Shown here: piece after piece, positions 1 to 64,000 of the stretch
How positions within the stretch are numbered: position 1 is the first letter of the stretch
Layout: every line of letters starts with the position of its first letter
Source of the DNA: Synechococcus sp.
GTDB taxonomy: Bacteria > Cyanobacteriota > Cyanobacteriia > PCC-6307 > Cyanobiaceae
DNA: 64,000 nucleotides
Assembly (NCBI GenBank): GCA_047285535.1
Contig: JBJBDC010000001.1
Location: 2,400,136-2,464,135 of the forward strand
Reading direction: 5' to 3'
Translations under genes and position numbers: made by a program
Notes under the pieces: model-generated
What the model was told of the DNA's origin: nothing
Databases searched by the model: none
What the model saw: the letters and a program-made list of their open reading frames with translations, nothing else

Positions 1-390
1 CAGGTGTTTAATAACGGTCAAATGGTGAGAGATTTCACTTACGTTGACGATATAGTAGAAAGTTTGACTCGTCTGCTGAATAAGCCTGCATCAGCTGACC
101 AGGACTTTAACCCTGAGGCACCCAATTCATCCACCAGTTGGGCACCTCACAGGGTATTCAATATTGGCAACTCCAATCCCACTCCGTTGATGGATTACAT
201 CCAAGCTTTGGAGCATGCTCTGGGGGTGACGGCTAAGAAGCATATGATGCCAATGCAACCAGGGGATGTACCAGCCACTGCAGCAGATACATCTGCACTG
301 AAGGCCTGGATAAACTTCAAACCAAATACTTCGGTTGAGGAGGGAGTGGCAAGGTTTGTTGGGTGGTATCGAGAGTTTTACGGCGTTTGA
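1..390 (+). CDS. NAD-dependent epimerase (UDP-glucuronate 4-epimerase-like), 5'-partial
   Basis: C-terminal motifs RDFTYVDDIVE, APHRVFNIGNS and PMQPGDVPATAAD; the ORF runs off the left edge. Confidence 0.9.
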   Translation, partial: QVFNNGQMVRDFTYVDDIVESLTRLLNKPASADQDFNPEAPNSSTSWAPHRVFNIGNSNPTPLMDYIQALEHALGVTAKKHMMPMQPGDVPATAADTSALKAWINFKPNTSVEEGVARFVGWYREFYGV

Positions 391-395
391 TCGTG

Positions 396-1757
396 ATGAA
401 TCCATTCCCTGATCTAAATGAATGCACAGTTGCGGTTATCGGCCTCGGATATGTGGGTTTACCGCTGGCCGTAGAGCTCGCTAAGCCTCAGGCTTGCGCT
501 CGCAGTGGCGAGCTTTTGCGTCGCAGTGTTATTGGCTTTGATATCAATCAGAAACGGCTAAGCGAATTGGCTGAGGGCGAGGACTGCACCAACGAAATCA
601 GTCTTGAAGAGCTGGAGTCAGCCCAATCGCTTCAGTTGAGCAGCAATCCTGAGGATCTGGCATCAGCTGATGTTTTTGTTGTCACAGTGCCCACTCCGAT
701 CGATAGCTCTAAACGCCCTGATCTAAGACCTTTGGAGAAAGCTAGTGCTTCGGTAGGTCAAGCACTAAAAGCGCGTGTTCACCAAATGCAGGTAAGAGGG
801 CAGCCCATAACAACGCCCTTGGTGATCTACGAGAGCACTGTTTATCCAGGTGCTACCGAAGAGATTTGCGTGCCGATTCTGGAGCTAAATTCAGGCCTAA
901 TTTATAATAAGGGATTTTTCTGTGGGTACAGTCCAGAAAGAATCAATCCTGGAGACAAGGAGCATAGGCTCACCAGCATCGTTAAGGTGACAAGCGGCAG
1001 CTCACCCGAGGCATCCGACTGGATTGATAGTTTTTATGGATCAATTATTTCAGCAGGAACGCATCAAGCAGTGAGCCTTAAGGTGGCAGAAGCTGCCAAA
1101 GTAATTGAAAATACCCAGCGTGATCTTAATATTGCTTTGGTAAATGAGCTTGCAATAATCTTCCAAAAGTTGGGGATTGATACGCTTGATGTGCTCGAAG
1201 CTGCTGGTAGCAAATGGAATTTTTTACCCTTTCGCCCAGGCTTAGTGGGCGGCCATTGTATCGGTGTTGATCCCTATTACCTGACTCATAAGGCGGAACA
1301 GCTTGGATATTATCCCCAAGTTGTGTTGGCAGGCCGACGCATCAATGACGGCATGGGTCAGTGGGTAGTAGAGCAGCTTGTGCTGCAGATGGTCCGTAAA
1401 GGGATGGTTATCTCTGGAGCCAAGGTGCTGTTGCTGGGGCTGAGTTTTAAGGAGAACTGCCCCGATCTACGTAATACGCGGGTGGTTGATTTGATTGCCG
1501 CTTTGCGGAGTTATGGCATGGAGCCGCTGGTAGTTGATCCGTGGGTTGATATTTCTGAAGGAAAGAATGAAGTGGGTCTTGAAGTGTTGAAAGTGATTCC
1601 CTCTGATCAACGCTTTTCAGCAGTAGTGGTGGCTTTGGCACACGATCAGTTCAAAGCAATAAGCGAGAGTCGGTGGGCTGAACTTCTTGGTCTTAACGGG
1701 GTACTTATGGATCTTAAAGGGATTGTGCCTCGTTCTTTGAATCCTGTGCGTTTATAG
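396..1757 (+). CDS. Nucleotide-sugar 6-dehydrogenase (UDP-GlcNAc/GalNAc dehydrogenase, WbpO/TviB family)
   Basis: GLGYVGLP, YESTVYPGATEE, YSPERINPGD, AEAAKVIENTQRD and catalytic GGHCIGVDPYYL; ATG at 396 follows the upstream stop. Confidence 0.93.
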   Translation: MNPFPDLNECTVAVIGLGYVGLPLAVELAKPQACARSGELLRRSVIGFDINQKRLSELAEGEDCTNEISLEELESAQSLQLSSNPEDLASADVFVVTVPTPIDSSKRPDLRPLEKASASVGQALKARVHQMQVRGQPITTPLVIYESTVYPGATEEICVPILELNSGLIYNKGFFCGYSPERINPGDKEHRLTSIVKVTSGSSPEASDWIDSFYGSIISAGTHQAVSLKVAEAAKVIENTQRDLNIALVNELAIIFQKLGIDTLDVLEAAGSKWNFLPFRPGLVGGHCIGVDPYYLTHKAEQLGYYPQVVLAGRRINDGMGQWVVEQLVLQMVRKGMVISGAKVLLLGLSFKENCPDLRNTRVVDLIAALRSYGMEPLVVDPWVDISEGKNEVGLEVLKVIPSDQRFSAVVVALAHDQFKAISESRWAELLGLNGVLMDLKGIVPRSLNPVRL

Positions 1758-1761
1758 GTCT

Positions 1762-3567
1762 ATGACATTAAAATCATCCAAATATGAAATCAATCAAAAT
1801 TACTTTTATTTATTGTGCCAGCTTTGGGGGAGCCTTAGTGGCCGCCGCCGCCGACAGTTGTTTGCGTCTTTGATTTTGATGTTGCTTAATAGTTTTGCGG
1901 AGGTCGTGAGTTTGGCTGCTGTACTCCCATTTCTGGCTGTGCTGGCAAATCCAACAGGTCTATGGAACCAGCCGCTAGTGCAGGAATGGGGACCGCAGGT
2001 TGGTATTTCCAATTCTCAAGAGCTCCTGATTCCAGTCACTCTTTTCTTTGCCGTGACAGCTTTATTGGCTGGTGCGATTCGTATGTTGAATTTATGGATA
2101 ATCAACCGTGTTACAGCAGCTATTGGCTCCGAAATCAGCTGTGAAGCGTTCCGCCGCAGCCTTTTTCAACCTTATATAACTCACGTTTCCTCTAACTCTA
2201 GCAGCTTCATCGCATCTATTGGAGCCGATGTAGGTCGGGTGATTGGTGGAGTAGTCCTTCCACTCCTGATGTTGATAAGTTCATTTACAACAGTGTTCAG
2301 CATTGCGGCTGTATTATTGACAATTGACTGGTCAATTGCTCTCAGTACATCTCTAGTGGTTTTCTTGGTTTATGCTATATCGTTGGCACAAAATCGTAAG
2401 CCCCTTAAGTTAATTGGTCAAAGTCAAAGAGTTCTTTATAAACGTTTGATCCAGACGATGCAAGAGGGGTTGGGTGCAATTCGAGATGTCCTTCTTGATG
2501 GTTCGCAAAACTTTTACTGCGAGATATACCAAAGGACAGACAACCCTATGAGACGAAACGAGGCTGATGCTCGTTTTCTTAGTTCTTATCCAAAGATGGT
2601 ACTAGAGCCTGTTGGCATTGCTGCCATTGCAGTGTTTGGCCTTCTCCTGGTAAATCAGCAGGGCGTAGGAAGGGCACTGCCGCTTCTTGGTGCTTTGGCT
2701 CTAGGGGCTCAAAGACTACTTCCAGTTGTTCAGAAGATTTACGAAAACTGGGCAGTCATGAGCACTGCTAAAGCAAGCCTCATAAAAGTTTTGAATCTGA
2801 TAAATCAGCCAATGCCTTCAGTTGATAACAGATCAGGCTTGGAACCAATGCGATTAAAGCAAAGTCTTCGTTTTGAGGGAGTGCATTTTTCTTATGGAAT
2901 TGCTTTGCCTCAAGTCCTTAAGGGCTTGGATTTCGAAATAAGGCGTGGGGAAAGAATTGGCATAGTGGGTGGTACGGGAAGCGGCAAGAGCACAACATTA
3001 GATTTGCTAATTGGACTCCTACAGCCTACTTCAGGCCGTGTATTGGTTGACACTGAAGATATTTTTAACTCAGCCTATCCGCAACGACTAGAGAGATGGC
3101 GCTCCGCTATTGCCCATGTTCCTCAGACTATTTATCTGGCCGACAGCTCAATAGCTGAGAATATTGCCTTCGGTATTCCCCGCCATTTAATTGATATTAA
3201 CTTGGTGAAGAGTGCAGCGCAACAGGCTCAAATTGCAAGTTTTATTGAGAGTACTGATGATGGCTATGAGACTTTTGCTGGAGAGAGGGGTATTCGTCTA
3301 AGTGGTGGCCAGCGGCAAAGAATAGGTATTGCACGAGCTCTTTATAAACAAGCTCAGATTTTAGTGTTTGATGAGGCTACCAGTGCCTTGGATACATTTA
3401 CTGAGCAATCTGTTATGCAAGCTATTGAAGGTTTAAGTAAAGAGCTCACGATAGTGATGATTGCTCACCGTCTTAGCACAGTTAGAAATTGCGATCGCAT
3501 AATCATGTTAAAAGATGGCTATATTGAAAAGCAGGGCAGTCCAAGCCAGATCTTGATCGAATCCTAG
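1762..3567 (+). CDS. ABC exporter, fused permease/ATPase (PglK/WlaB-like glycan flippase)
   Basis: N-terminal TM domain; Walker A GGTGSGKST, signature LSGGQRQR, Walker B ILVFDEATSALD, IAHRLST. Confidence 0.9.
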   Translation: MTLKSSKYEINQNYFYLLCQLWGSLSGRRRRQLFASLILMLLNSFAEVVSLAAVLPFLAVLANPTGLWNQPLVQEWGPQVGISNSQELLIPVTLFFAVTALLAGAIRMLNLWIINRVTAAIGSEISCEAFRRSLFQPYITHVSSNSSSFIASIGADVGRVIGGVVLPLLMLISSFTTVFSIAAVLLTIDWSIALSTSLVVFLVYAISLAQNRKPLKLIGQSQRVLYKRLIQTMQEGLGAIRDVLLDGSQNFYCEIYQRTDNPMRRNEADARFLSSYPKMVLEPVGIAAIAVFGLLLVNQQGVGRALPLLGALALGAQRLLPVVQKIYENWAVMSTAKASLIKVLNLINQPMPSVDNRSGLEPMRLKQSLRFEGVHFSYGIALPQVLKGLDFEIRRGERIGIVGGTGSGKSTTLDLLIGLLQPTSGRVLVDTEDIFNSAYPQRLERWRSAIAHVPQTIYLADSSIAENIAFGIPRHLIDINLVKSAAQQAQIASFIESTDDGYETFAGERGIRLSGGQRQRIGIARALYKQAQILVFDEATSALDTFTEQSVMQAIEGLSKELTIVMIAHRLSTVRNCDRIIMLKDGYIEKQGSPSQILIES

Positions 3568-3882
3568 GATGAAAGAATTGTTTCTTGCATGATAAAAAGC
3601 AACTCTGAATCTCTTTGCCGTAATTCTTTGCCCATCTAGTTGCTTTTTGATTGCAATGAATTCCTGGAATCCAAATTCATGCTATGCATAAATGCTAAAA
3701 TGGTTTTGAAATTTCAGATTTCGAAGACAGCTCTTGAATGGCTCCATTCGCTCGCTAGACTAAGTGATGAATCCATGCTTATTCATGTAAGGCCATATCA
3801 ATTGTTTTGTATTCTTTCTTTTTGGAGAGCTTTCTCGTCTATCCTCGGCATATTTTATTTAAATAAACCGTGACTTGAAACC

Positions 3883-4359
3883 ATGATTCATTCTGAATCG
3901 TTTATTCATGACAAATCAATTGTCGGCAAGCGGGTTTCCGTAGGGGCTCGTACAAGGATATGGGCATTTACAAATTTACTTGACGGAGCTGAAATTGGTG
4001 AGGATTGCAATGTTTGCGATCATGTATTTATAGAAGGCGATGTAAAAGTTGGAGATCGCGTAACAATAAAATGCGGAGTGCAGCTTTGGAATGGATTGAG
4101 AATTGAAGATGATGTCTTTATCGGTCCAAATGTGACATTTACAAATGATTTGTATCCACGTAGCAAGCAGTATCCAGAACATTTTCTAAACACTTATGTC
4201 AAGGCAGGTGCGTCAATTGGGGGAGGCGCAATTATATTGCCAGGCATCACAGTTGGAGCTAAGGCCATTGTAGGCGCAGGCAGTGTCGTTACAAAGTCTG
4301 TTCCTGCTAAGTCGATAGTCGCAGGAAACCCAGCGCGCTTAATTCGTATGATTGAGTGA
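3883..4359 (+). CDS. Hexapeptide-repeat sugar N-acetyltransferase (QdtC / WxcM-N-like)
   Basis: Left-handed beta-helix repeats; FIGPNVTFTNDLYPRS and VAGNPAR. Confidence 0.88.
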   Translation: MIHSESFIHDKSIVGKRVSVGARTRIWAFTNLLDGAEIGEDCNVCDHVFIEGDVKVGDRVTIKCGVQLWNGLRIEDDVFIGPNVTFTNDLYPRSKQYPEHFLNTYVKAGASIGGGAIILPGITVGAKAIVGAGSVVTKSVPAKSIVAGNPARLIRMIE

Positions 4360-4423
4360 TATGATCAAATTATAAGGTGAATATCATGAACTTAGCTGAT
4401 TTTTTGCTTTTTGAATTAAAAAA

Positions 4424-5209
4424 ATGATGTCGCAACCGTTGAATTATGAAGCCGGTAAAGATTGCTACATATCGCCAATGGCTGAAATTGAAGAAGGTGT
4501 CGTGATTGGTTCTCGAACCGTAATAGATGGAAATTCCATAACAATTAAATCCAATACACGAATAGAGACTGGATGCATCATAAGTGGAAGTGTTACAATA
4601 GGTTTAAATGCTTTGGTGCGTGCTGGATCAGTGGTTCTTCACGATGTGCCTGCCAACGCAATTGTTCAAGGGAATCCAGCTCAAGTCGTTGGATATCGTC
4701 AAGATTCTCGATCAGGTGATACGTCAGAGCCAAGGCTGATTGATGTGAATCATTATGAAAACAATAATGGTAGACCTGCTCTTGTTTCCTTAGGTGTTGG
4801 AAATTGTTCTCTTCATTTGATGAGGCGGCTAAGTGATACCCGAGGTTCTCTTTCTGTGGGAGAAGTCCAAAGAGAACTCCCTTTTCCCCCAGAAAGGTAC
4901 TTTGCAGTTTATGACGTTCCTTCCGTGGAACTTCGAGGTGAACACGCTCATAAACAATGTGAGCAATTCCTTTTATGCTTACATGGTTCTTGTCGAATAC
5001 TATTGGATGATGGCACTAATCGTTGCGAGGTAATCCTAGATAGGCCAGACGTTGGAGTTTATATGCCTTCGATGATATGGGGAACTCAGTATCGATATAC
5101 CCGTGATGCTGTTTTATTTGTTTTTGCTTCACAGGTCTATGATCCAGGTGATTATATAAGAGATTATGATGAATTTAAAATTCAAAAGTCTAGCCACGAG
5201 TTAGATTAA
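4424..5209 (+). CDS. WxcM-like fusion: short beta-helix plus cupin dTDP-4-keto-6-deoxyglucose 3,4-ketoisomerase (FdtA/QdtA-like)
   Basis: Hexapeptide repeats ending GNPA, then DTRGSLSV, RGEHAHKQCEQF and YDPGDYIRDY. Confidence 0.88.
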   Translation: MMSQPLNYEAGKDCYISPMAEIEEGVVIGSRTVIDGNSITIKSNTRIETGCIISGSVTIGLNALVRAGSVVLHDVPANAIVQGNPAQVVGYRQDSRSGDTSEPRLIDVNHYENNNGRPALVSLGVGNCSLHLMRRLSDTRGSLSVGEVQRELPFPPERYFAVYDVPSVELRGEHAHKQCEQFLLCLHGSCRILLDDGTNRCEVILDRPDVGVYMPSMIWGTQYRYTRDAVLFVFASQVYDPGDYIRDYDEFKIQKSSHELD

Positions 5210-5246
5210 TTCTTGTGCTCTAGCTTTATTCTCTCTTGAATTCTGA

Positions 5247-6368
5247 ATGTCTTCTAAGTCTAAGGTCCCATTTCTAGATCTCAAAGAATCATATCTAGAA
5301 ATCAAAGATGAGATTGATGTTGCTGTTGGGCGTGTTCTGGATTCTGGCTGGTATGTCCTCGGTGCAGAGGTAGAGGCATTCGAGTCTGAGTGGGCAGCCT
5401 ATTGCGGAGCCTCCCATGCAGTAGGCGTTGCGAACGGATTAGATGCACTTACTTTAGCTTTACGTTCATTGAATGTCGGACCTGGCGATGAAGTTATCGT
5501 GCCCTCAAATACATATATTGCCACTTGGCTTGCAGTATCGGCGGTTGGCGCGACCCCGGTGCCAGTCGAGCCTGACCCGTCTACCTACAATATTGACTTA
5601 GAGCGTCTTGAAGTCGCAATAACTCCCCGTACGCGAGCGCTGTTGCCAGTTCATCTTTATGGACAACCCGTCGATATAAATCCAATTCTAGATATTGCAC
5701 GACGCCACAAGTTGCGTGTTGTTGAAGATGCTGCTCAGGCCCACGGTGCTTTTTACAAGGGTCGTCGTATCGGCGCACATGGAGACATTGTCTGCTGGAG
5801 TTTCTATCCCGGCAAAAATTTAGGCGCTCTTGGAGATGCAGGTGCGATCACTACAAACGACGCCGAGCTGGCGGCGCGCGTGTCGATGCTACGTAACTAC
5901 GGATCGCGCCAGAAATACATCAATGAGGAAGCGGGCGTCAATTCCCGGCTAGACCCTCTGCAGGCGGCGATTCTCCGTGTCAAGCTGCAATTCTTAGATG
6001 AGTGGACAACGCGTCGTCGTGCCATTGCGAACCTGTATGAACAGGGTCTTTCTGGCAGCGGGCTGACTTTGCCTCAGGTACCCGATTGGGCAGATCCTGT
6101 CTGGCATCTGTATGTTGTGCGCAGTGTGAATCGCGATCGTCTTCAGGCGCATCTCACGGCAGAAGGCATCGGTACGTTGATCCATTACCCGATTCCGCCA
6201 CATATGCAGGTCGCCTACGCTGGCTTGGGATTTGACCCGGACGATTTGCCGCTGGCGCGGGATCTAGCCGCTCAGGTCATCAGTTTGCCGATGGGGCCAC
6301 ATCTCAATACAGAGCAGGTTGCTGGGGTCATAGAGGTGATTGCGTCTTGCGCTGAAGAGCGGGAATGA
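5247..6368 (+). CDS. DegT/DnrJ/EryC1/StrS aminotransferase (FdtB/QdtB-like)
   Basis: [19 protein letters not shown]-lysine motif [25 protein letters not shown]. Confidence 0.93.
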
Positions 6369-7366
6369 GCGATCAACTTGACATATACGGCGCCCCTGTT
6401 CTGGCCCATGGAAGTCACGCTCTACCGCGAGTCACGTTGGCGCTTTTTACCTATAAACAGCAGACCTATGTTCGCTCTGCCGTGCAAGGTGCACTTGCTC
6501 AAGATTATGAAGGGCCATTGGAAATCATTCTTTCTGATGACGGCTCGCCCGATGAAACATTTGCTGTGATGCAGCAATTAGCTCGCAGCTACAGGGGCCC
6601 GCATCATTTACGTTTGAACCGTAACAATCCGAATCTTGGCTTGTGCTCGCATGTCAATCGCGTGCTGGCCATGGCGCAAGGTGAAATCATCGTAATGGCC
6701 GCCGGAGATGACATCTCATTGCCCAGTCGTGTTACGGAAACTGTCGCGGCTTTCGCCCGCCATCCCAAAGCCATGGCTGTGTCATTCACGGATATTCAAA
6801 TTGATGATGATGGTCACGAGCTTTACATCCCACCTTCTGAAGGGTTGGAGGAGATAATTGATTTGAGCATGTTTCTTGCTGCCGGTGTACGTGCGCAAGG
6901 ACATCTGGGATTGAGTGGTGCCTCACGTGCTTTCCGTCGCGATATCTATGACCAGTTTGGTGACCTTCGATCTGATTGTCCGGCTGAGGATACTCCGTAT
7001 CTGCGTCGTGCCCTTTATCTCGGTAGTTGCGTTCGTTGCGATTGGGCTGGGATTCGCTACCGGATTCATACGTGTCAAATGTCTACGCGGAGCAATATTG
7101 CTTTAATGAATTCACAGATATTCAAGTTGCAATATCTCGATGATCTAAACACCCTTTTAGGTCTCGGCATCACAAACCTGCCACTGAAGCGCATTCGCGC
7201 TCATATTGAAGGTGAAGCTATCGAATTCGAGCTTCGTGGGCTGAGGCAATCGGGTAGGCCGCCTTATCTTTGGTTGACACTTCGCATTATCCCTGCAGCA
7301 GATTTCCGAATTCGCGAGAAACTTGGCCTTTTAAAGCGATTTCTGCTAAGGAAAGAGATCCCATGA
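6365..7366 (+). CDS. Glycosyltransferase family 2
   Basis: [22 protein letters not shown] motif; ATGA overlap with the upstream gene. Confidence 0.88.
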
Positions 7367-7977
7367 ATCGATTTATTATTATGTTTATGCGCAAGGCCTG
7401 GTACGCAGGCAAGGATTTTTTTAGTAGTCCCAGACAATTTATTGAGACTATTGTAAATAGTCATTATTCTACTGATTATGAGCGCTGGTCATGTAATGAC
7501 AATCTGCAGGTTGGCTGGGATGAGCGTACGAAAATGATGGCTGCCTTCATTCCTTCGGGTGCTTCGGTCATCGAATTTGGATCTGGCGCCCAGGTGCTAC
7601 GAAATATCCTGCCCGAAGGGTGTAGCTATCAACCATATGACTTGGTTGCTCGCACTCCGAATACACTTGTTTGCGACTTGAATAGCTGGTACCCAGATAT
7701 TGCCGGTGATGCTGATGTAACGGTCTTTTCAGGAGTTCTGGAATATGTCCACGACCTACCGGGCTTATTTGATTGGTTACACGGATCCGTGAAGCAAATT
7801 ATTTTTAGTTATGCCACCTATGAACACACGCCAAGTCTGCTTGAGCGCCGAAAGAATGGTTGGGTTAATGATTTTACTGAAGATCAAATCTTACAACTTA
7901 CAAACCGCACGGGTTTTCATGGTGGTGCTGTTACCCGCTGGCGCGGGCATGTGATATTTGTCGTAAAGAGCTTATGA
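7363..7977 (+). CDS. Class I SAM-dependent methyltransferase
   Basis: VIEFGSG motif I and FSGVLEYVHD; ATGA overlap at 7363. Confidence 0.75.
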   Translation: MNRFIIMFMRKAWYAGKDFFSSPRQFIETIVNSHYSTDYERWSCNDNLQVGWDERTKMMAAFIPSGASVIEFGSGAQVLRNILPEGCSYQPYDLVARTPNTLVCDLNSWYPDIAGDADVTVFSGVLEYVHDLPGLFDWLHGSVKQIIFSYATYEHTPSLLERRKNGWVNDFTEDQILQLTNRTGFHGGAVTRWRGHVIFVVKSL

Positions 7978-9155
7978 AAATCACTATTTTCGGCTCTTAT
8001 AACGGCACTTCAATTGGTGACACTGCAATTCTCTTAGGGCTTCTGCACGGGATTGCACAGGCGGCCCCAGAGGCGCTGGTTACGGTGCTGACGATGGGGC
8101 CAATCGATCTGTCCCGTGATTTGTTCATGACCGGTCTGGTGCATCCTCCGCGTCTTGTGCGTGCCAATAGCCATGCAGCCGCCGAATGGCCTGTCCTTAG
8201 ATCACTTTGGTGGCGATTGAGCCATCTTGGCTTACCGCTGAATACATCGTTCAACCATATGCGTGTCTGTAAAGCGTTAATGAATCAGGATTTGTTGATC
8301 ATCGGAGGGGGGAATCTGTTGATGGATTTGTACGTAGGCAACGTTGATCTGATTGAGAATATTACGGATACCGCGAAGGCGACAGCTACGCCCTTCTGCT
8401 TCGCTGGCGTGGGCGCGGGGCCTCTCACGCAACCTTCCTCGGCGGCACGGCTTTCGGATTGCCTGGATTCAGCACAGCAAGTGATAGTGCGAGATGCGCT
8501 GTCTCATGCATTGACCGGTAGCGTTCTTCAGCACCCAGATACGCACTGCGCGCCTGACTTAGCTTTTGCCTTGCCTGCTCATGAAAGTCATTCTTCACAG
8601 CGCGATACTTTGGCAGTCAATGTCGCTGCTGTCGGAGCTTCCACATGGCCAGTGCACGATGAGTCCGGCTATGAGCGTTATCTCGACGGAATGATCCGCT
8701 TGGTTCTCAGTGCAGCGGAGAAGATTCAGCCTGCGCTTATTGAGATCATTACTACGAACCCTGAGGTCGATCAATGCGCTGCGCAGGATTTAGCCAACCG
8801 GCTGGCTGTCCAGTCTCCGCTTCCGCTGCCTGTGCGAATCCCAGATTTGCATGACGTCACTGATGTTCTCGTCGCTTTTAGACGCGCGAAGTTTGCCATT
8901 GTTACGCGATTACATGCTGGGATCATGGCCTCCTTAGCCGGGGTGCCAGTGCTACCTGTCTCCTATCAACCAAAGGTGAGAGCAGTGCTGGATGAGGTAG
9001 GTATTGCCAAGCAGGCGCTCATGCTGAATGAGCTTCAAGACCCTGATCATGTAGTAGGCGATGTGCTGGATCTTGCCATTCAGCAAGGAGCTGGCCTGCG
9101 CTCTGAGATTCGCATGCAGGTACTGGATGCGATCCGAGAGCTGTTGCCCGTTTAA
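7974..9155 (+). CDS. Polysaccharide pyruvyl transferase family protein
   Basis: GSYNGTSIGDTAIL, IIGGGNLL, GVGAGP, VRD, PDLAF, RLHAGI, SYQPKV. Confidence 0.88.
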   Translation: MKITIFGSYNGTSIGDTAILLGLLHGIAQAAPEALVTVLTMGPIDLSRDLFMTGLVHPPRLVRANSHAAAEWPVLRSLWWRLSHLGLPLNTSFNHMRVCKALMNQDLLIIGGGNLLMDLYVGNVDLIENITDTAKATATPFCFAGVGAGPLTQPSSAARLSDCLDSAQQVIVRDALSHALTGSVLQHPDTHCAPDLAFALPAHESHSSQRDTLAVNVAAVGASTWPVHDESGYERYLDGMIRLVLSAAEKIQPALIEIITTNPEVDQCAAQDLANRLAVQSPLPLPVRIPDLHDVTDVLVAFRRAKFAIVTRLHAGIMASLAGVPVLPVSYQPKVRAVLDEVGIAKQALMLNELQDPDHVVGDVLDLAIQQGAGLRSEIRMQVLDAIRELLPV

Positions 9156-9915
9156 CATGAAAGTTTATGTGATTCGATTATAGCAACTAGATATCAATTT
9201 GCTTGGAATAGTTCTATGCCTATTGTGAAATCATGAGCAGCGAAGTTGTCGTGCTCTTCGATTGATTGTTGTCGTATTTTGTAGTGGTCATTATTTATTC
9301 CATCTTGCATGTCGTCTTTGTCATCGCTAATCCCTTCATGAGACCACCAAGCAAGGTCTCATTGAGACTATTTTAAAATTTTGCATGCCGCAAACTTAAA
9401 TTAAATTACGCTTATAATTCAGCTATGAGCATAAATCATGTGATGAGATCCATGACTATTCGTTTGCGGGGTGGATTCACGATTCCCTAGCAATATTTGC
9501 ATGTTTGTAAATATCTTATTTAAAAAGCGATAATGCTTGGGGCTAGGCAAGCAAGTTTCAATCATTGCATTCATGTTTCCCAATGATTTCATCCTTGGTG
9601 ATGCTATTGTCTTTAATATTGCATTCTCTTCTCCTTGTTTCTTTTATGGATATTTCAGAGAATCTTGTATATGCATGCTGGGCTACTGTAATTTCAAATT
9701 TTTGCTAGCGCTTAAAGATCATCTAGCGGTCGGCATTCTTGCCGAAGTATCGTATGTTTACTGTCTTTCGTACCCTTAGATTCTTGTTGGTATATAATTA
9801 GTCCTTGGCAAGGATATATATGGGTTTTGGAACCATACAATATTATCGCAATTGTTCTAAAGGCATGCAAAGCAAGGACGCTTCGCCTGTTACCATATAT
9901 TAATGGGTATGATCA

Positions 9916-11079
9916 ATGGTGAATTCTTCTAAGCCATCGGTGTTGCATATTGCCGGATGGTACCCTAATCCATATGGTGGTCAAACTGAAGGGATCTTTA
10001 TTCGTAACCAGATCGACTTGTTCAGTGAAGTAATTGATGCTGATCTTGTTGTAGTTCAAGTACGAGTTGGTGATAATTTTTTCCCTTGTTATAAGCATCT
10101 CAAATTTGAAAACGGTGCTGATGGTCACTTTCTTTTTACTCGTTTCTCGAATGGCAGTAAGATTTCTAACTTCCTAAACACCCTTCTTTTGCAATATGTG
10201 TTGTTGAGAAAACGTGCTTGGAGATACCGAATATTTCACTTTCATATAGCGATCCCTAATCTTCTTCACGTAGGAGTATGGGGCAAGTTCTGGAGAAAAA
10301 AAATCATAATTTCAGAGCATTGGAGCGCCTACCATTTTAACTTTTCGCTTCAGGAGAATGTTGATAATCTTAAATTGCTTAGGCAGCCCTTTCAATACGG
10401 ATTTCCAACTTTGGTTGTCTCCGAGTCTCTGGGGCGTGATATTAGGCGTTTTTCATCAAGAAATGATTTTGCCATTGACATAATCCCTAATGCTGTACCT
10501 CGAAATGCGTATCGCGAGAGAAAGCAAAACCATGTCCCTTCTTTATTCACTGCGAATAGATGGGTTAAAATAAAAAATCCAATCCCTATGCTCAAAGGTT
10601 TAGCTAATTCAATTAGTAGGGGAAATCTTTTTTATTTACATATTGGTGGTGATGGAGTCTTGCTGCAAGAGATGAAGGATTTCGTTTTGTCAAGTAGCCT
10701 TGCAAATTTTACAATCTTTTATGGATGGATGACTCCTACACAAATATCTGAAAGGTTGAAATATTCAGATGGCCTTATATATAATTCCTACTATGAAACA
10801 TTTTCAATTGCCTGTGCGCAAGCTCTTTGTGCCGGTGTTCCTTTAATTGGTCCAGACATCCCAGCAATATGTGAATATACATCTGAAGCCAACCGCGTGA
10901 GTGTCTTAGGTCATACAAGTCAACATTGGAGTGACGCAATAAAGCAATTTACTTTGCGGTACAATTCTGGTGGATTTGATCCTTTTCAAATATCAAAAAT
11001 TGCTTGCCATCGATTTGATCCAGAGTTGATTAAGCAGAGCTACAAAGCAATCCTGAAAAGAGAGGACATTTTTATGTGA
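9916..11079 (+). CDS. Glycosyltransferase family 4
   Basis: GWYP...GIFI N-terminus, SEHWS, SYYETFSIACAQALCAGVP. Confidence 0.85.
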   Translation: MVNSSKPSVLHIAGWYPNPYGGQTEGIFIRNQIDLFSEVIDADLVVVQVRVGDNFFPCYKHLKFENGADGHFLFTRFSNGSKISNFLNTLLLQYVLLRKRAWRYRIFHFHIAIPNLLHVGVWGKFWRKKIIISEHWSAYHFNFSLQENVDNLKLLRQPFQYGFPTLVVSESLGRDIRRFSSRNDFAIDIIPNAVPRNAYRERKQNHVPSLFTANRWVKIKNPIPMLKGLANSISRGNLFYLHIGGDGVLLQEMKDFVLSSSLANFTIFYGWMTPTQISERLKYSDGLIYNSYYETFSIACAQALCAGVPLIGPDIPAICEYTSEANRVSVLGHTSQHWSDAIKQFTLRYNSGGFDPFQISKIACHRFDPELIKQSYKAILKREDIFM

Positions 11080-11802
11080 GGCCTGCTCACTCATACAGAC
11101 TCTTCAAAAGTTATGACGACAATCAACGATATTTTTTAGCCATTTTGGCAGGATTATTCTAAGAGCGTCTTTGCTGAAATCCAATTAATTAAAGGAATTC
11201 ATTCGTTTTATTGAAAGTTGCCTAGAATTGCTTGAGAGAGAAAGTAATTCTCTTTTTGGGTTTGCGAGCCTTTAATGGCCATGTTCGCGGTTTAAATTGT
11301 AATTTTTTGCCAATGCATGAATTGTGAATTAAATGATCATCTATTTTCTCTCTTCTGGCGAGCACCAGCACTCTTGATATGAAGAGAAGTTTATTCATGC
11401 CTTACGCCTAGTATGCCTGACTTTCGATCTATGCATTGTTAGATGTTGTTTGTGAACATTAAACACGTAGAGATTCTGGGTGGCTTTGTTGATGGAAATT
11501 GCTAATACATTTTCACGTTTGGACACATCTCGTTAGTAATTTGTTTTAATTTTTTATCTCTTGTCGCGGCTGTTGTTGCGTTGCGATGCTGCATTCAATA
11601 AAGATGAATTGGAATCAGGCTTAGTTTTGACAGATGTAGACATCATGTCGTAAAATTTTTTTAACCTAATCTCAAGGATTGTTTGCTTTGATTAAATGCC
11701 AATCTCTTGTTGTGGTCGTTTCTGGCTTTGGGTCTACGATCTCTTCTCGCCTGTCACGAGATTGATGCAACTTCGCTGATCAATTACGATTTAAATTTGA
11801 AC

Positions 11803-12639
11803 ATGAATTACTTGCCTAATGAGTTTAAGTCAAAAGCGTTGAGATTACTGCTGAATGCCGGCATAGTTGTGACTAGAAAGGATACATTTGATCGGCTTGT
11901 GAAGAGTGAAAGATCGCTCCAGCACTATAAGAATTTTATCGCTTTTTCTCAGGCGATTAATATTAGTCACGTTAAACGCGCGCTTGACCTTTTGCCATTT
12001 TCTCGAGGAGAAATTTTTCAAGATATCTTTGTCATGCTCTGTTTAGAACGAAATGATCCAGGCTTTTTTGTTGAATTTGGTGCAACAGATGGATTGGAAG
12101 GTAGCAATACATGGCTCATGGAGAAAAAGTTTGGATGGAATGGTATTGTTGCGGAACCAGGCCGTGTTTGGAAGGAAAGATTGGCTCGTAATCGGAGTTG
12201 CATAATCGAGTCAGATTGTGTTTGGTCAGAAACAGGAAAACAGCTTGAATTCAGACAGGCTAATGATGCTGGGTTTTCTACTCTCTCTACATACGCGGAT
12301 AAAGATAGACACGCCCTCCATCGTTCAAATTGTCAAACATATTTTGTGGAGACTGTTTCGTTGCACGACATGCTTTTGCGATCAAATTCTCCTAAAAAAA
12401 TTGATTATATAAGTATCGATACTGAAGGCAGTGAATTTGATATTCTTTCCAGTTTTCCATTTGAACAGTGGGATATTTCTATTTTAACAGTGGAGCACAA
12501 TTTTCGAGCTGATAGAGAGAATATGCAGAAACTAATGCAATCTCATGGTTTTGTGCGTGTTCTCCCTGACCTTTCCAAATTTGATGATTGGTACGTTTCC
12601 CCAGAGTTAGTATCAAAAGTCAATTCTGTATTCTCTTAA
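11803..12639 (+). CDS. FkbM family methyltransferase
   Basis: QD...FFVEFGATDG..GSNT, GWNGIVAEP, IDYISIDTEGSE; start refined to ATG 11803. Confidence 0.88.
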   Translation: MNYLPNEFKSKALRLLLNAGIVVTRKDTFDRLVKSERSLQHYKNFIAFSQAINISHVKRALDLLPFSRGEIFQDIFVMLCLERNDPGFFVEFGATDGLEGSNTWLMEKKFGWNGIVAEPGRVWKERLARNRSCIIESDCVWSETGKQLEFRQANDAGFSTLSTYADKDRHALHRSNCQTYFVETVSLHDMLLRSNSPKKIDYISIDTEGSEFDILSSFPFEQWDISILTVEHNFRADRENMQKLMQSHGFVRVLPDLSKFDDWYVSPELVSKVNSVFS

Positions 12640-12656
12640 AGTATTAGGTGTTTTTC

Positions 12657-13598
12657 ATGAGCAACAACTTTTGGGCAAGTAACAAGAATGAAATTGTTTA
12701 TGTTTACCGGAGAAAGAGGGCAATTAAGGATTTGTTTGATGATATTATTGACCTGTGGATTTCTAGGCGACTAGCAAGGAATTCGCGCAAATTTGATCTG
12801 GCAAGAAATGCAAAGATTGCTGTATTTGCAAACGACTATATAGGAATACAGATGATACAGCATGGCTTTTTTGAAAAAAATGCCTTGGATATGGTTTTTA
12901 GCTTCTTAGCTCCAATTCTGCAAGATATTAAAAGTGCAACTGCTCTTGATATTGGTGCAAATATTGGAAACCACTCACTTTATTTTTCACGATATTTTTC
13001 TACTGTTCAGGCATTTGAACCCCACCCTAGGGTTTATGACTTGCTTGCGTTTAATGCGCAGGTGGTTCCTAATATTGACGTTTTCAACTTTGGGCTTGGC
13101 GATAGTCCAAGTCTTGTAGAGCTTAATGAGAATTGGGCAAATATGGGCTCTGCTTCGATTAAGTACATCTGGACTGAATCATCGAATAAAGTTACTGCGA
13201 AAGTTGCTCTTGTAGATGATGTCTGCGCAGAAATTGATGAGATCGCTTTGATGAAAATTGATGTTGAAGGGTTTGAGCCTCATGTATTACGTGGTGCTCG
13301 GAAAACTATCAGAAAACATCAACCATTAATATTAATAGAGCAACTACAGTCAGAGTTTGTCAATGGCTCTACGGAGTCCATAGAGGCTCTATCACAAGAG
13401 GGTTATATTTTTTGCTGGCACGAGTCATGGGCTTCTTCCCATAACTGGATACAACGTCGAATCAATACGTTCCGTAACTTGTTACTAGGAGCTACATACG
13501 ATTATAATTTTATCTGTGGAGATTGCCCTCCAGCAGCAACACATGAGATGCTTATTGCGGTGCCTCGTCGATTCCAGAATCAGCTTCTTTCTCGATGA
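12657..13598 (+). CDS. FkbM family methyltransferase
   Basis: LDIGANIGNHS, AFEP, LMKIDVEGFE. Confidence 0.9.
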   Translation: MSNNFWASNKNEIVYVYRRKRAIKDLFDDIIDLWISRRLARNSRKFDLARNAKIAVFANDYIGIQMIQHGFFEKNALDMVFSFLAPILQDIKSATALDIGANIGNHSLYFSRYFSTVQAFEPHPRVYDLLAFNAQVVPNIDVFNFGLGDSPSLVELNENWANMGSASIKYIWTESSNKVTAKVALVDDVCAEIDEIALMKIDVEGFEPHVLRGARKTIRKHQPLILIEQLQSEFVNGSTESIEALSQEGYIFCWHESWASSHNWIQRRINTFRNLLLGATYDYNFICGDCPPAATHEMLIAVPRRFQNQLLSR

Positions 13599-14413
13599 AA
13601 AAAATTATTTCGCTTACTTCTATTCCTTCCCGGTTTCTTGACATAGACTTTAAAAATACTCTTATATCTTTGGTTCAGCAGGGATCAGATGAAGTTAGGC
13701 TTTATATCCCTTATGCATATCGCCGTTTCCCAGATTGGGATGGCACATTGCCCGAAGTCCCATTTGGAGTGACAATATGTCGTTGTGATGAAGATCTAGG
13801 ACCTGCAACTAAAATACTGCCTGCTTGCCGAGATCTAAGAGCAGAGCAAGCCCAAATTCTTTTTTGTGATGATGATTGTTTATGTGAGAGAGGATGGGCG
13901 AAGCGATTATTTAAAGTTCAGGGCAAACGTGCCAACCAAGCAGTAGCTACTTATGTCCGTTCGGCCGAGGGTTATGTTTCTAACAGGGTTTATTCCAAAC
14001 AAAGACCACTTGCTTGGCAACTTCCCATCTTATTTGATATCCCATATCGTGTATCTCGTTTATTTAATAAGATGTTTGGGACCAAAGTACTCAAGAGAAG
14101 GCCTTTTGTTCTTCCAGGGTATGGTGACATCTTTTTTGGAGCAGGTGGTGTTGTTGTTAGACCCCATTTTTTTGATGACGTAGCTTTTGATATTCCACCA
14201 GAGGCATGGCTAGTAGATGATGTTTGGCTTTCAGCGAACCTAGCTAGAGTCGGCATTAGTATATTTTGTCCATGGATGGGCGCTTTACCTAAACCAACTA
14301 GAATGTGTGACAAGAATGCTCTATTAGATGTTAGGTTTCTAGGGCATGATCGGCAAGGTCTTAATTCACTTGCTGCGAAAACTTGCCAAATTAAATTTGG
14401 AATATGGAGTTGA
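13595..14413 (+). CDS. GT-A fold glycosyltransferase-like protein
   Basis: ISLTSIPSRF, DLGPATK, FCDDD, GAGGVVVRP, DDVWLS. Confidence 0.75.
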   Translation: MKKIISLTSIPSRFLDIDFKNTLISLVQQGSDEVRLYIPYAYRRFPDWDGTLPEVPFGVTICRCDEDLGPATKILPACRDLRAEQAQILFCDDDCLCERGWAKRLFKVQGKRANQAVATYVRSAEGYVSNRVYSKQRPLAWQLPILFDIPYRVSRLFNKMFGTKVLKRRPFVLPGYGDIFFGAGGVVVRPHFFDDVAFDIPPEAWLVDDVWLSANLARVGISIFCPWMGALPKPTRMCDKNALLDVRFLGHDRQGLNSLAAKTCQIKFGIWS

Positions 14414-14905
14414 CTTACCCTTCGCTAAATGTTTGTCAATCTGCATTGGGCTGGCTTGGATAGTGATATGCGTCATGTGTTCGGTCGTCAATAATTGTTA
14501 GTATTTAGCCTTAATGCGTTATTGTGTTTTGTTTCTCTCAAGACTAATTATTGTAGGTAAAAGTAGTGAATTTCTATTGAGCAAATTCATTTATTTGTGT
14601 CCTGTTAATTTCCCCCTAAGTGCTTATTCAGGGCGTTGCTAGATTCTGTTCTAGTTTTAAAATCTTGAAATCGTGTCGTTTGTTGAGTATGGGTGCTGTT
14701 CTTGTCTTTTATTTGATTAGCATGGAACCATGACTTTGTTTTGGCTGATCCAATCTAAAATGTTTGTGTTTCGCGATTAAGTTTCTTTTTGTTCTTGCTG
14801 GACTCATTTTTAGAGAGGCTGTTTGGTCTAATTACCTTTGAATATCAGGTGTTTGCCTCTTTCTCCTCTTTAAGTACAATTGTATGAGATTTACTCTGTA
14901 GGGCC

Positions 14906-16138
14906 ATGAAGAATCGTACCGTAGTCATTTTTCTCTATAACCGATTATTTGACCCTTTGATTCAAGGGAATTTTTGGCTTTATATTCGTAACCTTCTTGA
15001 TAATCCATTGCAGGGAATCAGTTTCCACCTTGTTACTTATGAGGATTCTCGCTTTCCTCTTACTTCGGAGCAAAAGTATGAGGTGGAACTTTGGAAACAA
15101 CAAGGGCTTACCTGGTCTGCGCTGACATGGCATCCTGGGACCGGGCTTACTCAAAAGCTTAAGGACGTTTTAGCTGGATGGCGTGTTCTGATTCGACTTA
15201 GATTGTTAGGTGCGAAGGGAATTGTCACATTAGGATCTATTGCGGGTTCGTATGGATATCTATATGCACGCAGTCTTGGAATGCGACTGTTCCTTTACCA
15301 GTTTGAGCCACATAGCGAATATGCTGTTGACAATGGAATGTGGCCAGAAGGTAGTGCGCAGCAACGTATCGCATCGGCTTTAGAACGTAAGGCCGCACGT
15401 TTTGCCACTGTGATTGCCTCTGGTACTCGCTATATGCAAGAGCGCTTGAACAAAGAATGGCATGCTAAAGGCGAATTTGTGAAATTGCCAACAGTTGCTA
15501 ACGATCTAAAATTCACCTTTGATCAAACTCTTCGCGTGGAGACGCGTCATCGACTTGGGTTTAGCGATGATACGTCAGTGCTGTTTTATCCCGGTAAATT
15601 TGGTGGTCTTTATTACAAAGAAGAGGTAGCATGGATGTTTCGGTGGTTGCTTGATATGGATTCAAGTCTGCACTTCTTAATTGTCACTCCGCACAGCGAT
15701 GATGAAGTTCACGCCCTTTTTCTTGAAGCGGGAGTTAAAAGGAATTCATACACCGTTTGTCATAGCGATTATCCTGATATTCATAAGTATTATTTTGCTG
15801 CAGATTTTGCTGTGATCTCAGTTCCGCCAGGACCGTCGAAAAAGTTTATCTCTAATATTAAGGTTGGTGAGTATCTATGTGCAGGCTTGCCTTTCCTAAT
15901 CACTCGAGGTGTTTCAGAAGATCATCTTGTTGCAGAAGAAAAGAATGTTGGTGTAGTTGTCGATGATTTTGTGGAGCCCGATATCAAAGCGGCTTGGCCT
16001 AAGATTAAATTATATCTAGATCAATCTCCGGACGAACGGCGTTCTCACTGTCGAGCGGAAGGCCTGAGTTATCGCGGATTCGACACACTCAATCCTCGCT
16101 TTCGATCTGCTATTGAAACTCTTGTCCAGGCCTTTTGA
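14906..16138 (+). CDS. GT-B (GT4-like) glycosyltransferase
   Basis: YPGKFGGLY, AADFAV, IKVGEYLCAGLP. Confidence 0.78.
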   Translation: MKNRTVVIFLYNRLFDPLIQGNFWLYIRNLLDNPLQGISFHLVTYEDSRFPLTSEQKYEVELWKQQGLTWSALTWHPGTGLTQKLKDVLAGWRVLIRLRLLGAKGIVTLGSIAGSYGYLYARSLGMRLFLYQFEPHSEYAVDNGMWPEGSAQQRIASALERKAARFATVIASGTRYMQERLNKEWHAKGEFVKLPTVANDLKFTFDQTLRVETRHRLGFSDDTSVLFYPGKFGGLYYKEEVAWMFRWLLDMDSSLHFLIVTPHSDDEVHALFLEAGVKRNSYTVCHSDYPDIHKYYFAADFAVISVPPGPSKKFISNIKVGEYLCAGLPFLITRGVSEDHLVAEEKNVGVVVDDFVEPDIKAAWPKIKLYLDQSPDERRSHCRAEGLSYRGFDTLNPRFRSAIETLVQAF

Positions 16139-17139
16139 CCTCTATGTGTATTTTTGAAGATAAGCATGTCTTGATTACGGGAGGTACTGGCTCCTTTGGC
16201 CGGGCCTTTGTTGGCTACTTGTTATCCCTAAAGAAGACTCCGAGCCTCATTACGATTTTTTCTCGAGACGAGCAGAAGCAACATGAGATGGCCCAAGATC
16301 TACCTCCTGGGAAATTCCCTGTTCGTTATTTGTTAGGTGACGTCCGGAACCTTGAACGGCTTATTGAGGTCAGTCAGGGAGTTGATGTACTTGTGCATTC
16401 AGCTGCAATGAAGCACGTACCGGCTGCACAGGCTAATCCGATTGAGTGTGTTCGGACCAATATCCTCGGATCTCATAATGTTGTTTTGGCGTCCCAGCTC
16501 AATAAAGTTTCAAGAGTAGTTGCTCTCTCCACCGATAAGGCTGCTTCACCTGCCAACGTCTACGGAGCTTCTAAGTTGCTACTTGAGCGAATTTTTCTCC
16601 ACGCGGATGAGCAAGGTGATTGTCGATTTTCTGTAGTGCGGTACGCAAATGTGTTTGGAAGTAAGGGATCTGTAGTTCCACTCTTTTTGCGGCGGAGGAA
16701 TACCGGAGTCCTGCCTATCACTAATCCAGAAATGACTCGTTTCAGTATCACGATGTCTGATGCTATTGATTTGGTTTGCTTTGCCATCCGAGATGGCTGG
16801 GGTGGTGAGGTTATTCTTCCGGTTGCGCCTTCCTATCGGTTAGTGGATGTTGCTACTGCTATTTCAGCTGATTTAGAGCAAAAAATTATTGGTGAGCGGC
16901 CTGGAGAGAAAATTCACGAACTGCTTTTTAGCAGTTTTGAGGCTCCACGGACACTTCAGCGCGAGCGTTACTTTATAATAACTCCTGAGTCTGGTCGTTA
17001 CAGTATCAGCGATTATGCCAATTCTACAGGTGCATCACGAATTGATTTAGAGAAAGAGTACACGTCTGCCAATAACGTTCGCTGGCTCTCTGTGAGTGAC
17101 CTTCAAGGTCTTTTGAAGAGTGAATCTATTCAATTCTGA
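16135..17139 (+). CDS. UDP-GlcNAc 4,6-dehydratase (PseB/FlaA1-like)
   Basis: ITGGTGSFG, FSRDEQKQ, AAMKHVP, LSTDKA, YGASK, VRYANVFGSKGSVVP, MTRF, RPGEKIHE. Confidence 0.88.
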   Translation: MTSMCIFEDKHVLITGGTGSFGRAFVGYLLSLKKTPSLITIFSRDEQKQHEMAQDLPPGKFPVRYLLGDVRNLERLIEVSQGVDVLVHSAAMKHVPAAQANPIECVRTNILGSHNVVLASQLNKVSRVVALSTDKAASPANVYGASKLLLERIFLHADEQGDCRFSVVRYANVFGSKGSVVPLFLRRRNTGVLPITNPEMTRFSITMSDAIDLVCFAIRDGWGGEVILPVAPSYRLVDVATAISADLEQKIIGERPGEKIHELLFSSFEAPRTLQRERYFIITPESGRYSISDYANSTGASRIDLEKEYTSANNVRWLSVSDLQGLLKSESIQF

Positions 17140-17141
17140 TT

Positions 17142-17789
17142 ATGGTCGTTTCGAATCAGCCAGGGCATACAGATTGGTTGCAGTGGATTCAGCAGATTCA
17201 AGCTATTGCCCAAACTGGCCTTGCTTTTAGTCCTGACCCCTACGATCGCCAACGCTATGAGCAGCTGCGTCAGCTGGCTGCCTTGATTGCTAGCCGCCAT
17301 ACCGATGCACCTTTTGATCGGATTGATGGATTATTCGGCAATTTAAAGGGGTATGCCACGCCTCGAATAGAGGTTCGAGGGGCTGTGTTTGATCAGAACC
17401 ACAAGCTATTGATGGTAAGAGAAGCGGCTGATGGTGATCGTTGGACTCTTCCTGGTGGCTGGGTCGATGTGGGTAATACTCCAGCCCAAGCCATCTGCCG
17501 TGAGATTCTTGAGGAGAGTGGGTACGAAACTCGAATTACAAAATTGGCGGCCGTCTGGGACCGTCGTCGTCATCCATATCCTCAAGGTCCTTTCTCGTGC
17601 GTTGTGATGTTTTTTCTTGCTGAATTGATTGGTGGTACAGCCACCCTTAGCATTGAGACCAGCGGCTTGGAATGGTTTTCGGCCGATAGGTTGCCGGTCG
17701 ATCTTTCACTCGGCCGAGTCTTACCAGATCAATTACGGTGCATGGTCTTACACCATCACCACCCTGAGTTGATTACTGAATTTGACTGA
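17142..17789 (+). CDS. Nudix hydrolase with N-terminal Nudix_N domain (YjhB-like)
   Basis: IQAIAQTGL..S.DPYD.QRY N-domain, GYATP, Nudix box PGGWVDVGNTPAQAICREILEESG. Confidence 0.9.
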   Translation: MVVSNQPGHTDWLQWIQQIQAIAQTGLAFSPDPYDRQRYEQLRQLAALIASRHTDAPFDRIDGLFGNLKGYATPRIEVRGAVFDQNHKLLMVREAADGDRWTLPGGWVDVGNTPAQAICREILEESGYETRITKLAAVWDRRRHPYPQGPFSCVVMFFLAELIGGTATLSIETSGLEWFSADRLPVDLSLGRVLPDQLRCMVLHHHHPELITEFD

Positions 17790-17809
17790 ATTATCTTGAC
17801 AGCATCTCA

Positions 17810-18931
17810 ATGGCTATTTTATTGATCAGCCCAGAGCCTTGGGAGGCCCACACTGTTAGTAAACATCATTACGCGCGAACTTTAGCAAGCGAAGGGCATA
17901 GAGTTCTTTACTTGGATCCGCCCGTGCAAGAACTGAAGGAAATTACGATCTATCCAGTCCTTGATTGTCCAGGTGTTGAAATAGTACAGGCACCTCGTGT
18001 GGCACCCGGCCTTCGAAAGATGCCTGGAGCTCTACGTCGTTTGCTTGAGCGTACCTGGTTGGAAGATTTGGAGCAACGGACCGATTCTCTTATTGAAGTG
18101 ATCTGGCTATTTGAAAATTCCCGCTTTTTCGATCTGCGCTTTGCAGGACCGCGTCTTAAGATCTATCATCAAATGGATCTCAATCAGGGTTTTTATCCAA
18201 ATATTGCTGCTCAAACTGCCGATATTTGTTTTTGCGTTGCCGAACATATTCGCCAAAAAATATTGCCTCACAATGCAAATACCTACTTTATTCAACATGG
18301 CTCTGCAGTTGCAACTACGACTGCACTTGCTGATCATTATCAGGCGAGATTACTAGGCAAAATGCCGAGAGCAGCGTACGTCGGTAATTTAGCCATTCCT
18401 TATCTTGACTGGGATATTTTGATTTCAGTTATGCAGAGCCATCTTGATGTGGAATTTCATTTGATAGGAGGTTTTAATGCGAATAATAAACGTCAACAAG
18501 ATATGGAAAAAATGTTGAATGTGAAGTGTTGGGGGCAAGTTGAAAGTAAGTCGATTCCAGCCATTCTGGAGCAAATGGATGTTTTGTTGCTTTGCTATTC
18601 TCAGCGCTATCAGGAGCAGGTTTCCAATTCTCATAAGCTCATGGAATATCTGGCGAGTGGTCGTACAGTTGTTGCTACTTACACTGAAGAATATGATCAT
18701 CATCGTGACTTAATCGTTATGGGTCAGCCTGGCAGCAATGCTGGTTACTTTGATCTTTTTAGTGAAGTGCTGTCCCGACTCAGCTTTTACAACTCGGCTG
18801 AGCGTATGGCATCAAGACGCGCCTTTGCAGCGGATCACCTTTACCCGCGTCAACTCAAACGTATTCAATCCTTATTGCTGCAGAATGGCTTCAGTCTGCC
18901 TAAGGCTAAGTACTCGGAATCTTCACTTTGA
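17810..18931 (+). CDS. GT-B glycosyltransferase
   Basis: SPEPW...SKHHYA, YVGNL, HKLMEYLASGRTVV. Confidence 0.8.
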   Translation: MAILLISPEPWEAHTVSKHHYARTLASEGHRVLYLDPPVQELKEITIYPVLDCPGVEIVQAPRVAPGLRKMPGALRRLLERTWLEDLEQRTDSLIEVIWLFENSRFFDLRFAGPRLKIYHQMDLNQGFYPNIAAQTADICFCVAEHIRQKILPHNANTYFIQHGSAVATTTALADHYQARLLGKMPRAAYVGNLAIPYLDWDILISVMQSHLDVEFHLIGGFNANNKRQQDMEKMLNVKCWGQVESKSIPAILEQMDVLLLCYSQRYQEQVSNSHKLMEYLASGRTVVATYTEEYDHHRDLIVMGQPGSNAGYFDLFSEVLSRLSFYNSAERMASRRAFAADHLYPRQLKRIQSLLLQNGFSLPKAKYSESSL

Positions 18932-20160
18932 CTCTTCGCATCCTTCTTGTTTCGGTTGAATCTCCACCGTCTTTTAATGCCGAAGCATTGCAGGTTGGTA
19001 AGATACTTGAAGCTCTTCGTTCTGAGTCTGGAGTAGTCGTTGATGAAGTCACTGCAGCATCAACATCGGGTGTGTTCTGTGCTGTTTCATCCTTCGCCAC
19101 TCAGCAGCCAAATTTCCATAAGTCTCAGACAGTTACTGTCCCATGTCGTTTTTCCCGCTGGCAGCGGATATTGATCAGGTTGTTGGCTCCCTGGTTACCT
19201 CATCGTCCCGATTGGTCATTTCTTTTTTCCTGGCGTTGGCGACAAGCAGCTTCTCAACTGCAGCACGCACCCGATCTAATTTATTCAAGATCTTTTCCTC
19301 CTTCTTCAACTCTGGCGGCTGCTAAGTTAGCGCGCCATTTCCGAGTTCCCTGGTTCCTACACTTAAGTGATCCTTGGACTGAATCAAGTATAAAGTCATC
19401 AAACTATCGAACTAACTGGCATCTAAGGCAAGAGAGGCACTGTCTGCAATTTGCTGATCGTATCTCTTTCACGTCGCCCACCACCCTGGATCGCTATCAA
19501 CAACTCTATCCATCGCTTCGCGATCGGATGACTCTTGACCCCAATTGTTATGACAATACCTACCTACAAGTCGCCGCTTGGAAACCTCAGAAGCGACTTC
19601 GGCTCGTTCATACCGGCAGCTTCACTTTGGGCCGTTGGCCTGATGCTCTGTTTGAAGCTTTATTCTCCTTGCCTAAAGATCATCCTTTTCTTGTAGATTT
19701 AGAATTAATTCATGTTGGTCCGGTTGATAGCCATACTCGGCGAATTTTTGAGCAGGCTGGCCCCTGGCTTAGTGATTATGGTGCTGTCTCCTCCCCAGTA
19801 GCCTTTCAACTTCAATGCAGCGCAGACCTTCTTTTAGTGGTTGATTACCAACTTGGAACTGCACGTGATGCTCAATATCTTCCTTCGAAACTTTCGGACT
19901 ACTTAGCAATCAGACGTCCAGTACTTGCTATAACTGATGTTGGTAGTGCTAGCTGGCAATTTGTTCTTGAAAACCATCTAGGTACTCCAGCAGCTCATGG
20001 AGATTCTATAGGCTTGCTTCAGATCCTTTTTAAGTATTGGCAGGCGTGGCAGAGGTCAGATCACACTCTTTTTTCTTTGCCCATTCCGAGTAATAGCTTT
20101 TCTTCGCATTGCGTATCTCGCAAAATTGTGGCTGCTGCAAAACAAATAACTGGTTCCTAG
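18928..20160 (+). CDS. GT-B (GT4-like) glycosyltransferase
   Basis: SFPPSS, HLSDPW, VHTGSF, PSKLSDYLAIRRPVL; TTGA overlap. Confidence 0.8.
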   Translation: MTLRILLVSVESPPSFNAEALQVGKILEALRSESGVVVDEVTAASTSGVFCAVSSFATQQPNFHKSQTVTVPCRFSRWQRILIRLLAPWLPHRPDWSFLFSWRWRQAASQLQHAPDLIYSRSFPPSSTLAAAKLARHFRVPWFLHLSDPWTESSIKSSNYRTNWHLRQERHCLQFADRISFTSPTTLDRYQQLYPSLRDRMTLDPNCYDNTYLQVAAWKPQKRLRLVHTGSFTLGRWPDALFEALFSLPKDHPFLVDLELIHVGPVDSHTRRIFEQAGPWLSDYGAVSSPVAFQLQCSADLLLVVDYQLGTARDAQYLPSKLSDYLAIRRPVLAITDVGSASWQFVLENHLGTPAAHGDSIGLLQILFKYWQAWQRSDHTLFSLPIPSNSFSSHCVSRKIVAAAKQITGS

Positions 20161-20458
20161 GAGAGGCTGGTTGAAATTGGAATCCTCTGGCTTTATGGAA
20201 CACTGATTTCTCACAATCAATAACTTATAATTTAATTTGTTTTTCTTGGCATTCTAATGGATTCATTGTTGCCTCAATTGTTTTCCTTATTGAGCATGAG
20301 AACTCGGTTGAGAAAATGTTGGTTTGGCTGCGCTACCCCTTTGCGTTTAAATATGTATCCTCCGTTCTGTTCGCTTCATCTGACTTCACAAGTCACTCTT
20401 GCTGCTAAAATATGAATTAAGAATAATAGCGTTCAAGCCTTTTGCCTTTTTTGATTTT

Positions 20459-21385
20459 ATGTCTAATTATGCATTCCACTCTCGAGAATACTGTTTGATG
20501 TGTGGATCCCCCTCGGCTGGTAATGCCGTATTGGGTTTGCGTATGAATCGAAGGCAGGGATGGAAGCCAAGGGGGAAAAGTGGAGTTACGACAACGATAA
20601 TGCGTTGTAAGGCTTGTGGTTTCATATATCCGGATCCCTTGCCAATTCCCGCATCAATCGAAGACCATTATGGTATTGATCCACAGTCTTATTGGACTGA
20701 TAGTTCTTATTTTTCGGTTAGTGATGATTATTTTGTTGGTGAAATAAATTCAGCTAGAGACCTGCTGCCCAAGTCTGACGATTTGTCGAATCCGCTTACA
20801 GCTCTTGATGTTGGGGCTGGTATAGGAAAATGTATGACTGCTCTAGGACGAGCAGGCTTTGAAGCTTGGGGGCTTGAGCCTTCTTCAACTTTTCGCCAGA
20901 TGGCGATTGATCGAGTTGGTATTGAGCCAGACCGGCTTCAACTTTCAAGTATTGAGGATGCAGAATGGCCGACTGATTTCTTTGATTATATTACTTTTGG
21001 TGCAGTCCTTGAACATCTTTACGACCCTGCTTTTTCCATTAAAAGAGCACTGTCCTGGCTCAAGCCTGGTGGTGTTATACATGCAGAAGTTCCTTCTTCT
21101 GACTATCTTATCCATAATCTCCTGAATAAATATTATAAGCTAATCGGGACAAGCTTTGTGGCTAATTTGAGTCCAATGCACTCTCCTTATCATCTTTATG
21201 AATTTACACCTCGAAGTTTTGAATCCTTGGGATTGCAGCTTGGCTTTGAATTGGCGAAATTTTCATATCACCCAGCTTCAGGTCGTTTTGTACCGCGTCA
21301 TTTGTATCCCATTCTCTTTCGTTGGATGATGGCAACCAATACCGGAATGCAATTAACAGTTTTGCTCCGAAAGCCGCACATTTGA
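20459..21385 (+). CDS. Class I SAM-dependent methyltransferase with N-terminal CxxC...CxxC
   Basis: CLMCG and CKACG, LDVGAGIG, GLEPS, FGAVLEHLYDP, LKPGG. Confidence 0.88.
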   Translation: MSNYAFHSREYCLMCGSPSAGNAVLGLRMNRRQGWKPRGKSGVTTTIMRCKACGFIYPDPLPIPASIEDHYGIDPQSYWTDSSYFSVSDDYFVGEINSARDLLPKSDDLSNPLTALDVGAGIGKCMTALGRAGFEAWGLEPSSTFRQMAIDRVGIEPDRLQLSSIEDAEWPTDFFDYITFGAVLEHLYDPAFSIKRALSWLKPGGVIHAEVPSSDYLIHNLLNKYYKLIGTSFVANLSPMHSPYHLYEFTPRSFESLGLQLGFELAKFSYHPASGRFVPRHLYPILFRWMMATNTGMQLTVLLRKPHI

Positions 21386-21397
21386 GACTTATTAGCT

Positions 21398-22462
21398 TTG
21401 ACGATCCGCGTTCTTGGACTTTCTCTCTATGGCCCTCAAGCTGCTAGCCACCGTGTTCGGCTTTCTCAATTTAAGCCTGGCTTGGCAGCTGCAGGTATTG
21501 ATTTGCATATTCAGTCTTTACTCGATAATAATTACTTGCAACGCAGTTTTTCCGGTCAGCGCCTCTCGCTGAGGGATCTATTCGCTGCATATGTCCGTCG
21601 TATCTACGCGTTGAACAATGCCTATCAATTTGATTTGGCGATTGTGTATGGCGATTTGCTTCCTTTTCTCCCTTGGTGGTTTGAGAAAAGGCTACTTAAG
21701 ATTCCTTTTATTTATGACTTCGACGACGCTTTTTATTTGAAGTACAGAAATGCAAGATTACCTATGTCGTCTCTCGCTGGTAAAATCGATAAAACTATAT
21801 CCCATGCCCTCGCCGTAACAGCTGGCAATATTGGGTTGGCTGTATATGCTCAACAGTTTAATGGTAACGTTTCGATTCTTCCGTCAGTTGTTGATACTGT
21901 CAAATATAAACTTGCAAGCTTCCCTTCGGTTTCTTCACTAAGAGGCCCTTTCACAATTGGTTGGATAGGTAGTCCTTCTACTGCCCCTTTTCTTCAGATT
22001 CTCGTTGAGCCTTTGCAAAGGCTGGCCTGCGAACGTCCTTTGCGTCTTATGTTAGTTGGTGGCTCTGCCCCTGCTATTAAAGGTGTAGAGGTCATTGAGC
22101 ACCCTTGGCATTTGGAGCACGAAGTGACTCTCATTCAAAAGTTCGATGTGGGAGTGATGCCGTTGCCAAACACCCCATGGACCCGCGGGAAGTGTGCCTA
22201 CAAGCTTATTCAGTGTATGGCCTGTGGCATTCCAGTGGTTGCTTCTGCAGTGGGTACCAATGTGGATGCCGTTCCTTCCGAATGTGGTCTGCTTGCTGAT
22301 TCTCCAGAAGATTGGCTCGATGCCCTTCAACGTCTGGCTGCTAATCCTGAGCTTCGTCAGCAGATGGGTTTGTCAGCTCGTCGCTGGGTGGAGGAACATT
22401 ACTCGTTGCGAAGTGCATTGCCCATATTGAAAAATGTGATCCATTCAGCAGATGTACATTGA
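21398..22462 (+). CDS. Glycosyltransferase family 4
   Basis: ASHRVR, YDFDDA, IGWIGS, GKCAYKLIQCMACGIPVVAS. Confidence 0.9.
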   Translation: MTIRVLGLSLYGPQAASHRVRLSQFKPGLAAAGIDLHIQSLLDNNYLQRSFSGQRLSLRDLFAAYVRRIYALNNAYQFDLAIVYGDLLPFLPWWFEKRLLKIPFIYDFDDAFYLKYRNARLPMSSLAGKIDKTISHALAVTAGNIGLAVYAQQFNGNVSILPSVVDTVKYKLASFPSVSSLRGPFTIGWIGSPSTAPFLQILVEPLQRLACERPLRLMLVGGSAPAIKGVEVIEHPWHLEHEVTLIQKFDVGVMPLPNTPWTRGKCAYKLIQCMACGIPVVASAVGTNVDAVPSECGLLADSPEDWLDALQRLAANPELRQQMGLSARRWVEEHYSLRSALPILKNVIHSADVH

Positions 22463-22597
22463 TTTTACTTCTTATCCAATTCCATATTGATTAAACCTCT
22501 CCATGGCCGCTTCTGTTTCCAATTTCTCTGTGTTACTTATTTCTCTATGTGTGACTTTGTCGGTTTGTCTCAGGCATGAGGGAGCTAATAACTCACT

Positions 22598-23650
22598 ATG
22601 ATTCCTTACCTATTGATGTGGGGCGTCTTGGCAGCCGCCGGATTGAGTGGGTCCCGTCGCATTACTTTATCTACTCTTTTAGCATTAGGATTATCACTCA
22701 CTCTGCTGATTGGCCTTCGTTATCAGGTTGGTGGCGACTGGTATAGGTATTTTGTTTACCTTGACAGAGCCTTTGGGCTCCCTTTCTGGGAAGTTATTCG
22801 TGAACCAGAGGCTGGTTATGTTCTTCTCAATTGGTTCGGCGCTAATTGGGGAGGAGGTGTTTTTTTAGTAAATTCTCTCTGTGGTCTTATTTTTTCTATA
22901 GGCCTACTCGCTTTCTGTCGTGCACAGCCGCGGCCCTGGCTATCTCTCATCATTGCCTTCCCCTATCTCATCATGGTAGTTGCTATGGGGTATTCACGGC
23001 AGGGTGTTGCCATTGGTTTAGAGATGTTGGCACTTCTCGCGCTGCAGAGGGAACGTCTGCTTCAGTTTTTGCTTGCGATAGCTCTGGCGGCTACCTTTCA
23101 CCGCACTGTTTTGGTGATGTTGATATTGCCAATTTCCACTTTGAGGGGGTCGTTGCAATTTTCGCAGATTTTACGGATTGGATTATTGGTCGGGGCAGGC
23201 TACGGACTCTATTCCTCCTCAATCGCTCCTAATATTGAATATTACAGACTAGGTTATTTAGAAGCTGAGTATCAATCTCAAGGCGCTCTGATTCGGGTGG
23301 CACTTTGCTTATTACCTGCTCTGACCTTTCTCTTCAACCGTAGTGCTTTCCGTCTTACTTCGAATCTGCGTCGCATCTGGAGTTTGATGAGCTGGATGGC
23401 TGTGGCCGCTGCTATTGGCTTGTTTACGGTGGCATCTTCCACTGCCATCGATAGGCTCGCGCTGTATTTAATCCCATTACAGCTTTTTGTAGGTGCTCGT
23501 TTGCCTGATACCCGTATGTTGGGGTTCAACCCTGTTAAATGGAATCAGTTCTTAATTCTTCTCTCTCTGGTGGTCCTTCTGGTTTGGTTGATATTTGCTG
23601 GGCATGCGTTCGCTTGGTTGCCTTATCGCAATTTGATTTTTTCGTTTTGA
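22598..23650 (+). CDS. EpsG family membrane protein (putative Wzy-type polymerase)
   Basis: About 10 TM helices; GLRYQVGGDW..Y, E.GY, RQGVA, FH, DRLALY. Confidence 0.85.
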   Translation: MIPYLLMWGVLAAAGLSGSRRITLSTLLALGLSLTLLIGLRYQVGGDWYRYFVYLDRAFGLPFWEVIREPEAGYVLLNWFGANWGGGVFLVNSLCGLIFSIGLLAFCRAQPRPWLSLIIAFPYLIMVVAMGYSRQGVAIGLEMLALLALQRERLLQFLLAIALAATFHRTVLVMLILPISTLRGSLQFSQILRIGLLVGAGYGLYSSSIAPNIEYYRLGYLEAEYQSQGALIRVALCLLPALTFLFNRSAFRLTSNLRRIWSLMSWMAVAAAIGLFTVASSTAIDRLALYLIPLQLFVGARLPDTRMLGFNPVKWNQFLILLSLVVLLVWLIFAGHAFAWLPYRNLIFSF

Positions 23651-23654
23651 GCTG

Positions 23655-24833
23655 ATGTCTTGCTACAAGGTGCTTCTGGTTGCCAATACTAGTTGGTACC
23701 TTTACAACTTTCGCTTACCTCTCATTCGAGATCTGCGCGATCTTGGTTATGACGTGAGTTTGGTCGCTCCTCATGACGATCACACTCCTCTTTTAGAGGC
23801 AGAGGGATTTATTGTTCATCCCTGGCTAGTTGCACGTAGTTCCGTTAATCCTTTAACTGAAGCACATGCACTGGTGGACTTGCTACGCATCTATCGACGC
23901 GAAAATCCAGATCTGGTTCACCACTTCACAATCAAGGCTTGCCTTTACGGCACAATCGCCGCAAAAGGAGCTCGTACATATCGAGTCATTAATGCCGTCA
24001 CTGGTCTGGGCCATGTGTTCCTTGGGAAGAGAAAACGTAGCCGTTTGCTGCGCAAAATGATCAAGCCGGTTTACAAGGCAACATTCAAAGCTCGGCGCGC
24101 CACTGTGGTGTTTCAGAACGCTGATGATCAGGAGAAGTTGATTCAGCTTGGTATCACCGATGGCGAGCGTGCCCATTTAATTCGAGGCTCTGGTGTTGAT
24201 ATTGAACGGTTCAAGCCCCAATATGATTCTGCTGGTCGTTTTCATGATCCCTTGCAGCTTGTGTTCCCTTCTCGCCTGATTCGTGAGAAAGGCACGGTTG
24301 AATTACTTCAGGCTTGCCGAACACTGTGGGAAGATGGCATTGAGCTTGAGTTGTTAGTGGCCGGTGCACTTGATAGTGGCAACCGTTCATCCCTTACTGA
24401 TTCTGAACTAGAGGATCTACAGACCAATCGCCGCATTCGTTGTTTGGGTCATATCAATAATATGCAGGATCTGTATGCCGTTAGTGACATTGTGGTGCTG
24501 CCATCTTGGCGCGAGGGCCTCTCCCGAGCCTTGATTGAAGCCGCGTCCATGGAACGGCCGATCATCACAACTGATGTGCCAGGTTGCCGTGATGTTGTCG
24601 AACATGGCCGCACTGGCCTTTTGGTGCCAGTGCGTGATCGTCGTTCGATTGAGCTAGCGATTCGATTGATGCTTGAAAACCCAGATTTAGCTAGACGCTG
24701 CGGGAAAGCGGCTCGCAAAAAGGTGGTTGCTGAATTTCAAGTATCACTGGTGAATGATTGCACCTTGAGACAATACAAACGTCTGCTTGGAACTCCTCTC
24801 AATCGAAAGCCCTTCCTCAAGGGAGTCTTTTGA
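23655..24833 (+). CDS. Glycosyltransferase family 4 (CapM/PglA-like)
   Basis: NFRLPLI, HHFTIK, TGLG, FQNADD, GSGVD, PSWREGLSRALIEAASM, TTDVPGCR. Confidence 0.92.
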   Translation: MSCYKVLLVANTSWYLYNFRLPLIRDLRDLGYDVSLVAPHDDHTPLLEAEGFIVHPWLVARSSVNPLTEAHALVDLLRIYRRENPDLVHHFTIKACLYGTIAAKGARTYRVINAVTGLGHVFLGKRKRSRLLRKMIKPVYKATFKARRATVVFQNADDQEKLIQLGITDGERAHLIRGSGVDIERFKPQYDSAGRFHDPLQLVFPSRLIREKGTVELLQACRTLWEDGIELELLVAGALDSGNRSSLTDSELEDLQTNRRIRCLGHINNMQDLYAVSDIVVLPSWREGLSRALIEAASMERPIITTDVPGCRDVVEHGRTGLLVPVRDRRSIELAIRLMLENPDLARRCGKAARKKVVAEFQVSLVNDCTLRQYKRLLGTPLNRKPFLKGVF

Positions 24834-24837
24834 GCTG

Positions 24838-26796
24838 ATGTGTGGGGTTGTAGGTCTTTGGCGTGATGCGGTTGTCTCGCAGGTTTTTGATCTTCAGCAT
24901 TCCGCCTCTGTGATGGCAGCGGCGGTTAGCCATCGTGGTCCTGATGATGCAGGAGTGTGGACGGATCCCACTGCTGGTGTGGCTCTGGCCCATCATCGTC
25001 TCGCAATTCTGGATCTCACGCCTGCCGGTCATCAGCCGATGCTCAGCTCTGGTGGTCGTTATGTAATTGCTTTCAATGGTGAGATCTACAACCACCTCAG
25101 TCTTCGTAAGGAATTAGAGAATAAATGCCTTGTGCACCAGCACTGGCGTGGCCATTCTGATACCGAAACCCTGCTCGCTGCGATCGGAGCCTGGGGATTG
25201 ACAGCAGCTCTGTCGCGATGTGCTGGCATGTTTGCCTTGGCTCTTTGGGACAGGCATGAGCGGAAGCTTCATCTAGCCCGTGATCGCTTCGGGGAGAAGC
25301 CGTTGTATTGGGGATGGATGCAGCAGGCTGGTCAGCGTGTGCTGGTGTTTGCCTCGGAGCTCTCGGCTCTCAGAGCCTTGCCTGGTGCCTCTGTCCCTGC
25401 CGTCAACCCAGATGCCTTGGCGGCCTTTTTCCGCTGCGGCTGCTTGCCTGCACCGTTCTCGATTTACTCCGGCTTGCAGCAGCTTCCGCCTGGCCATCAC
25501 CTAGTCATTAGCAACCCTCAACAGGAAGCTGTATCTCAGCCATGGTGGAGACTTTCACAGCAATCCAGTCAGGCCTTTGCTAAGCAAACGGATGCTGCTA
25601 AGCAATCCGAGCAAGCATTGATTGATCAGTTGGAGGCCACCTTGCAAGAGGTGATTGCAGAGCAGGCTCTGGCTGATGTGCCTCTTGGGGCTTTCCTTTC
25701 CGGTGGCATAGATTCGTCGTTGATCGCGGCCCTCCTCCAGGCCAACAGCAATCGGCCGGTTCGCAGTTTCACGATTGCCTTCCCCGACGAAGGAGGCGGA
25801 GAAGCCGGCTTCAATGAAGCGCCTTATGCCGCAGCAGTAGCCGCCCATTTGGGTACTCATCACAACGAAGTGGCCCTCACCGCGGCTGATGCACGCGACT
25901 TGATCCCCCTCTTGTCTCAGCTCTATTGCGAACCATTTGCTGATTCCTCCCAACTTCCTACCCATTTGGTCTGCCGAGAAGCGCGACGTAGCGGGCTCAC
26001 GGTGGCCCTTTCTGGCGATGGCGGTGATGAACTGTTTGGTGGTTACAACCGCCATCGTCTGGCGCCAAAACTGCATCAGCAGCTGGGCTGGATGCCATCG
26101 CTGCTGCGTCGGGTGCTGGCCCGCGCCTTGGAGCAGGTACCCGTGCGGGAGCAGGGACTGGCTCGCGACAAACGCCGAAAATTGGCAGCGTCCGTCCGCG
26201 CCAGCGGCTCTTTGGCCGCGTTGCACCATTCGCTTACCAGCATTTGGCCTAATCCAGCTGCGCTGCTCTCTTCATCACTGGCACTCGGAGAAACAAGCAT
26301 CGGTTTAGAGGGTTGGTCGTTGCCGGAGGCCCCATCAGTTGCTGAGCAGTTGATGCTGGCCGATACCAGCGACTATCTACCCAACGATATTTTGGTGAAA
26401 GTCGACCGGGCGGCGATGGCGGCCAGCCTGGAAACTCGGTCGCCCTTCCTCGATCATCGCGTCGCCAACTTGGCGTGGCAGTTGCCGTTGGCCCTAAAGC
26501 TGCGTGATGGGGAAGGGAAGTGGGCCCTGCGTCAGCTGCTTGATCGCTATCTGCCCCGTGCCTTCTTTGATCGTCCTAAAGCAGGCTTTTCGATGCCGAT
26601 TGGGCCTTGGTTGCGTGGTCCTTTGAGGCCTTGGGCGGAAGATTTACTCGATCCTGCATTGATTCGCCGCCAAGGTTGGCTTAAGCCTGAGCCGATACAA
26701 CATCTCTGGAGTGCCCATTTAGGTGGCTCCGATCACACCCCCCAGCTCTGGAGTGTACTGATGTGGCAATCCTGGTTTGCGCAGTGGCATCCCTGA
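24838..26796 (+). CDS. asnB: Asparagine synthase (glutamine-hydrolysing)-type amidotransferase, polysaccharide-cluster type
   Basis: Ntn start MCG, HRGPD, FNGEIYN, RDRFGEKPLY, LSGGIDSS, LSGDGGDELFGGY. Confidence 0.92.
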   Translation: MCGVVGLWRDAVVSQVFDLQHSASVMAAAVSHRGPDDAGVWTDPTAGVALAHHRLAILDLTPAGHQPMLSSGGRYVIAFNGEIYNHLSLRKELENKCLVHQHWRGHSDTETLLAAIGAWGLTAALSRCAGMFALALWDRHERKLHLARDRFGEKPLYWGWMQQAGQRVLVFASELSALRALPGASVPAVNPDALAAFFRCGCLPAPFSIYSGLQQLPPGHHLVISNPQQEAVSQPWWRLSQQSSQAFAKQTDAAKQSEQALIDQLEATLQEVIAEQALADVPLGAFLSGGIDSSLIAALLQANSNRPVRSFTIAFPDEGGGEAGFNEAPYAAAVAAHLGTHHNEVALTAADARDLIPLLSQLYCEPFADSSQLPTHLVCREARRSGLTVALSGDGGDELFGGYNRHRLAPKLHQQLGWMPSLLRRVLARALEQVPVREQGLARDKRRKLAASVRASGSLAALHHSLTSIWPNPAALLSSSLALGETSIGLEGWSLPEAPSVAEQLMLADTSDYLPNDILVKVDRAAMAASLETRSPFLDHRVANLAWQLPLALKLRDGEGKWALRQLLDRYLPRAFFDRPKAGFSMPIGPWLRGPLRPWAEDLLDPALIRRQGWLKPEPIQHLWSAHLGGSDHTPQLWSVLMWQSWFAQWHP

Positions 26797-27563
26797 TGTT
26801 TTTAATCAGCAAGATCGTTCCTTTGTTGTTGTTACCCCTTGGGGTTGCGATATTACTCCTGCTTTGGGGCGGAATTCGCGGCAGACGCTGGCCTGGGATC
26901 AGTGCTTTGGCTGTGCTCTTGATCTTCGCTACGCCGCTGACTTCCGAGGTGCTCTGGCGTTGGTTGGAGCAGCCTTATCTCCGCCGCACTGCTGCAGCTG
27001 TCCTTCAAAATGCCAGACCTGCTGCAGTGGTGGTGCTTGGTACCGGCCGCCATCCCGCTCCTGGACCTGCACAGGCCAGTGAATGGAGCGATGCTGATCG
27101 TTTTTTTGCAGGTTTGGATGCCTTTGCCCAACTTCAGAAGCACGGAGACAAACCACGGCTGATTTTTACCGGTGGCTGGTGGCCCACTCAACCAGATCTT
27201 CCTCCAGAAGGGGATGTGTTGCGTGACCGTGCTATTGCTCTAGGCGTTCCAGCTGATGCCGTGGTCAGTACCGCCAGAGTCCGCAACACCGCTGATGAGG
27301 CGAAGGAAGTCGCAGGAATGCTCCCAACTGCTAGCACAGTGATGCTGGTCACCTCAGCTTTTCATATGCCTCGCGCTTCGCGTTTGTTTGAGCGGACTGG
27401 CCTTACCGTTCTGCCTTTTGCCGTGGATTTCCAGGCCAGCGGCGCTTGGGCAGGGCATCCACTGCGTAATCCCCTCAACTACCTCCCAACGGCTGCAGGG
27501 CTACAGAGCAGCAGCAGTGCCATCAGAGAGGCAATCGGTCGTACAATTTATAATTCATGGTGA
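26796..27563 (+). CDS. YdcF/ElyC (DUF218) family envelope protein
   Basis: N-terminal TM helices; VVLG, FTGG, RNTADEA, LVTSAFHMPRA. Confidence 0.88.
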   Translation: MFLISKIVPLLLLPLGVAILLLLWGGIRGRRWPGISALAVLLIFATPLTSEVLWRWLEQPYLRRTAAAVLQNARPAAVVVLGTGRHPAPGPAQASEWSDADRFFAGLDAFAQLQKHGDKPRLIFTGGWWPTQPDLPPEGDVLRDRAIALGVPADAVVSTARVRNTADEAKEVAGMLPTASTVMLVTSAFHMPRASRLFERTGLTVLPFAVDFQASGAWAGHPLRNPLNYLPTAAGLQSSSSAIREAIGRTIYNSW

Positions 27564-27770
27564 AAAAATATTATCAAAATCTGATTGATATACCCATGCT
27601 CTTTGGTATTAGAGCTTAAATGTCCCCTGTATTTATTTGCTCGCTTGCAGTTTGCGCCTATGTTTAAGATTCACGCGATGCTTTAGAACTATTTAAGCTC
27701 TTTAGTTCTTAGAGATGGCTATTGAAATTTTTTTAGTGTCTTCCAAGATTCAAGCGAGGAGGAAATACAG

Positions 27771-28916
27771 GTGAATAGGAAAAAAATTGTATTGCTTGTT
27801 AATTCTCTTTCAGAAACTGGAGGTGTCACGACAAGGTGTAATGCTATGTATCGCCACATATGCAAGAATTATATTTGTGAAATTATTGAATTAAAGTCAT
27901 TTATTGGTCAACAAAAATTGATTGCTTTAAATCCTGTAAGTTTTTTTCGCCTTGCAAATGCTTTGAAAGTCAGATTGAATAGTGATATTTTTGATATAGT
28001 TGTAATTAGCTTCTCGGACTTGCCCAATCTTGTAAATAGCTTGTTAAGCCGAAATTCGATAATATCAATTACCGGTATTCCGGAAAAAAGAAATGGTGTT
28101 AGTTTTTTGAGATATTTGTTATGGAGGCATTGCTTGAATAGTATTTCAGTACTTCTTTGTAAAAAAATTGTTCCATGCAGTCCAGTCGTAATTTCTAAGT
28201 TCGCAATTAATCTTCCCACTGTTAAAGATAAAATTTATTATATCAATGGATTTCTTGATGAATTTCGGCTAAAGCAAAATGAGGAGCTTGCAGAAGCTAT
28301 AAATACCAAATTTCCAAAAAGATATTTTTTATATATTGGTCGCATTGATAAGAACAAATCTGTAGATAAGATCATAGAATCATATCTTATTTATACTGGC
28401 TTAGTACACAATAAAGCCAATATAATTCCATTAGTGATTATTGGATCAGGCCCGTTAGAAACGTATTGTAGAAAAATAAGCGACTGTCATGGATTGACTC
28501 GCAATTCATTACTTCGTAGAAAAAAAAGTAAACCTTCTATTTATTTTTTGCCAGATACGGAGGATGGATATACTTATATTCTTAATGCAAAAGTTGTACT
28601 GTTGGGATCTAAATCTGAAGGATTTTCTAATGTTGCCCTCGAAAGCATTTACGCTAACACACCAATCTTCTTAGCTGCAAATAAGGGGAATCAGTTTTTG
28701 TGTGATTATATTAATTACAATCGGATTTCATCTTCTGTCAAACTACTGCCATTGCTTAATTCCAAGAAATCTACATCAATATGGGCATCATATATGCAAA
28801 TATATGCAAGTATAAAATATCCATGCTTAGAAACAGGTTTACGTGAGAATGTGATTCAAAATTGCTCAGCTGAGGTTAACATAAAAAAATGGATCAAAAT
28901 CCTAAATGAATGTTGA
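27771..28916 (+). CDS. Glycosyltransferase family 4
   Basis: YIGRIDKNK, IGSGPL, SKSEGFSNVALES. Confidence 0.82.
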   Translation: MNRKKIVLLVNSLSETGGVTTRCNAMYRHICKNYICEIIELKSFIGQQKLIALNPVSFFRLANALKVRLNSDIFDIVVISFSDLPNLVNSLLSRNSIISITGIPEKRNGVSFLRYLLWRHCLNSISVLLCKKIVPCSPVVISKFAINLPTVKDKIYYINGFLDEFRLKQNEELAEAINTKFPKRYFLYIGRIDKNKSVDKIIESYLIYTGLVHNKANIIPLVIIGSGPLETYCRKISDCHGLTRNSLLRRKKSKPSIYFLPDTEDGYTYILNAKVVLLGSKSEGFSNVALESIYANTPIFLAANKGNQFLCDYINYNRISSSVKLLPLLNSKKSTSIWASYMQIYASIKYPCLETGLRENVIQNCSAEVNIKKWIKILNEC

Positions 28917-29134
28917 GTATATAATAAACATGTTGAATTTGAATGGTCTACAATCAAAGAAAATTAATCATAAATAATAGGCAACAACGTTGTCGACAGG
29001 ATAAAGAGTTTATTTGTCAATATTAACCTGAGGCATTAACTAGCTTGTGAAATGTTATTTAGAATTGCAGACCAGTTTGTTTTGGCTCGACTTAGAATCT
29101 TTCAACAAAAAGACCAATGTGATACAGTACTTAT

Positions 29135-30007
29135 ATGGAAAGAAACGAACACCCAAGCGTAGATATAGTAACACCTATACACAACAGGTCTCAATATCTT
29201 GCTCCCCTTTACTATTCAATTGCCAGTCAGGATATCATTAAAAATTGGATCGTGATAGATGACGGTTCAGATGATTCTCCAGAAATTGTTATCGAATCTC
29301 TTCCGAAATTATCTTCATTGAATATCGTCTATAGGCGTATAGCCAAATCTGGCATTAATTCGGCCATGAATGTTGCCTTTAGCCTTTTAAGTAGTGATTA
29401 TTTTTTAAAAGTTGATTCGGATGATTTGTTGTCTAATGATTTTTCTTGTTGTTTTCGTAAGGCCTATACAATACTGAAAGAGCAAAGTAAATTGTCTTGT
29501 GTCTATGGGTTTTCTTTTCGGACTTCAAGCCCATCTGGGGAATTGATTGGGAAGCTTGATATACCTTATAAGTATAGAATTAGTACTAACCCTCCTATTT
29601 ATATTTGCAAATACTCCTATATTAGAGTCTATGGTGATAAATCATATGGAGATTTGGCAGATTGCTTTGAATCAGAAATGGTTAAACACCATTTTAGATA
29701 CCCTTCCTTTGCTCATGAGACACATGCTCCCGCTAGTTTGTTGCATGTATCATGTGAAATATTGAATTCTAATTCTAGTATTGCTTTTATCGATTGCTCC
29801 GTTAAAATAAAAGAATATTTGCCAGACGGCATTTCCTCATTAAAATTGAATAGTCTCGAAAAAAATCCTCAAGCATATTTGCTTCTTGCTCTTCACCATG
29901 CATCATTTCCCTTACTCTCCTTAAATGCTAGAATTAGTATTTTAAAAAGTATTCTAAGAGCAATTTTTTATATAACTCTTGGTTTCATGATCAGGGTTTT
30001 TCGATGA
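29135..30007 (+). CDS. Glycosyltransferase family 2
   Basis: IVTPIHNR, WIVIDDGSDD, KVDSDD. Confidence 0.88.
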   Translation: MERNEHPSVDIVTPIHNRSQYLAPLYYSIASQDIIKNWIVIDDGSDDSPEIVIESLPKLSSLNIVYRRIAKSGINSAMNVAFSLLSSDYFLKVDSDDLLSNDFSCCFRKAYTILKEQSKLSCVYGFSFRTSSPSGELIGKLDIPYKYRISTNPPIYICKYSYIRVYGDKSYGDLADCFESEMVKHHFRYPSFAHETHAPASLLHVSCEILNSNSSIAFIDCSVKIKEYLPDGISSLKLNSLEKNPQAYLLLALHHASFPLLSLNARISILKSILRAIFYITLGFMIRVFR

Positions 30008-31149
30008 AAACGGTATTAATTATTTCTCATCGATTAGGTATTGGCGGTACTGAGAAAACAATCCACTACCTATCAAAATACCTACTAGATCATGAATGGA
30101 TAGTTCATGTGTTTTGCATAGGACCTAAGCTTGAACATCCAGCAATGTTTTTTGATCCAAGGATCACTATCATTAATAGTAATTATCAAGCAAGATGTTC
30201 ACCCCAGTTGTTTTTGCTTATATCCGACCTGATTCGTAATATTAGAAGTATAAAACCTGATATCTTGCTTTCTTTTTTGTCTATACCTTCCATTCTTACG
30301 ATTATCTCTAATCTTTTTTTTCATATCCCTCATATTGCTTCGGAAAGAAACAACCCGATACTTTTACCTGGACAAAGCAGGTATTGGAAGTTTTTACGTT
30401 ACCTGCTTTACTTTAGATTGAATTCTCTCGTCGTTCAGTCTAATGTATTGGCCATGAAGTTTAGAGAGATTTTGGTAGCCCCTCCGCCTATCAATGTTAT
30501 CAGAAATGCCGTTCAACTTATTGACAAAGATACTACTAATAAGCGTACTTTTCCCGTGCCTCCTTATTCCTTGGTTTCAAAAATTCGTTTTTTATTCTTA
30601 GGACGACTTGAGTACCAGAAGGGAGTTGATCTTCTTGTCCAAGCATTTCCAGATGTATATTTAAACCTACTTCACAAAGGCATCTCCTGTGAACTTTTAA
30701 TTGTAGGTAGTGGTTCTATGAAGAGTCAGTTAAATAGCATCATCATTGAACCTAGATTCTTTGATGCTAAACATAAAATTAAGATGGTACCTGAAACCCT
30801 TGATATAGTGAAATGGTTTTCATATTCAGATATATTAGTCATTCCCTCGCGTTCAGAAGGGTTTCCTAATGTATTGCTTGAAGCATGGTCATTTGGGCTT
30901 CCAGTGATCGCTAGTGTTGCATCTTTAGCCGGTACGGATATAAATCGAGGTAGTGTACTGATTTACCATAACAGTATTAATGGGGACCTTGCCGAAAAGA
31001 TGATTGATTTACCTTTGTCTAATAATTCTCTTCGTAGTCAACTCTTTTGCAATGCCGCCAACGAGCTTAAGAATTATGACTTATCACGGATTTTGCCTCA
31101 ATGGCTTGAGCTGTTGACAAAACATTCATCTAATGGGATTGAATACTAG
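30004..31149 (+). CDS. Glycosyltransferase family 4 (AmsD/PglH-like)
   Basis: GGTEK, SERNNP, LGRLEYQKG, PSRSEGFPNVLLEAWSFGLP. Confidence 0.9.
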   Translation: MKTVLIISHRLGIGGTEKTIHYLSKYLLDHEWIVHVFCIGPKLEHPAMFFDPRITIINSNYQARCSPQLFLLISDLIRNIRSIKPDILLSFLSIPSILTIISNLFFHIPHIASERNNPILLPGQSRYWKFLRYLLYFRLNSLVVQSNVLAMKFREILVAPPPINVIRNAVQLIDKDTTNKRTFPVPPYSLVSKIRFLFLGRLEYQKGVDLLVQAFPDVYLNLLHKGISCELLIVGSGSMKSQLNSIIIEPRFFDAKHKIKMVPETLDIVKWFSYSDILVIPSRSEGFPNVLLEAWSFGLPVIASVASLAGTDINRGSVLIYHNSINGDLAEKMIDLPLSNNSLRSQLFCNAANELKNYDLSRILPQWLELLTKHSSNGIEY

Positions 31150-31917
31150 ATGGATAAATTAAATCTTATATTTGTATGGATCCCTAAAAATGGAGGATCT
31201 ACTGTTTATGCATCATGTAAATCACCTTTGGGTATAATAAAACAGAAATCCCTGCCCAATGAAGAGATATCGACAGGAATTTATACATTTGTACATCAGT
31301 CACTCAAGCAACTTGTAAGTAAAGGTTATGTCTCTAAGAGCTATGTTCAGAATGCTTATAAATTTGCTGTATCTCGATGTCCTTATGAAAGAGCTGTCTC
31401 TCTATATTGTTATTTAAAAAATATATCAAAAGCAAGATTGACCCCATTCTTTTCACGATCACCAACCTTTCTCGAATATCTACAGACTCTAGAAAAGCGT
31501 GGATTTCTTCCATTGGATGTTGGCAAGTATCATTGGCGCCAATTTTCAAATCCTCAATCTATTTGGCTTAATGAGTACCCTTTGGATCAGGTGATTCCAC
31601 TCCAAAATCTTGAAGTTTCCCTGAATGAACTTTGCTACCGCTTCACTTTACGGCACTCTAGTTTCTCTATTGTCAACACCAATCCCCATAATGAATGGAA
31701 GACTTTTTATTGTCGAGATAGTAAACAATTAGTTGAGTTCTTGTACGAACGAGACTTTAATGAATTAGAGCATTTCAATGTATTTGAATTCGATGTTCCT
31801 GATAAACGCACTTTTCTTCTGACAGATGAATATGAATTGCCTTCTCGTATGCGCTCAAGAGCTATTAAATTTTTATCGTTAGCCTCAAGGTTATCTCACA
31901 AATCCGAAAGGGATTGA
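31150..31917 (+). CDS. Sulfotransferase family 2 protein
   Basis: 5'-PSB-like FVWIPKNGGST, 3'-PB-like FAVSRCPYERAVSLY, C-terminal LYERDF. Confidence 0.78.
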   Translation: MDKLNLIFVWIPKNGGSTVYASCKSPLGIIKQKSLPNEEISTGIYTFVHQSLKQLVSKGYVSKSYVQNAYKFAVSRCPYERAVSLYCYLKNISKARLTPFFSRSPTFLEYLQTLEKRGFLPLDVGKYHWRQFSNPQSIWLNEYPLDQVIPLQNLEVSLNELCYRFTLRHSSFSIVNTNPHNEWKTFYCRDSKQLVEFLYERDFNELEHFNVFEFDVPDKRTFLLTDEYELPSRMRSRAIKFLSLASRLSHKSERD

Positions 31918-32813
31918 TTTGACTTACCCTTCCGCTGGTATAAGCTTTCTTATTTGTTTTTAAAAACCTTGCGATTCAATGCTAATTAGTCTGTATTGAT
32001 AATTAAACTCCTATATGTTTAGGTTTGGTGCGCCATGATTTCTCAATTTCTTTCATTCGTTGAGTTTTAAAGAAGATAAAACTACCTGCCTTTACAGGTT
32101 TATTGGTATCGCTTGGGAATATTAGTTATTGCTCGCTCTATTTTCCAGAAAATTATCAATTGAAGGCAGGCATTTGCTTTGCTTGAGTTAGTGGCGATAA
32201 ATCATTGTCTAACCATACGTGTTTTTTGAGATTCCCGCCAAGAATAGTCCATAGTCTTCAATACTGCTGTATCGTTTGGCGACTACGTTGGCTGGCTTGA
32301 TGTATTATTTAGATTTTAAGTTCTTGCGGTTAATATTTAAGTATGATGCTCATAATGCCACAGATAATCAAGAGATGTAATCCTTAATATTTCGTGCTAA
32401 TGGCTTATTTGCGGCTGGTGGCGGGATAAAATTAAAGCTAAATGTCTCAAAGTGCAAGTCATGGATGAAATACGTCGGCATCTTCTGGAGCGGTAGAAGA
32501 ATTTGAAATTTTCATTGAGATTAATCCTGGCATGCAGTGAGATCTTTCTTACGTCGATCGATTCACTTATTCTTTGAAAAATTATTTGAAGTTTAAATAT
32601 ATTGTTTTCACAGGAGAAGCGATTCTACTATGACGTAATAAATTTGGACTGTCCAGGGCTGAGGTTGTTTTCTTTCTGATTTTACGCGTAGACTGTAGTC
32701 ATATTATTGATTGGCAATCCCATGGACCTCATTGCTATATTACTTGCGAAATGATCTAGGCATATTGCTCTTTGTAGTGTTTGAGACTTTTAAGAAATGT
32801 ATTTCTGGGCCCT

Positions 32814-33800
32814 ATGAAGTTTGATTTAAAACAAATAGTACCAATCTCGCTTGTTATACCTTGTTTGGCAACTTGTGATCAGTTGCTACCTCTAATGCAT
32901 GCTTTATATGCATCTAGTGTTTGGCCAAAGCAAATAATTGTTGTGAATGTATTGACCACTGTAGATCAAGCATCATGTATTAGTGTTTTTGCATCTTCTG
33001 AGTTTGCTGAACGAGTAACTTTTGTCTCTACGGATAGATTGCTTTATCCTGGTGAGGCTAGAAATTATGCAATCCCATTTGTAAAATGTGAGTTACTTGC
33101 TTTCTTGGATGTCAATACATTGCCCACATTTGATTGGCTTGAGTCCACTTACTCTGCTGTTGCGTCCGACAATTTAGATGTTATTTTTGGCAAAACGCAG
33201 TATTGCTCGGATAGAGCTTTTGAGCAATCGGTTATTGATTCTACCTTTGGCAGGAACCCTGTAACAACTCTGCCAGGTTCAATGATGACCATTTGGTATT
33301 TTAATTGCGTTGGGCATTTTTTGCCTAAGATTCGTTCGGGTGAGGATACCGACTGGCTTATTCGTTCTAATCATTTTCTTGACAGTTCAAAAGCATACTC
33401 AACTCCTTTGCTTTACAATCAGGTGCCCAAAACATATGCTGCATTGTTTGTGAAGTGGTTCCGTAATTATTCTAGTTGTGCGCCTATTTGCTTTCACTTG
33501 CAATATCAGCGAGCAATCTATGTCTTTGCTGGCTCATTGGTTGCCATTCTCATTGCATATAACTGGAATTCTGTGATTGCTTCTTGGGACTTTGATAACC
33601 CCTTCTACACTCACAATATCACTAAAATTGTCTCGTTACTTTTAATCTTCCTCTACTTTGCATTTCGTGGAATCTATTTGCCGTTAGTTCGAGGGGTCCC
33701 TTTGCGTTGTTTGCTGCCATTTCGATTTATGCGACTTGGACTTATTTGCCTTGTTATTGACATATCTAAATTGCTTGCTTTCTTGACCTGTCGAGTTTAA
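32814..33800 (+). CDS. Glycosyltransferase family 2 with C-terminal TM helices
   Basis: SLVIP, YPGEARN, LAFLDV, RSGEDTDW. Confidence 0.82.
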   Translation: MKFDLKQIVPISLVIPCLATCDQLLPLMHALYASSVWPKQIIVVNVLTTVDQASCISVFASSEFAERVTFVSTDRLLYPGEARNYAIPFVKCELLAFLDVNTLPTFDWLESTYSAVASDNLDVIFGKTQYCSDRAFEQSVIDSTFGRNPVTTLPGSMMTIWYFNCVGHFLPKIRSGEDTDWLIRSNHFLDSSKAYSTPLLYNQVPKTYAALFVKWFRNYSSCAPICFHLQYQRAIYVFAGSLVAILIAYNWNSVIASWDFDNPFYTHNITKIVSLLLIFLYFAFRGIYLPLVRGVPLRCLLPFRFMRLGLICLVIDISKLLAFLTCRV

Positions 33801-34474
33801 GAACCCATTCACTTTGTATAAGCTACAGCTTAGGTCGTGAAGCTTGATTTTCATGAGTTGTTTTTCTGTCAGCAGAATGCGATTGCTCGCCTCCGCTTGG
33901 CTGCCCATCTAGCATCAGAATTTTAGTAGTACTTGGTCGCGTCTGGTTCTTGTTTATTAGTGCTGTATTTTGAGTATATTCTATCAGTCGTCTCACTTGC
34001 CTTTGTCGTTCCTGTGCTTTGCTTTAGGGCTTGTGCTTTTGCTTCTCCAAGTTGATGTTATCAAAAGACTTGATGCTGTGCTTTTCCTCTTGGTTTGAAT
34101 ATGCAATTGCTTGAGTTTTTAAAAATTAGTTCTCTTAGGGTGGATTTTCGCTTAATACCACAAAGCTCTATTCTTGACTAAACATAACAGAAGGCTGTGA
34201 TCAATTCTAATTCGTCAATGAGAAGTCAATTCTTTTGGTATTTTTAGTGTTTCATTGGTTGCTTCTGTTTTGGAGGTATTGCGTATCCAGAGCCTTCAGG
34301 CTTAGAAAAGATGTAATGTATTGCTGGTAAGGTGTTTGGATAAATGCAATATAGAGCTTTTCTAGGGTGTTGTGCATGCGCAAGCTTGATCATCCAGTTT
34401 CGAAAAACCTTTTCGCTTTTCTACTTATTGCACATTTCTGAATGGGTGGGAGTTGATCAATTGGCTGAAAAGAA

Positions 34475-35113
34475 ATGTTCTTAAGGGTTTCAGCAGCTGT
34501 TGCTGTTTTCTGGTTTTGGTTTGGTTGGCCATGGATCCGTCCAGCCTTGTTGCCAGTCTCTGGTCGTCCCTGGTTGGTGGTTCTTGATGGTTACCATCGC
34601 CTTGATATGGCTTTGACATTGCAGAGAGGAATGAAATATCGCAGATGGCCCATTCTGTTGATCACCTGTCCAGCGACCGATCAGCCGAACTCTTCTCAGA
34701 AAGCCCGAGCTTCTCCACCGATCCTGGTGGTTCAGGAGCATCCACCACTGGGCGGAGATACAGCGGGGCAAGCGGTGGCTTTAGCTGAGTGGTTAAAGCG
34801 GCTTCCTGCGCAATCACGCCCAAGGCGGGTGTTGCTTCTCAGTGATACCCACCACTTCCCTCGAGCGTCCTGGTCGGCGCAGGTTGCTGTTGGTGGGGGT
34901 GGAACACTGGTCCAACCCTGGGTCGTTGATTCCGAGGCCCCTCGCATTCTTTTGCGGCGTTGGTCTTGGAAACGTTTATGGCCTGCACTGCGAGATGTGC
35001 TGCGCCTGCAGGTCTGGCGGATCAGTGGATCCACTGGCTCTGAATTGGATTTAGAAAAGCGCCAAAAGAAGAGCAAGGCTTGCTTCGCTTTAAACCAGCT
35101 TCGATCAAAGTGA
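34475..35113 (+). CDS. DUF218/YdcF-like membrane-anchored protein
   Basis: N-terminal TM, DTAGQ, LLSDTHHFPRA resembling the DUF218 (S/T)xxHxPRA motif. Confidence 0.65.
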   Translation: MFLRVSAAVAVFWFWFGWPWIRPALLPVSGRPWLVVLDGYHRLDMALTLQRGMKYRRWPILLITCPATDQPNSSQKARASPPILVVQEHPPLGGDTAGQAVALAEWLKRLPAQSRPRRVLLLSDTHHFPRASWSAQVAVGGGGTLVQPWVVDSEAPRILLRRWSWKRLWPALRDVLRLQVWRISGSTGSELDLEKRQKKSKACFALNQLRSK

Positions 35114-35182
35114 CGCTTGAGTCATCAGGTTTGTGTTCAGCGAGGAGCAATGGACAGGAGCGCGAGCCAGTCCCACATGCCC

Positions 35183-35577
35183 TCAATCCTGCTGATCCCA
35201 AGCCTTGAGGATGCTCAAGATTTCACGGGCCGTTGTTAAAGCTTGATCTGTTTCGTCTGGGTCGAACAGCTCAGAAGGCGGGGTTGCATCCATTGGGTAG
35301 CGGGATTGGATTGACATTCTGCTGAGGCTTCGCAGTGGTAGACCTTCTAAAGCTTGGGTATCAGGCCTAACTCCTTGAGCCGTTTCACCAGGTCGTTGAG
35401 CACATGCGTGTGCGGTGGATCCAGGCCCAATTCCAGCAGTGCGCTTTTTAAGCCCTTTTCGGCTGCTTGTGATGCGAAGAAGCACGCTTGGGCTAAATAG
35501 CCGTTGTTTTTTGCCAGTTGAGCTAAATCGAGGTCGTTGTGGGCCTGGCGCAGCCATGCATCCGGTCGGGCATTCAT
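35183..35577 (-). pseudogene. HEPN-domain protein, frameshifted
   Basis: N-half MNARPDAWLRQAHNDL..AEKGLKS..PPHTH and C-half DTQALEGLPL..QSRYP lie in different frames; span is 395 nt, one base short of 132 codons; break near 35362. Confidence 0.85.
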
Positions 35578-35924
35578 GGGATCTCCGCCAGTAACGGGAT
35601 AGCGACCTTGGCAGCGTTGCGCCAAACGACTGAGTCGCTTGCTGGCAACTGAGCCCAGGCCTCACGGTCGAGTCCGATCACATCCTCAGCCAGGCCTGAA
35701 TCGAGCAATTGATCAACCCATGTTTCCGCCTCATGTTTGTTGGCAGCCACTACAAGAAGATCGGTATCTGACAAGCCGTCCCAATCGCCTCGAGCACGGG
35801 AGCCAAACAGATAAATCTGATCGGGACGTTTGGAACTGGACTCCACTAAATCTCGTAGCGAGCTACGTAGTGCACTTAGCCATCGGGTATGACGTTGAAT
35901 GCGTAAGGCCGCCAGACTGTTCAT
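35574..35924 (-). CDS. Minimal nucleotidyltransferase (MNT), partner of the HEPN gene
   Basis: YLFGSRARGDWDGLSDTDLLVV (GSx10DxD); ATGA overlap with HEPN; start refined to 35924. Confidence 0.88.
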   Translation of the reverse strand: MNSLAALRIQRHTRWLSALRSSLRDLVESSSKRPDQIYLFGSRARGDWDGLSDTDLLVVAANKHEAETWVDQLLDSGLAEDVIGLDREAWAQLPASDSVVWRNAAKVAIPLLAEIP

Positions 35925-36633
35925 GGTTGGTAATGGCCTGTTCAAAGTGAAGGTGCCAGAAAATTGGCTTAAATCTCTTCTGCAATGGAATCTAGCTAAA
36001 TCAAGCTGGCTCATTCTTGAAGCCAATGGAGTCGTTCCAGGGCGTCAAGATCAGCACCTTTTGGAGGTCGGTGAATCCAGCGCTCTGCCTTGGGAATGGG
36101 CTGGGCCGTTTTGATCAACCAGTAGGGGAGCGCAAAGATGACTCAATCTTTACCTCAACTTGAGGGCATTCAATTCTTTCGATTTGATGTTATTAAGTAA
36201 AAAATTGATGTGGAAAATTCACCAGCTTGATGACATTGTTCATGTTGCCGCGTTCGTTTTGCTCCGCCAGCGTCAAAGCACGCTTGGGACGTTGATTAGT
36301 GCTTGGCTCGGCAGGTTCTTTCTGGGTCCGCAATTGAGGTTCGCAGAACGAGGTTTCACAGCGCTCAGGATTGCCTCAGTTGCCTTTAAGCGCTTCCTAT
36401 TGAGTGGTTGCATAAAGCTTGTCAATTGACCTGCTGAATGGCGCCGAGCGTCTTGACTCAGTTTTCAGGGAAGTCTTGGCTTAGTTCGTTTCAGTCAGCA
36501 GGCTTCTCATGGCTGTAACAGGTCACAGAGATTGCCACTGCTTTCATTGGTTCTGACGTGCGACTGTATGGCTGAGGGTCTTGCGCTTGGCACTATCTGC
36601 TGATCGATTGCAGATGAGTAGTACGGTTCGCTG

Positions 36634-36942
36634 ATGGATGTCTTTACCGTCTTCCCGAAATATCAAGTTGTCATTCCTAAGCGTGTCCGCGAGCAATTTG
36701 ATCTCAAGCCAGGTCAGGGGTTGCAGGTGATCGCCTTGCCTGGAAGGATTGAGCTCGCACCAAGTAGGCCTGCTGTTGCGTTGCGCGGTTTCCTCGAAGG
36801 TGAAAACACATTTGAGCGAGAGAGTGATCGTCTGCGACGTAAGTCCATCAGGTTGTGGATTCCTCAGGATGGATTGAGGTGTTTACCGATGGACCTCAGG
36901 CAGAGCGTTTCCTTGAGGTTCTTCAAGACGAACATTCTTTGA
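36634..36942 (+). CDS. AbrB/MazE/SpoVT-type antitoxin (VapB-like); probable ancestral stop at 36835-36837 lost
   Basis: PKYQVVIPKRVRE..LKPGQ swapped-hairpin motif; after ...ERESDRL the codon is CGA where TGA would be expected. Confidence 0.78.
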   Translation: MDVFTVFPKYQVVIPKRVREQFDLKPGQGLQVIALPGRIELAPSRPAVALRGFLEGENTFERESDRLRRKSIRLWIPQDGLRCLPMDLRQSVSLRFFKTNIL

Positions 36943-37223
36943 TCGTGCCTTCCATAACAATCTTCGAAGTGTTCAAGTGGATCCTTCGTGAGCATGGTGA
37001 AGCTCAGGCCATCCAGGCGATAGCCATGATGCACCGCGGCAAGATCATTCACCTTGATGACTCAATGGCCATGGCTGCTGAGCAGTTCAGTCATGCTCTA
37101 TAGCTGCCCATGGCAGACAGCATCATCCTGATGCCTGCGAGGCAAAACAAGGCACGGTTCTAAAGCATGGATTCAGATTCCAAGGGTCTGGTAGATGTTG
37201 AATTCATTTTGAAGGTGAGCTGA
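36834..37223 (+). pseudogene. VapC PIN-domain toxin pseudogene
   Basis: Reads VVDSSGWIE...FEVFK...HAL*LPMADSII...RF*SMDSD..GLVDVEFI; in-frame stops at 36840, 37101 and 37161. Confidence 0.85.
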
Positions 37224-37842
37224 CCAGGTGATCACTGATCTGCAGTTCTTGAACAGCGCCGATGGATTTCAGAATCTTCGATCGCTATCCACCTTGCTTG
37301 CGACTCAGGTACAGCACTTTGTGTAAGCCATTGCAATACTCAGCTCGCTGCCACCCAAGCGCCCGCGAGCCATAGCAGACAAAGTTCTTCACATGGGATG
37401 GGTAATGATTTAGATGCAGTCGCTGTTCGCTATCGGCTTGCGGAAGCCCGAGGATCATTGCTGCTGAACATCACGGCTACCCGCACCTCATCCCATAAGC
37501 GGCTGATGCCACTCACTCCTTGATTGATAAGTACTTTTTTGAGTAGAAGACAGCCATGCTCGCCATGGCCAGTGCTCGCTTGTCATTGTCCATACTTGAT
37601 AGAAAGCGCACATCGGAGCCTGCCATCGAAACCAATAATCCACTGAATGCCAAATGCCAATCAGCTATTGCCTGGATGTGGGTCTCAAAAAAAGCGTTGA
37701 TGAGGAATTGAATTAGCTGTTGGACTCCCTCTGGATGGTGGTTCTTTGACCCAATTGAGCTCTCTGGTTCCGTCGCTGCTGTGCGTAGGACAATGTCCGA
37801 TGCTTAACGTCACTCTGTGTTGCTGACTCTGATGAGGCCCTC

Positions 37843-39597
37843 TTGAGCGCCTTGGTCACCTTGCTGTTGTTGGTGTTGGCGATTGCCTGTTTCATTGGCG
37901 GTTGGCTGGCGCCAGAACTTGTGGCCTTGCTGGCTGCAGGCCTTTTCATCGCTACAGGGGTCCTTACGCCTAACGAGGCTCTAGCGGGATTTGGCAGCCC
38001 AGCCCTGATTACGTTGCTGGGCTTGTTTGTGCTGTCCAATGGCCTGCTGCATAGCGGTGCCTTGGATCGTTTGCGTGAATTGCTGGCGTCGCCGCGGATC
38101 CGTAATCCGAGTCAATTGATGGTGGTGTTCGGTTTTGTCGTGGCGCCGATCTCCGGGTTCATCCCCAACACTCCAATTGTGGCGATTTTGTTGCCGGTGG
38201 TGCAGGGCTGGTGCCGCCGCCGAGGGATCAGTCCATCCCGGGTGTTGATGCCACTGTCGTTCGCCACCCTGATCGGTGGCACCATCACCCTGATTGGCAC
38301 CTCCACCAGCCTGCTCGCCAGTGATCTGGTCACCCGGCTGGGCTATGGCTCCTTTGAATTGTTTTCCTTCACCCCAATCGGCATTCCGGTGTGGCTACTG
38401 GGGGCTGGCTATCTCGTGATTGCCGGCCGTTCTCTGCCTGACCGCGGTGATCAAAGCGACGACAACCTGCAGGCGTTGAGCCGTGATGGCTACCTCACGG
38501 AAGTGGTGATTCCGCTGCGTTCGCCGCTCTGCGACGTGACCCTGCATGAGAGCAGGCTGCAGCGCCGTTTTGATGTGGATGTCCTTGATGTGCACCGTCA
38601 GGGCCAACGGCTGCAGCCACCTCTGGCTCAATTGCGTTTGCAAGCCGCCGATCGCTTGTTGTTGCGCTGCAGCAGGCAGGAGTTGTTGCGTTTGCAGCAA
38701 GATCGCATGGTGGATTTGGCCGGCACCCTTCTTGCCGAGGAATTGCCCCACATCCGCCATGCCGAAGTGTTAGTGCCTGCTGGTTCCTTGTTGGCTGGAG
38801 CCACGCTGCGCGAGCTGCGCTTTCGCCAGCGTTTCAATGCCACGGTGCTCGCCGTCAACCGCGCCAGCAGCTCCGTGCGGGATCGCTTAGGCCGGGTTGT
38901 GTTGAGAGAAGGCGACATGTTGCTGCTGCAGGCCCCGCTCGATGCCTTGCGCGGTCTGCAGCAATCCAGCGATCTGGTGGTGCTCGATCAGCTTGACGAG
39001 GATCTCCCCTCCACCCATCGCAAGGGATTGGCCATCAGCGTGATGCTCGCGGTGTTGCTGTTGGCTGGGTTCAATCTGATGCCCCTGGTGGCTGCCGTGC
39101 TGTTGGGTGTGGGGGTGTTGGTGATCGGCAAGTGCCTTGATGCCGGAACGGCCCTGCGCTCGATTCGCTGGGATTTGTATCTGCTTCTGGGGGGTCTTTA
39201 TAGCTTCAGTGTGGCGTTGCAGAAAACGGGTCTGGCGGATCAGGCGGCCACAAGCTTGCTCACAGTGCTGCAAGACGCTTCTGCCTACGGCGCTCTGTTG
39301 GTGATCTACGCGATCACCTTGTTGACCACCGAGTTGCTGAGCAACGCGGCAGCCGTTGCCCTTGTGTTGCCGATTGCCGCTGGAGTGGCCCAGGGATTGG
39401 GCCAGCCGACCATGTTGTTTGCCACGGCCGTGGTGATTGCGGCAAGCCAAAGCTTTCTCTCGCCGATTGGCTATCAAACCAACTTGATGGTGTATGTCCC
39501 TGGGCGTTATCGCTTCCTGGATTTTTTCCGCTTCGGCTGGCCCTTGTCACTCACTTACACCTTGATGGTGCCCCTGTTGTTGCTCTGGTTTGCTTAA
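37843..39597 (+). CDS. SLC13/DASS family permease with TrkA-C domains (putative Na+/sulfate or carboxylate transporter)
   Basis: [21 protein letters not shown], two RCK-C repeats, [20 protein letters not shown]. Confidence 0.9.
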
Positions 39598-40160
39598 AGC
39601 TCCAACAGGCCAGGTGGTGGGGTGAGGAGCAACCAGCCCTCCTCCAGGTGCACGTCGGGCACGATCGCCTCCACGAAGGGAACCAACACCGTTTTGCCAT
39701 CCTTCAGCTTGATCTCCAGCAGGTCATTCCCACCGCTGATCAGGTTGCTGACGGTGCCGATCGCTGCGTCGTTGCTCGTCAGGCGCGCTTCCAGTCCCAC
39801 CAGATCCAGCAGGTGAAATTCGCCTTCGGCCAGATCGGGACGGTCAGAAGCGGGTACAAGCACGGTTTGGCCGACGAGCGCTTCGGCGCTGGCCCGGTCA
39901 TTCACTCCCTTGAGGCGCACAACAAAAAGGCTTTTGCCAGGAAGCTGCCGGCCAGCGAGAAGTTCCACTTCCTTCGGAGTGGATCCCTTGGCTTGCAGCC
40001 AGCGAGGGCCAGGTTCGGTAAATCGTTCTGGAAAGTCACTGGCAGGGTTCAGTCGCAGCTCGCCCCGCAACCCTTGAGCTCCCACCAACTGTCCGATCGG
40101 CAGCCAATCGTCGGGACTGCTTTGATCAGCTGAAGGCGTTGGCGGAGTGGAAGTCATCAT
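39594..40160 (-). CDS. rimM: Ribosome maturation factor RimM
   Basis: [50 protein letters not shown]. Confidence 0.96.
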
Positions 40161-40193
40161 TCGATAATGACGCCACGACTGCCCGTTTCTTGT

Positions 40194-40376
40194 ATGGCCT
40201 CCGCTGCCCCGATCTTGCCTGGATCCACGGTCACCGTGGTCGACATCCGTTCGATTTACAACGGTTACACCGGTTTTGTGCAGCGCATCAGTGGTGATCG
40301 TGCTGCCGTTTTATTTGAGGGTGGAAATTGGGACAAGCTCGTCACCATGCGGTTAAGCGATCTCAACGCCGCCTGA
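40194..40376 (+). CDS. ndhS: NDH-1 subunit S
   Basis: ILPG.TV.V....[32 protein letters not shown]. Confidence 0.95.
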
Positions 40377-40380
40377 TGCG

Positions 40381-41190
40381 ATGAATCTGCGTCTGCGCCT
40401 TCGGCGCGTTGTTCTTGATGCCGACACTCGGGCAGGCCGCATTTACAACCTGATTATTTTTGGCACGATTCTCGCCAGTGTGGCTGGGCTGTTAGTAGAG
40501 CCCACTCCCACCTGGATTGCTGCCTCGGATCAATCACCGGATTGGACGCATGGTCTTGAGCGAATTTGCTTAGCGGTGTTCATCGCCGATTTTCTGCTGC
40601 ATTTGTGGGTGACCCCAAAGCCGTCCAGTTATCTGTTCAGTTTCTACGGCTTAATCGATTTCTCAGCCGTTCTGTTTTTTTTTATCCCCCAGATCAGCAG
40701 CGGCCTCATCCTTTGGATCTTCAAATTCGGCCGGGTTCTGCGGGTGTTCAAGCTGCTGCGCTTTCTCGATGAAGCCCAGTTGCTCGGGAATGCCTTGAAG
40801 GCGAGTGCACGCCGTATTGGCGTGTTTTTATTTTTTGTGGTGATGGCCCAAGTGGTTTTGGGTTACCTCATGGTGTTGGTGGAAAGCCGCCATCCTGAAA
40901 CCCAGTTTCAGACGGTTGGAGAAGGCGTGTATTGGGCCATCGTCACGATGACCACCGTGGGGTATGGCGACATTGTTCCCCAGACGGTGCTCGGACAATT
41001 GTTGGCTGCCGTTGTGATGCTGCTGGGCTTTGGCATCATTGCCATCCCCACTGGAATTATCACGGTTGAAACGATGCAGCAGGCGCGTCGTGGTGAGCGC
41101 GTGTGCGGGAGGTGTGGGGCGCAGACCCATCGCACCCAAGCTCTGCACTGTGATCAGTGCGGCGCCACGCTTCCGCCCGTCTCGGCTTGA
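40381..41190 (+). CDS. Voltage-gated potassium channel (ion transporter)
   Basis: S4-like RVLRVFKLLRF, filter TMTTVGYGD, C-terminal CxxC..CxxC. Confidence 0.93.
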   Translation: MNLRLRLRRVVLDADTRAGRIYNLIIFGTILASVAGLLVEPTPTWIAASDQSPDWTHGLERICLAVFIADFLLHLWVTPKPSSYLFSFYGLIDFSAVLFFFIPQISSGLILWIFKFGRVLRVFKLLRFLDEAQLLGNALKASARRIGVFLFFVVMAQVVLGYLMVLVESRHPETQFQTVGEGVYWAIVTMTTVGYGDIVPQTVLGQLLAAVVMLLGFGIIAIPTGIITVETMQQARRGERVCGRCGAQTHRTQALHCDQCGATLPPVSA

Positions 41191-41909
41191 GGTTTGAGGA
41201 GGGCAACTTTGGCGGCTGTCTGCTCAGCCTGGCGGCGTGATCCACCCCAGGCTTCTGCTGCTTGGCTGTTTTGGATGAACACCTGGCAATAAAAACGACG
41301 GGGGTCTCCGTGGCGATGGCTGATTTCCTGGCATTCGTAGGTTGGTAGACCGAGTCCCTGGGCCTGTGTCCATTCCTGCAGAGCGGATTTGCTATTTCCG
41401 CGAGTGGGATCAGCGAGTATTTCATGGCTGGTCTGGCGCCAATAGGGCGTTAGCCAAGCCTGCACGGGCTGGACGTTGCCGCTGATTCGATAGATCGCGC
41501 CCATCAGGGCTTCGCAGTGCTCCGCGCGCAGGGTGGCGCGAGCCGCGCGATCACCTTTGGCTTTGGCGCCAAGGTTCAGCAGTGATTCAATCCCAATGGA
41601 TGTGCCCAGGTTGGCCAGCCAGCGGTCACTCACCAGTTGGGCCCGTAGGGAGGAGCGTTCTCCCACGGGGAGTTGGGCATGCTCTGCTTCGATGAAATCC
41701 GATGCTGCCAGCCTCAGCACCGCATCTCCCAGAAATTCCAGTTGTTCGTGATGGCGGGCGAGTCCAGTGGAGGTGTGGGTGAGGGCTTCGTCTAATAGGG
41801 CGAGCTGCTCGTTGCTGAGCTCGCTGTTGTTGCTAAGACTTGGCTCTGGAACCAGTTGGTTCCAGAGAGCTTGGAGCTGCTGCTTGCGCTTGGGAGGGAT
41901 CACAGCAAC
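41132..41909. repeat. 778-bp direct repeat, copy 1 (contains rnc)
   Basis: gcacccaagctctg...gatcacagcaac recurs at 43855-44632 (offset 2723). Confidence 0.97.
41154..41903 (-). CDS. rnc: Ribonuclease III, copy 1
   Basis: ALTHTS, signature EQLEFLGDAVL, EALMGAIY, dsRBD NSKSALQEW..AEQTAA. Confidence 0.93.
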   Translation of the reverse strand: MIPPKRKQQLQALWNQLVPEPSLSNNSELSNEQLALLDEALTHTSTGLARHHEQLEFLGDAVLRLAASDFIEAEHAQLPVGERSSLRAQLVSDRWLANLGTSIGIESLLNLGAKAKGDRAARATLRAEHCEALMGAIYRISGNVQPVQAWLTPYWRQTSHEILADPTRGNSKSALQEWTQAQGLGLPTYECQEISHRHGDPRRFYCQVFIQNSQAAEAWGGSRRQAEQTAAKVALLKPQAETGGSVAPH

Positions 41910-42193
41910 ACTTGGAGCAGTAAATTGTTTTGTCCGATTCTATTCATCTTTACTGGCTGCGAGGATTAAAGCCTGTGAATTTCCTCGATTTTTAAATTTC
42001 ATTAGAAGGCTAGAATTGTAGAGATTGATATGATGAAGATCCTTCTTGAATTGGCATATCTTTAAGGTAAAACGAATTAGCCTCGATGGGCTGATGATTT
42101 TTTGGGTGTTTGTTTTGATTGTCTTGGTGTTGTTTAGGGATATGCCTTGAGTGGGCGTGCTACTTTCACTCTTGAGAGTTGATTTGACTAATA

Positions 42194-43567
42194 GTGATTG
42201 AGCTAGAGACTATAGGAAATGCAACTCTCATCTTATCTGAAGACGATTGTCCGATTTTGTCGAGTGATGTTTGGCTTGATGATTATCCAGCATATTTTGG
42301 ATCTTGGGCTCTCTCTCATGAGGTTCCTCTCAAGCAGCGTCATAAGATATCAAAATGCAAATATATTTTTATCTCTCATTTTCATCCGGATCACCTTAAT
42401 CTTGCTTCTCTTAGGGGCTTCAAAAACGCTACGATTCTTCTTGCGCAGCATTATGGATCAAGACTTGAGAGGGATTTGCGGAACGCTGGATTTACAGTTA
42501 TTAATTTGCCCTCTAGGAAGTGGATTCAGATCGCCAAGTCATTGAGAATAATGCTTTTCAATAATGAATTGCAAGATTCGGCTCTTATTGTTGAAGTCGA
42601 TGTTGATCATGAGAAAAGTCTCATTCTGAATATGAATGACTCGGCTGGCATAGGGTTCTCCAGTGAGGTCTCCAGTTTGTCGGCAAAGTATAAAAATTCT
42701 TTTTGGCTTTCTATTCATGGATATGGAGACGCCAACATGATCAATCTTTTTGATGTAAGTGGACGGCGTATTGAGCCTTTAGCGGCTAAGAAAAAGCCTG
42801 TTGGAGTGGATATATTTAAAAGCATGAAGAGATACAGTTGTAATTATGCAATTCCCTTTAGTTCATTTCACCAATATCAGAGATCTGATTCTTTTTGGGC
42901 TAATAAATACACCACTCCTCTAACAGCGTATTCGGATGGCTTTCCTGTGTTCGATGGGTATACTTTGCTTCCTGCTTTTCAGAGAATACAGTTCGATGCT
43001 TCGGGGATTCACATCCAGTCTATTGCCCCGCCTAAGAAAAATATTGTCGCACCTCTCAGCGAGGCTCTGTTTGGTGATGATTGGTCTGTTTCGCTTTCGG
43101 TAAAAGATTTAGCTTGTTGCACGGATTATTTCCAGTCAATTTTTCATATTGTTGAAAAATTTGCAAGGATTGAATTGGTTGTCGGTGGAGTTCTTAGTAA
43201 TGCACTTCCATGTGGAAAAGGCCGCGCTGTTTTGCGTTTTGAAGTGCCTCGGAAATCGTTAATGAGAGCTGTTAGGAGGGAGGTTTTTGATGATCTTCTG
43301 ATTGGTAACTTTATGAAAACTACTCTTGTGCGCGCCCGCTCTCTTTATAGTCCTGATTTTACACGTGTAGTTGCAAAGTATGCAGATAATGGCCGTGTTA
43401 AGACTCCAGAAGAGTTAAAGAGCTACTTTGCCTATTACAATGAAGGTAGGATTTATTCCGATCAATTGCAGGAGAAAATTACTAAAATAAAAGCGGGCAT
43501 TTCTGGTTTAATTCCTGGTAAGGGAAAACGCTTTTTGAAAGATCTGATTCATTGGGATAAAATTTGA
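42194..43567 (+). CDS. Metallo-beta-lactamase-fold protein (CMAH/UlaG-like)
   Basis: D.WL...AYFGSW.L.HE.P followed by FISHFHPDH (HxHxDH); IPFSSFH. Confidence 0.78.
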   Translation: MIELETIGNATLILSEDDCPILSSDVWLDDYPAYFGSWALSHEVPLKQRHKISKCKYIFISHFHPDHLNLASLRGFKNATILLAQHYGSRLERDLRNAGFTVINLPSRKWIQIAKSLRIMLFNNELQDSALIVEVDVDHEKSLILNMNDSAGIGFSSEVSSLSAKYKNSFWLSIHGYGDANMINLFDVSGRRIEPLAAKKKPVGVDIFKSMKRYSCNYAIPFSSFHQYQRSDSFWANKYTTPLTAYSDGFPVFDGYTLLPAFQRIQFDASGIHIQSIAPPKKNIVAPLSEALFGDDWSVSLSVKDLACCTDYFQSIFHIVEKFARIELVVGGVLSNALPCGKGRAVLRFEVPRKSLMRAVRREVFDDLLIGNFMKTTLVRARSLYSPDFTRVVAKYADNGRVKTPEELKSYFAYYNEGRIYSDQLQEKITKIKAGISGLIPGKGKRFLKDLIHWDKI

Positions 43568-43854
43568 TTGTCTTTTATCTCAAGTCCCGTTTGCCTTATT
43601 GGATTGTAGGGTCTTTGTAATGTATGGATTTAATGGCAGCGTTTGTTGTATTGGGCTTGTGATATTTGCTTTCCTTCGATATAAACTTTTCTCTAAAGGG
43701 CTCGCGAGAAGTGCATGGCCTGGATTTGTTCTCTGTTACCAAGAAGAGAGATTATCAACTGTTTACGATCTCGAGTCGAGCATAAAGAAGCAACGGGAAA
43801 GATCGCCCCCCTTCGTTGATAGTCCATACTCCCAGCAGGGGTTTCCCAATCCAG

Positions 43855-44632
43855 GCACCCAAGCTCTGCACTGTGATCAGTGCGGCGCCACGCTTCCGCC
43901 CGTCTCGGCTTGAGGTTTGAGGAGGGCAACTTTGGCGGCTGTCTGCTCAGCCTGGCGGCGTGATCCACCCCAGGCTTCTGCTGCTTGGCTGTTTTGGATG
44001 AACACCTGGCAATAAAAACGACGGGGGTCTCCGTGGCGATGGCTGATTTCCTGGCATTCGTAGGTTGGTAGACCGAGTCCCTGGGCCTGTGTCCATTCCT
44101 GCAGAGCGGATTTGCTATTTCCGCGAGTGGGATCAGCGAGTATTTCATGGCTGGTCTGGCGCCAATAGGGCGTTAGCCAAGCCTGCACGGGCTGGACGTT
44201 GCCGCTGATTCGATAGATCGCGCCCATCAGGGCTTCGCAGTGCTCCGCGCGCAGGGTGGCGCGAGCCGCGCGATCACCTTTGGCTTTGGCGCCAAGGTTC
44301 AGCAGTGATTCAATCCCAATGGATGTGCCCAGGTTGGCCAGCCAGCGGTCACTCACCAGTTGGGCCCGTAGGGAGGAGCGTTCTCCCACGGGGAGTTGGG
44401 CATGCTCTGCTTCGATGAAATCCGATGCTGCCAGCCTCAGCACCGCATCTCCCAGAAATTCCAGTTGTTCGTGATGGCGGGCGAGTCCAGTGGAGGTGTG
44501 GGTGAGGGCTTCGTCTAATAGGGCGAGCTGCTCGTTGCTGAGCTCGCTGTTGTTGCTAAGACTTGGCTCTGGAACCAGTTGGTTCCAGAGAGCTTGGAGC
44601 TGCTGCTTGCGCTTGGGAGGGATCACAGCAAC
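43855..44632. repeat. 778-bp direct repeat, copy 2 (contains rnc)
   Basis: Identical by eye to 41132-41909; the encoded proteins are identical. Confidence 0.97.
43877..44626 (-). CDS. rnc: Ribonuclease III, copy 2
   Basis: Translation identical to copy 1. Confidence 0.93.
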   Translation of the reverse strand: MIPPKRKQQLQALWNQLVPEPSLSNNSELSNEQLALLDEALTHTSTGLARHHEQLEFLGDAVLRLAASDFIEAEHAQLPVGERSSLRAQLVSDRWLANLGTSIGIESLLNLGAKAKGDRAARATLRAEHCEALMGAIYRISGNVQPVQAWLTPYWRQTSHEILADPTRGNSKSALQEWTQAQGLGLPTYECQEISHRHGDPRRFYCQVFIQNSQAAEAWGGSRRQAEQTAAKVALLKPQAETGGSVAPH

Positions 44633-44906
44633 CGTGATGGCATTCCCAACCCATGGTTCAGTTGGCTTTTCGCTTCTTGGCTGCTGCTAGGAGCGCTGAA
44701 GGAGGGATCGCATCAACTATTCGTATAAATTAGAAATTAGATCTTGAAAATATCGGATAAACTTAACAGCACCTCTCACGATCCTGGTTGAGTGAGATTA
44801 CGAGTAGCCTATAGTTTCGATGCGTTTGGCTCGCAGTTACTGATAATTTCGCGAGACAAGGGATGATTGAGTTGATTGAATTCGCTAAAGTTTAATCGCG
44901 AATGGA

Positions 44907-45542
44907 TTAACTCTGACACTCCCAAATTCCGTTGGAATACTTGACTCCTGATCCTTGTTGCGCGCAGCCGGCTTTGATAAAGGCAGGATCAAGTTGCGTA
45001 TTTTGATCAACTTTTTTGTTGTCACTGCAATACCAGCCGGCACCTCGGGTGCCGCTATTTGAAAATCCTGGATTGCTTGAACATCCTGTGTGGATGTAGG
45101 CTTTTTCTAGGCAGGTCCAGCCTTCACCGTTAGAAAGATAGTCAACATAATAGTAATCACTGGTGCAACCTTTTTGGATGTTGCAATTGTCCAGCCTGGT
45201 GTTGTTGGTGATTAGCTTTCCATCTTTGCAATACCATCCGGCGCCCATGCTGTTGTTTTCGTCGCTGCTGTAGCCAACTCCAGCCTGGCAATTGGTATGA
45301 ATGAAGCAACGGTCATAATTGCCAGTTGAATTAATCTGGGGCCCTTGATTTTGGGGCCCTGCATTTTCAAAGAGGCCGTGATTTTCACCGTGAATATCTA
45401 GCTCTGGCGGCTTTCCGCCTCCAAGTTTTAAATCGATCCCAACTTCAGCAAAGGCCTTCGGTGGGCTAAAAATTCCCAAAAGTCCTATCGAAAGACAGGC
45501 TATTAATCCTGTACGACTTGTAATTTGAAATAAAGAACTCAT
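44907..45542 (-). CDS. Secreted Cys-rich hypothetical protein with a two-fold internal repeat
   Basis: Signal peptide ending PKAFA-E; IHTxC...GAGWYC.D.K....T.LD...I..GC occurs twice. Confidence 0.75.
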   Translation of the reverse strand: MSSLFQITSRTGLIACLSIGLLGIFSPPKAFAEVGIDLKLGGGKPPELDIHGENHGLFENAGPQNQGPQINSTGNYDRCFIHTNCQAGVGYSSDENNSMGAGWYCKDGKLITNNTRLDNCNIQKGCTSDYYYVDYLSNGEGWTCLEKAYIHTGCSSNPGFSNSGTRGAGWYCSDNKKVDQNTQLDPAFIKAGCAQQGSGVKYSNGIWECQS

Positions 45543-45706
45543 TTTTAATGATTGTCCAATGAGTTAGTAGCTAGCGCAGTGTTCTGGTGTGAGAGCCTTC
45601 CTGAAAAATTTAAGGCTTGTTGCGCTGTTGGACGTGTTTTGCCCCTGAGCTTGAACATGATGAGTTAAGGCTTGGCGTTTAAAAAAGATTTAGGGCTGAT
45701 TGGGGT

Positions 45707-46094
45707 GAAAGCAGGACATAAGCCGGGTTCTGTTCTCCCTTGCAAAGAAGGGGGGTGATCATCTATCTGGGATCGCCGTTACCGACGACCTCGAGCGGCG
45801 CACTAAGGCGGAACGGGGCAGATGGCCAACCGTCGTTCCTCGGCCTTGCTCCCAGCCGGGGTTTACCGAGCCAGCACCTCTCGATGCTGCTGGTGCGCTC
45901 TTACCACACCTTTGCACCCTTGCCTGTGCCAGCGAGCCGGCCATCGGCGGTGTGTTTCTGTGGCACTCTCCTCACGGTCACCCGCACTGGGCGTTACCCA
46001 GCAAGCCTGGCCATCGGGGAGCCCGGACTTTCCTCAACGAATAACAGCCGCCCTAGAGCGACAGTCATCAATTGCGATCACCTCGCCTGCTTTC
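45707..46094 (-). ncRNA. rnpB: RNase P RNA (type A)
   Basis: Minus strand has GAGGAAAGTCCGGGC, CGGTGTGGTAAGAGCGCACC-like region, GGTAAACCCC and AACAGAACCCGGCTTA; P1 helix gaaagcagg/cctgctttc. Confidence 0.97.
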
Positions 46095-46100
46095 AAACCC

Positions 46101-46107
46101 CATAATG
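46101..46107. promoter_or_regulatory. Candidate overlapping -10 elements of the divergent rnpB and tRNA-Arg genes
   Basis: CATAAT on + strand at 46101-46106 and CATTAT on - strand, in the about 22-nt gap between the genes. Confidence 0.45.
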
Positions 46108-46116
46108 ACTGTTAGT

Positions 46117-46190
<74 letters not shown>

Positions 46191-46210
46191 TTAAGTCACT
46201 CCAAGGGATC

Positions 46211-46486
46211 TCAAGAAATGGGCACAGCGTGCCCACTGCCAAATTCATCGTTTGTGCCCACTCCGTGTCCACTTGGAATTTCAGTGGCTCCCAGAGCAGG
46301 CTCAGATTCGGTGATCGCGCCCAGCATTCCGATCACTCGCATCGTCTCCTGCATGTGGTGCCCAAGCATCCGATAGGCCGCGGCGACGGCTTCAGGATCT
46401 CGGGTCTCGATGCATCCGATCCAATCGGTTTCCAGTTGATCCAGTTCAAACACAACTCTTAAACAGAACCGTTCAACAGCGAGCAT
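46211..46486 (-). CDS. Small hypothetical protein, possibly a fragment
   Basis: Amphipathic, protein-like core VFELDQLETDWIGCIETRDPEAVAAAYRMLGHHMQETMRVIGMLGAITE; start and end uncertain. Confidence 0.4.
   Translation of the reverse strand: MLAVERFCLRVVFELDQLETDWIGCIETRDPEAVAAAYRMLGHHMQETMRVIGMLGAITESEPALGATEIPSGHGVGTNDEFGSGHAVPIS
46219..46273. repeat. Short repeats resembling integrase arm-type sites
   Basis: tgggcac (46219, inverted), gtgcccact (46229), gtgcccact (46254), gtgtccact (46265). Confidence 0.55.
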
Positions 46487-46543
46487 CTAGAGGACTGCAG
46501 TCAATCCTCAGTTTGGGCACTTTGGAAGCAAGCGAAAAAGACC

Positions 46544-46728
46544 GCATTGCATGATGCCGCCTGGCCTGGGACTCAAGGCCAGGGTGAGGGGTCCGCTCAC
46601 CGTGACCTGTCTGGCTTTGTCCCGTCGAGCGGCCGCTCCACGGCTGTAACACTTCGCGATGCCAGCCATTCTCAGGGCTGCTTAAGCGGACGAATCTGGA
46701 GGATCCCATCGTGAGCCGCTCACGATGG
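46544..46728. other. Cluster of GC-rich palindromes/hairpins
   Basis: cctggcct..aggccagg, ggtgag..ctcacc, gagcggccgctc, cagcc..ggctg, ccatcgtgagc-c-gctcacgatgg. Confidence 0.7.
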
Positions 46729-47277
46729 ACCATTCCCGGCCAGCACCGTTCGCAGGAGGCTTGCCTAGTCGACAGAAGCGATATTTCGTAAACCTGAATC
46801 ACACAGTTGAGGACGTAGTTTCTCTGTTGTTACTCCAATAGTGACGCCGCTTGTCATTAATCCAAGGGCCTTGTCCTCCTGATTGATACGCCTCAGAGCT
46901 TGCTCAACAATTCAGATGCATGAGTGAGCATTGATCATCTATCCACAAATATCAGTCCACTCGCAGAAACCAAGCCGACAACGCTTCTCAGCTTCAAGAC
47001 TGGCAATAGTTTGATCGTCTAAGCGAGGCAGCAAGTGCCCCTTACGTGAATGACGAATCGTGGACGGGGCAGGCAATTTCCTGTGAAGGAGGATTGAGAA
47101 CTCCAGGAGTGAAACACAAGGTTTCTGATGGCGAACGTGGATTATGAATGCATCACGGGAGGCAAGGGTAATGAAGAGATACGCATACTTCAGCTGTCAA
47201 CCTAGAGCAAATAAAAATAAACATTATGCGAAGTTGCTCTAGTCGAGTAGCATTAAAAGAATAATGTAAACCTAACA

Positions 47278-47784
47278 ATGGAGCCATCGAAAGATATACT
47301 TGCAAGAGCCCAGCAAAGGTCTAACGACAGGAAAATTGTTAGCAACTCACAAAATAATTATCAGAATCATTTAGTGACTCATAATTCAATTCAATCTGAT
47401 CGGCAACTTGCGATAGCCTGGGCTAAATCTACTGGGCTAGTACATATTCCTAATAAGCCGCATGAGTTCAGCCCTATGTTGTGCTTAGTTTTAGCATTCT
47501 TTTTAGTATTTATAGGCGGAGTTATCTATTGGTTGTGGTGTAAAAATCAAAAAGATTCCTACAATGAATCCATAAGTGAAGCTGTCGCAGCATGGAGAGC
47601 GAATGGATCACCAAATCCATATCAGCATATGACCGGTACATCACAGATTCCCGTCACCCAAGAGTTAAATACAACTAGCCAAAGCCTTACGGACAAGTTA
47701 AACGAACTGGCACAGCTTCGAAAATCAGGAGTTCTAACTGAAGAAGAGTTTCAGTCCGCAAAGAAAAAAGAACTCAATTTATGA
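47278..47784 (+). CDS. Membrane protein with C-terminal SHOCT domain
   Basis: TM segment LCLVLAFFLVFIGGVIYWLW; C-terminal KLNELAQLRKSGVLTEEEFQSAKKKEL. Confidence 0.85.
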   Translation: MEPSKDILARAQQRSNDRKIVSNSQNNYQNHLVTHNSIQSDRQLAIAWAKSTGLVHIPNKPHEFSPMLCLVLAFFLVFIGGVIYWLWCKNQKDSYNESISEAVAAWRANGSPNPYQHMTGTSQIPVTQELNTTSQSLTDKLNELAQLRKSGVLTEEEFQSAKKKELNL

Positions 47785-48021
47785 AGTCTACTGCTATGAA
47801 TTAAGTTGTTGTCAGGTTCATCCAGTGAGTCTGTTTCAAACAAATGAATTCATGACTTCTTGGGGAAGCCTAAGATCTTCTGACTCCAAACCTCTTTATT
47901 TTTCCACTTAAAAACAAAGAGATCAGTTCCTTACAGCGTGGATGGACCTTTAGCCTGCGCCTGCCATTGCCATCAGACAAACCACTGTTCGTATGAGGCT
48001 TGCCTGCTACTGAATCACAAA

Positions 48022-48220
48022 GGGGAATGCTTTAAGCAGTTGCCTCTGATCAATGCACCTTGAAACCCAAATGACGTTAGCTCTTCTGCAGGAGCTACTG
48101 ATGGCACTGAGGGCTAATGACGTTGATGGCTATAAAGCATTGTTAGCACTTGGGGTTGAAGAACTTGGAAGGGATGTAGCTGGTGAGGTTGAGTCGGAAT
48201 GGATGGTGCCACTTTTAGTG
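48022..48220 (+). repeat. Scaffold element A, copy 1 (3'-truncated small gene MHLETQ..., ORF 48053-48274)
   Basis: Homologous to 53731-53929 (offset 5709); 48044-48132 is identical, the rest diverged. Confidence 0.9.
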
Positions 48221-48534
48221 CTGAGGCAGAACAGAAGTTTCTCTTCAGAACTAAACAACCCTTCCAGCCCATGAGCTGGTCAACCGAACTAATTTTAACG
48301 GTGTTTGCACCAGGGGAAAGCTTGGGACCATTCACTTGTTGCATAACAATGTTTCTATGTAACAACGAACAACAACCTTCAACAACAACAACCTCACCCC
48401 ACTCCTGAATCAAAGGCTCGATCTCTGGGATCAACAGGATGCCGCTCAAAGGGATGGCGTATTTCACAAGGCTCTCTTGCTTGGTGCAGGCATAGGATCA
48501 AGGAAGTATCACGACGGAAGGGATCCGCCAAATA

Positions 48535-48550
48535 CCCCCCATATGGGGGA
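48535..48550. promoter_or_regulatory. Candidate 7-2-7 inverted-repeat operator
   Basis: CCCCCCA-ta-TGGGGGA with a perfect 14-bp palindromic core, about 140 bp upstream of the four-gene operon. Confidence 0.45.
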
Positions 48551-48690
48551 TACAGGCATAACCAAGAACAGGCAGGATGCAGAAAGGCGCGAAGGAGGCT
48601 CATCTGTAACAAACCTAACAAAATCGCTCAGGCATGACCATGCTTTAAATAGCGAACAAGCTCACAAAAAACTCTTCCAGAAGAAAAACA

Positions 48691-50043
48691 ATGAGCGATT
48701 CAGAGCAAAACAATGAAGATAGAGTCAAGGTATTTCCTGTTCAACTAACAAGCTGGATTGAAGGCCAGCCTGACCTGGCATACCTTGTAGAAGCAGCGAA
48801 CAGCACTCCTGCCCTTTACAAGACAGGCAGCGAAAATCTAAAAGTCGCCCCACAAAGAGAAGATATCGTCAATAAAAAATACAGCAGCACTACCGCAAAG
48901 GTCAGGGAATTTGTCTGGCCTTCTGCCAGAAGCATGCGTGGAGATTGCTTCGGGACAAAAACATTTGACGAAACATGTGCAAGGGCAGCCAACACAATGG
49001 CTGGGAGCACACTATGGGATGCTGTAAGCACAGTTCCATTTGTACAATTTGCCTTAATTAACTACCTAAAATTTGCCTCTCTGCCAGTTGCTTTTATCAT
49101 CTCTATAGGACTAATGGTTCTATCAAATGTAGCTGGAAGAACAGGGGCCAATAGAGCCAAAGGAAGAGGCGCAATAGCTAACTATGGACTGGCCTTTTTC
49201 ATCCTACTTTCGCTTGTAAAAACGCTCCTATCCGGGGTTGGCTTCGATATCCTCGTCAACAAGGACGGAATCACAAAAGAATATGCACAGCAAGTACTTA
49301 GCGAGCAAATAGAGAAAAAGCAGTCAACCGTCGAAGAACTTCAAGCTCTAAAAAACCCGAAACTGATTAATCTGCAATCCGCATGTCAGCCACTACGCGA
49401 TAAACTAGGCAATATCAACAAAGATTTGCAACCTGAGGAACACAACACAACATGGGTCATGGCATTTGGCACATGGAAGCAGAAACAGACAATGGTGGGA
49501 CTAGGAAACGATGCACTTATTAAAAAGTTCGGAGGAGTAAGTGGAATTCCAGGAGTCTGCAACCAGGCAAGCGCACAGCTAGCTCTAGATCTCAAAGATG
49601 CAGAACAAATGCGAGAGGAGATCAGTTTGGCTCAAAACAAACTTGGCAACGAAACAGCATTAGACATTCTTCAGAGCGATTTTCCTAAAGTTTTCAGCAA
49701 TGAATTCAAGATCACCGAAGATGGGGTTGTCGAAATAAGGTCAGGTCAAGAAGTTGTAGGACAAGCATTTACACAGTTCTTTAACAAGATACAAGATCCA
49801 GAAAGGATATTTGAACTTGGAATATCACTCTTTTGGATGGGTGTCAGCATCATCCTTAGCGTGATGGCAACAATACTCTTGTGGGCTCTTTCTAATACAA
49901 AAGAAATGAAAATGTCTTACAACACAAAGCTGCTGAGGTACAGAATGGACCTTCTACAGTCCTATCAAGACAACCTGCCATTGGCACTGAAGCTAAGGCG
50001 AGAACGTAGAGCTCAAGAACAACAAAATGGAGGACAATCATGA
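48691..50043 (+). CDS. Uncharacterised multi-pass membrane protein with coiled-coil loop (gene 1 of Zorya-like operon)
   Basis: Two or three N-proximal TMs, about 190-aa helical region with two Cys, C-terminal TM; ATGA overlap with the next gene. Confidence 0.85.
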   Translation: MSDSEQNNEDRVKVFPVQLTSWIEGQPDLAYLVEAANSTPALYKTGSENLKVAPQREDIVNKKYSSTTAKVREFVWPSARSMRGDCFGTKTFDETCARAANTMAGSTLWDAVSTVPFVQFALINYLKFASLPVAFIISIGLMVLSNVAGRTGANRAKGRGAIANYGLAFFILLSLVKTLLSGVGFDILVNKDGITKEYAQQVLSEQIEKKQSTVEELQALKNPKLINLQSACQPLRDKLGNINKDLQPEEHNTTWVMAFGTWKQKQTMVGLGNDALIKKFGGVSGIPGVCNQASAQLALDLKDAEQMREEISLAQNKLGNETALDILQSDFPKVFSNEFKITEDGVVEIRSGQEVVGQAFTQFFNKIQDPERIFELGISLFWMGVSIILSVMATILLWALSNTKEMKMSYNTKLLRYRMDLLQSYQDNLPLALKLRRERRAQEQQNGGQS

Positions 50044-50540
50044 CTGGTTCAACCGCATGGATCCCACTAAGTAAAAGGTCGACTGACATTCAAAATAAAG
50101 TCCAAAAAATTTACGAGCTTTATGCAGATCAAAAGGTATTCCAAGAAGCACTCGATGCTTACGAATCTGAAGATTGGGGACTCATCCCGGATGGTCTTTT
50201 TTATAAAGGGTTAATAGAATGTCAACGCCAAAAGCGGCTTATATCTGCCAGTGAAATCAAAAGGCTGCAAACATCTCTAGCCAACGAGAGAACAGGTGCC
50301 GAGGAAACTTATGAAGACGAGGGGATAGAAGTCTTCACAGCACCCTCTGATGAATTAGGCCAACCGCTCAAGTGGTTTAGGGCCAATCCACCTAATAGCA
50401 ACATCAAGAATCAGGCAGAGGATGAATTCAGAATCAGATTGTTAGACCTGTACATCGCTCACGTCAGCAAGACGGGAGAGACTTACTTTCCCCCCCTAGA
50501 GGAAAAGTTACGCACAAGAGCAGACTTCTTTGAGGAGTGA
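50040..50540 (+). CDS. Uncharacterised acidic soluble protein (gene 2 of Zorya-like operon)
   Basis: 166 aa; ATGA overlap upstream and 3-bp gap downstream. Confidence 0.8.
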   Translation: MTGSTAWIPLSKRSTDIQNKVQKIYELYADQKVFQEALDAYESEDWGLIPDGLFYKGLIECQRQKRLISASEIKRLQTSLANERTGAEETYEDEGIEVFTAPSDELGQPLKWFRANPPNSNIKNQAEDEFRIRLLDLYIAHVSKTGETYFPPLEEKLRTRADFFEE

Positions 50541-50543
50541 TAT

Positions 50544-52043
50544 ATGGAATGGATACTTGACAACATCTCAACAGCCGGCCTCTCAATCCTATCCATTCAG
50601 TCATTCATTTTCATCATAACCATATGGCTGAGCATATATCAAGAGAAAAAGCTATCCCCACTAAAGAAGAAACTAAAAAACTGCAGAGAACAGATTGCAG
50701 ATAATATCAACTTAATAGACACAGAGAGTTCAAAGAATCGGGCGTTAGAACTCGCAATCGAATGCAAAGAAAGATATCAACATGCAGCCTCTGCAATTGA
50801 GAACATAAGCGCTGAGACCATTGCAGCTAACACAATTGATGAATACCAGATCATTAGAAAAGGGCCAAAGAAATGGACATTGGGAGAGGTAAATGAACTC
50901 ATTACTGGAGCACCAACATTTCTAATTACACTTGGACTAATAGGTACTTTTTATGGACTCATTCAAAATATGGCGAAGCTCTCTCTACTCTTGACTACGC
51001 AGGAGAACCTAGGCCAGACAGAGGGGTTGATTAACAACTTTGCAAATATCTTTCCCGCCATGGGAGCAGCATTCTCAACCAGTCTTGCTGGTGTATTTTA
51101 CAGTTCAATGATTTGGATTCTAAGCATCCTGTTCGGCACAATTAACAGCAGGGAAAAGCTGGAACAATCAATGTGTGATTACTTAGAACATATTGTTCAA
51201 GTGAACTGTAGAACCTCGTCATTAAGTGCAGCACTCGACAGAATGGAAGATATACTTACAGATTATTTAAGCAACTTCACCAATATCGTAGGGGGTACTA
51301 TTGAAAAATCAGTAGACAGAGCAATAGGCAATTTAGTAAATACACTAAAGAATCACGTTGATAATACGGCAGCTTTTACTAGAGAGATTGAAATAAGCTG
51401 CGGTCAACTAAAAGGTGCTGGAGAAGTCTTTTCTATTGCCGCAGAGCAACTCCACGAAAGCTCTTTTGCAGACGAATTCTCTAATGCCTGCTCAAAATTT
51501 ATAGATCATACTAATTTACTAGAGCAAGCATCGCAGAATATTAAAGTCAGTTCTTTAAATCTAAGCAGGAGCATCAATGATCTCAATGGCGTCATTGAGA
51601 GTACAGGAGAACTTCAGTCAGCACAGCTTAGTGAATTAGCTCAGTCAAGCAAGACGATGGCTTTAACATCATCATCATTGGTAGATTCGAACGACCAATC
51701 GATACGAGAACTGAACAATGCGGTACTTTCGATACAAAGTATTCAAAAGAGAGGGATGACATGGCTGAGCATGAGAGCCAAAACAGACGAAAAAATAACA
51801 GCTTTAAACGACGACCTTAGAAAAATAGTTGTGCAGTTTAGCGCTGTAAATGAGAGAATAATTTCATCATCTCAATCGACTTTTGACACTTACAAGCAAG
51901 AGGTAAATCGCATTACAGAATACGCCAGAGAATTGACGAAGCTCAGCAATGATAGGAGAAAGGATTATGAAGCCATAAGAGAAGGCCTCAATCAAATCAA
52001 ATCAATTGACGAAAAAGTGAGCAGACTCTCAAGCGATAAATGA
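50544..52043 (+). CDS. ZorA-like MotA/TolQ/ExbB-family channel protein with long helical tail
   Basis: TM1 at the N-terminus; APTFLITLGLIGTFYGL and MGAAFSTSLAG; about 290-aa heptad-rich cytoplasmic tail. Confidence 0.85.
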   Translation: MEWILDNISTAGLSILSIQSFIFIITIWLSIYQEKKLSPLKKKLKNCREQIADNINLIDTESSKNRALELAIECKERYQHAASAIENISAETIAANTIDEYQIIRKGPKKWTLGEVNELITGAPTFLITLGLIGTFYGLIQNMAKLSLLLTTQENLGQTEGLINNFANIFPAMGAAFSTSLAGVFYSSMIWILSILFGTINSREKLEQSMCDYLEHIVQVNCRTSSLSAALDRMEDILTDYLSNFTNIVGGTIEKSVDRAIGNLVNTLKNHVDNTAAFTREIEISCGQLKGAGEVFSIAAEQLHESSFADEFSNACSKFIDHTNLLEQASQNIKVSSLNLSRSINDLNGVIESTGELQSAQLSELAQSSKTMALTSSSLVDSNDQSIRELNNAVLSIQSIQKRGMTWLSMRAKTDEKITALNDDLRKIVVQFSAVNERIISSSQSTFDTYKQEVNRITEYARELTKLSNDRRKDYEAIREGLNQIKSIDEKVSRLSSDK

Positions 52044-52666
52044 GAAAGAAAAAATACTCATCATTAACCAATGAGCACAATACATGGATGTCACTGACAG
52101 ACATGCTGTCAAGCACTCTGATGATTACATTCTTATTTATTGCAGTAACAACATTGATCAGGGCGATGAACGCAAAACCACCCGTTATCAATTTACCTGA
52201 TACCGAAGAGTATAGATTTAACACTGGCAGCTTTAATGTGAGTCAAAGCTTCTCAAGGGCATTGAATGAGAATGCGATCCCTGAAATAGAAAGCACTATC
52301 TTCTGCTACGGGATTGATACAATTGAAATCGTCGGACATACGGATGGAAGACCAAATACAGGACGTGGAAACATAGATCAAACCATAGAAGCGGCATTTC
52401 GCACTTCAGATACGAAGAAAGTCATCATAGGGAGTAATCTCGATCTAGGTTTTATGCGAGCAATGGCAGTCAAAACCGAGATTGAGAAGACCCTTCTAAA
52501 GCAGGGGATTCGGCAAGTAAACTTTAGAATTCTATCTGCAGGAAGTACAATTAACGAAGATGGTGAATTCATGCCTGCAACAAACAAAGACCAACGCTCA
52601 CGAAGAAGAATTGAGATCCGATTTCTGAGAAGATCAAAAACACCATTCATACCTCAATGCAATTAG
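52040..52666 (+). CDS. ZorB/MotB-like protein with OmpA-like peptidoglycan-binding domain
   Basis: WMSLTDML TM segment with the conserved Asp; IEIVGHTD, NLDLGFMRAMAV, RRRIEIRF; ATGA overlap. Confidence 0.88.
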   Translation: MRKKKYSSLTNEHNTWMSLTDMLSSTLMITFLFIAVTTLIRAMNAKPPVINLPDTEEYRFNTGSFNVSQSFSRALNENAIPEIESTIFCYGIDTIEIVGHTDGRPNTGRGNIDQTIEAAFRTSDTKKVIIGSNLDLGFMRAMAVKTEIEKTLLKQGIRQVNFRILSAGSTINEDGEFMPATNKDQRSRRRIEIRFLRRSKTPFIPQCN

Positions 52667-52895
52667 TACATACATCAATAGAGTCTCCTAAGCGCATTAT
52701 GTAGTGTGGAGATACCAAGTAAATCTTTGGCGAGAGTGAACGGCCCTGCGGTAGTTTGAAATTCACGATCAGGCCGCGCTCTAGGTCGCCTTATAGAAAG
52801 CCACACTTGGCGATACCAGCCTGCCGCTCAATCCGCTCTATATATACTTTCACCCACTGAACACAACATATTTGGATCCAAAATAATGGCAACCG

Positions 52896-53099
52896 CTACA
52901 TCTTGCGGTGGGCCCTGGTTTGATGATAAGTAGAACATGAAATCTTGAAGCAACGCCATAGATGCATAAGATCAGGTTCTTTATTGACCGCTGGTAATTG
53001 CTTAGGTGGTTCAACTGCTGGTGGTGTTACCTGATCAACTGGAGTGACCTTTTCACGCCAGTTGGGTAATGGATTACTAGGTCGGCGTTTTTTAGGCAT
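52896..53099 (-). CDS. Small Pro-rich hypothetical protein, possibly truncated (adjoins scaffold B)
   Basis: MPKKRR...NW...DQVTPP resembles the remnant MEKPRRSRGNWDQVTTPQP* on the minus strand at about 55087-55146. Confidence 0.4.
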   Translation of the reverse strand: MPKKRRPSNPLPNWREKVTPVDQVTPPAVEPPKQLPAVNKEPDLMHLWRCFKISCSTYHQTRAHRKM

Positions 53100-53163
53100 G
53101 AGTTAAAACCATATTCTGCTTAGGCAAAGCTTTTGGAGTGCCAGGCTGGATCTCGATCAGCAG

Positions 53164-53252
53164 CCAGCCAGCGGGTCAGGCTGATTCGATAGGAACGACA
53201 TCCTCTTCTGTCACATTCACTAACTCACCGCCACGAGCGGGGTTTTTTAGTG
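53164..53252. repeat. Scaffold element B, copy 1 (ends in a terminator-like hairpin)
   Basis: ccagccagcgggtcaggctgattcgatagg...tcaccgccacgagcgggg aligns without gaps to 55178-55266 (offset 2014). Confidence 0.88.
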
Positions 53253-53368
53253 CCTTATAAACATTGTGAACAAGATCACAACCACGGTTGAGCTAGGTCA
53301 TCGAATGAGCTGTTGAATCCAGAGAAGGTGAGTTCACAGGAGGCACAGCCTCCACAGCATCTTGAATC

Positions 53369-53656
53369 ATGGGCCTTGAAAATTTTAGAAAGATTGGCAT
53401 TCTCACTCTCCTATCATTGAGTATTGCCTCAAGCTTCTTTAATGGAGTAAGTGCAACTCAAGGATTTGTTAAACACAAATCCTTGGCAACGCAAAAGGAT
53501 TGGGTTTCTTCGGAATTGCAAAGAGTCTCTGGCGCACAAGCAAGTGCAAGAAAATGGCAACCAAAGTGGTGCGGGAAAAAGAAGAAATGGAACGGCAATA
53601 AGAGACGTTGCGTCCAAAGAGAAGGATTCTTAAAGTGGAAATTCGGATGGGAGTAG
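53369..53656 (+). CDS. Small secreted basic hypothetical protein
   Basis: RBS ggagg upstream; signal-like N-terminus; Lys/Trp-rich C-terminus with two Cys; terminator follows. Confidence 0.6.
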   Translation: MGLENFRKIGILTLLSLSIASSFFNGVSATQGFVKHKSLATQKDWVSSELQRVSGAQASARKWQPKWCGKKKKWNGNKRRCVQREGFLKWKFGWE

Positions 53657-53697
53657 AAGAAAGATAAACGTATATCTACTTAAAATCTATGGATGTT

Positions 53698-53722
53698 AAC
53701 CCCGCCACAAGCGGGGTTTTTT
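53698..53722 (+). terminator. Rho-independent terminator
   Basis: aaccccgc-cacaa-gcggggtt followed by a T run. Confidence 0.85.
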
Positions 53723-53730
53723 ATTGCAGC

Positions 53731-53980
53731 GGGGAATGCTTTAAGTAGTTAGCTCTGATCAATGCACCTTGAAACCCAAATGACGTTAGCTCTTCTGCAG
53801 GAGCTACTGATGGCACTGAGGGCTAATGACGTTGATGGCTACAAGTCTTGGCTTGCCCTTGGCATTTAACAGCTTGGAAGGGATGTAGCTGCAGAAGTTG
53901 AATCGGAATGGATGGTGCCTTTATTAGTTGAAGAGGAGAGAGACAGGCTGATGGCTTGGCAGCTGGGAGTCAGCCTCTAA
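53731..53980 (+). pseudogene. Scaffold element A, copy 2 (full-length small gene 53762-53980 with premature stop)
   Basis: MHLETQMTLALLQELLMALRANDVDGYKSWLALGI*QLGRDVAAEVESEWMVPLLVEEERDRLMAWQLGVSL*; TAA at 53867. Confidence 0.85.
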
Positions 53981-54056
53981 CTCTTTTGGGGGATAGAAAA
54001 GCAGTGATCACTAACCGTTTGGGGGATGCGTGGACATCGTTTGATGAGAGGCTTAA

Positions 54057-54458
54057 ATGATGAATAATTCAGCCGCCTTGGTCCTACTCCTGCTTGCGGG
54101 ATGCTCCTTGAAAGCAGCGCTTCCAACTGTTGCAATTCAGCGTTGCTACGACGGCGATACTTGCACGACATCCTCAGGAGAGAAGATTCGACTGGCTTGT
54201 ATCGACACGCCAGAGGTTTCAGGTCACAAGGCTGACCCCGTACCGGCCAAGGCAGCAGGCGATTACCTACGCCGCATGGTCGTAGGCAAACAGCTGGAGA
54301 TACGCCGCATCACGAAAGACAGGTATGGCCGAACGGTGGGTGAACTGTATCTATCTGGCCCCCACATCACCCGGCGGAACGTGCAGCGGGAAATGGTTAG
54401 GAGTGGTCATGCAGTGGTCATACCTAAGTACGCCAAGCAGTGCCCCTGGACGGGATAA
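54057..54458 (+). CDS. Thermonuclease (staphylococcal nuclease-like), exported
   Basis: Signal/lipobox-like LLAGC; DGDT, IRLACIDTPE, DRYGRTVG, MVRSGHA. Confidence 0.9.
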   Translation: MMNNSAALVLLLLAGCSLKAALPTVAIQRCYDGDTCTTSSGEKIRLACIDTPEVSGHKADPVPAKAAGDYLRRMVVGKQLEIRRITKDRYGRTVGELYLSGPHITRRNVQREMVRSGHAVVIPKYAKQCPWTG

Positions 54459-54504
54459 GAAATTGCCGAATCTCAGTTTATTTCTGATCCGACAAACAAC
54501 CCAG

Positions 54505-55080
54505 ATGCCCAACTATTCACCCTACACAGAAAGCACAAAGCAGCGCATCGTGAAGTATGTGCACCAATATCCCGCGCATACAGGAAGGGAAATTGCAATT
54601 GCCCTGGGATTGGACAAGTCAAGGGTTAATAGTTTCCTTTACTCCGAAGGCAGAACGAGATTCAATCTAAGAGTTGACAATTGGCGATGGACTGCCTATG
54701 CCTGGACGCCGCCCACTCAACCGCGTCCGCCTGAACCTGATCCAACCCCAAGGCGATATTCAATTTGCGACGCACTAATCCAGATAAATATTACCGATGC
54801 AACGCTGAAAATTCGAGCGATGAATGAAACGACAGTCAATCTTGTATTTGCAGAAGATAAATACAACCTGCTAGATGATCGACTTAAAGCAGAACTTGCA
54901 ATTAGGAGGCAAGAGCTATTAGCAAGCAAGCCGACTGAAGCGAAGCACAAATCACCTCTCAGTAATCCATTGGTTTTAATTGCTATCGGCCTAATGGCAT
55001 TTTTCTTTATAGGTAATCTTATGAATAACTCCTCAACAGAACCCTCTCCGACAAGATCAATACCTGAATCGACCAGATAG
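54505..55080 (+). CDS. Hypothetical protein: N-terminal winged-helix-like domain, Pro linker, C-terminal TM
   Basis: TGREIAIALGLDKSRVNSFLY HTH-like; PLVLIAIGLMAFFFIG TM; start refined to ATG 54505. Confidence 0.65.
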   Translation: MPNYSPYTESTKQRIVKYVHQYPAHTGREIAIALGLDKSRVNSFLYSEGRTRFNLRVDNWRWTAYAWTPPTQPRPPEPDPTPRRYSICDALIQINITDATLKIRAMNETTVNLVFAEDKYNLLDDRLKAELAIRRQELLASKPTEAKHKSPLSNPLVLIAIGLMAFFFIGNLMNNSSTEPSPTRSIPESTR

Positions 55081-55177
55081 TTCTTTTCATGGCTGAGGCG
55101 TAGTTACTTGATCCCAGTTGCCCCTGCTTCTGCGTGGTTTTTCCATGGCTCCAAGCTGAGTTACCAAGATTACCTAT

Positions 55178-55266
55178 CCAGCAAGCGAGTCAGGCTGATT
55201 CGATAGGCTCGAAATCTTCCTCAGTCCCATTCGCTAGTTCACCGCCACGAGCGGGGTGTTTGATTG
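55178..55266. repeat. Scaffold element B, copy 2
   Basis: Homologous to 53164-53252. Confidence 0.88.
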
Positions 55267-55414
55267 TCTGCTGAAAAAAGCTGTTTAATCATGATTGAAC
55301 TTAAGCCTTAGCTGTTATTGATGAATTTTGCGTGTTCGGTCAATGGTCGGTTTTCACTGTCACGAATCAACCAATGATCCAGCAATCATTATTAGACCTT
55401 CAAATTCATTGAAA

Positions 55415-55585
55415 ATGTCTACTGAAATTCTCAATTGGCATATTGTCGCTCAGGCAATGGAAGCTGCTGGGGCTACATCAAGTCAGATGTATCTGCGTGC
55501 TAAAGCACTTTCCAAAGGCAAACTTGATCCAATGCCAACCAGCTTGCCAGAAGCTCCTTACAGCATTTCTGCAGTCGCAAGCTGA
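55415..55585 (+). CDS. Small hypothetical protein (picocyanobacterial type)
   Basis: MSTEILNWHIVAQAMEAAGATSSQMYLRAKAL..G.LDPMPTS; hairpin gccccgc-gtaa-gtggggc follows at 55604-55621. Confidence 0.7.
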   Translation: MSTEILNWHIVAQAMEAAGATSSQMYLRAKALSKGKLDPMPTSLPEAPYSISAVAS

Positions 55586-55639
55586 TAGCTGAAATCACAA
55601 ATAGCCCCGCGTAAGTGGGGCAACCACTTTGTTTTGACT

Positions 55640-55852
55640 ATGAAAAATCATCATCTATCTGTTGAGCAAAAATTTAATCTTGAGGCTGCTTATCGACAAA
55701 TTGATGCCTGTGACGACATCAATCAACTGCGTCAACTCACGAAGCATCTCATTACTTCACAAGAGAATGAGAAAGCTTTTGCGCGCGAAGCAATCAAACA
55801 TATGCGCAGGGAAATTGAATCCTTGACGGTAAAGGGTCTTGATTTCCAGTAG
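55640..55852 (+). CDS. Small helical protein, NblA-like candidate
   Basis: 70 aa; starts LSVEQKFNLE; predicted helix-loop-helix. Confidence 0.6.
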   Translation: MKNHHLSVEQKFNLEAAYRQIDACDDINQLRQLTKHLITSQENEKAFAREAIKHMRREIESLTVKGLDFQ

Positions 55853-55933
55853 TTAGCTTGTGGCAAGCATCTACATGTTTTTGTGTTATTGCTGACTTGT
55901 TAGTAATCTATTGACCTTAGATCAAGAAATTCG

Positions 55934-56140
55934 ATGGGTTCAAACCCACCACCACCACCAGATTGTCTGCAACTAAAGCAACCTCAGCGGCAGGTGGCGA
56001 GTGTGGTGAAGGCAGACCTAAGCGACCTCGATCGCGTTGATATGCTCTCCAGCAAAGTGCAGATCCTGGAGCAAATCGCTACGGATGCCGTTGCCGCAAT
56101 CCGGTTGCTGAACGCACTGGTTGGCTTTGGAAAAAGTTAA
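55934..56140 (+). CDS. Small hypothetical coiled-coil protein
   Basis: 68-aa ORF with a heptad-like C-half; stop overlaps the stop of the convergent regulator. Confidence 0.45.
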   Translation: MGSNPPPPPDCLQLKQPQRQVASVVKADLSDLDRVDMLSSKVQILEQIATDAVAAIRLLNALVGFGKS

Positions 56141-56844
56141 AGCGAAGGATTGATAAGGCCGTAAGCCATCGCCATCACCGCTAATTGAGTTCGATCACGC
56201 GCTCCGAGCTTGCCCATCGCGTTGACCACATGTGTCTTGACGGTTTCCACAGAGATATTGAGCGTGCTTGCAATCAGCTGATTTTTGAATCCATGGGCAA
56301 TGGCAGAGACAACGTCAACTTCTCGCTTCGTTAGGTCTTCAATCAATGTTGGCTTCTTAAAAATTGGCTTTTGAGAAGCCAGTCGACGAATTTCTTCAGG
56401 GTAATAAATCTGACCTTCAGAGAGTGTTTTTAGGGCTTGAATGAAATCTCCGTGACCTGTTCCTAAGCTGGATTTAAAGATCACACCGTTTGCATAGGCA
56501 TCCATCGCTTCATTCACCACATCTTTAGTTTCACGGACGAGCACAATCAATCGTTGACAGCTTGGACGCTGGGCATGAACCCGCTTAATCAAGTCGATTC
56601 CGTATCCGGTTTCCAGATCTGAACTACAGATCAAAAGATCGGCTTTCGCTCTCATCACTAATCCAAAACCTTCGTCTTCCGTAGTGGCAGCTCCACACAC
56701 CACAGGTCTGAGTGGTTCAGTGAGACAAAGGCTCATTAAGGCCAGCCTGTCTCCCATACAGAGCACGACACGCTTGTTTTGAAGCAGCTCCTTGGCTTCG
56801 GCTACAGCTCCCTGAAGAATTTGCGACTTAAGGAGCAGCTCCAT
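56137..56844 (-). CDS. NarL/LuxR-family response regulator with atypical receiver
   Basis: LuxR HTH LTKREVDVV..IAHG.KNQ.IA..LNISVETVKTHV; receiver beta3 reads DLLICS. Confidence 0.92.
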   Translation of the reverse strand: MELLLKSQILQGAVAEAKELLQNKRVVLCMGDRLALMSLCLTEPLRPVVCGAATTEDEGFGLVMRAKADLLICSSDLETGYGIDLIKRVHAQRPSCQRLIVLVRETKDVVNEAMDAYANGVIFKSSLGTGHGDFIQALKTLSEGQIYYPEEIRRLASQKPIFKKPTLIEDLTKREVDVVSAIAHGFKNQLIASTLNISVETVKTHVVNAMGKLGARDRTQLAVMAMAYGLINPSL

Positions 56845-57099
56845 GCAAAGCGATCATCATCAGAGCCTTTCTAGGCATTCAGACCTTGGGCTGCCACCAA
56901 CATTAAGACAAGGACGAGTCTTTTTAATCTCTTGCAGGTCGAGCAAACAATCAATACACATAAACCAATCGCAAGGTTAGTTATGACAGCTTGAAGCCCA
57001 TTGGATTCTTCAGGCATGAGCCATATTCAAAACAAGGTTTCCGGGCCAGCCGAATAACCACTTGCTGAGCTAGCACCTTGCAATAAGCACTCTTACACC

Positions 57100-57158
57100 T
57101 CCCCCATTAGGGGGAACAAAGAGACCAAACAAGCTCTGAGGATCCCCCGATTGGGTGA
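57100..57158. promoter_or_regulatory. Two candidate 7-2-7 operators between the regulator and the giant gene
   Basis: TCCCCCA-tt-AGGGGGA (57100) and TCCCCCG-at-TGGGTGA (57143). Confidence 0.5.
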
Positions 57159-57214
57159 TGACATGAATTAACAAATAAGAGAAAGTAGCTCTGCTCATCA
57201 GGTAAGGCTCAAGA

Positions 57215-60200
57215 ATGAGTAATGTATTCAGCCAAGACGTCGTAGGCATTGAGTTAACAGGTCTTTCTTTGTCGTCTAAGATTATCAATCTAGATGGAAG
57301 TGACGAGAGGGTATGGGCCACAATTAACTTCCAGGAAGACTTGTCAGGTTTTGACAGAGGATACCTTGGCTATTATTCAAATGATTTAGATAAATACATC
57401 TCATTGCCTTTTATTTATGACCATGAGATAGATAAAACATCGGCTCAAGGTTATATGAATATTAATCAATATGCGGCAAGTGGAACTTACGAACTGGATT
57501 CAATTGCCCTCCATGATAAAGCTGGGAACTCGTTTTATGCCAATCATGACGATGATGGTTGGGAAGACTATCTTGCCAGTGCTGGTGTTGTTGACACGTC
57601 CTTCGAAGTTAAAAACACTAATCAGGATGTTGAAGGTATTGAGTTAACAGGTCTTTCTTTGTCGTCTAAGATTATCAATCTAGATGGAAGTGACGAGAGG
57701 GTATGGGCCACAATTAACTTCCAGGAAGACTTGTCAGGTTTTGACAGAGGATACCTTGGCTATTATTCAAATGATTTAGATAAATACATCTCATTGCCTT
57801 TTATTTATGACCATGAGATAGATAAAACATCGGCTCAAGGTTATATGAATATTAATCAATATGCGGCAAGTGGAACTTACGAACTGGATTCAATTGCCCT
57901 CCATGATAAAGCTGGGAACTCGTTTTATGCCAATCATGACGATGATGGTTGGGAAGACTATCTTGCCAGTGCTGGTGTTGTTGACACGTCCTTCGAAGTT
58001 AAAAACACTAATCAGGATGTTGAAGGTATTGAGTTAACAGGTCTTTCTTTGTCGTCTAAGATTATCAATCTAGATGGAAGTGACGAGAGGGTATGGGCCA
58101 CAATTAACTTCCAGGAAGACTTGTCAGGTTTTGACAGAGGATACCTTGGCTATTATTCAAATGATTTAGATAAATACATCTCATTGCCTTTTATTTATGA
58201 CCATGAGATAGATAAAGCATCGGCTCAAGGTTATATGAATATTAATCAATATGCGGCAAGTGGAACTTACGAACTGGATTCAATTGCCCTCCATGATAAA
58301 GCTGGGAACTCGTTTTATGCCAATCATGACGATGATGGTTGGGAAGACTATCTTGCCAGTGCTGGTGTTGTTGACACATCGTTTACTATTTCGCGCAAGG
58401 TAAGTGGAAATCATTCGCCAATCCTCAGCGGTACTCCTGTTGTTCTCGCCAATGGCACAGAAGATGTTGACTACATTCTTAAAGCCTCCGATCTGCTTCA
58501 GGGTTATAGCGATCCCGATGGTGATTCTCTTTCAGTAACTGACTTAACCAGTTCGGTTGGCTCTCTCACCAATAACGGCAATGGCACCTGGACACTGAAC
58601 ACTCCAAAAGACTTCAACGGTAAGATTAGACTTTCCTATTCAGTTGTTGATGGCAAAGGTGGTTCCCTTACTGCACAAAATAGCTATTCGCTGCCTGATC
58701 TAAACAAGTCGCCAAGCTTTCCTGCTTTCATTGAGCTGCGTGATCTTGATGGCAGTAATGGATTCAAAATCAATGGCATTGATGAATTTGATCGTCCATT
58801 TCGAGTCAGTGGCGCGGGAGATATAAATGGTGACGGTATTGATGATCTCATTATCGGTGCAACTGGGGCTTATGCAAATGGTAATGCTAATTCTGGAGAG
58901 ACCTATGTTATCTTTGGAAGCAATAAGGTTTTCAGTAGTAGCTTTAACCTTTCTGATCTGAATGGCAAAAATGGCTTCAAGATAAACGGCATTGGAAGGA
59001 ATGACTTTTCAGGAAGCTGTGTCAGCAGTGCAGGCGATGTCAACGACGATGGTAACGATGATCTGATCATCAGTAGCACGATGCGAAACAAGGTCTGGGT
59101 TGTTTTTGGTAGCAATAAGAGTTTCAGCAGCAGCATTGAACTTTCTGACCTAAATGGCAGAAATGGTTTCACCATCTATGGCTCAGGAGGCATTATTAGT
59201 GACGCAGGTGACGTCAACGGCGATGGTATCGATGATCTGATTCTTGGCGATGCTGGGGCAGATGCCAATTACAGGAGGAATGTTGGTGAGGCCTATGTGA
59301 TTTTTGGCAGCAAGTTGGGTTTCAACAGCAAATTCAATCTGCACTCTGGCGCACTTTCAAACCTGAATGGCGCCAACGGTTTTGAGATAATTGGTATTGA
59401 TCAAGATGACTACGCTGGCGGCTCAGTCAGTGGCGCAGGTGATGTTAATGGTGATGGTATCGATGATCTGATTATCGGTGCATCTGGAGCTGATGCAAAT
59501 GGTAAGCAAGATTCTGGAGAGACGTATGTTGTCTTTGGCAACAAAAAGGGTTTCAGCAGTAGCACTAAACTTTCTGAACTAAATGGCAATAATGGCTTCA
59601 AGATAAACGGTATAGGACAGCATGACAGATCAGGAAACTCAGTCAGTGGCGCAGGTGATGTGAATGGTGATGGTATCGATGATCTGATTATCGGTGCAGT
59701 ATATGCCGATGCAAATGGTAATGTACGGGCTGGGGAGTCCTATGTTGTCTTTGGGAATAATAAGGCTTTCAACAGCACCGTAGAACTTTCTGACCTGAAT
59801 GGAATCACTGGTTTTCAGATAAACGGTATCGACGCAGAGGACAGATTAGGAAGCTCCGTCAGTGGCGCAGGTGATGTTAATGGTGATGGTGTCGATGATC
59901 TGATTATCGGTGCATCTGGAGGCGATCCCAATGGCGACAAAATCGGTCAGGTCGGCGGTGCCGGAGAGACTTATGTGGTTTTTGGCAGCACTAAGGGTTT
60001 CAATAGCATCCTTGAACTTTCTGACCTTAATGGCAGCAAGGGCTTTAAGATTAATGGTATTGATACAGGTGACAGCTCTGGCGGCTCAGTCAGTGGCGCA
60101 GGTGATGTAAATGGCGACGGTATTGATGATCTCATTATCGGTGGAACTGGGGCTAATGAAAGTTATGTGGTCTTTGGCAGAAGCAGTTCCAATGACGACG

Positions 60201-63200
60201 AGCAAGGGAACAACAAACCTATTCTCAGGGGTACTCCTTCTTTCCTTGCTAATGGCGCAGAAGATCTTGCCTATGTGGTCAAAGAAACAGATCTTTTAGA
60301 GGGATATTCCGATCCCGATGGCCACAGTCTTTCGGTTGCTGGTCTAACAAGTTCGATTGGTTCTCTCATTGAAAATGGCAATGACACCTGGACTCTGAAT
60401 ACTCCAAAAGACTTCAACGGCAAGATTGAACTGTCTTATGCAGTCATTGACGGGAATGGTGGTTCTGTTGCTGCACAAAACAGTTTTTTACTGACCGCTG
60501 TTAATGACGTTCCGATTCTTAGCGGACACTATGTTGTTCTTGCCGATGGTACAGAAGATGTTGCCTACACAATCAAAGCCACCGATCTCCTTCAGGGGTA
60601 TAGCGATGTTGATGGTGATGTCTTATCTATTAGCGATTTGACTACATCGGTTGGTTCTCTCGCCGACAATGGTGACAGCACTTGGATGTTGACAACACCA
60701 GATAGTTTCAACGGAAGCATTGATCTGTCTTATTTCGTCATTGATGGCAACGGTGGTTCGATAGCTGCCACAAAAAAAGTCTCATTGACGGCCGTCAATG
60801 ATGCGCCCATTCTCACTCGCCCTCGTGTTGATCTTCGCCCTCCTGTTGATCTTGTCGATGGCACAGGAAATGTTGCCTACACAATCAAAGCCACCGATCT
60901 ACTTCAGGGGTATAGAGATTTTGATGGTGATGTCTTATCTATTATCGATTTGACTACATCGCTTGGTTCTCTCGCCGACAATGGTGACAGCACCTGGACG
61001 CTGACAACACCAGATAATTTCAACGGAAGGATGCTTCTGTATTATTCCGTCATTGATGGCAACGGTGGTTCGATAGCTGCCACAAGAGATGTCTTATTGA
61101 CGGCCGTCAATTATAATTATGCGCCCGTTGAGGACAAAATTATTGGTACGTCTTACAGGGATGTTGAAACAGCAGGCACGACAGATCTGGTGACAGACAG
61201 CCTCGGTGGCGTGTATGCGCGTAGCTTCGGAGGCACGCTTGATGCCATTACTTACAACGGCAGCCAGATGAAAGATGGCTTCTTTGCTGGATGGTCCATC
61301 AAAGGGGCGGAAACCATCGATGGTGTCAACAATGTCACCTGGAAACACAGCTCTGGTTCCATTTCAATCTGGAATACAGATGCCAATTGGAATTACACAG
61401 GTGGTGCGTTTTATGGCTCAGCGAATACCTCAGAAGGACTGCAGTGGGAAGCAGCTTTTGATCAGGACTTCAATGAGGACAAAATTATTGGTACGTCTTA
61501 CAGGGATGTTGAAACAGCAGGCACGACAGATCTGGTGACAGACAGCCTCGGTGGCGTGTATGCGCGTAGCTTCGGAGGCACGCTTGATGCCATTACTTAC
61601 AACGGCAGCCAGATGAAAGATGGCTTCTTTGCTGGATGGTCCATCAAAGGGGCGGAAACCATCGATGGTGTCAACAATGTCACCTGGAAACACAGCTCTG
61701 GTTCCATTTCAATCTGGAATACAGATGCCAATTGGAATTACACAGGTGGTGCGTTTTATGGCTCAGCGAATACCTCAGAAGGACTGCAGTGGGAAGCAGC
61801 TTTTGATCAGGACTTCAATGAGGACAAAATTATTGGTACGTCTTACAGGGATGTTGAAACAGCAGGCACGACAGATCTGGTGACAGACAGCCTCGGTGGC
61901 GTGTATGCGCGTAGCTTCGGAGGCACGCTTGATGCCATTACTTACAACGGCAGCCAGATGAAAGATGGCTTCTTTGCTGGATGGTCCATCAAAGGGGCGG
62001 AAACCATCGATGGTGTCAACAATGTCACCTGGAAACACAGCTCTGGTTCCATTTCAATCTGGAATACAGATGCCAATTGGAATTACACAGGTGGTGCGTT
62101 TTATGGCTCAGCGAATACCTCAGAAGGACTGCAGTGGGAAGCAGCTTTTGATCAGGACTTCAATGAGGACAAAATTATTGGTACGTCTTACAGGGATGTT
62201 GAAACAGCAGGCACGACAGATCTGGTGACAGACAGCCTCGGTGGCGTGTATGCGCGTAGCTCCGGAGGCACGCTTGATGCCATTACTTACAACGGCAGCC
62301 AGATGAAAGATGGCTTCTTTGCTGGATGGTCCATCAAAGGGGCGGAAACCATCGATGGTGTCAACAATGTCACCTGGAAACACAGCTCTGGTTCCATTTC
62401 AATCTGGAATACAGATGCCAATTGGAATTACACAGGTGGTGCGTTTTATGGCTCAGCGAATACCTCAGAAGGACTGCAGTGGGAAGCAGCTTTTGATCAG
62501 GACTTCAATGAGGACAAAATTATTGGTACGTCTTACAGGGATGTTGAAACAGCAGGCACGACAGATCTGGTGACAGACAGCCTCGGTGGCGTGTATGCGC
62601 GTAGCTCCGGAGGCACGCTTGATGCCATTACTTACAACGGCAGCCAGATGAAAGATGGCTTCTTTGCTGGATGGTCCATCAAAGGGGCGGAAACCATCGA
62701 TGGTGTCAACAATGTCACCTGGAAACACAGCTCTGGTTCCATTTCAATCTGGAATACAGATGCCAATTGGAATTACACAGGTGGTGCGTTTTATGGCTCA
62801 GCGAATACCTCAGAAGGACTGCAGTGGGAAGCAGCTTTTGATCAGGACTTCAATGAGGACAAAATTATTGGTACGTCTTACAGGGATGTTGAAACAGCAG
62901 GCACGACAGATCTGGTGACAGACAGCCTCGGTGGCGTGTATGCGCGTAGCTCCGGAGGCACGCTTGATGCCATTACTTACAACGGCAGCCAGATGAAAGA
63001 TGGCTTCTTTGCTGGATGGTCCATCAAAGGGGCGGAAACCATCGATGGTGTCAACAATGTCACCTGGAAACACAGCTCTGGTTCCATTTCAATCTGGAAT
63101 ACAGATGCCAATTGGAATTACACAGGTGGTGCGTTTTATGGCTCAGCGAATACCTCAGAAGGACTGCAGTGGGAAGCAGCTTTTGATCAGGACTTCAATG

Positions 63201-63235
63201 AAGACAAAATGATTGGAGCTGATCCACTTGCGTAG
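57215..63235 (+). CDS. Giant repetitive surface/adhesin-like protein (2006 aa)
   Basis: 3 x 130-aa repeats; cadherin-like Ig domains (NGTED..DLLQGYSDPDGD); about 7 FG-GAP repeats (AGDVNGDGIDDLIIGA..YVVFG); 3 more cadherin-like domains; 6 x 115-aa Trp-rich repeats. Confidence 0.92.
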   Translation: MSNVFSQDVVGIELTGLSLSSKIINLDGSDERVWATINFQEDLSGFDRGYLGYYSNDLDKYISLPFIYDHEIDKTSAQGYMNINQYAASGTYELDSIALHDKAGNSFYANHDDDGWEDYLASAGVVDTSFEVKNTNQDVEGIELTGLSLSSKIINLDGSDERVWATINFQEDLSGFDRGYLGYYSNDLDKYISLPFIYDHEIDKTSAQGYMNINQYAASGTYELDSIALHDKAGNSFYANHDDDGWEDYLASAGVVDTSFEVKNTNQDVEGIELTGLSLSSKIINLDGSDERVWATINFQEDLSGFDRGYLGYYSNDLDKYISLPFIYDHEIDKASAQGYMNINQYAASGTYELDSIALHDKAGNSFYANHDDDGWEDYLASAGVVDTSFTISRKVSGNHSPILSGTPVVLANGTEDVDYILKASDLLQGYSDPDGDSLSVTDLTSSVGSLTNNGNGTWTLNTPKDFNGKIRLSYSVVDGKGGSLTAQNSYSLPDLNKSPSFPAFIELRDLDGSNGFKINGIDEFDRPFRVSGAGDINGDGIDDLIIGATGAYANGNANSGETYVIFGSNKVFSSSFNLSDLNGKNGFKINGIGRNDFSGSCVSSAGDVNDDGNDDLIISSTMRNKVWVVFGSNKSFSSSIELSDLNGRNGFTIYGSGGIISDAGDVNGDGIDDLILGDAGADANYRRNVGEAYVIFGSKLGFNSKFNLHSGALSNLNGANGFEIIGIDQDDYAGGSVSGAGDVNGDGIDDLIIGASGADANGKQDSGETYVVFGNKKGFSSSTKLSELNGNNGFKINGIGQHDRSGNSVSGAGDVNGDGIDDLIIGAVYADANGNVRAGESYVVFGNNKAFNSTVELSDLNGITGFQINGIDAEDRLGSSVSGAGDVNGDGVDDLIIGASGGDPNGDKIGQVGGAGETYVVFGSTKGFNSILELSDLNGSKGFKINGIDTGDSSGGSVSGAGDVNGDGIDDLIIGGTGANESYVVFGRSSSNDDEQGNNKPILRGTPSFLANGAEDLAYVVKETDLLEGYSDPDGHSLSVAGLTSSIGSLIENGNDTWTLNTPKDFNGKIELSYAVIDGNGGSVAAQNSFLLTAVNDVPILSGHYVVLADGTEDVAYTIKATDLLQGYSDVDGDVLSISDLTTSVGSLADNGDSTWMLTTPDSFNGSIDLSYFVIDGNGGSIAATKKVSLTAVNDAPILTRPRVDLRPPVDLVDGTGNVAYTIKATDLLQGYRDFDGDVLSIIDLTTSLGSLADNGDSTWTLTTPDNFNGRMLLYYSVIDGNGGSIAATRDVLLTAVNYNYAPVEDKIIGTSYRDVETAGTTDLVTDSLGGVYARSFGGTLDAITYNGSQMKDGFFAGWSIKGAETIDGVNNVTWKHSSGSISIWNTDANWNYTGGAFYGSANTSEGLQWEAAFDQDFNEDKIIGTSYRDVETAGTTDLVTDSLGGVYARSFGGTLDAITYNGSQMKDGFFAGWSIKGAETIDGVNNVTWKHSSGSISIWNTDANWNYTGGAFYGSANTSEGLQWEAAFDQDFNEDKIIGTSYRDVETAGTTDLVTDSLGGVYARSFGGTLDAITYNGSQMKDGFFAGWSIKGAETIDGVNNVTWKHSSGSISIWNTDANWNYTGGAFYGSANTSEGLQWEAAFDQDFNEDKIIGTSYRDVETAGTTDLVTDSLGGVYARSSGGTLDAITYNGSQMKDGFFAGWSIKGAETIDGVNNVTWKHSSGSISIWNTDANWNYTGGAFYGSANTSEGLQWEAAFDQDFNEDKIIGTSYRDVETAGTTDLVTDSLGGVYARSSGGTLDAITYNGSQMKDGFFAGWSIKGAETIDGVNNVTWKHSSGSISIWNTDANWNYTGGAFYGSANTSEGLQWEAAFDQDFNEDKIIGTSYRDVETAGTTDLVTDSLGGVYARSSGGTLDAITYNGSQMKDGFFAGWSIKGAETIDGVNNVTWKHSSGSISIWNTDANWNYTGGAFYGSANTSEGLQWEAAFDQDFNEDKMIGADPLA
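57248..58377 (+). repeat. Tandem repeat, 390-bp unit x about 2.9
   Basis: Units start at 57248, 57638 and 58028; only internal difference seen is A>G at 58217. Confidence 0.97.
61129..63198 (+). repeat. Tandem repeat, 345-bp unit x 6
   Basis: Units start at 61129, 61474, 61819, 62164, 62509 and 62854; agcttcgga in units 1-3, agctccgga in units 4-6. Confidence 0.97.
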
Positions 63236-64000
63236 TTGAAGGTAAGGGAAGATGAAACCAATACAAATCAGACGAAGAGTTGTACTGCCGCCTTGAAGGC
63301 AACCAGCTTGCCCATCATCGTTGCAGGCAGTTAGTGGATAGTGGGTCTGATGGGTTTGCAGATCAGGAAGCGATTGCAGACATCTGGGATGATCCAGCAG
63401 GCAGAAGATCCTCCTGATTGCAAACGCGAACAGAGTGATGCCGAGATCGGAATTGCATCTGTCAAAGGGTGAGAGCAGTGCTCTCACTTTTCAGTCAAAC
63501 TGTTCTTATAGAGGATTGCAAAGGCACGTGCGTAGAGGGATGAGATGCGCTTCTAATTTTTTCTTAGAAGGAAATCTATGTGGATAATAAAAATCGATCT
63601 ATTGTCCTTATTGAGAGGCAAGTTCTCAGATGTTGTAATCCCTTGGTTTTGCCTAAGAGTCAATTTATGCCGTTTTCAGGCTTCGATGGAAGGCTTTTGA
63701 TAGTCGGCTTGATTGGGTGTTTTGTGGATTGCTGACACGATTCAGGCTTCTCGACTAGTCAAGGCAATGATCATTGCCCGTTTTGCCCATAAGAATGCGA
63801 TGCTGGTGTTTAAGGTTCTGTCAGAACTAAAGTGGCTGAAAAGGTGAATGCTGTCAAGTAATATCTATTTCTGCCTGCGTCTGGCCTTGCCCTTATGTCG
63901 TCCTATCAAATCATTCAATGTGATATACACAGTGAGTTGATTTCTGGAACCTATGAGACATTGGAATCAGCGAGAATCGCTTGGGATCAATTGATCGGTA

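Follow-up and report, generated by a model that had tools for sequence, protein, structure and literature searches.

The mobile operon G1–G4 of marine Synechococcus, found in a window of 64,000 nucleotides of Synechococcus sp. (the whole stretch of DNA that was analysed), makes a good candidate for a type of phage defence not yet described. It joins a membrane protein and a small acidic partner to a divergent ZorA/ZorB-like pair, and we give about an even chance to the reading that it is a Zorya-related defence variant with its output at the membrane. The first-pass annotation had already put it forward as undescribed, and no account of the four-gene operon was found in the literature searched.

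The operon and its ZorA/ZorB-like pair

The four genes are co-oriented and translationally coupled, with ATGA overlaps at 50040 (G1/G2) and 52040 (G3/G4) and a gap of three bases (50541-50543) between G2 and G3. The ORF list and the junction bases agree exactly with the tightly coupled set described in the first-pass annotation (Table 1). The first ORFs of at least 60 aa past G4 are one of 67 aa on the opposite strand (52896-53099) and one of 95 aa at 53369, and none of at least 100 aa occurs among the window ORFs between G4 and 54057. An ORF of helicase or HNH size after G4 is missing here, as had been noted, and also in the homologous loci.

Table 1. Coordinates of the operon and of the features around it (window positions).
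Feature	Position	Strand	Length	Description	Basis
G1	48691..50043	+	450 aa	C3a124-family membrane protein	ORF list, PADLOC, hydropathy, AlphaFold2
G2	50040..50540	+	166 aa	acidic soluble protein	ORF list, alignment, structure model
G3	50544..52043	+	499 aa	divergent ZorA-like subunit	PADLOC, profile vs solved structures
G4	52040..52666	+	208 aa	ZorB/MotB-like subunit	PADLOC, profile vs solved structures
tRNA-Arg(CCT)	46116..46191	+		likely landmark of operon-bearing island	ARAGORN, Rfam
Direct repeat, left copy	48022..48219	.	198 nt	overlaps small ORF 48053-48274	
Direct repeat, right copy	53731..53928	.	198 nt	upstream of SNase-like gene 54057-54458	

The translations contain the motifs LGLIGTFYGL and AFSTSLAG (G3) and WMSLTDML (G4) on which the motor assignment was originally based. 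Hydropathy gives G3 three hydrophobic segments, at about 7-33, 119-140 and 179-200, followed by a tail of ~300 residues that matches helical-bundle proteins in profile searches (chemoreceptor 2ch7 at 1.6e-4), in agreement with the MotA-like protein with a helical tail proposed earlier. Within this tail, a motif of 14 residues (402-415) is nearly invariant. G3 matches PADLOC ZorA1 (PDLC00597) at E 1e-16 over residues 18-432, and its top solved relative is a 696-aa ZorA-type chain (8vvn_C, E 1.5e-6), whereas solved flagellar MotA chains are reached only at E ~0.2. With the NCBIfam model antiphage_ZorA_2, G3 scores 21.3 bits where 100 are required, which leaves it outside that curated subfamily.

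In G4, the Asp21 of the N-terminal transmembrane helix and the motifs GHTD, GSN.DLG..RA and RRIE.RF are invariant in 8/8 homologues, and the cysteines C89 and C207 are invariant in the homologue alignment. The OmpA-like peptidoglycan-binding domain is real at motif level and, like the MotB-type Asp, had been recognised at the outset; the Pfam OmpA threshold is not reached by G4, and its close relatives score 22-24 bits where 27.2 are needed. Neither G3 nor G4 matched Pfam at E ≤ 0.1, including MotA_ExbB for G3. PADLOC matches G4 to ZorB2 at 3.8e-10 and to ZorB1 (PDLC00610) over residues 49-200, and profile searches return the solved chains 8vvi_A (3.9e-5), 8vvn_B and 8qyd_F (0.17).

These sequence matches support G3 and G4 as divergent relatives of ZorA and ZorB rather than of MotAB or ExbBD, and so uphold the ZorAB-like core of the first-pass annotation, with curated cut-offs missed. 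Flagellar MotAB and ExbBD/TolQR share with G3 and G4 the MotA/ExbB channel motifs, the MotB-type plug and the transmembrane Asp. Unlike these 5:2 motors, however, G3 has a long tail past its last membrane helix, and the OmpA-like domain of G4 differs from the ExbD/TolR fold. Flagellar, TonB or TolA genes are absent from the nearby ORFs.

Like Zorya, the operon pairs a MotA-family subunit, which has three membrane segments and continues into a long helical tail in the cytoplasm, with a MotB-like partner, which combines the transmembrane Asp with an OmpA-like domain for binding peptidoglycan. As in Zorya, too, the genes are tightly coupled and their distribution is patchy and island-borne. In published accounts, Zorya type I comprises ZorABCD, type II ZorABE and type III ZorABFG (PMC11946911, PMC8565338, PMC11890865), and E. 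coli ZorA is a protein of 729 aa with a tail of roughly 500 aa at residues 223-729 (PMC11946911). The tail of G3 is shorter, at ~300 aa, and its similarity lies under the curated ZorA cut-off. Whereas Zorya systems have ZorC/ZorD, ZorE or ZorF/ZorG, the present operon has neither these nor a nuclease or helicase, and its partners, a membrane protein with four transmembrane segments and a small adaptor, differ from those of types I-III. None of ZorC, ZorD, ZorE, ZorF or ZorG was found at the operon by PADLOC, in the seven other genomes with the gene set or at 17 metagenome loci. The first-pass annotation had listed, as counting against its proposal, a match of genes 1-2 to ZorC/F/G or another described system, a failure of these genes to co-occur with this ZorAB elsewhere, or a downstream zorE or zorCD in homologous loci; none of these was encountered, and G1 and G2 match none of the five Zor partners in PADLOC.

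The G1–G2 pair and its linkage to G3–G4

Gene 1 had been taken as an unknown, but PADLOC places it in a catalogued family, C3a124 (PDLC01074, E 3.2e-33, 113 bits), with residues 21-425 aligned to positions 4-359 of the 371 in the profile, so that the model covers nearly all of G1. One cyanobacterial G1 homologue matches the same model at E 9e-69, and the G1 family comprises 270 representative clusters. In the survey by Shah et al. 2018 of accessory genes associated with type III CRISPR, C3a124 is cluster 124, defined from four genes beside type III-B cassettes and with its function listed as 'unknown' (PMC6546367). In contrast to this setting, the window's G1 forms a coupled operon with G2 and a ZorAB-like pair. 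RAMP (PF03787) found no match in the window's complete genome and did match in control genomes; some distant G1 homologues lie near RAMP or Cas1 genes.

Hydropathy places the hydrophobic segments of G1 at ~100-124 (weak), 125-151, 161-190 and 372-403, with a cytoplasmic N-terminal domain (~1-95) and a basic C-terminal helix (404-446). Between segments 161-190 and 372-403 sits a helical domain of ~180 aa in which C232 and C290 are nearly invariant in the homologue alignments. The AlphaFold2 model is all-helical (pLDDT 82.9); fold searches with it gave noise-level helical matches only (best Z 8.5), and Foldseek none at E ≤ 0.001. G2 consists of two conserved domains separated by a disordered acidic linker, according to alignment and model, and its C-terminal domain (~105-164) carries a T145-G146 motif that is invariant in the alignment. 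No match to G2 was found in Pfam, PADLOC, NCBIfam or PHROG, and its fold search also gave noise-level helical matches only (best Z 4.5). Domain, profile and fold searches revealed no catalytic or pore-forming signature in G1 or G2.

G1 and G2 are partners: 14 of the 23 mapped loci have them side by side, and in 5/147 representatives the G2 C-terminal domain is fused behind G1 in a natural protein. Furthermore, the G1–G2 complex is predicted with an ipSAE of 0.70, compared with 0.00 for the best of three controls, with at least 94% of contacts agreeing between runs and a partner pLDDT of at least 74. Of 80 solved complexes, 58 attain this score of 0.70, as do 2 of 110 mismatched pairs, counts that hold only roughly because alignments made in this analysis were used. 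In the predicted complex, the C-terminal domain of G2 docks on G1.

The four-gene set recurs in seven genomes besides that of the window. In a family sample of 401 genomes, the eight with a strong G3 match (E < 1e-130) are exactly the eight in which G1–G2 adjoins G3–G4. A strong G3 match was present on 19 metagenome contigs; 17 of these have G2 adjacent, with or without G1 (nine colinear, eight convergent), and the other two end before the G1–G2 position and are uninformative. Adjacency is retained in every informative case, through rearrangement and down to ~38% G1 identity, and the G3/G4 subfamily, confined to picocyanobacteria in the genomes and metagenomes searched, is obligately linked to G1–G2. 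Since the ZorAB-linked G1s group together as one clade (eight rows, SH-aLRT 99), this linkage represents few independent events.

The converse does not hold, and the first-pass view of genes 1-2 as accessories of ZorAB stands only in part: they are co-conserved with this ZorAB, but they form a module of their own that is also found without it. G1–G2 occurs without G3–G4 in six picocyanobacterial loci, 18 further cyanobacterial genomes have it in a related form, and other ZorAB-like pairs exist without G1–G2. This would be expected if a G1–G2 system and an orphan ZorAB pair were independent neighbours, together only through a shared island. Stop and start codons that overlap or lie three bases apart, the constant adjacency of the G3 subfamily to G1–G2, and its retention even where G3–G4 is inverted make such a coincidence very improbable.

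The modules that lack ZorAB usually include a pentapeptide-repeat protein and have defence genes around them. As in the operon, a G1-family protein is followed by a TG-motif partner, here of the c3/c11 family, which shares a motif of ~31 residues with G2 (hhalign probability 85.9, E 5.2e-6) and is longer (230-300 aa) than the window's G2. The third gene of this triad encodes the pentapeptide-repeat protein, in place of ZorAB. The triad occurs in other cyanobacterial families, and no published name for it was found. Moreover, one natural protein has a CHAT protease domain fused to a G1 domain.

Island setting and defence neighbourhood

The location in a tRNA island, as first proposed, is confirmed by the upstream tRNA-Arg and the low GC, which drops from about 0.54 to 0.39-0.45 across 46.5-53.5 kb, and by relatives at differing sites: homologous operons lie near a tRNA-Arg(TCT) (locus L006) or tmRNA (loci L007 and L126). 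The two copies of the 198-nt repeat are 88% identical and bracket the operon. Its spread is patchy, with occurrence in 2/24 other genomes of the genus. Defence genes recur beside members of the G1 family, a neighbourhood that the earlier note had raised as a check. They include RES-Xre, NACHT/TPR STAND, TIR, SLATT, DarTG, Csx1 and RAMP/Cas1, as well as CHAT, IetA-like, Hhe/PDC-S37, LmuA-like and SNF2/DrmD-like proteins. Such guilt by association is weak in cyanobacterial islands, because many non-defence genes are also present there.

The integration sites would also suit a function for a mobile element, with G1–G2 (with or without the motor) serving exclusion of DNA, transfer or maintenance. 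Several G1 homologues are on small replicons or contigs, and that of locus L008 directly follows a TrwB/VirD4-type coupling protein, near NikA-like, RadC and ParA-like genes. Nevertheless, conjugation genes adjoin G1 in only 1 of the 23 mapped loci, no integrase, relaxase or transfer gene accompanies the operon within the window, and a G3 profile search of viral contigs found no relative. A mobile-element role is quite improbable on these grounds.

A non-defence envelope machine has also been considered, in which the motor would drive maintenance, transport or surface remodelling via the periplasmic domain of G1, and G2 would be an assembly or regulatory factor. That domain is large and helical with a conserved Cys pair, domain, profile and fold searches brought out neither an enzyme nor an effector signature for G1–G4, and a second picocyanobacterial ZorAB-like group lies in a conserved gene cluster alongside tubulin-like and FtsA-like proteins, all of which would fit. 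A housekeeping machine is harder to reconcile with an operon present in just 8/401 genomes of the family sample and in so few others of the genus, with a location in DNA of low GC at three distinct tRNA or tmRNA sites, and with the defence genes that recur beside the G1 family. We consider the envelope machine unlikely.

A possible mechanism and its implications

Under the favoured reading, a Zorya-related defence variant, G1–G4 would form one horizontally mobile system of two modules. G3–G4 would be a divergent ZorA/ZorB-type motor, ion-driven and peptidoglycan-anchored, which, by analogy with solved ZorAB, may assemble as a 5:2 complex and extend its helical tail of ~300 residues into the cytoplasm. 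G1 would sit in the inner membrane and expose a helical domain to the periplasm, and G2 would be a small acidic cytosolic adaptor, whose C-terminal domain may clamp the cytoplasmic N-terminal domain and C-terminal helix of G1 and leave its own N-terminal domain free. The motor would sense envelope damage at phage entry, as in Zorya, and the signal would run down the tail to the G1–G2 module, which would replace ZorC/ZorD, ZorE or ZorF/ZorG. Since G1 and G2 have no nuclease or other enzyme signature, the output would most likely be at the membrane: G1, probably acting as effector rather than sensor, might open or depolarise it in a response of the abortive-infection type.

A bolder version is rather doubtful. 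It would make the operon a nuclease-free relative of Zorya whose ion-driven rotary motor has a membrane protein as its effector. The free N-terminal domain of G2 would pick up movements of the G3 tail and relay them to G1, which would then breach or depolarise the inner membrane. In addition, G1 with its TG-motif adaptor would serve cyanobacteria at large as an output module open to various sensors: ZorAB in the present operon, pentapeptide-repeat proteins at other loci and, in a single fusion, a CHAT protease.

To our knowledge, each of the three Zorya types described so far has output partners that either target DNA or are soluble. If the proposal is true, the ZorAB-type motor would be a sensor that can be moved between systems and combined with an output of quite another kind, and the operon would provide a second, simpler setting for asking how the ZorA tail transmits its signal. 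It would also add a defence candidate for marine picocyanobacteria, whose islands abound in unknown genes. G1 with its TG-motif adaptor is a cyanobacterial family that so far carries just a catalogue number. Finally, the operon occurs as SynWH7803_2115-2118 in the model strain Synechococcus WH7803, a genetically tractable strain with well-studied cyanophages, which makes the defence reading testable.

Operon and island setting

The operon comprises four genes: G1, encoding a membrane protein of the C3a124 family, G2, a small acidic protein, G3, a ZorA-like protein, and G4, a ZorB-like protein (Table). Their co-orientation and tight coupling, noted in the first-pass annotation, are present in the sequence: G1/G2 and G3/G4 share ATGA overlaps (50040 and 52040, respectively), and 3 bases separate G2 from G3. 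The zorB-like gene had been described as the last of the operon and, in the window, no ORF of at least 100 aa lies between G4 and 54057.

The genome that carries the operon is complete, a picocyanobacterial chromosome of 3.03 Mb. The suggested tRNA-island placement agrees with the tRNA-Arg(CCT) upstream of the operon and with a fall in GC content from about 0.54 down to 0.39–0.45 across 46.5–53.5 kb. The operon is carried by 2 of the 24 other genomes of the genus. It lies 2.3 kb from tRNA-Arg(TCT) in the locus L006, and adjoins the tmRNA gene in WH7803 (L007) and in L126. This location beside different tRNA or tmRNA genes is consistent with mobile island cargo. That the operon serves a mobile element is considered improbable.

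Table. Features of the operon and its surroundings (window positions unless a locus is named)
Feature	Coordinates	Strand	Remarks
G1	48691–50043	+	450 aa, ORF call
G2	50040–50540	+	166 aa, ORF call
G3	50544–52043	+	499 aa, ORF call
G4	52040–52666	+	208 aa, ORF call
Terminator-like hairpin	53228–53253		nearest 3' of G4
tRNA-Arg(CCT)	46116–46191		upstream of operon, marks island
Bacterial RNase P RNA class A	45704–46093	-	248 bits, directly before tRNA-Arg
SHOCT protein	47278–47784		168 aa, single-pass membrane protein, C-terminal SHOCT domain; between tRNA and operon
198-nt direct repeat	48022–48219, 53731–53928		copies 88% identical
Small ORF	48053–48274		73 aa, overlapped by left 198-nt copy
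Repeated element, 26 to 92 nt	53164–53255, 53702–53727, 55178–55269		three copies between island genes
SNase-like genes	54057–54458; L006 5575–6228; L007 5593–6213; L102 6545–7246		multi-copy island family
2006-aa ORF	57215–63235		starts with 300-nt repeats; no PADLOC match
300-nt repeats	57233–57532, 57623–57922		390 nt apart, 98% identical
Paralogous 249-aa ORFs	41154–41903, 43877–44626	- (both)	

Several other elements occur in this region. The 198-nt direct repeat brackets the operon. A small ORF overlaps each of its copies, the right one of which precedes the SNase-like gene; the repeat could stem from duplication of a small gene or mark the edge of a cassette. The shorter repeated element ends in a GC-rich hairpin and a T run (CCGCCACGAGCGGGGTTTTTT), resembling a shared terminator module. 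The SHOCT protein is also found near G1 homologues in L053. The 249-aa paralogues flank a low-GC stretch (42–43.5 kb) containing a 457-aa ORF, and RNase III-like motifs can be seen by eye in the second of them.

G3 and G4 as divergent ZorA and ZorB relatives

The assignment of G3 and G4 as a ZorAB-type pair finds support in PADLOC, where G3 matches ZorA1 (PDLC00597, E 1e-16, 58.8 bits, residues 18–432), with weaker matches to further ZorA1 and ZorA3 models, and G4 matches ZorB2 (3.8e-10) as well as ZorB1 models. Both proteins fall below curated cut-offs: with NCBIfam antiphage_ZorA_2, which requires 100 bits, G3 reaches 21.3. Neither protein matches Pfam at E <= 0.1; in PHROGs there is none for G3 and a 19-bit match only for G4.

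As a single sequence, G3 has no match among solved structures. A profile built from 30 homologues finds its closest solved relative in the channel helices of the 696-aa ZorA-type chain 8vvn_C (E 1.5e-6), compared with E ~0.2 at best for flagellar MotA and 0.8 for E. coli ZorA (8qyh), and the tail matches chemoreceptor bundles (2ch7, 1.6e-4). The G4 profile matches 8vvi_A (3.9e-5), 8vvn_B and E. coli ZorB (8qyd_F, 0.17). The three hydrophobic segments of G3 (about 7–33, 119–140 and 179–200), followed by ~300 residues, match the ZorA layout given in PMC11946911. In G4, the membrane-helix Asp21, the OmpA-type motifs GHTD, GSN.DLG..RA and RRIE.RF, and two Cys are invariant in 8/8 homologues; conservation analysis of G3 marks a nearly invariant motif at 402–415. 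In every testable feature, G3 and G4 appear ZorAB-like, but within that family they stand as outliers.

G1 and G2 as a predicted membrane-associated pair

The first-pass annotation had considered both upstream genes to be unknown, which stands for G2, without a match in Pfam, PADLOC, NCBIfam or PHROGs, and fails for G1, catalogued in PADLOC as PDLC01074 "C3a124" (E 3.2e-33). In Shah et al. 2018 (PMC6546367), the single source in which the literature search found this name, C3a124 is cluster 124, with four members, PCC7418_1341 as representative, subtype B and the label "unknown". A type III CRISPR accessory role can be rejected for the window's genome, since it encodes no RAMP protein.

The G1 family is of modest size: of 1.84 billion representatives searched exhaustively by HMMER with the G1 profile, 270 matched at E <= 0.001. 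An initial contig search with G1 alone as query gave no match, nor did PHROGs. The ESM Atlas places the family in Cyanobacteriota, with unnamed cyanobacterial clusters as the only neighbours and DUF4407 as the nearest named family (score 0.77, a lead only). The AlphaFold2 model of G1 is all-helical (pLDDT 82.9, pTM 0.62, from a 69-row alignment). Foldseek returned nothing from the PDB at E <= 0.001, and the best hit of the wide VIA fold search, talin (Z 8.5, rmsd 4.4 over 124 residues), is at noise level for helical models. The G2 model (pLDDT 69) shows two helical domains joined by a disordered acidic linker (79–104), and its fold search found no structural relative (best Z 4.5). Neither the G1 nor the G2 profile matches a solved structure below E 0.1.

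G1 is followed by G2 in 14 of the 23 loci mapped with a purpose-made ORF caller and BLASTP clustering (22 fetched picocyanobacterial loci and the window). Moreover, the C-terminal domain of G2 is fused behind the G1 domain in 5 of the 147 representatives that the HMMER search newly brought in: P0137 (domain E 1.2e-22), P0242, P0238, P0206 and P0184. The predicted G1–G2 complex scores 0.70, against 0.00 for the best of three controls. A score of 0.70 was reached by 58/80 solved complexes and 2/110 mismatched pairs, these counts being rough as custom alignments were used. At least 94% of contacts are shared between prediction runs, the partner pLDDT is at least 74, and the predicted interface places G2 103–164 against G1 12–93 and 404–437. 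The prediction favours binding and supports G1 and G2 as a pair.

According to the positive-inside rule, charged loops indicate the orientation of a membrane protein. These loops, together with hydropathy and the predicted contact of G2 with both ends of G1, imply four membrane passes, with both ends probably on the G2 side, the cytoplasm, and a putative periplasmic domain at about 190–372 holding the two nearly invariant cysteines, C232 and C290.

Linkage, neighbourhood and proposed function

In a family sample of 401 genomes, the G3 profile matched 28, of which 8 strongly (E < 1e-130), and these coincide exactly with the 8 genomes whose G1–G2 adjoin G3–G4 (6 colinear, 2 with G3–G4 inverted and converging on G2). 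The GTDB all-species scan with this profile found five loci, all in Synechococcus (WH7803, CS-1325, UW140, BO 8801 and 8F6), and viral contigs gave no match. Among 20 metagenome loci, 19 have a strong G3 (L134 has a weak one only). The G3 subfamily stands beside G1–G2 in 8/8 genomes, and beside G2 with or without G1 in 17/19 metagenome contigs (9 colinear, 8 convergent), the other two, L121 and L125, being ended by contig ends. These counts bear out the co-conservation of the four genes and, together with the overlapping codons, contradict the idea that G1–G2 and G3–G4 are chance neighbours, which is highly improbable. In addition, none of the surveyed loci has, after G4, a gene comparable in size to ZorC, ZorD or ZorE.

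In a quick IQ-TREE analysis of 44 G1 proteins (omitting rows below 300 aa and duplicate L006/L007 copies), the ZorAB-linked proteins form one group of 8 rows (SH-aLRT 99), whose sister comprises 7 rows, six from G1–G2-only loci and that of L088. As they form a single group, the link to ZorAB was apparently gained or lost about once, so that the number of independent events is far smaller than that of loci. A contrast of conservation between linked and unlinked G1 proteins indicated no ZorAB-specific surface. In L088, opposite-strand ORFs after G1 (167, 485 and 207 aa) seemed size-matched to G2–G4; this candidate was dismissed, the 207-aa product being a RES toxin beside an Xre antitoxin, and the other two gave no match.

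A G1 relative occurs in 19 genomes, including the window's own, of a 401-genome phylum sample. By phmmer, the other 18 have no G3/G4 within ±9 kb of it; in these genomes, the genes after G1 usually encode a helical protein of 230–300 aa, from cluster c3 or c11, and a pentapeptide-repeat protein. A TG motif of ~31 residues (T145-G146 in G2) is common to the c3/c11 partner and the C-terminal domain of G2 (hhalign probability 85.9, E 5.2e-6). This triad (L035–L053, e.g., L037 8246–10343) is often located on small replicons, with CHAT-TPR, RAMP/Cas1 and helicase genes near. A CHAT protease domain is fused ahead of the G1 domain in 1 of 30 long forms scanned (P0277, 908 aa; CHAT 184–330, G1-type membrane domain 399–747), paralleling the CHAT-CHASE2 proteins near other G1 homologues (L094).

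Defence genes recur beside G1 relatives, whose neighbours include CHAT-TPR, AAA_33/WCX, RAMP, Cas1, SF1 and SNF2 (DrmD-like) helicases, NYN, RES-Xre, a NACHT/TPR STAND protein, TIR proteins, SLATT, PDC-S55, IetA-like AAA, Hhe/PDC-S37, an LmuA-like protease, DarTG and Csx1. A conjugation role is weakened, since conjugation-type neighbours occur at only 1 of the 23 loci, L008.

The operon may be a Zorya-type defence variant, with chances that we place about even. By analogy with Zorya as presented in PMC11946911 and PMC11890865, the peptidoglycan-anchored motor would detect envelope damage upon phage entry and its tail would relay the signal, the obvious candidates for the relay contact being the G3 402–415 motif and the free N-terminal domain of G2. 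The response at the membrane would be carried out by G1, proposed as executor because there is no enzyme among the parts. Even granting a Zorya-type variant, G1 as membrane effector is doubtful, and the reverse assignment, with G1 as a periplasmic sensor, may hold on an equal footing. A non-defence envelope motor would fit the lack of an effector signature of any kind, but it is unlikely given the patchy, island-borne distribution.

Three types of Zorya are described in PMC11946911 and PMC8565338. The Zorya reported in Synechococcus in PMC10696648 is type II, via Pfam HNH, and is not the G1–G4 system. A literature search covering few subscription journals found no other types, no "Zorya-like", "ZorAB-like" or "ZorA-like" names, no type IV and no mention of the WH7803 tags SynWH7803_2115 to SynWH7803_2118. 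If of Zorya type, the operon would apparently be an undescribed variant.

The SNase-like gene was rejected as a missing nuclease: it adjoins the operon in only 3 of the 8 operon genomes, two of which have it on the other strand, and its multi-copy family (6 matches in the window's genome, present in 31/41 genomes of the genus) argues against a nuclease partner. A second ZorA/ZorB-like pair (543–567 aa and ~200 aa) occurs in 11/401 picocyanobacterial genomes (L102–L109, e.g., L104 238–11843), within a different conserved cluster, with proteins of ~439, ~178, ~505 (weak Tubulin_2), ~1095 (weak FtsA-like), ~362 and ~240 aa, partners that have no match in PADLOC. Finally, a longer SNase paralogue, PADLOC C3a212 "SNc+LTD", adjoins ZorAB-like operons in three genomes.
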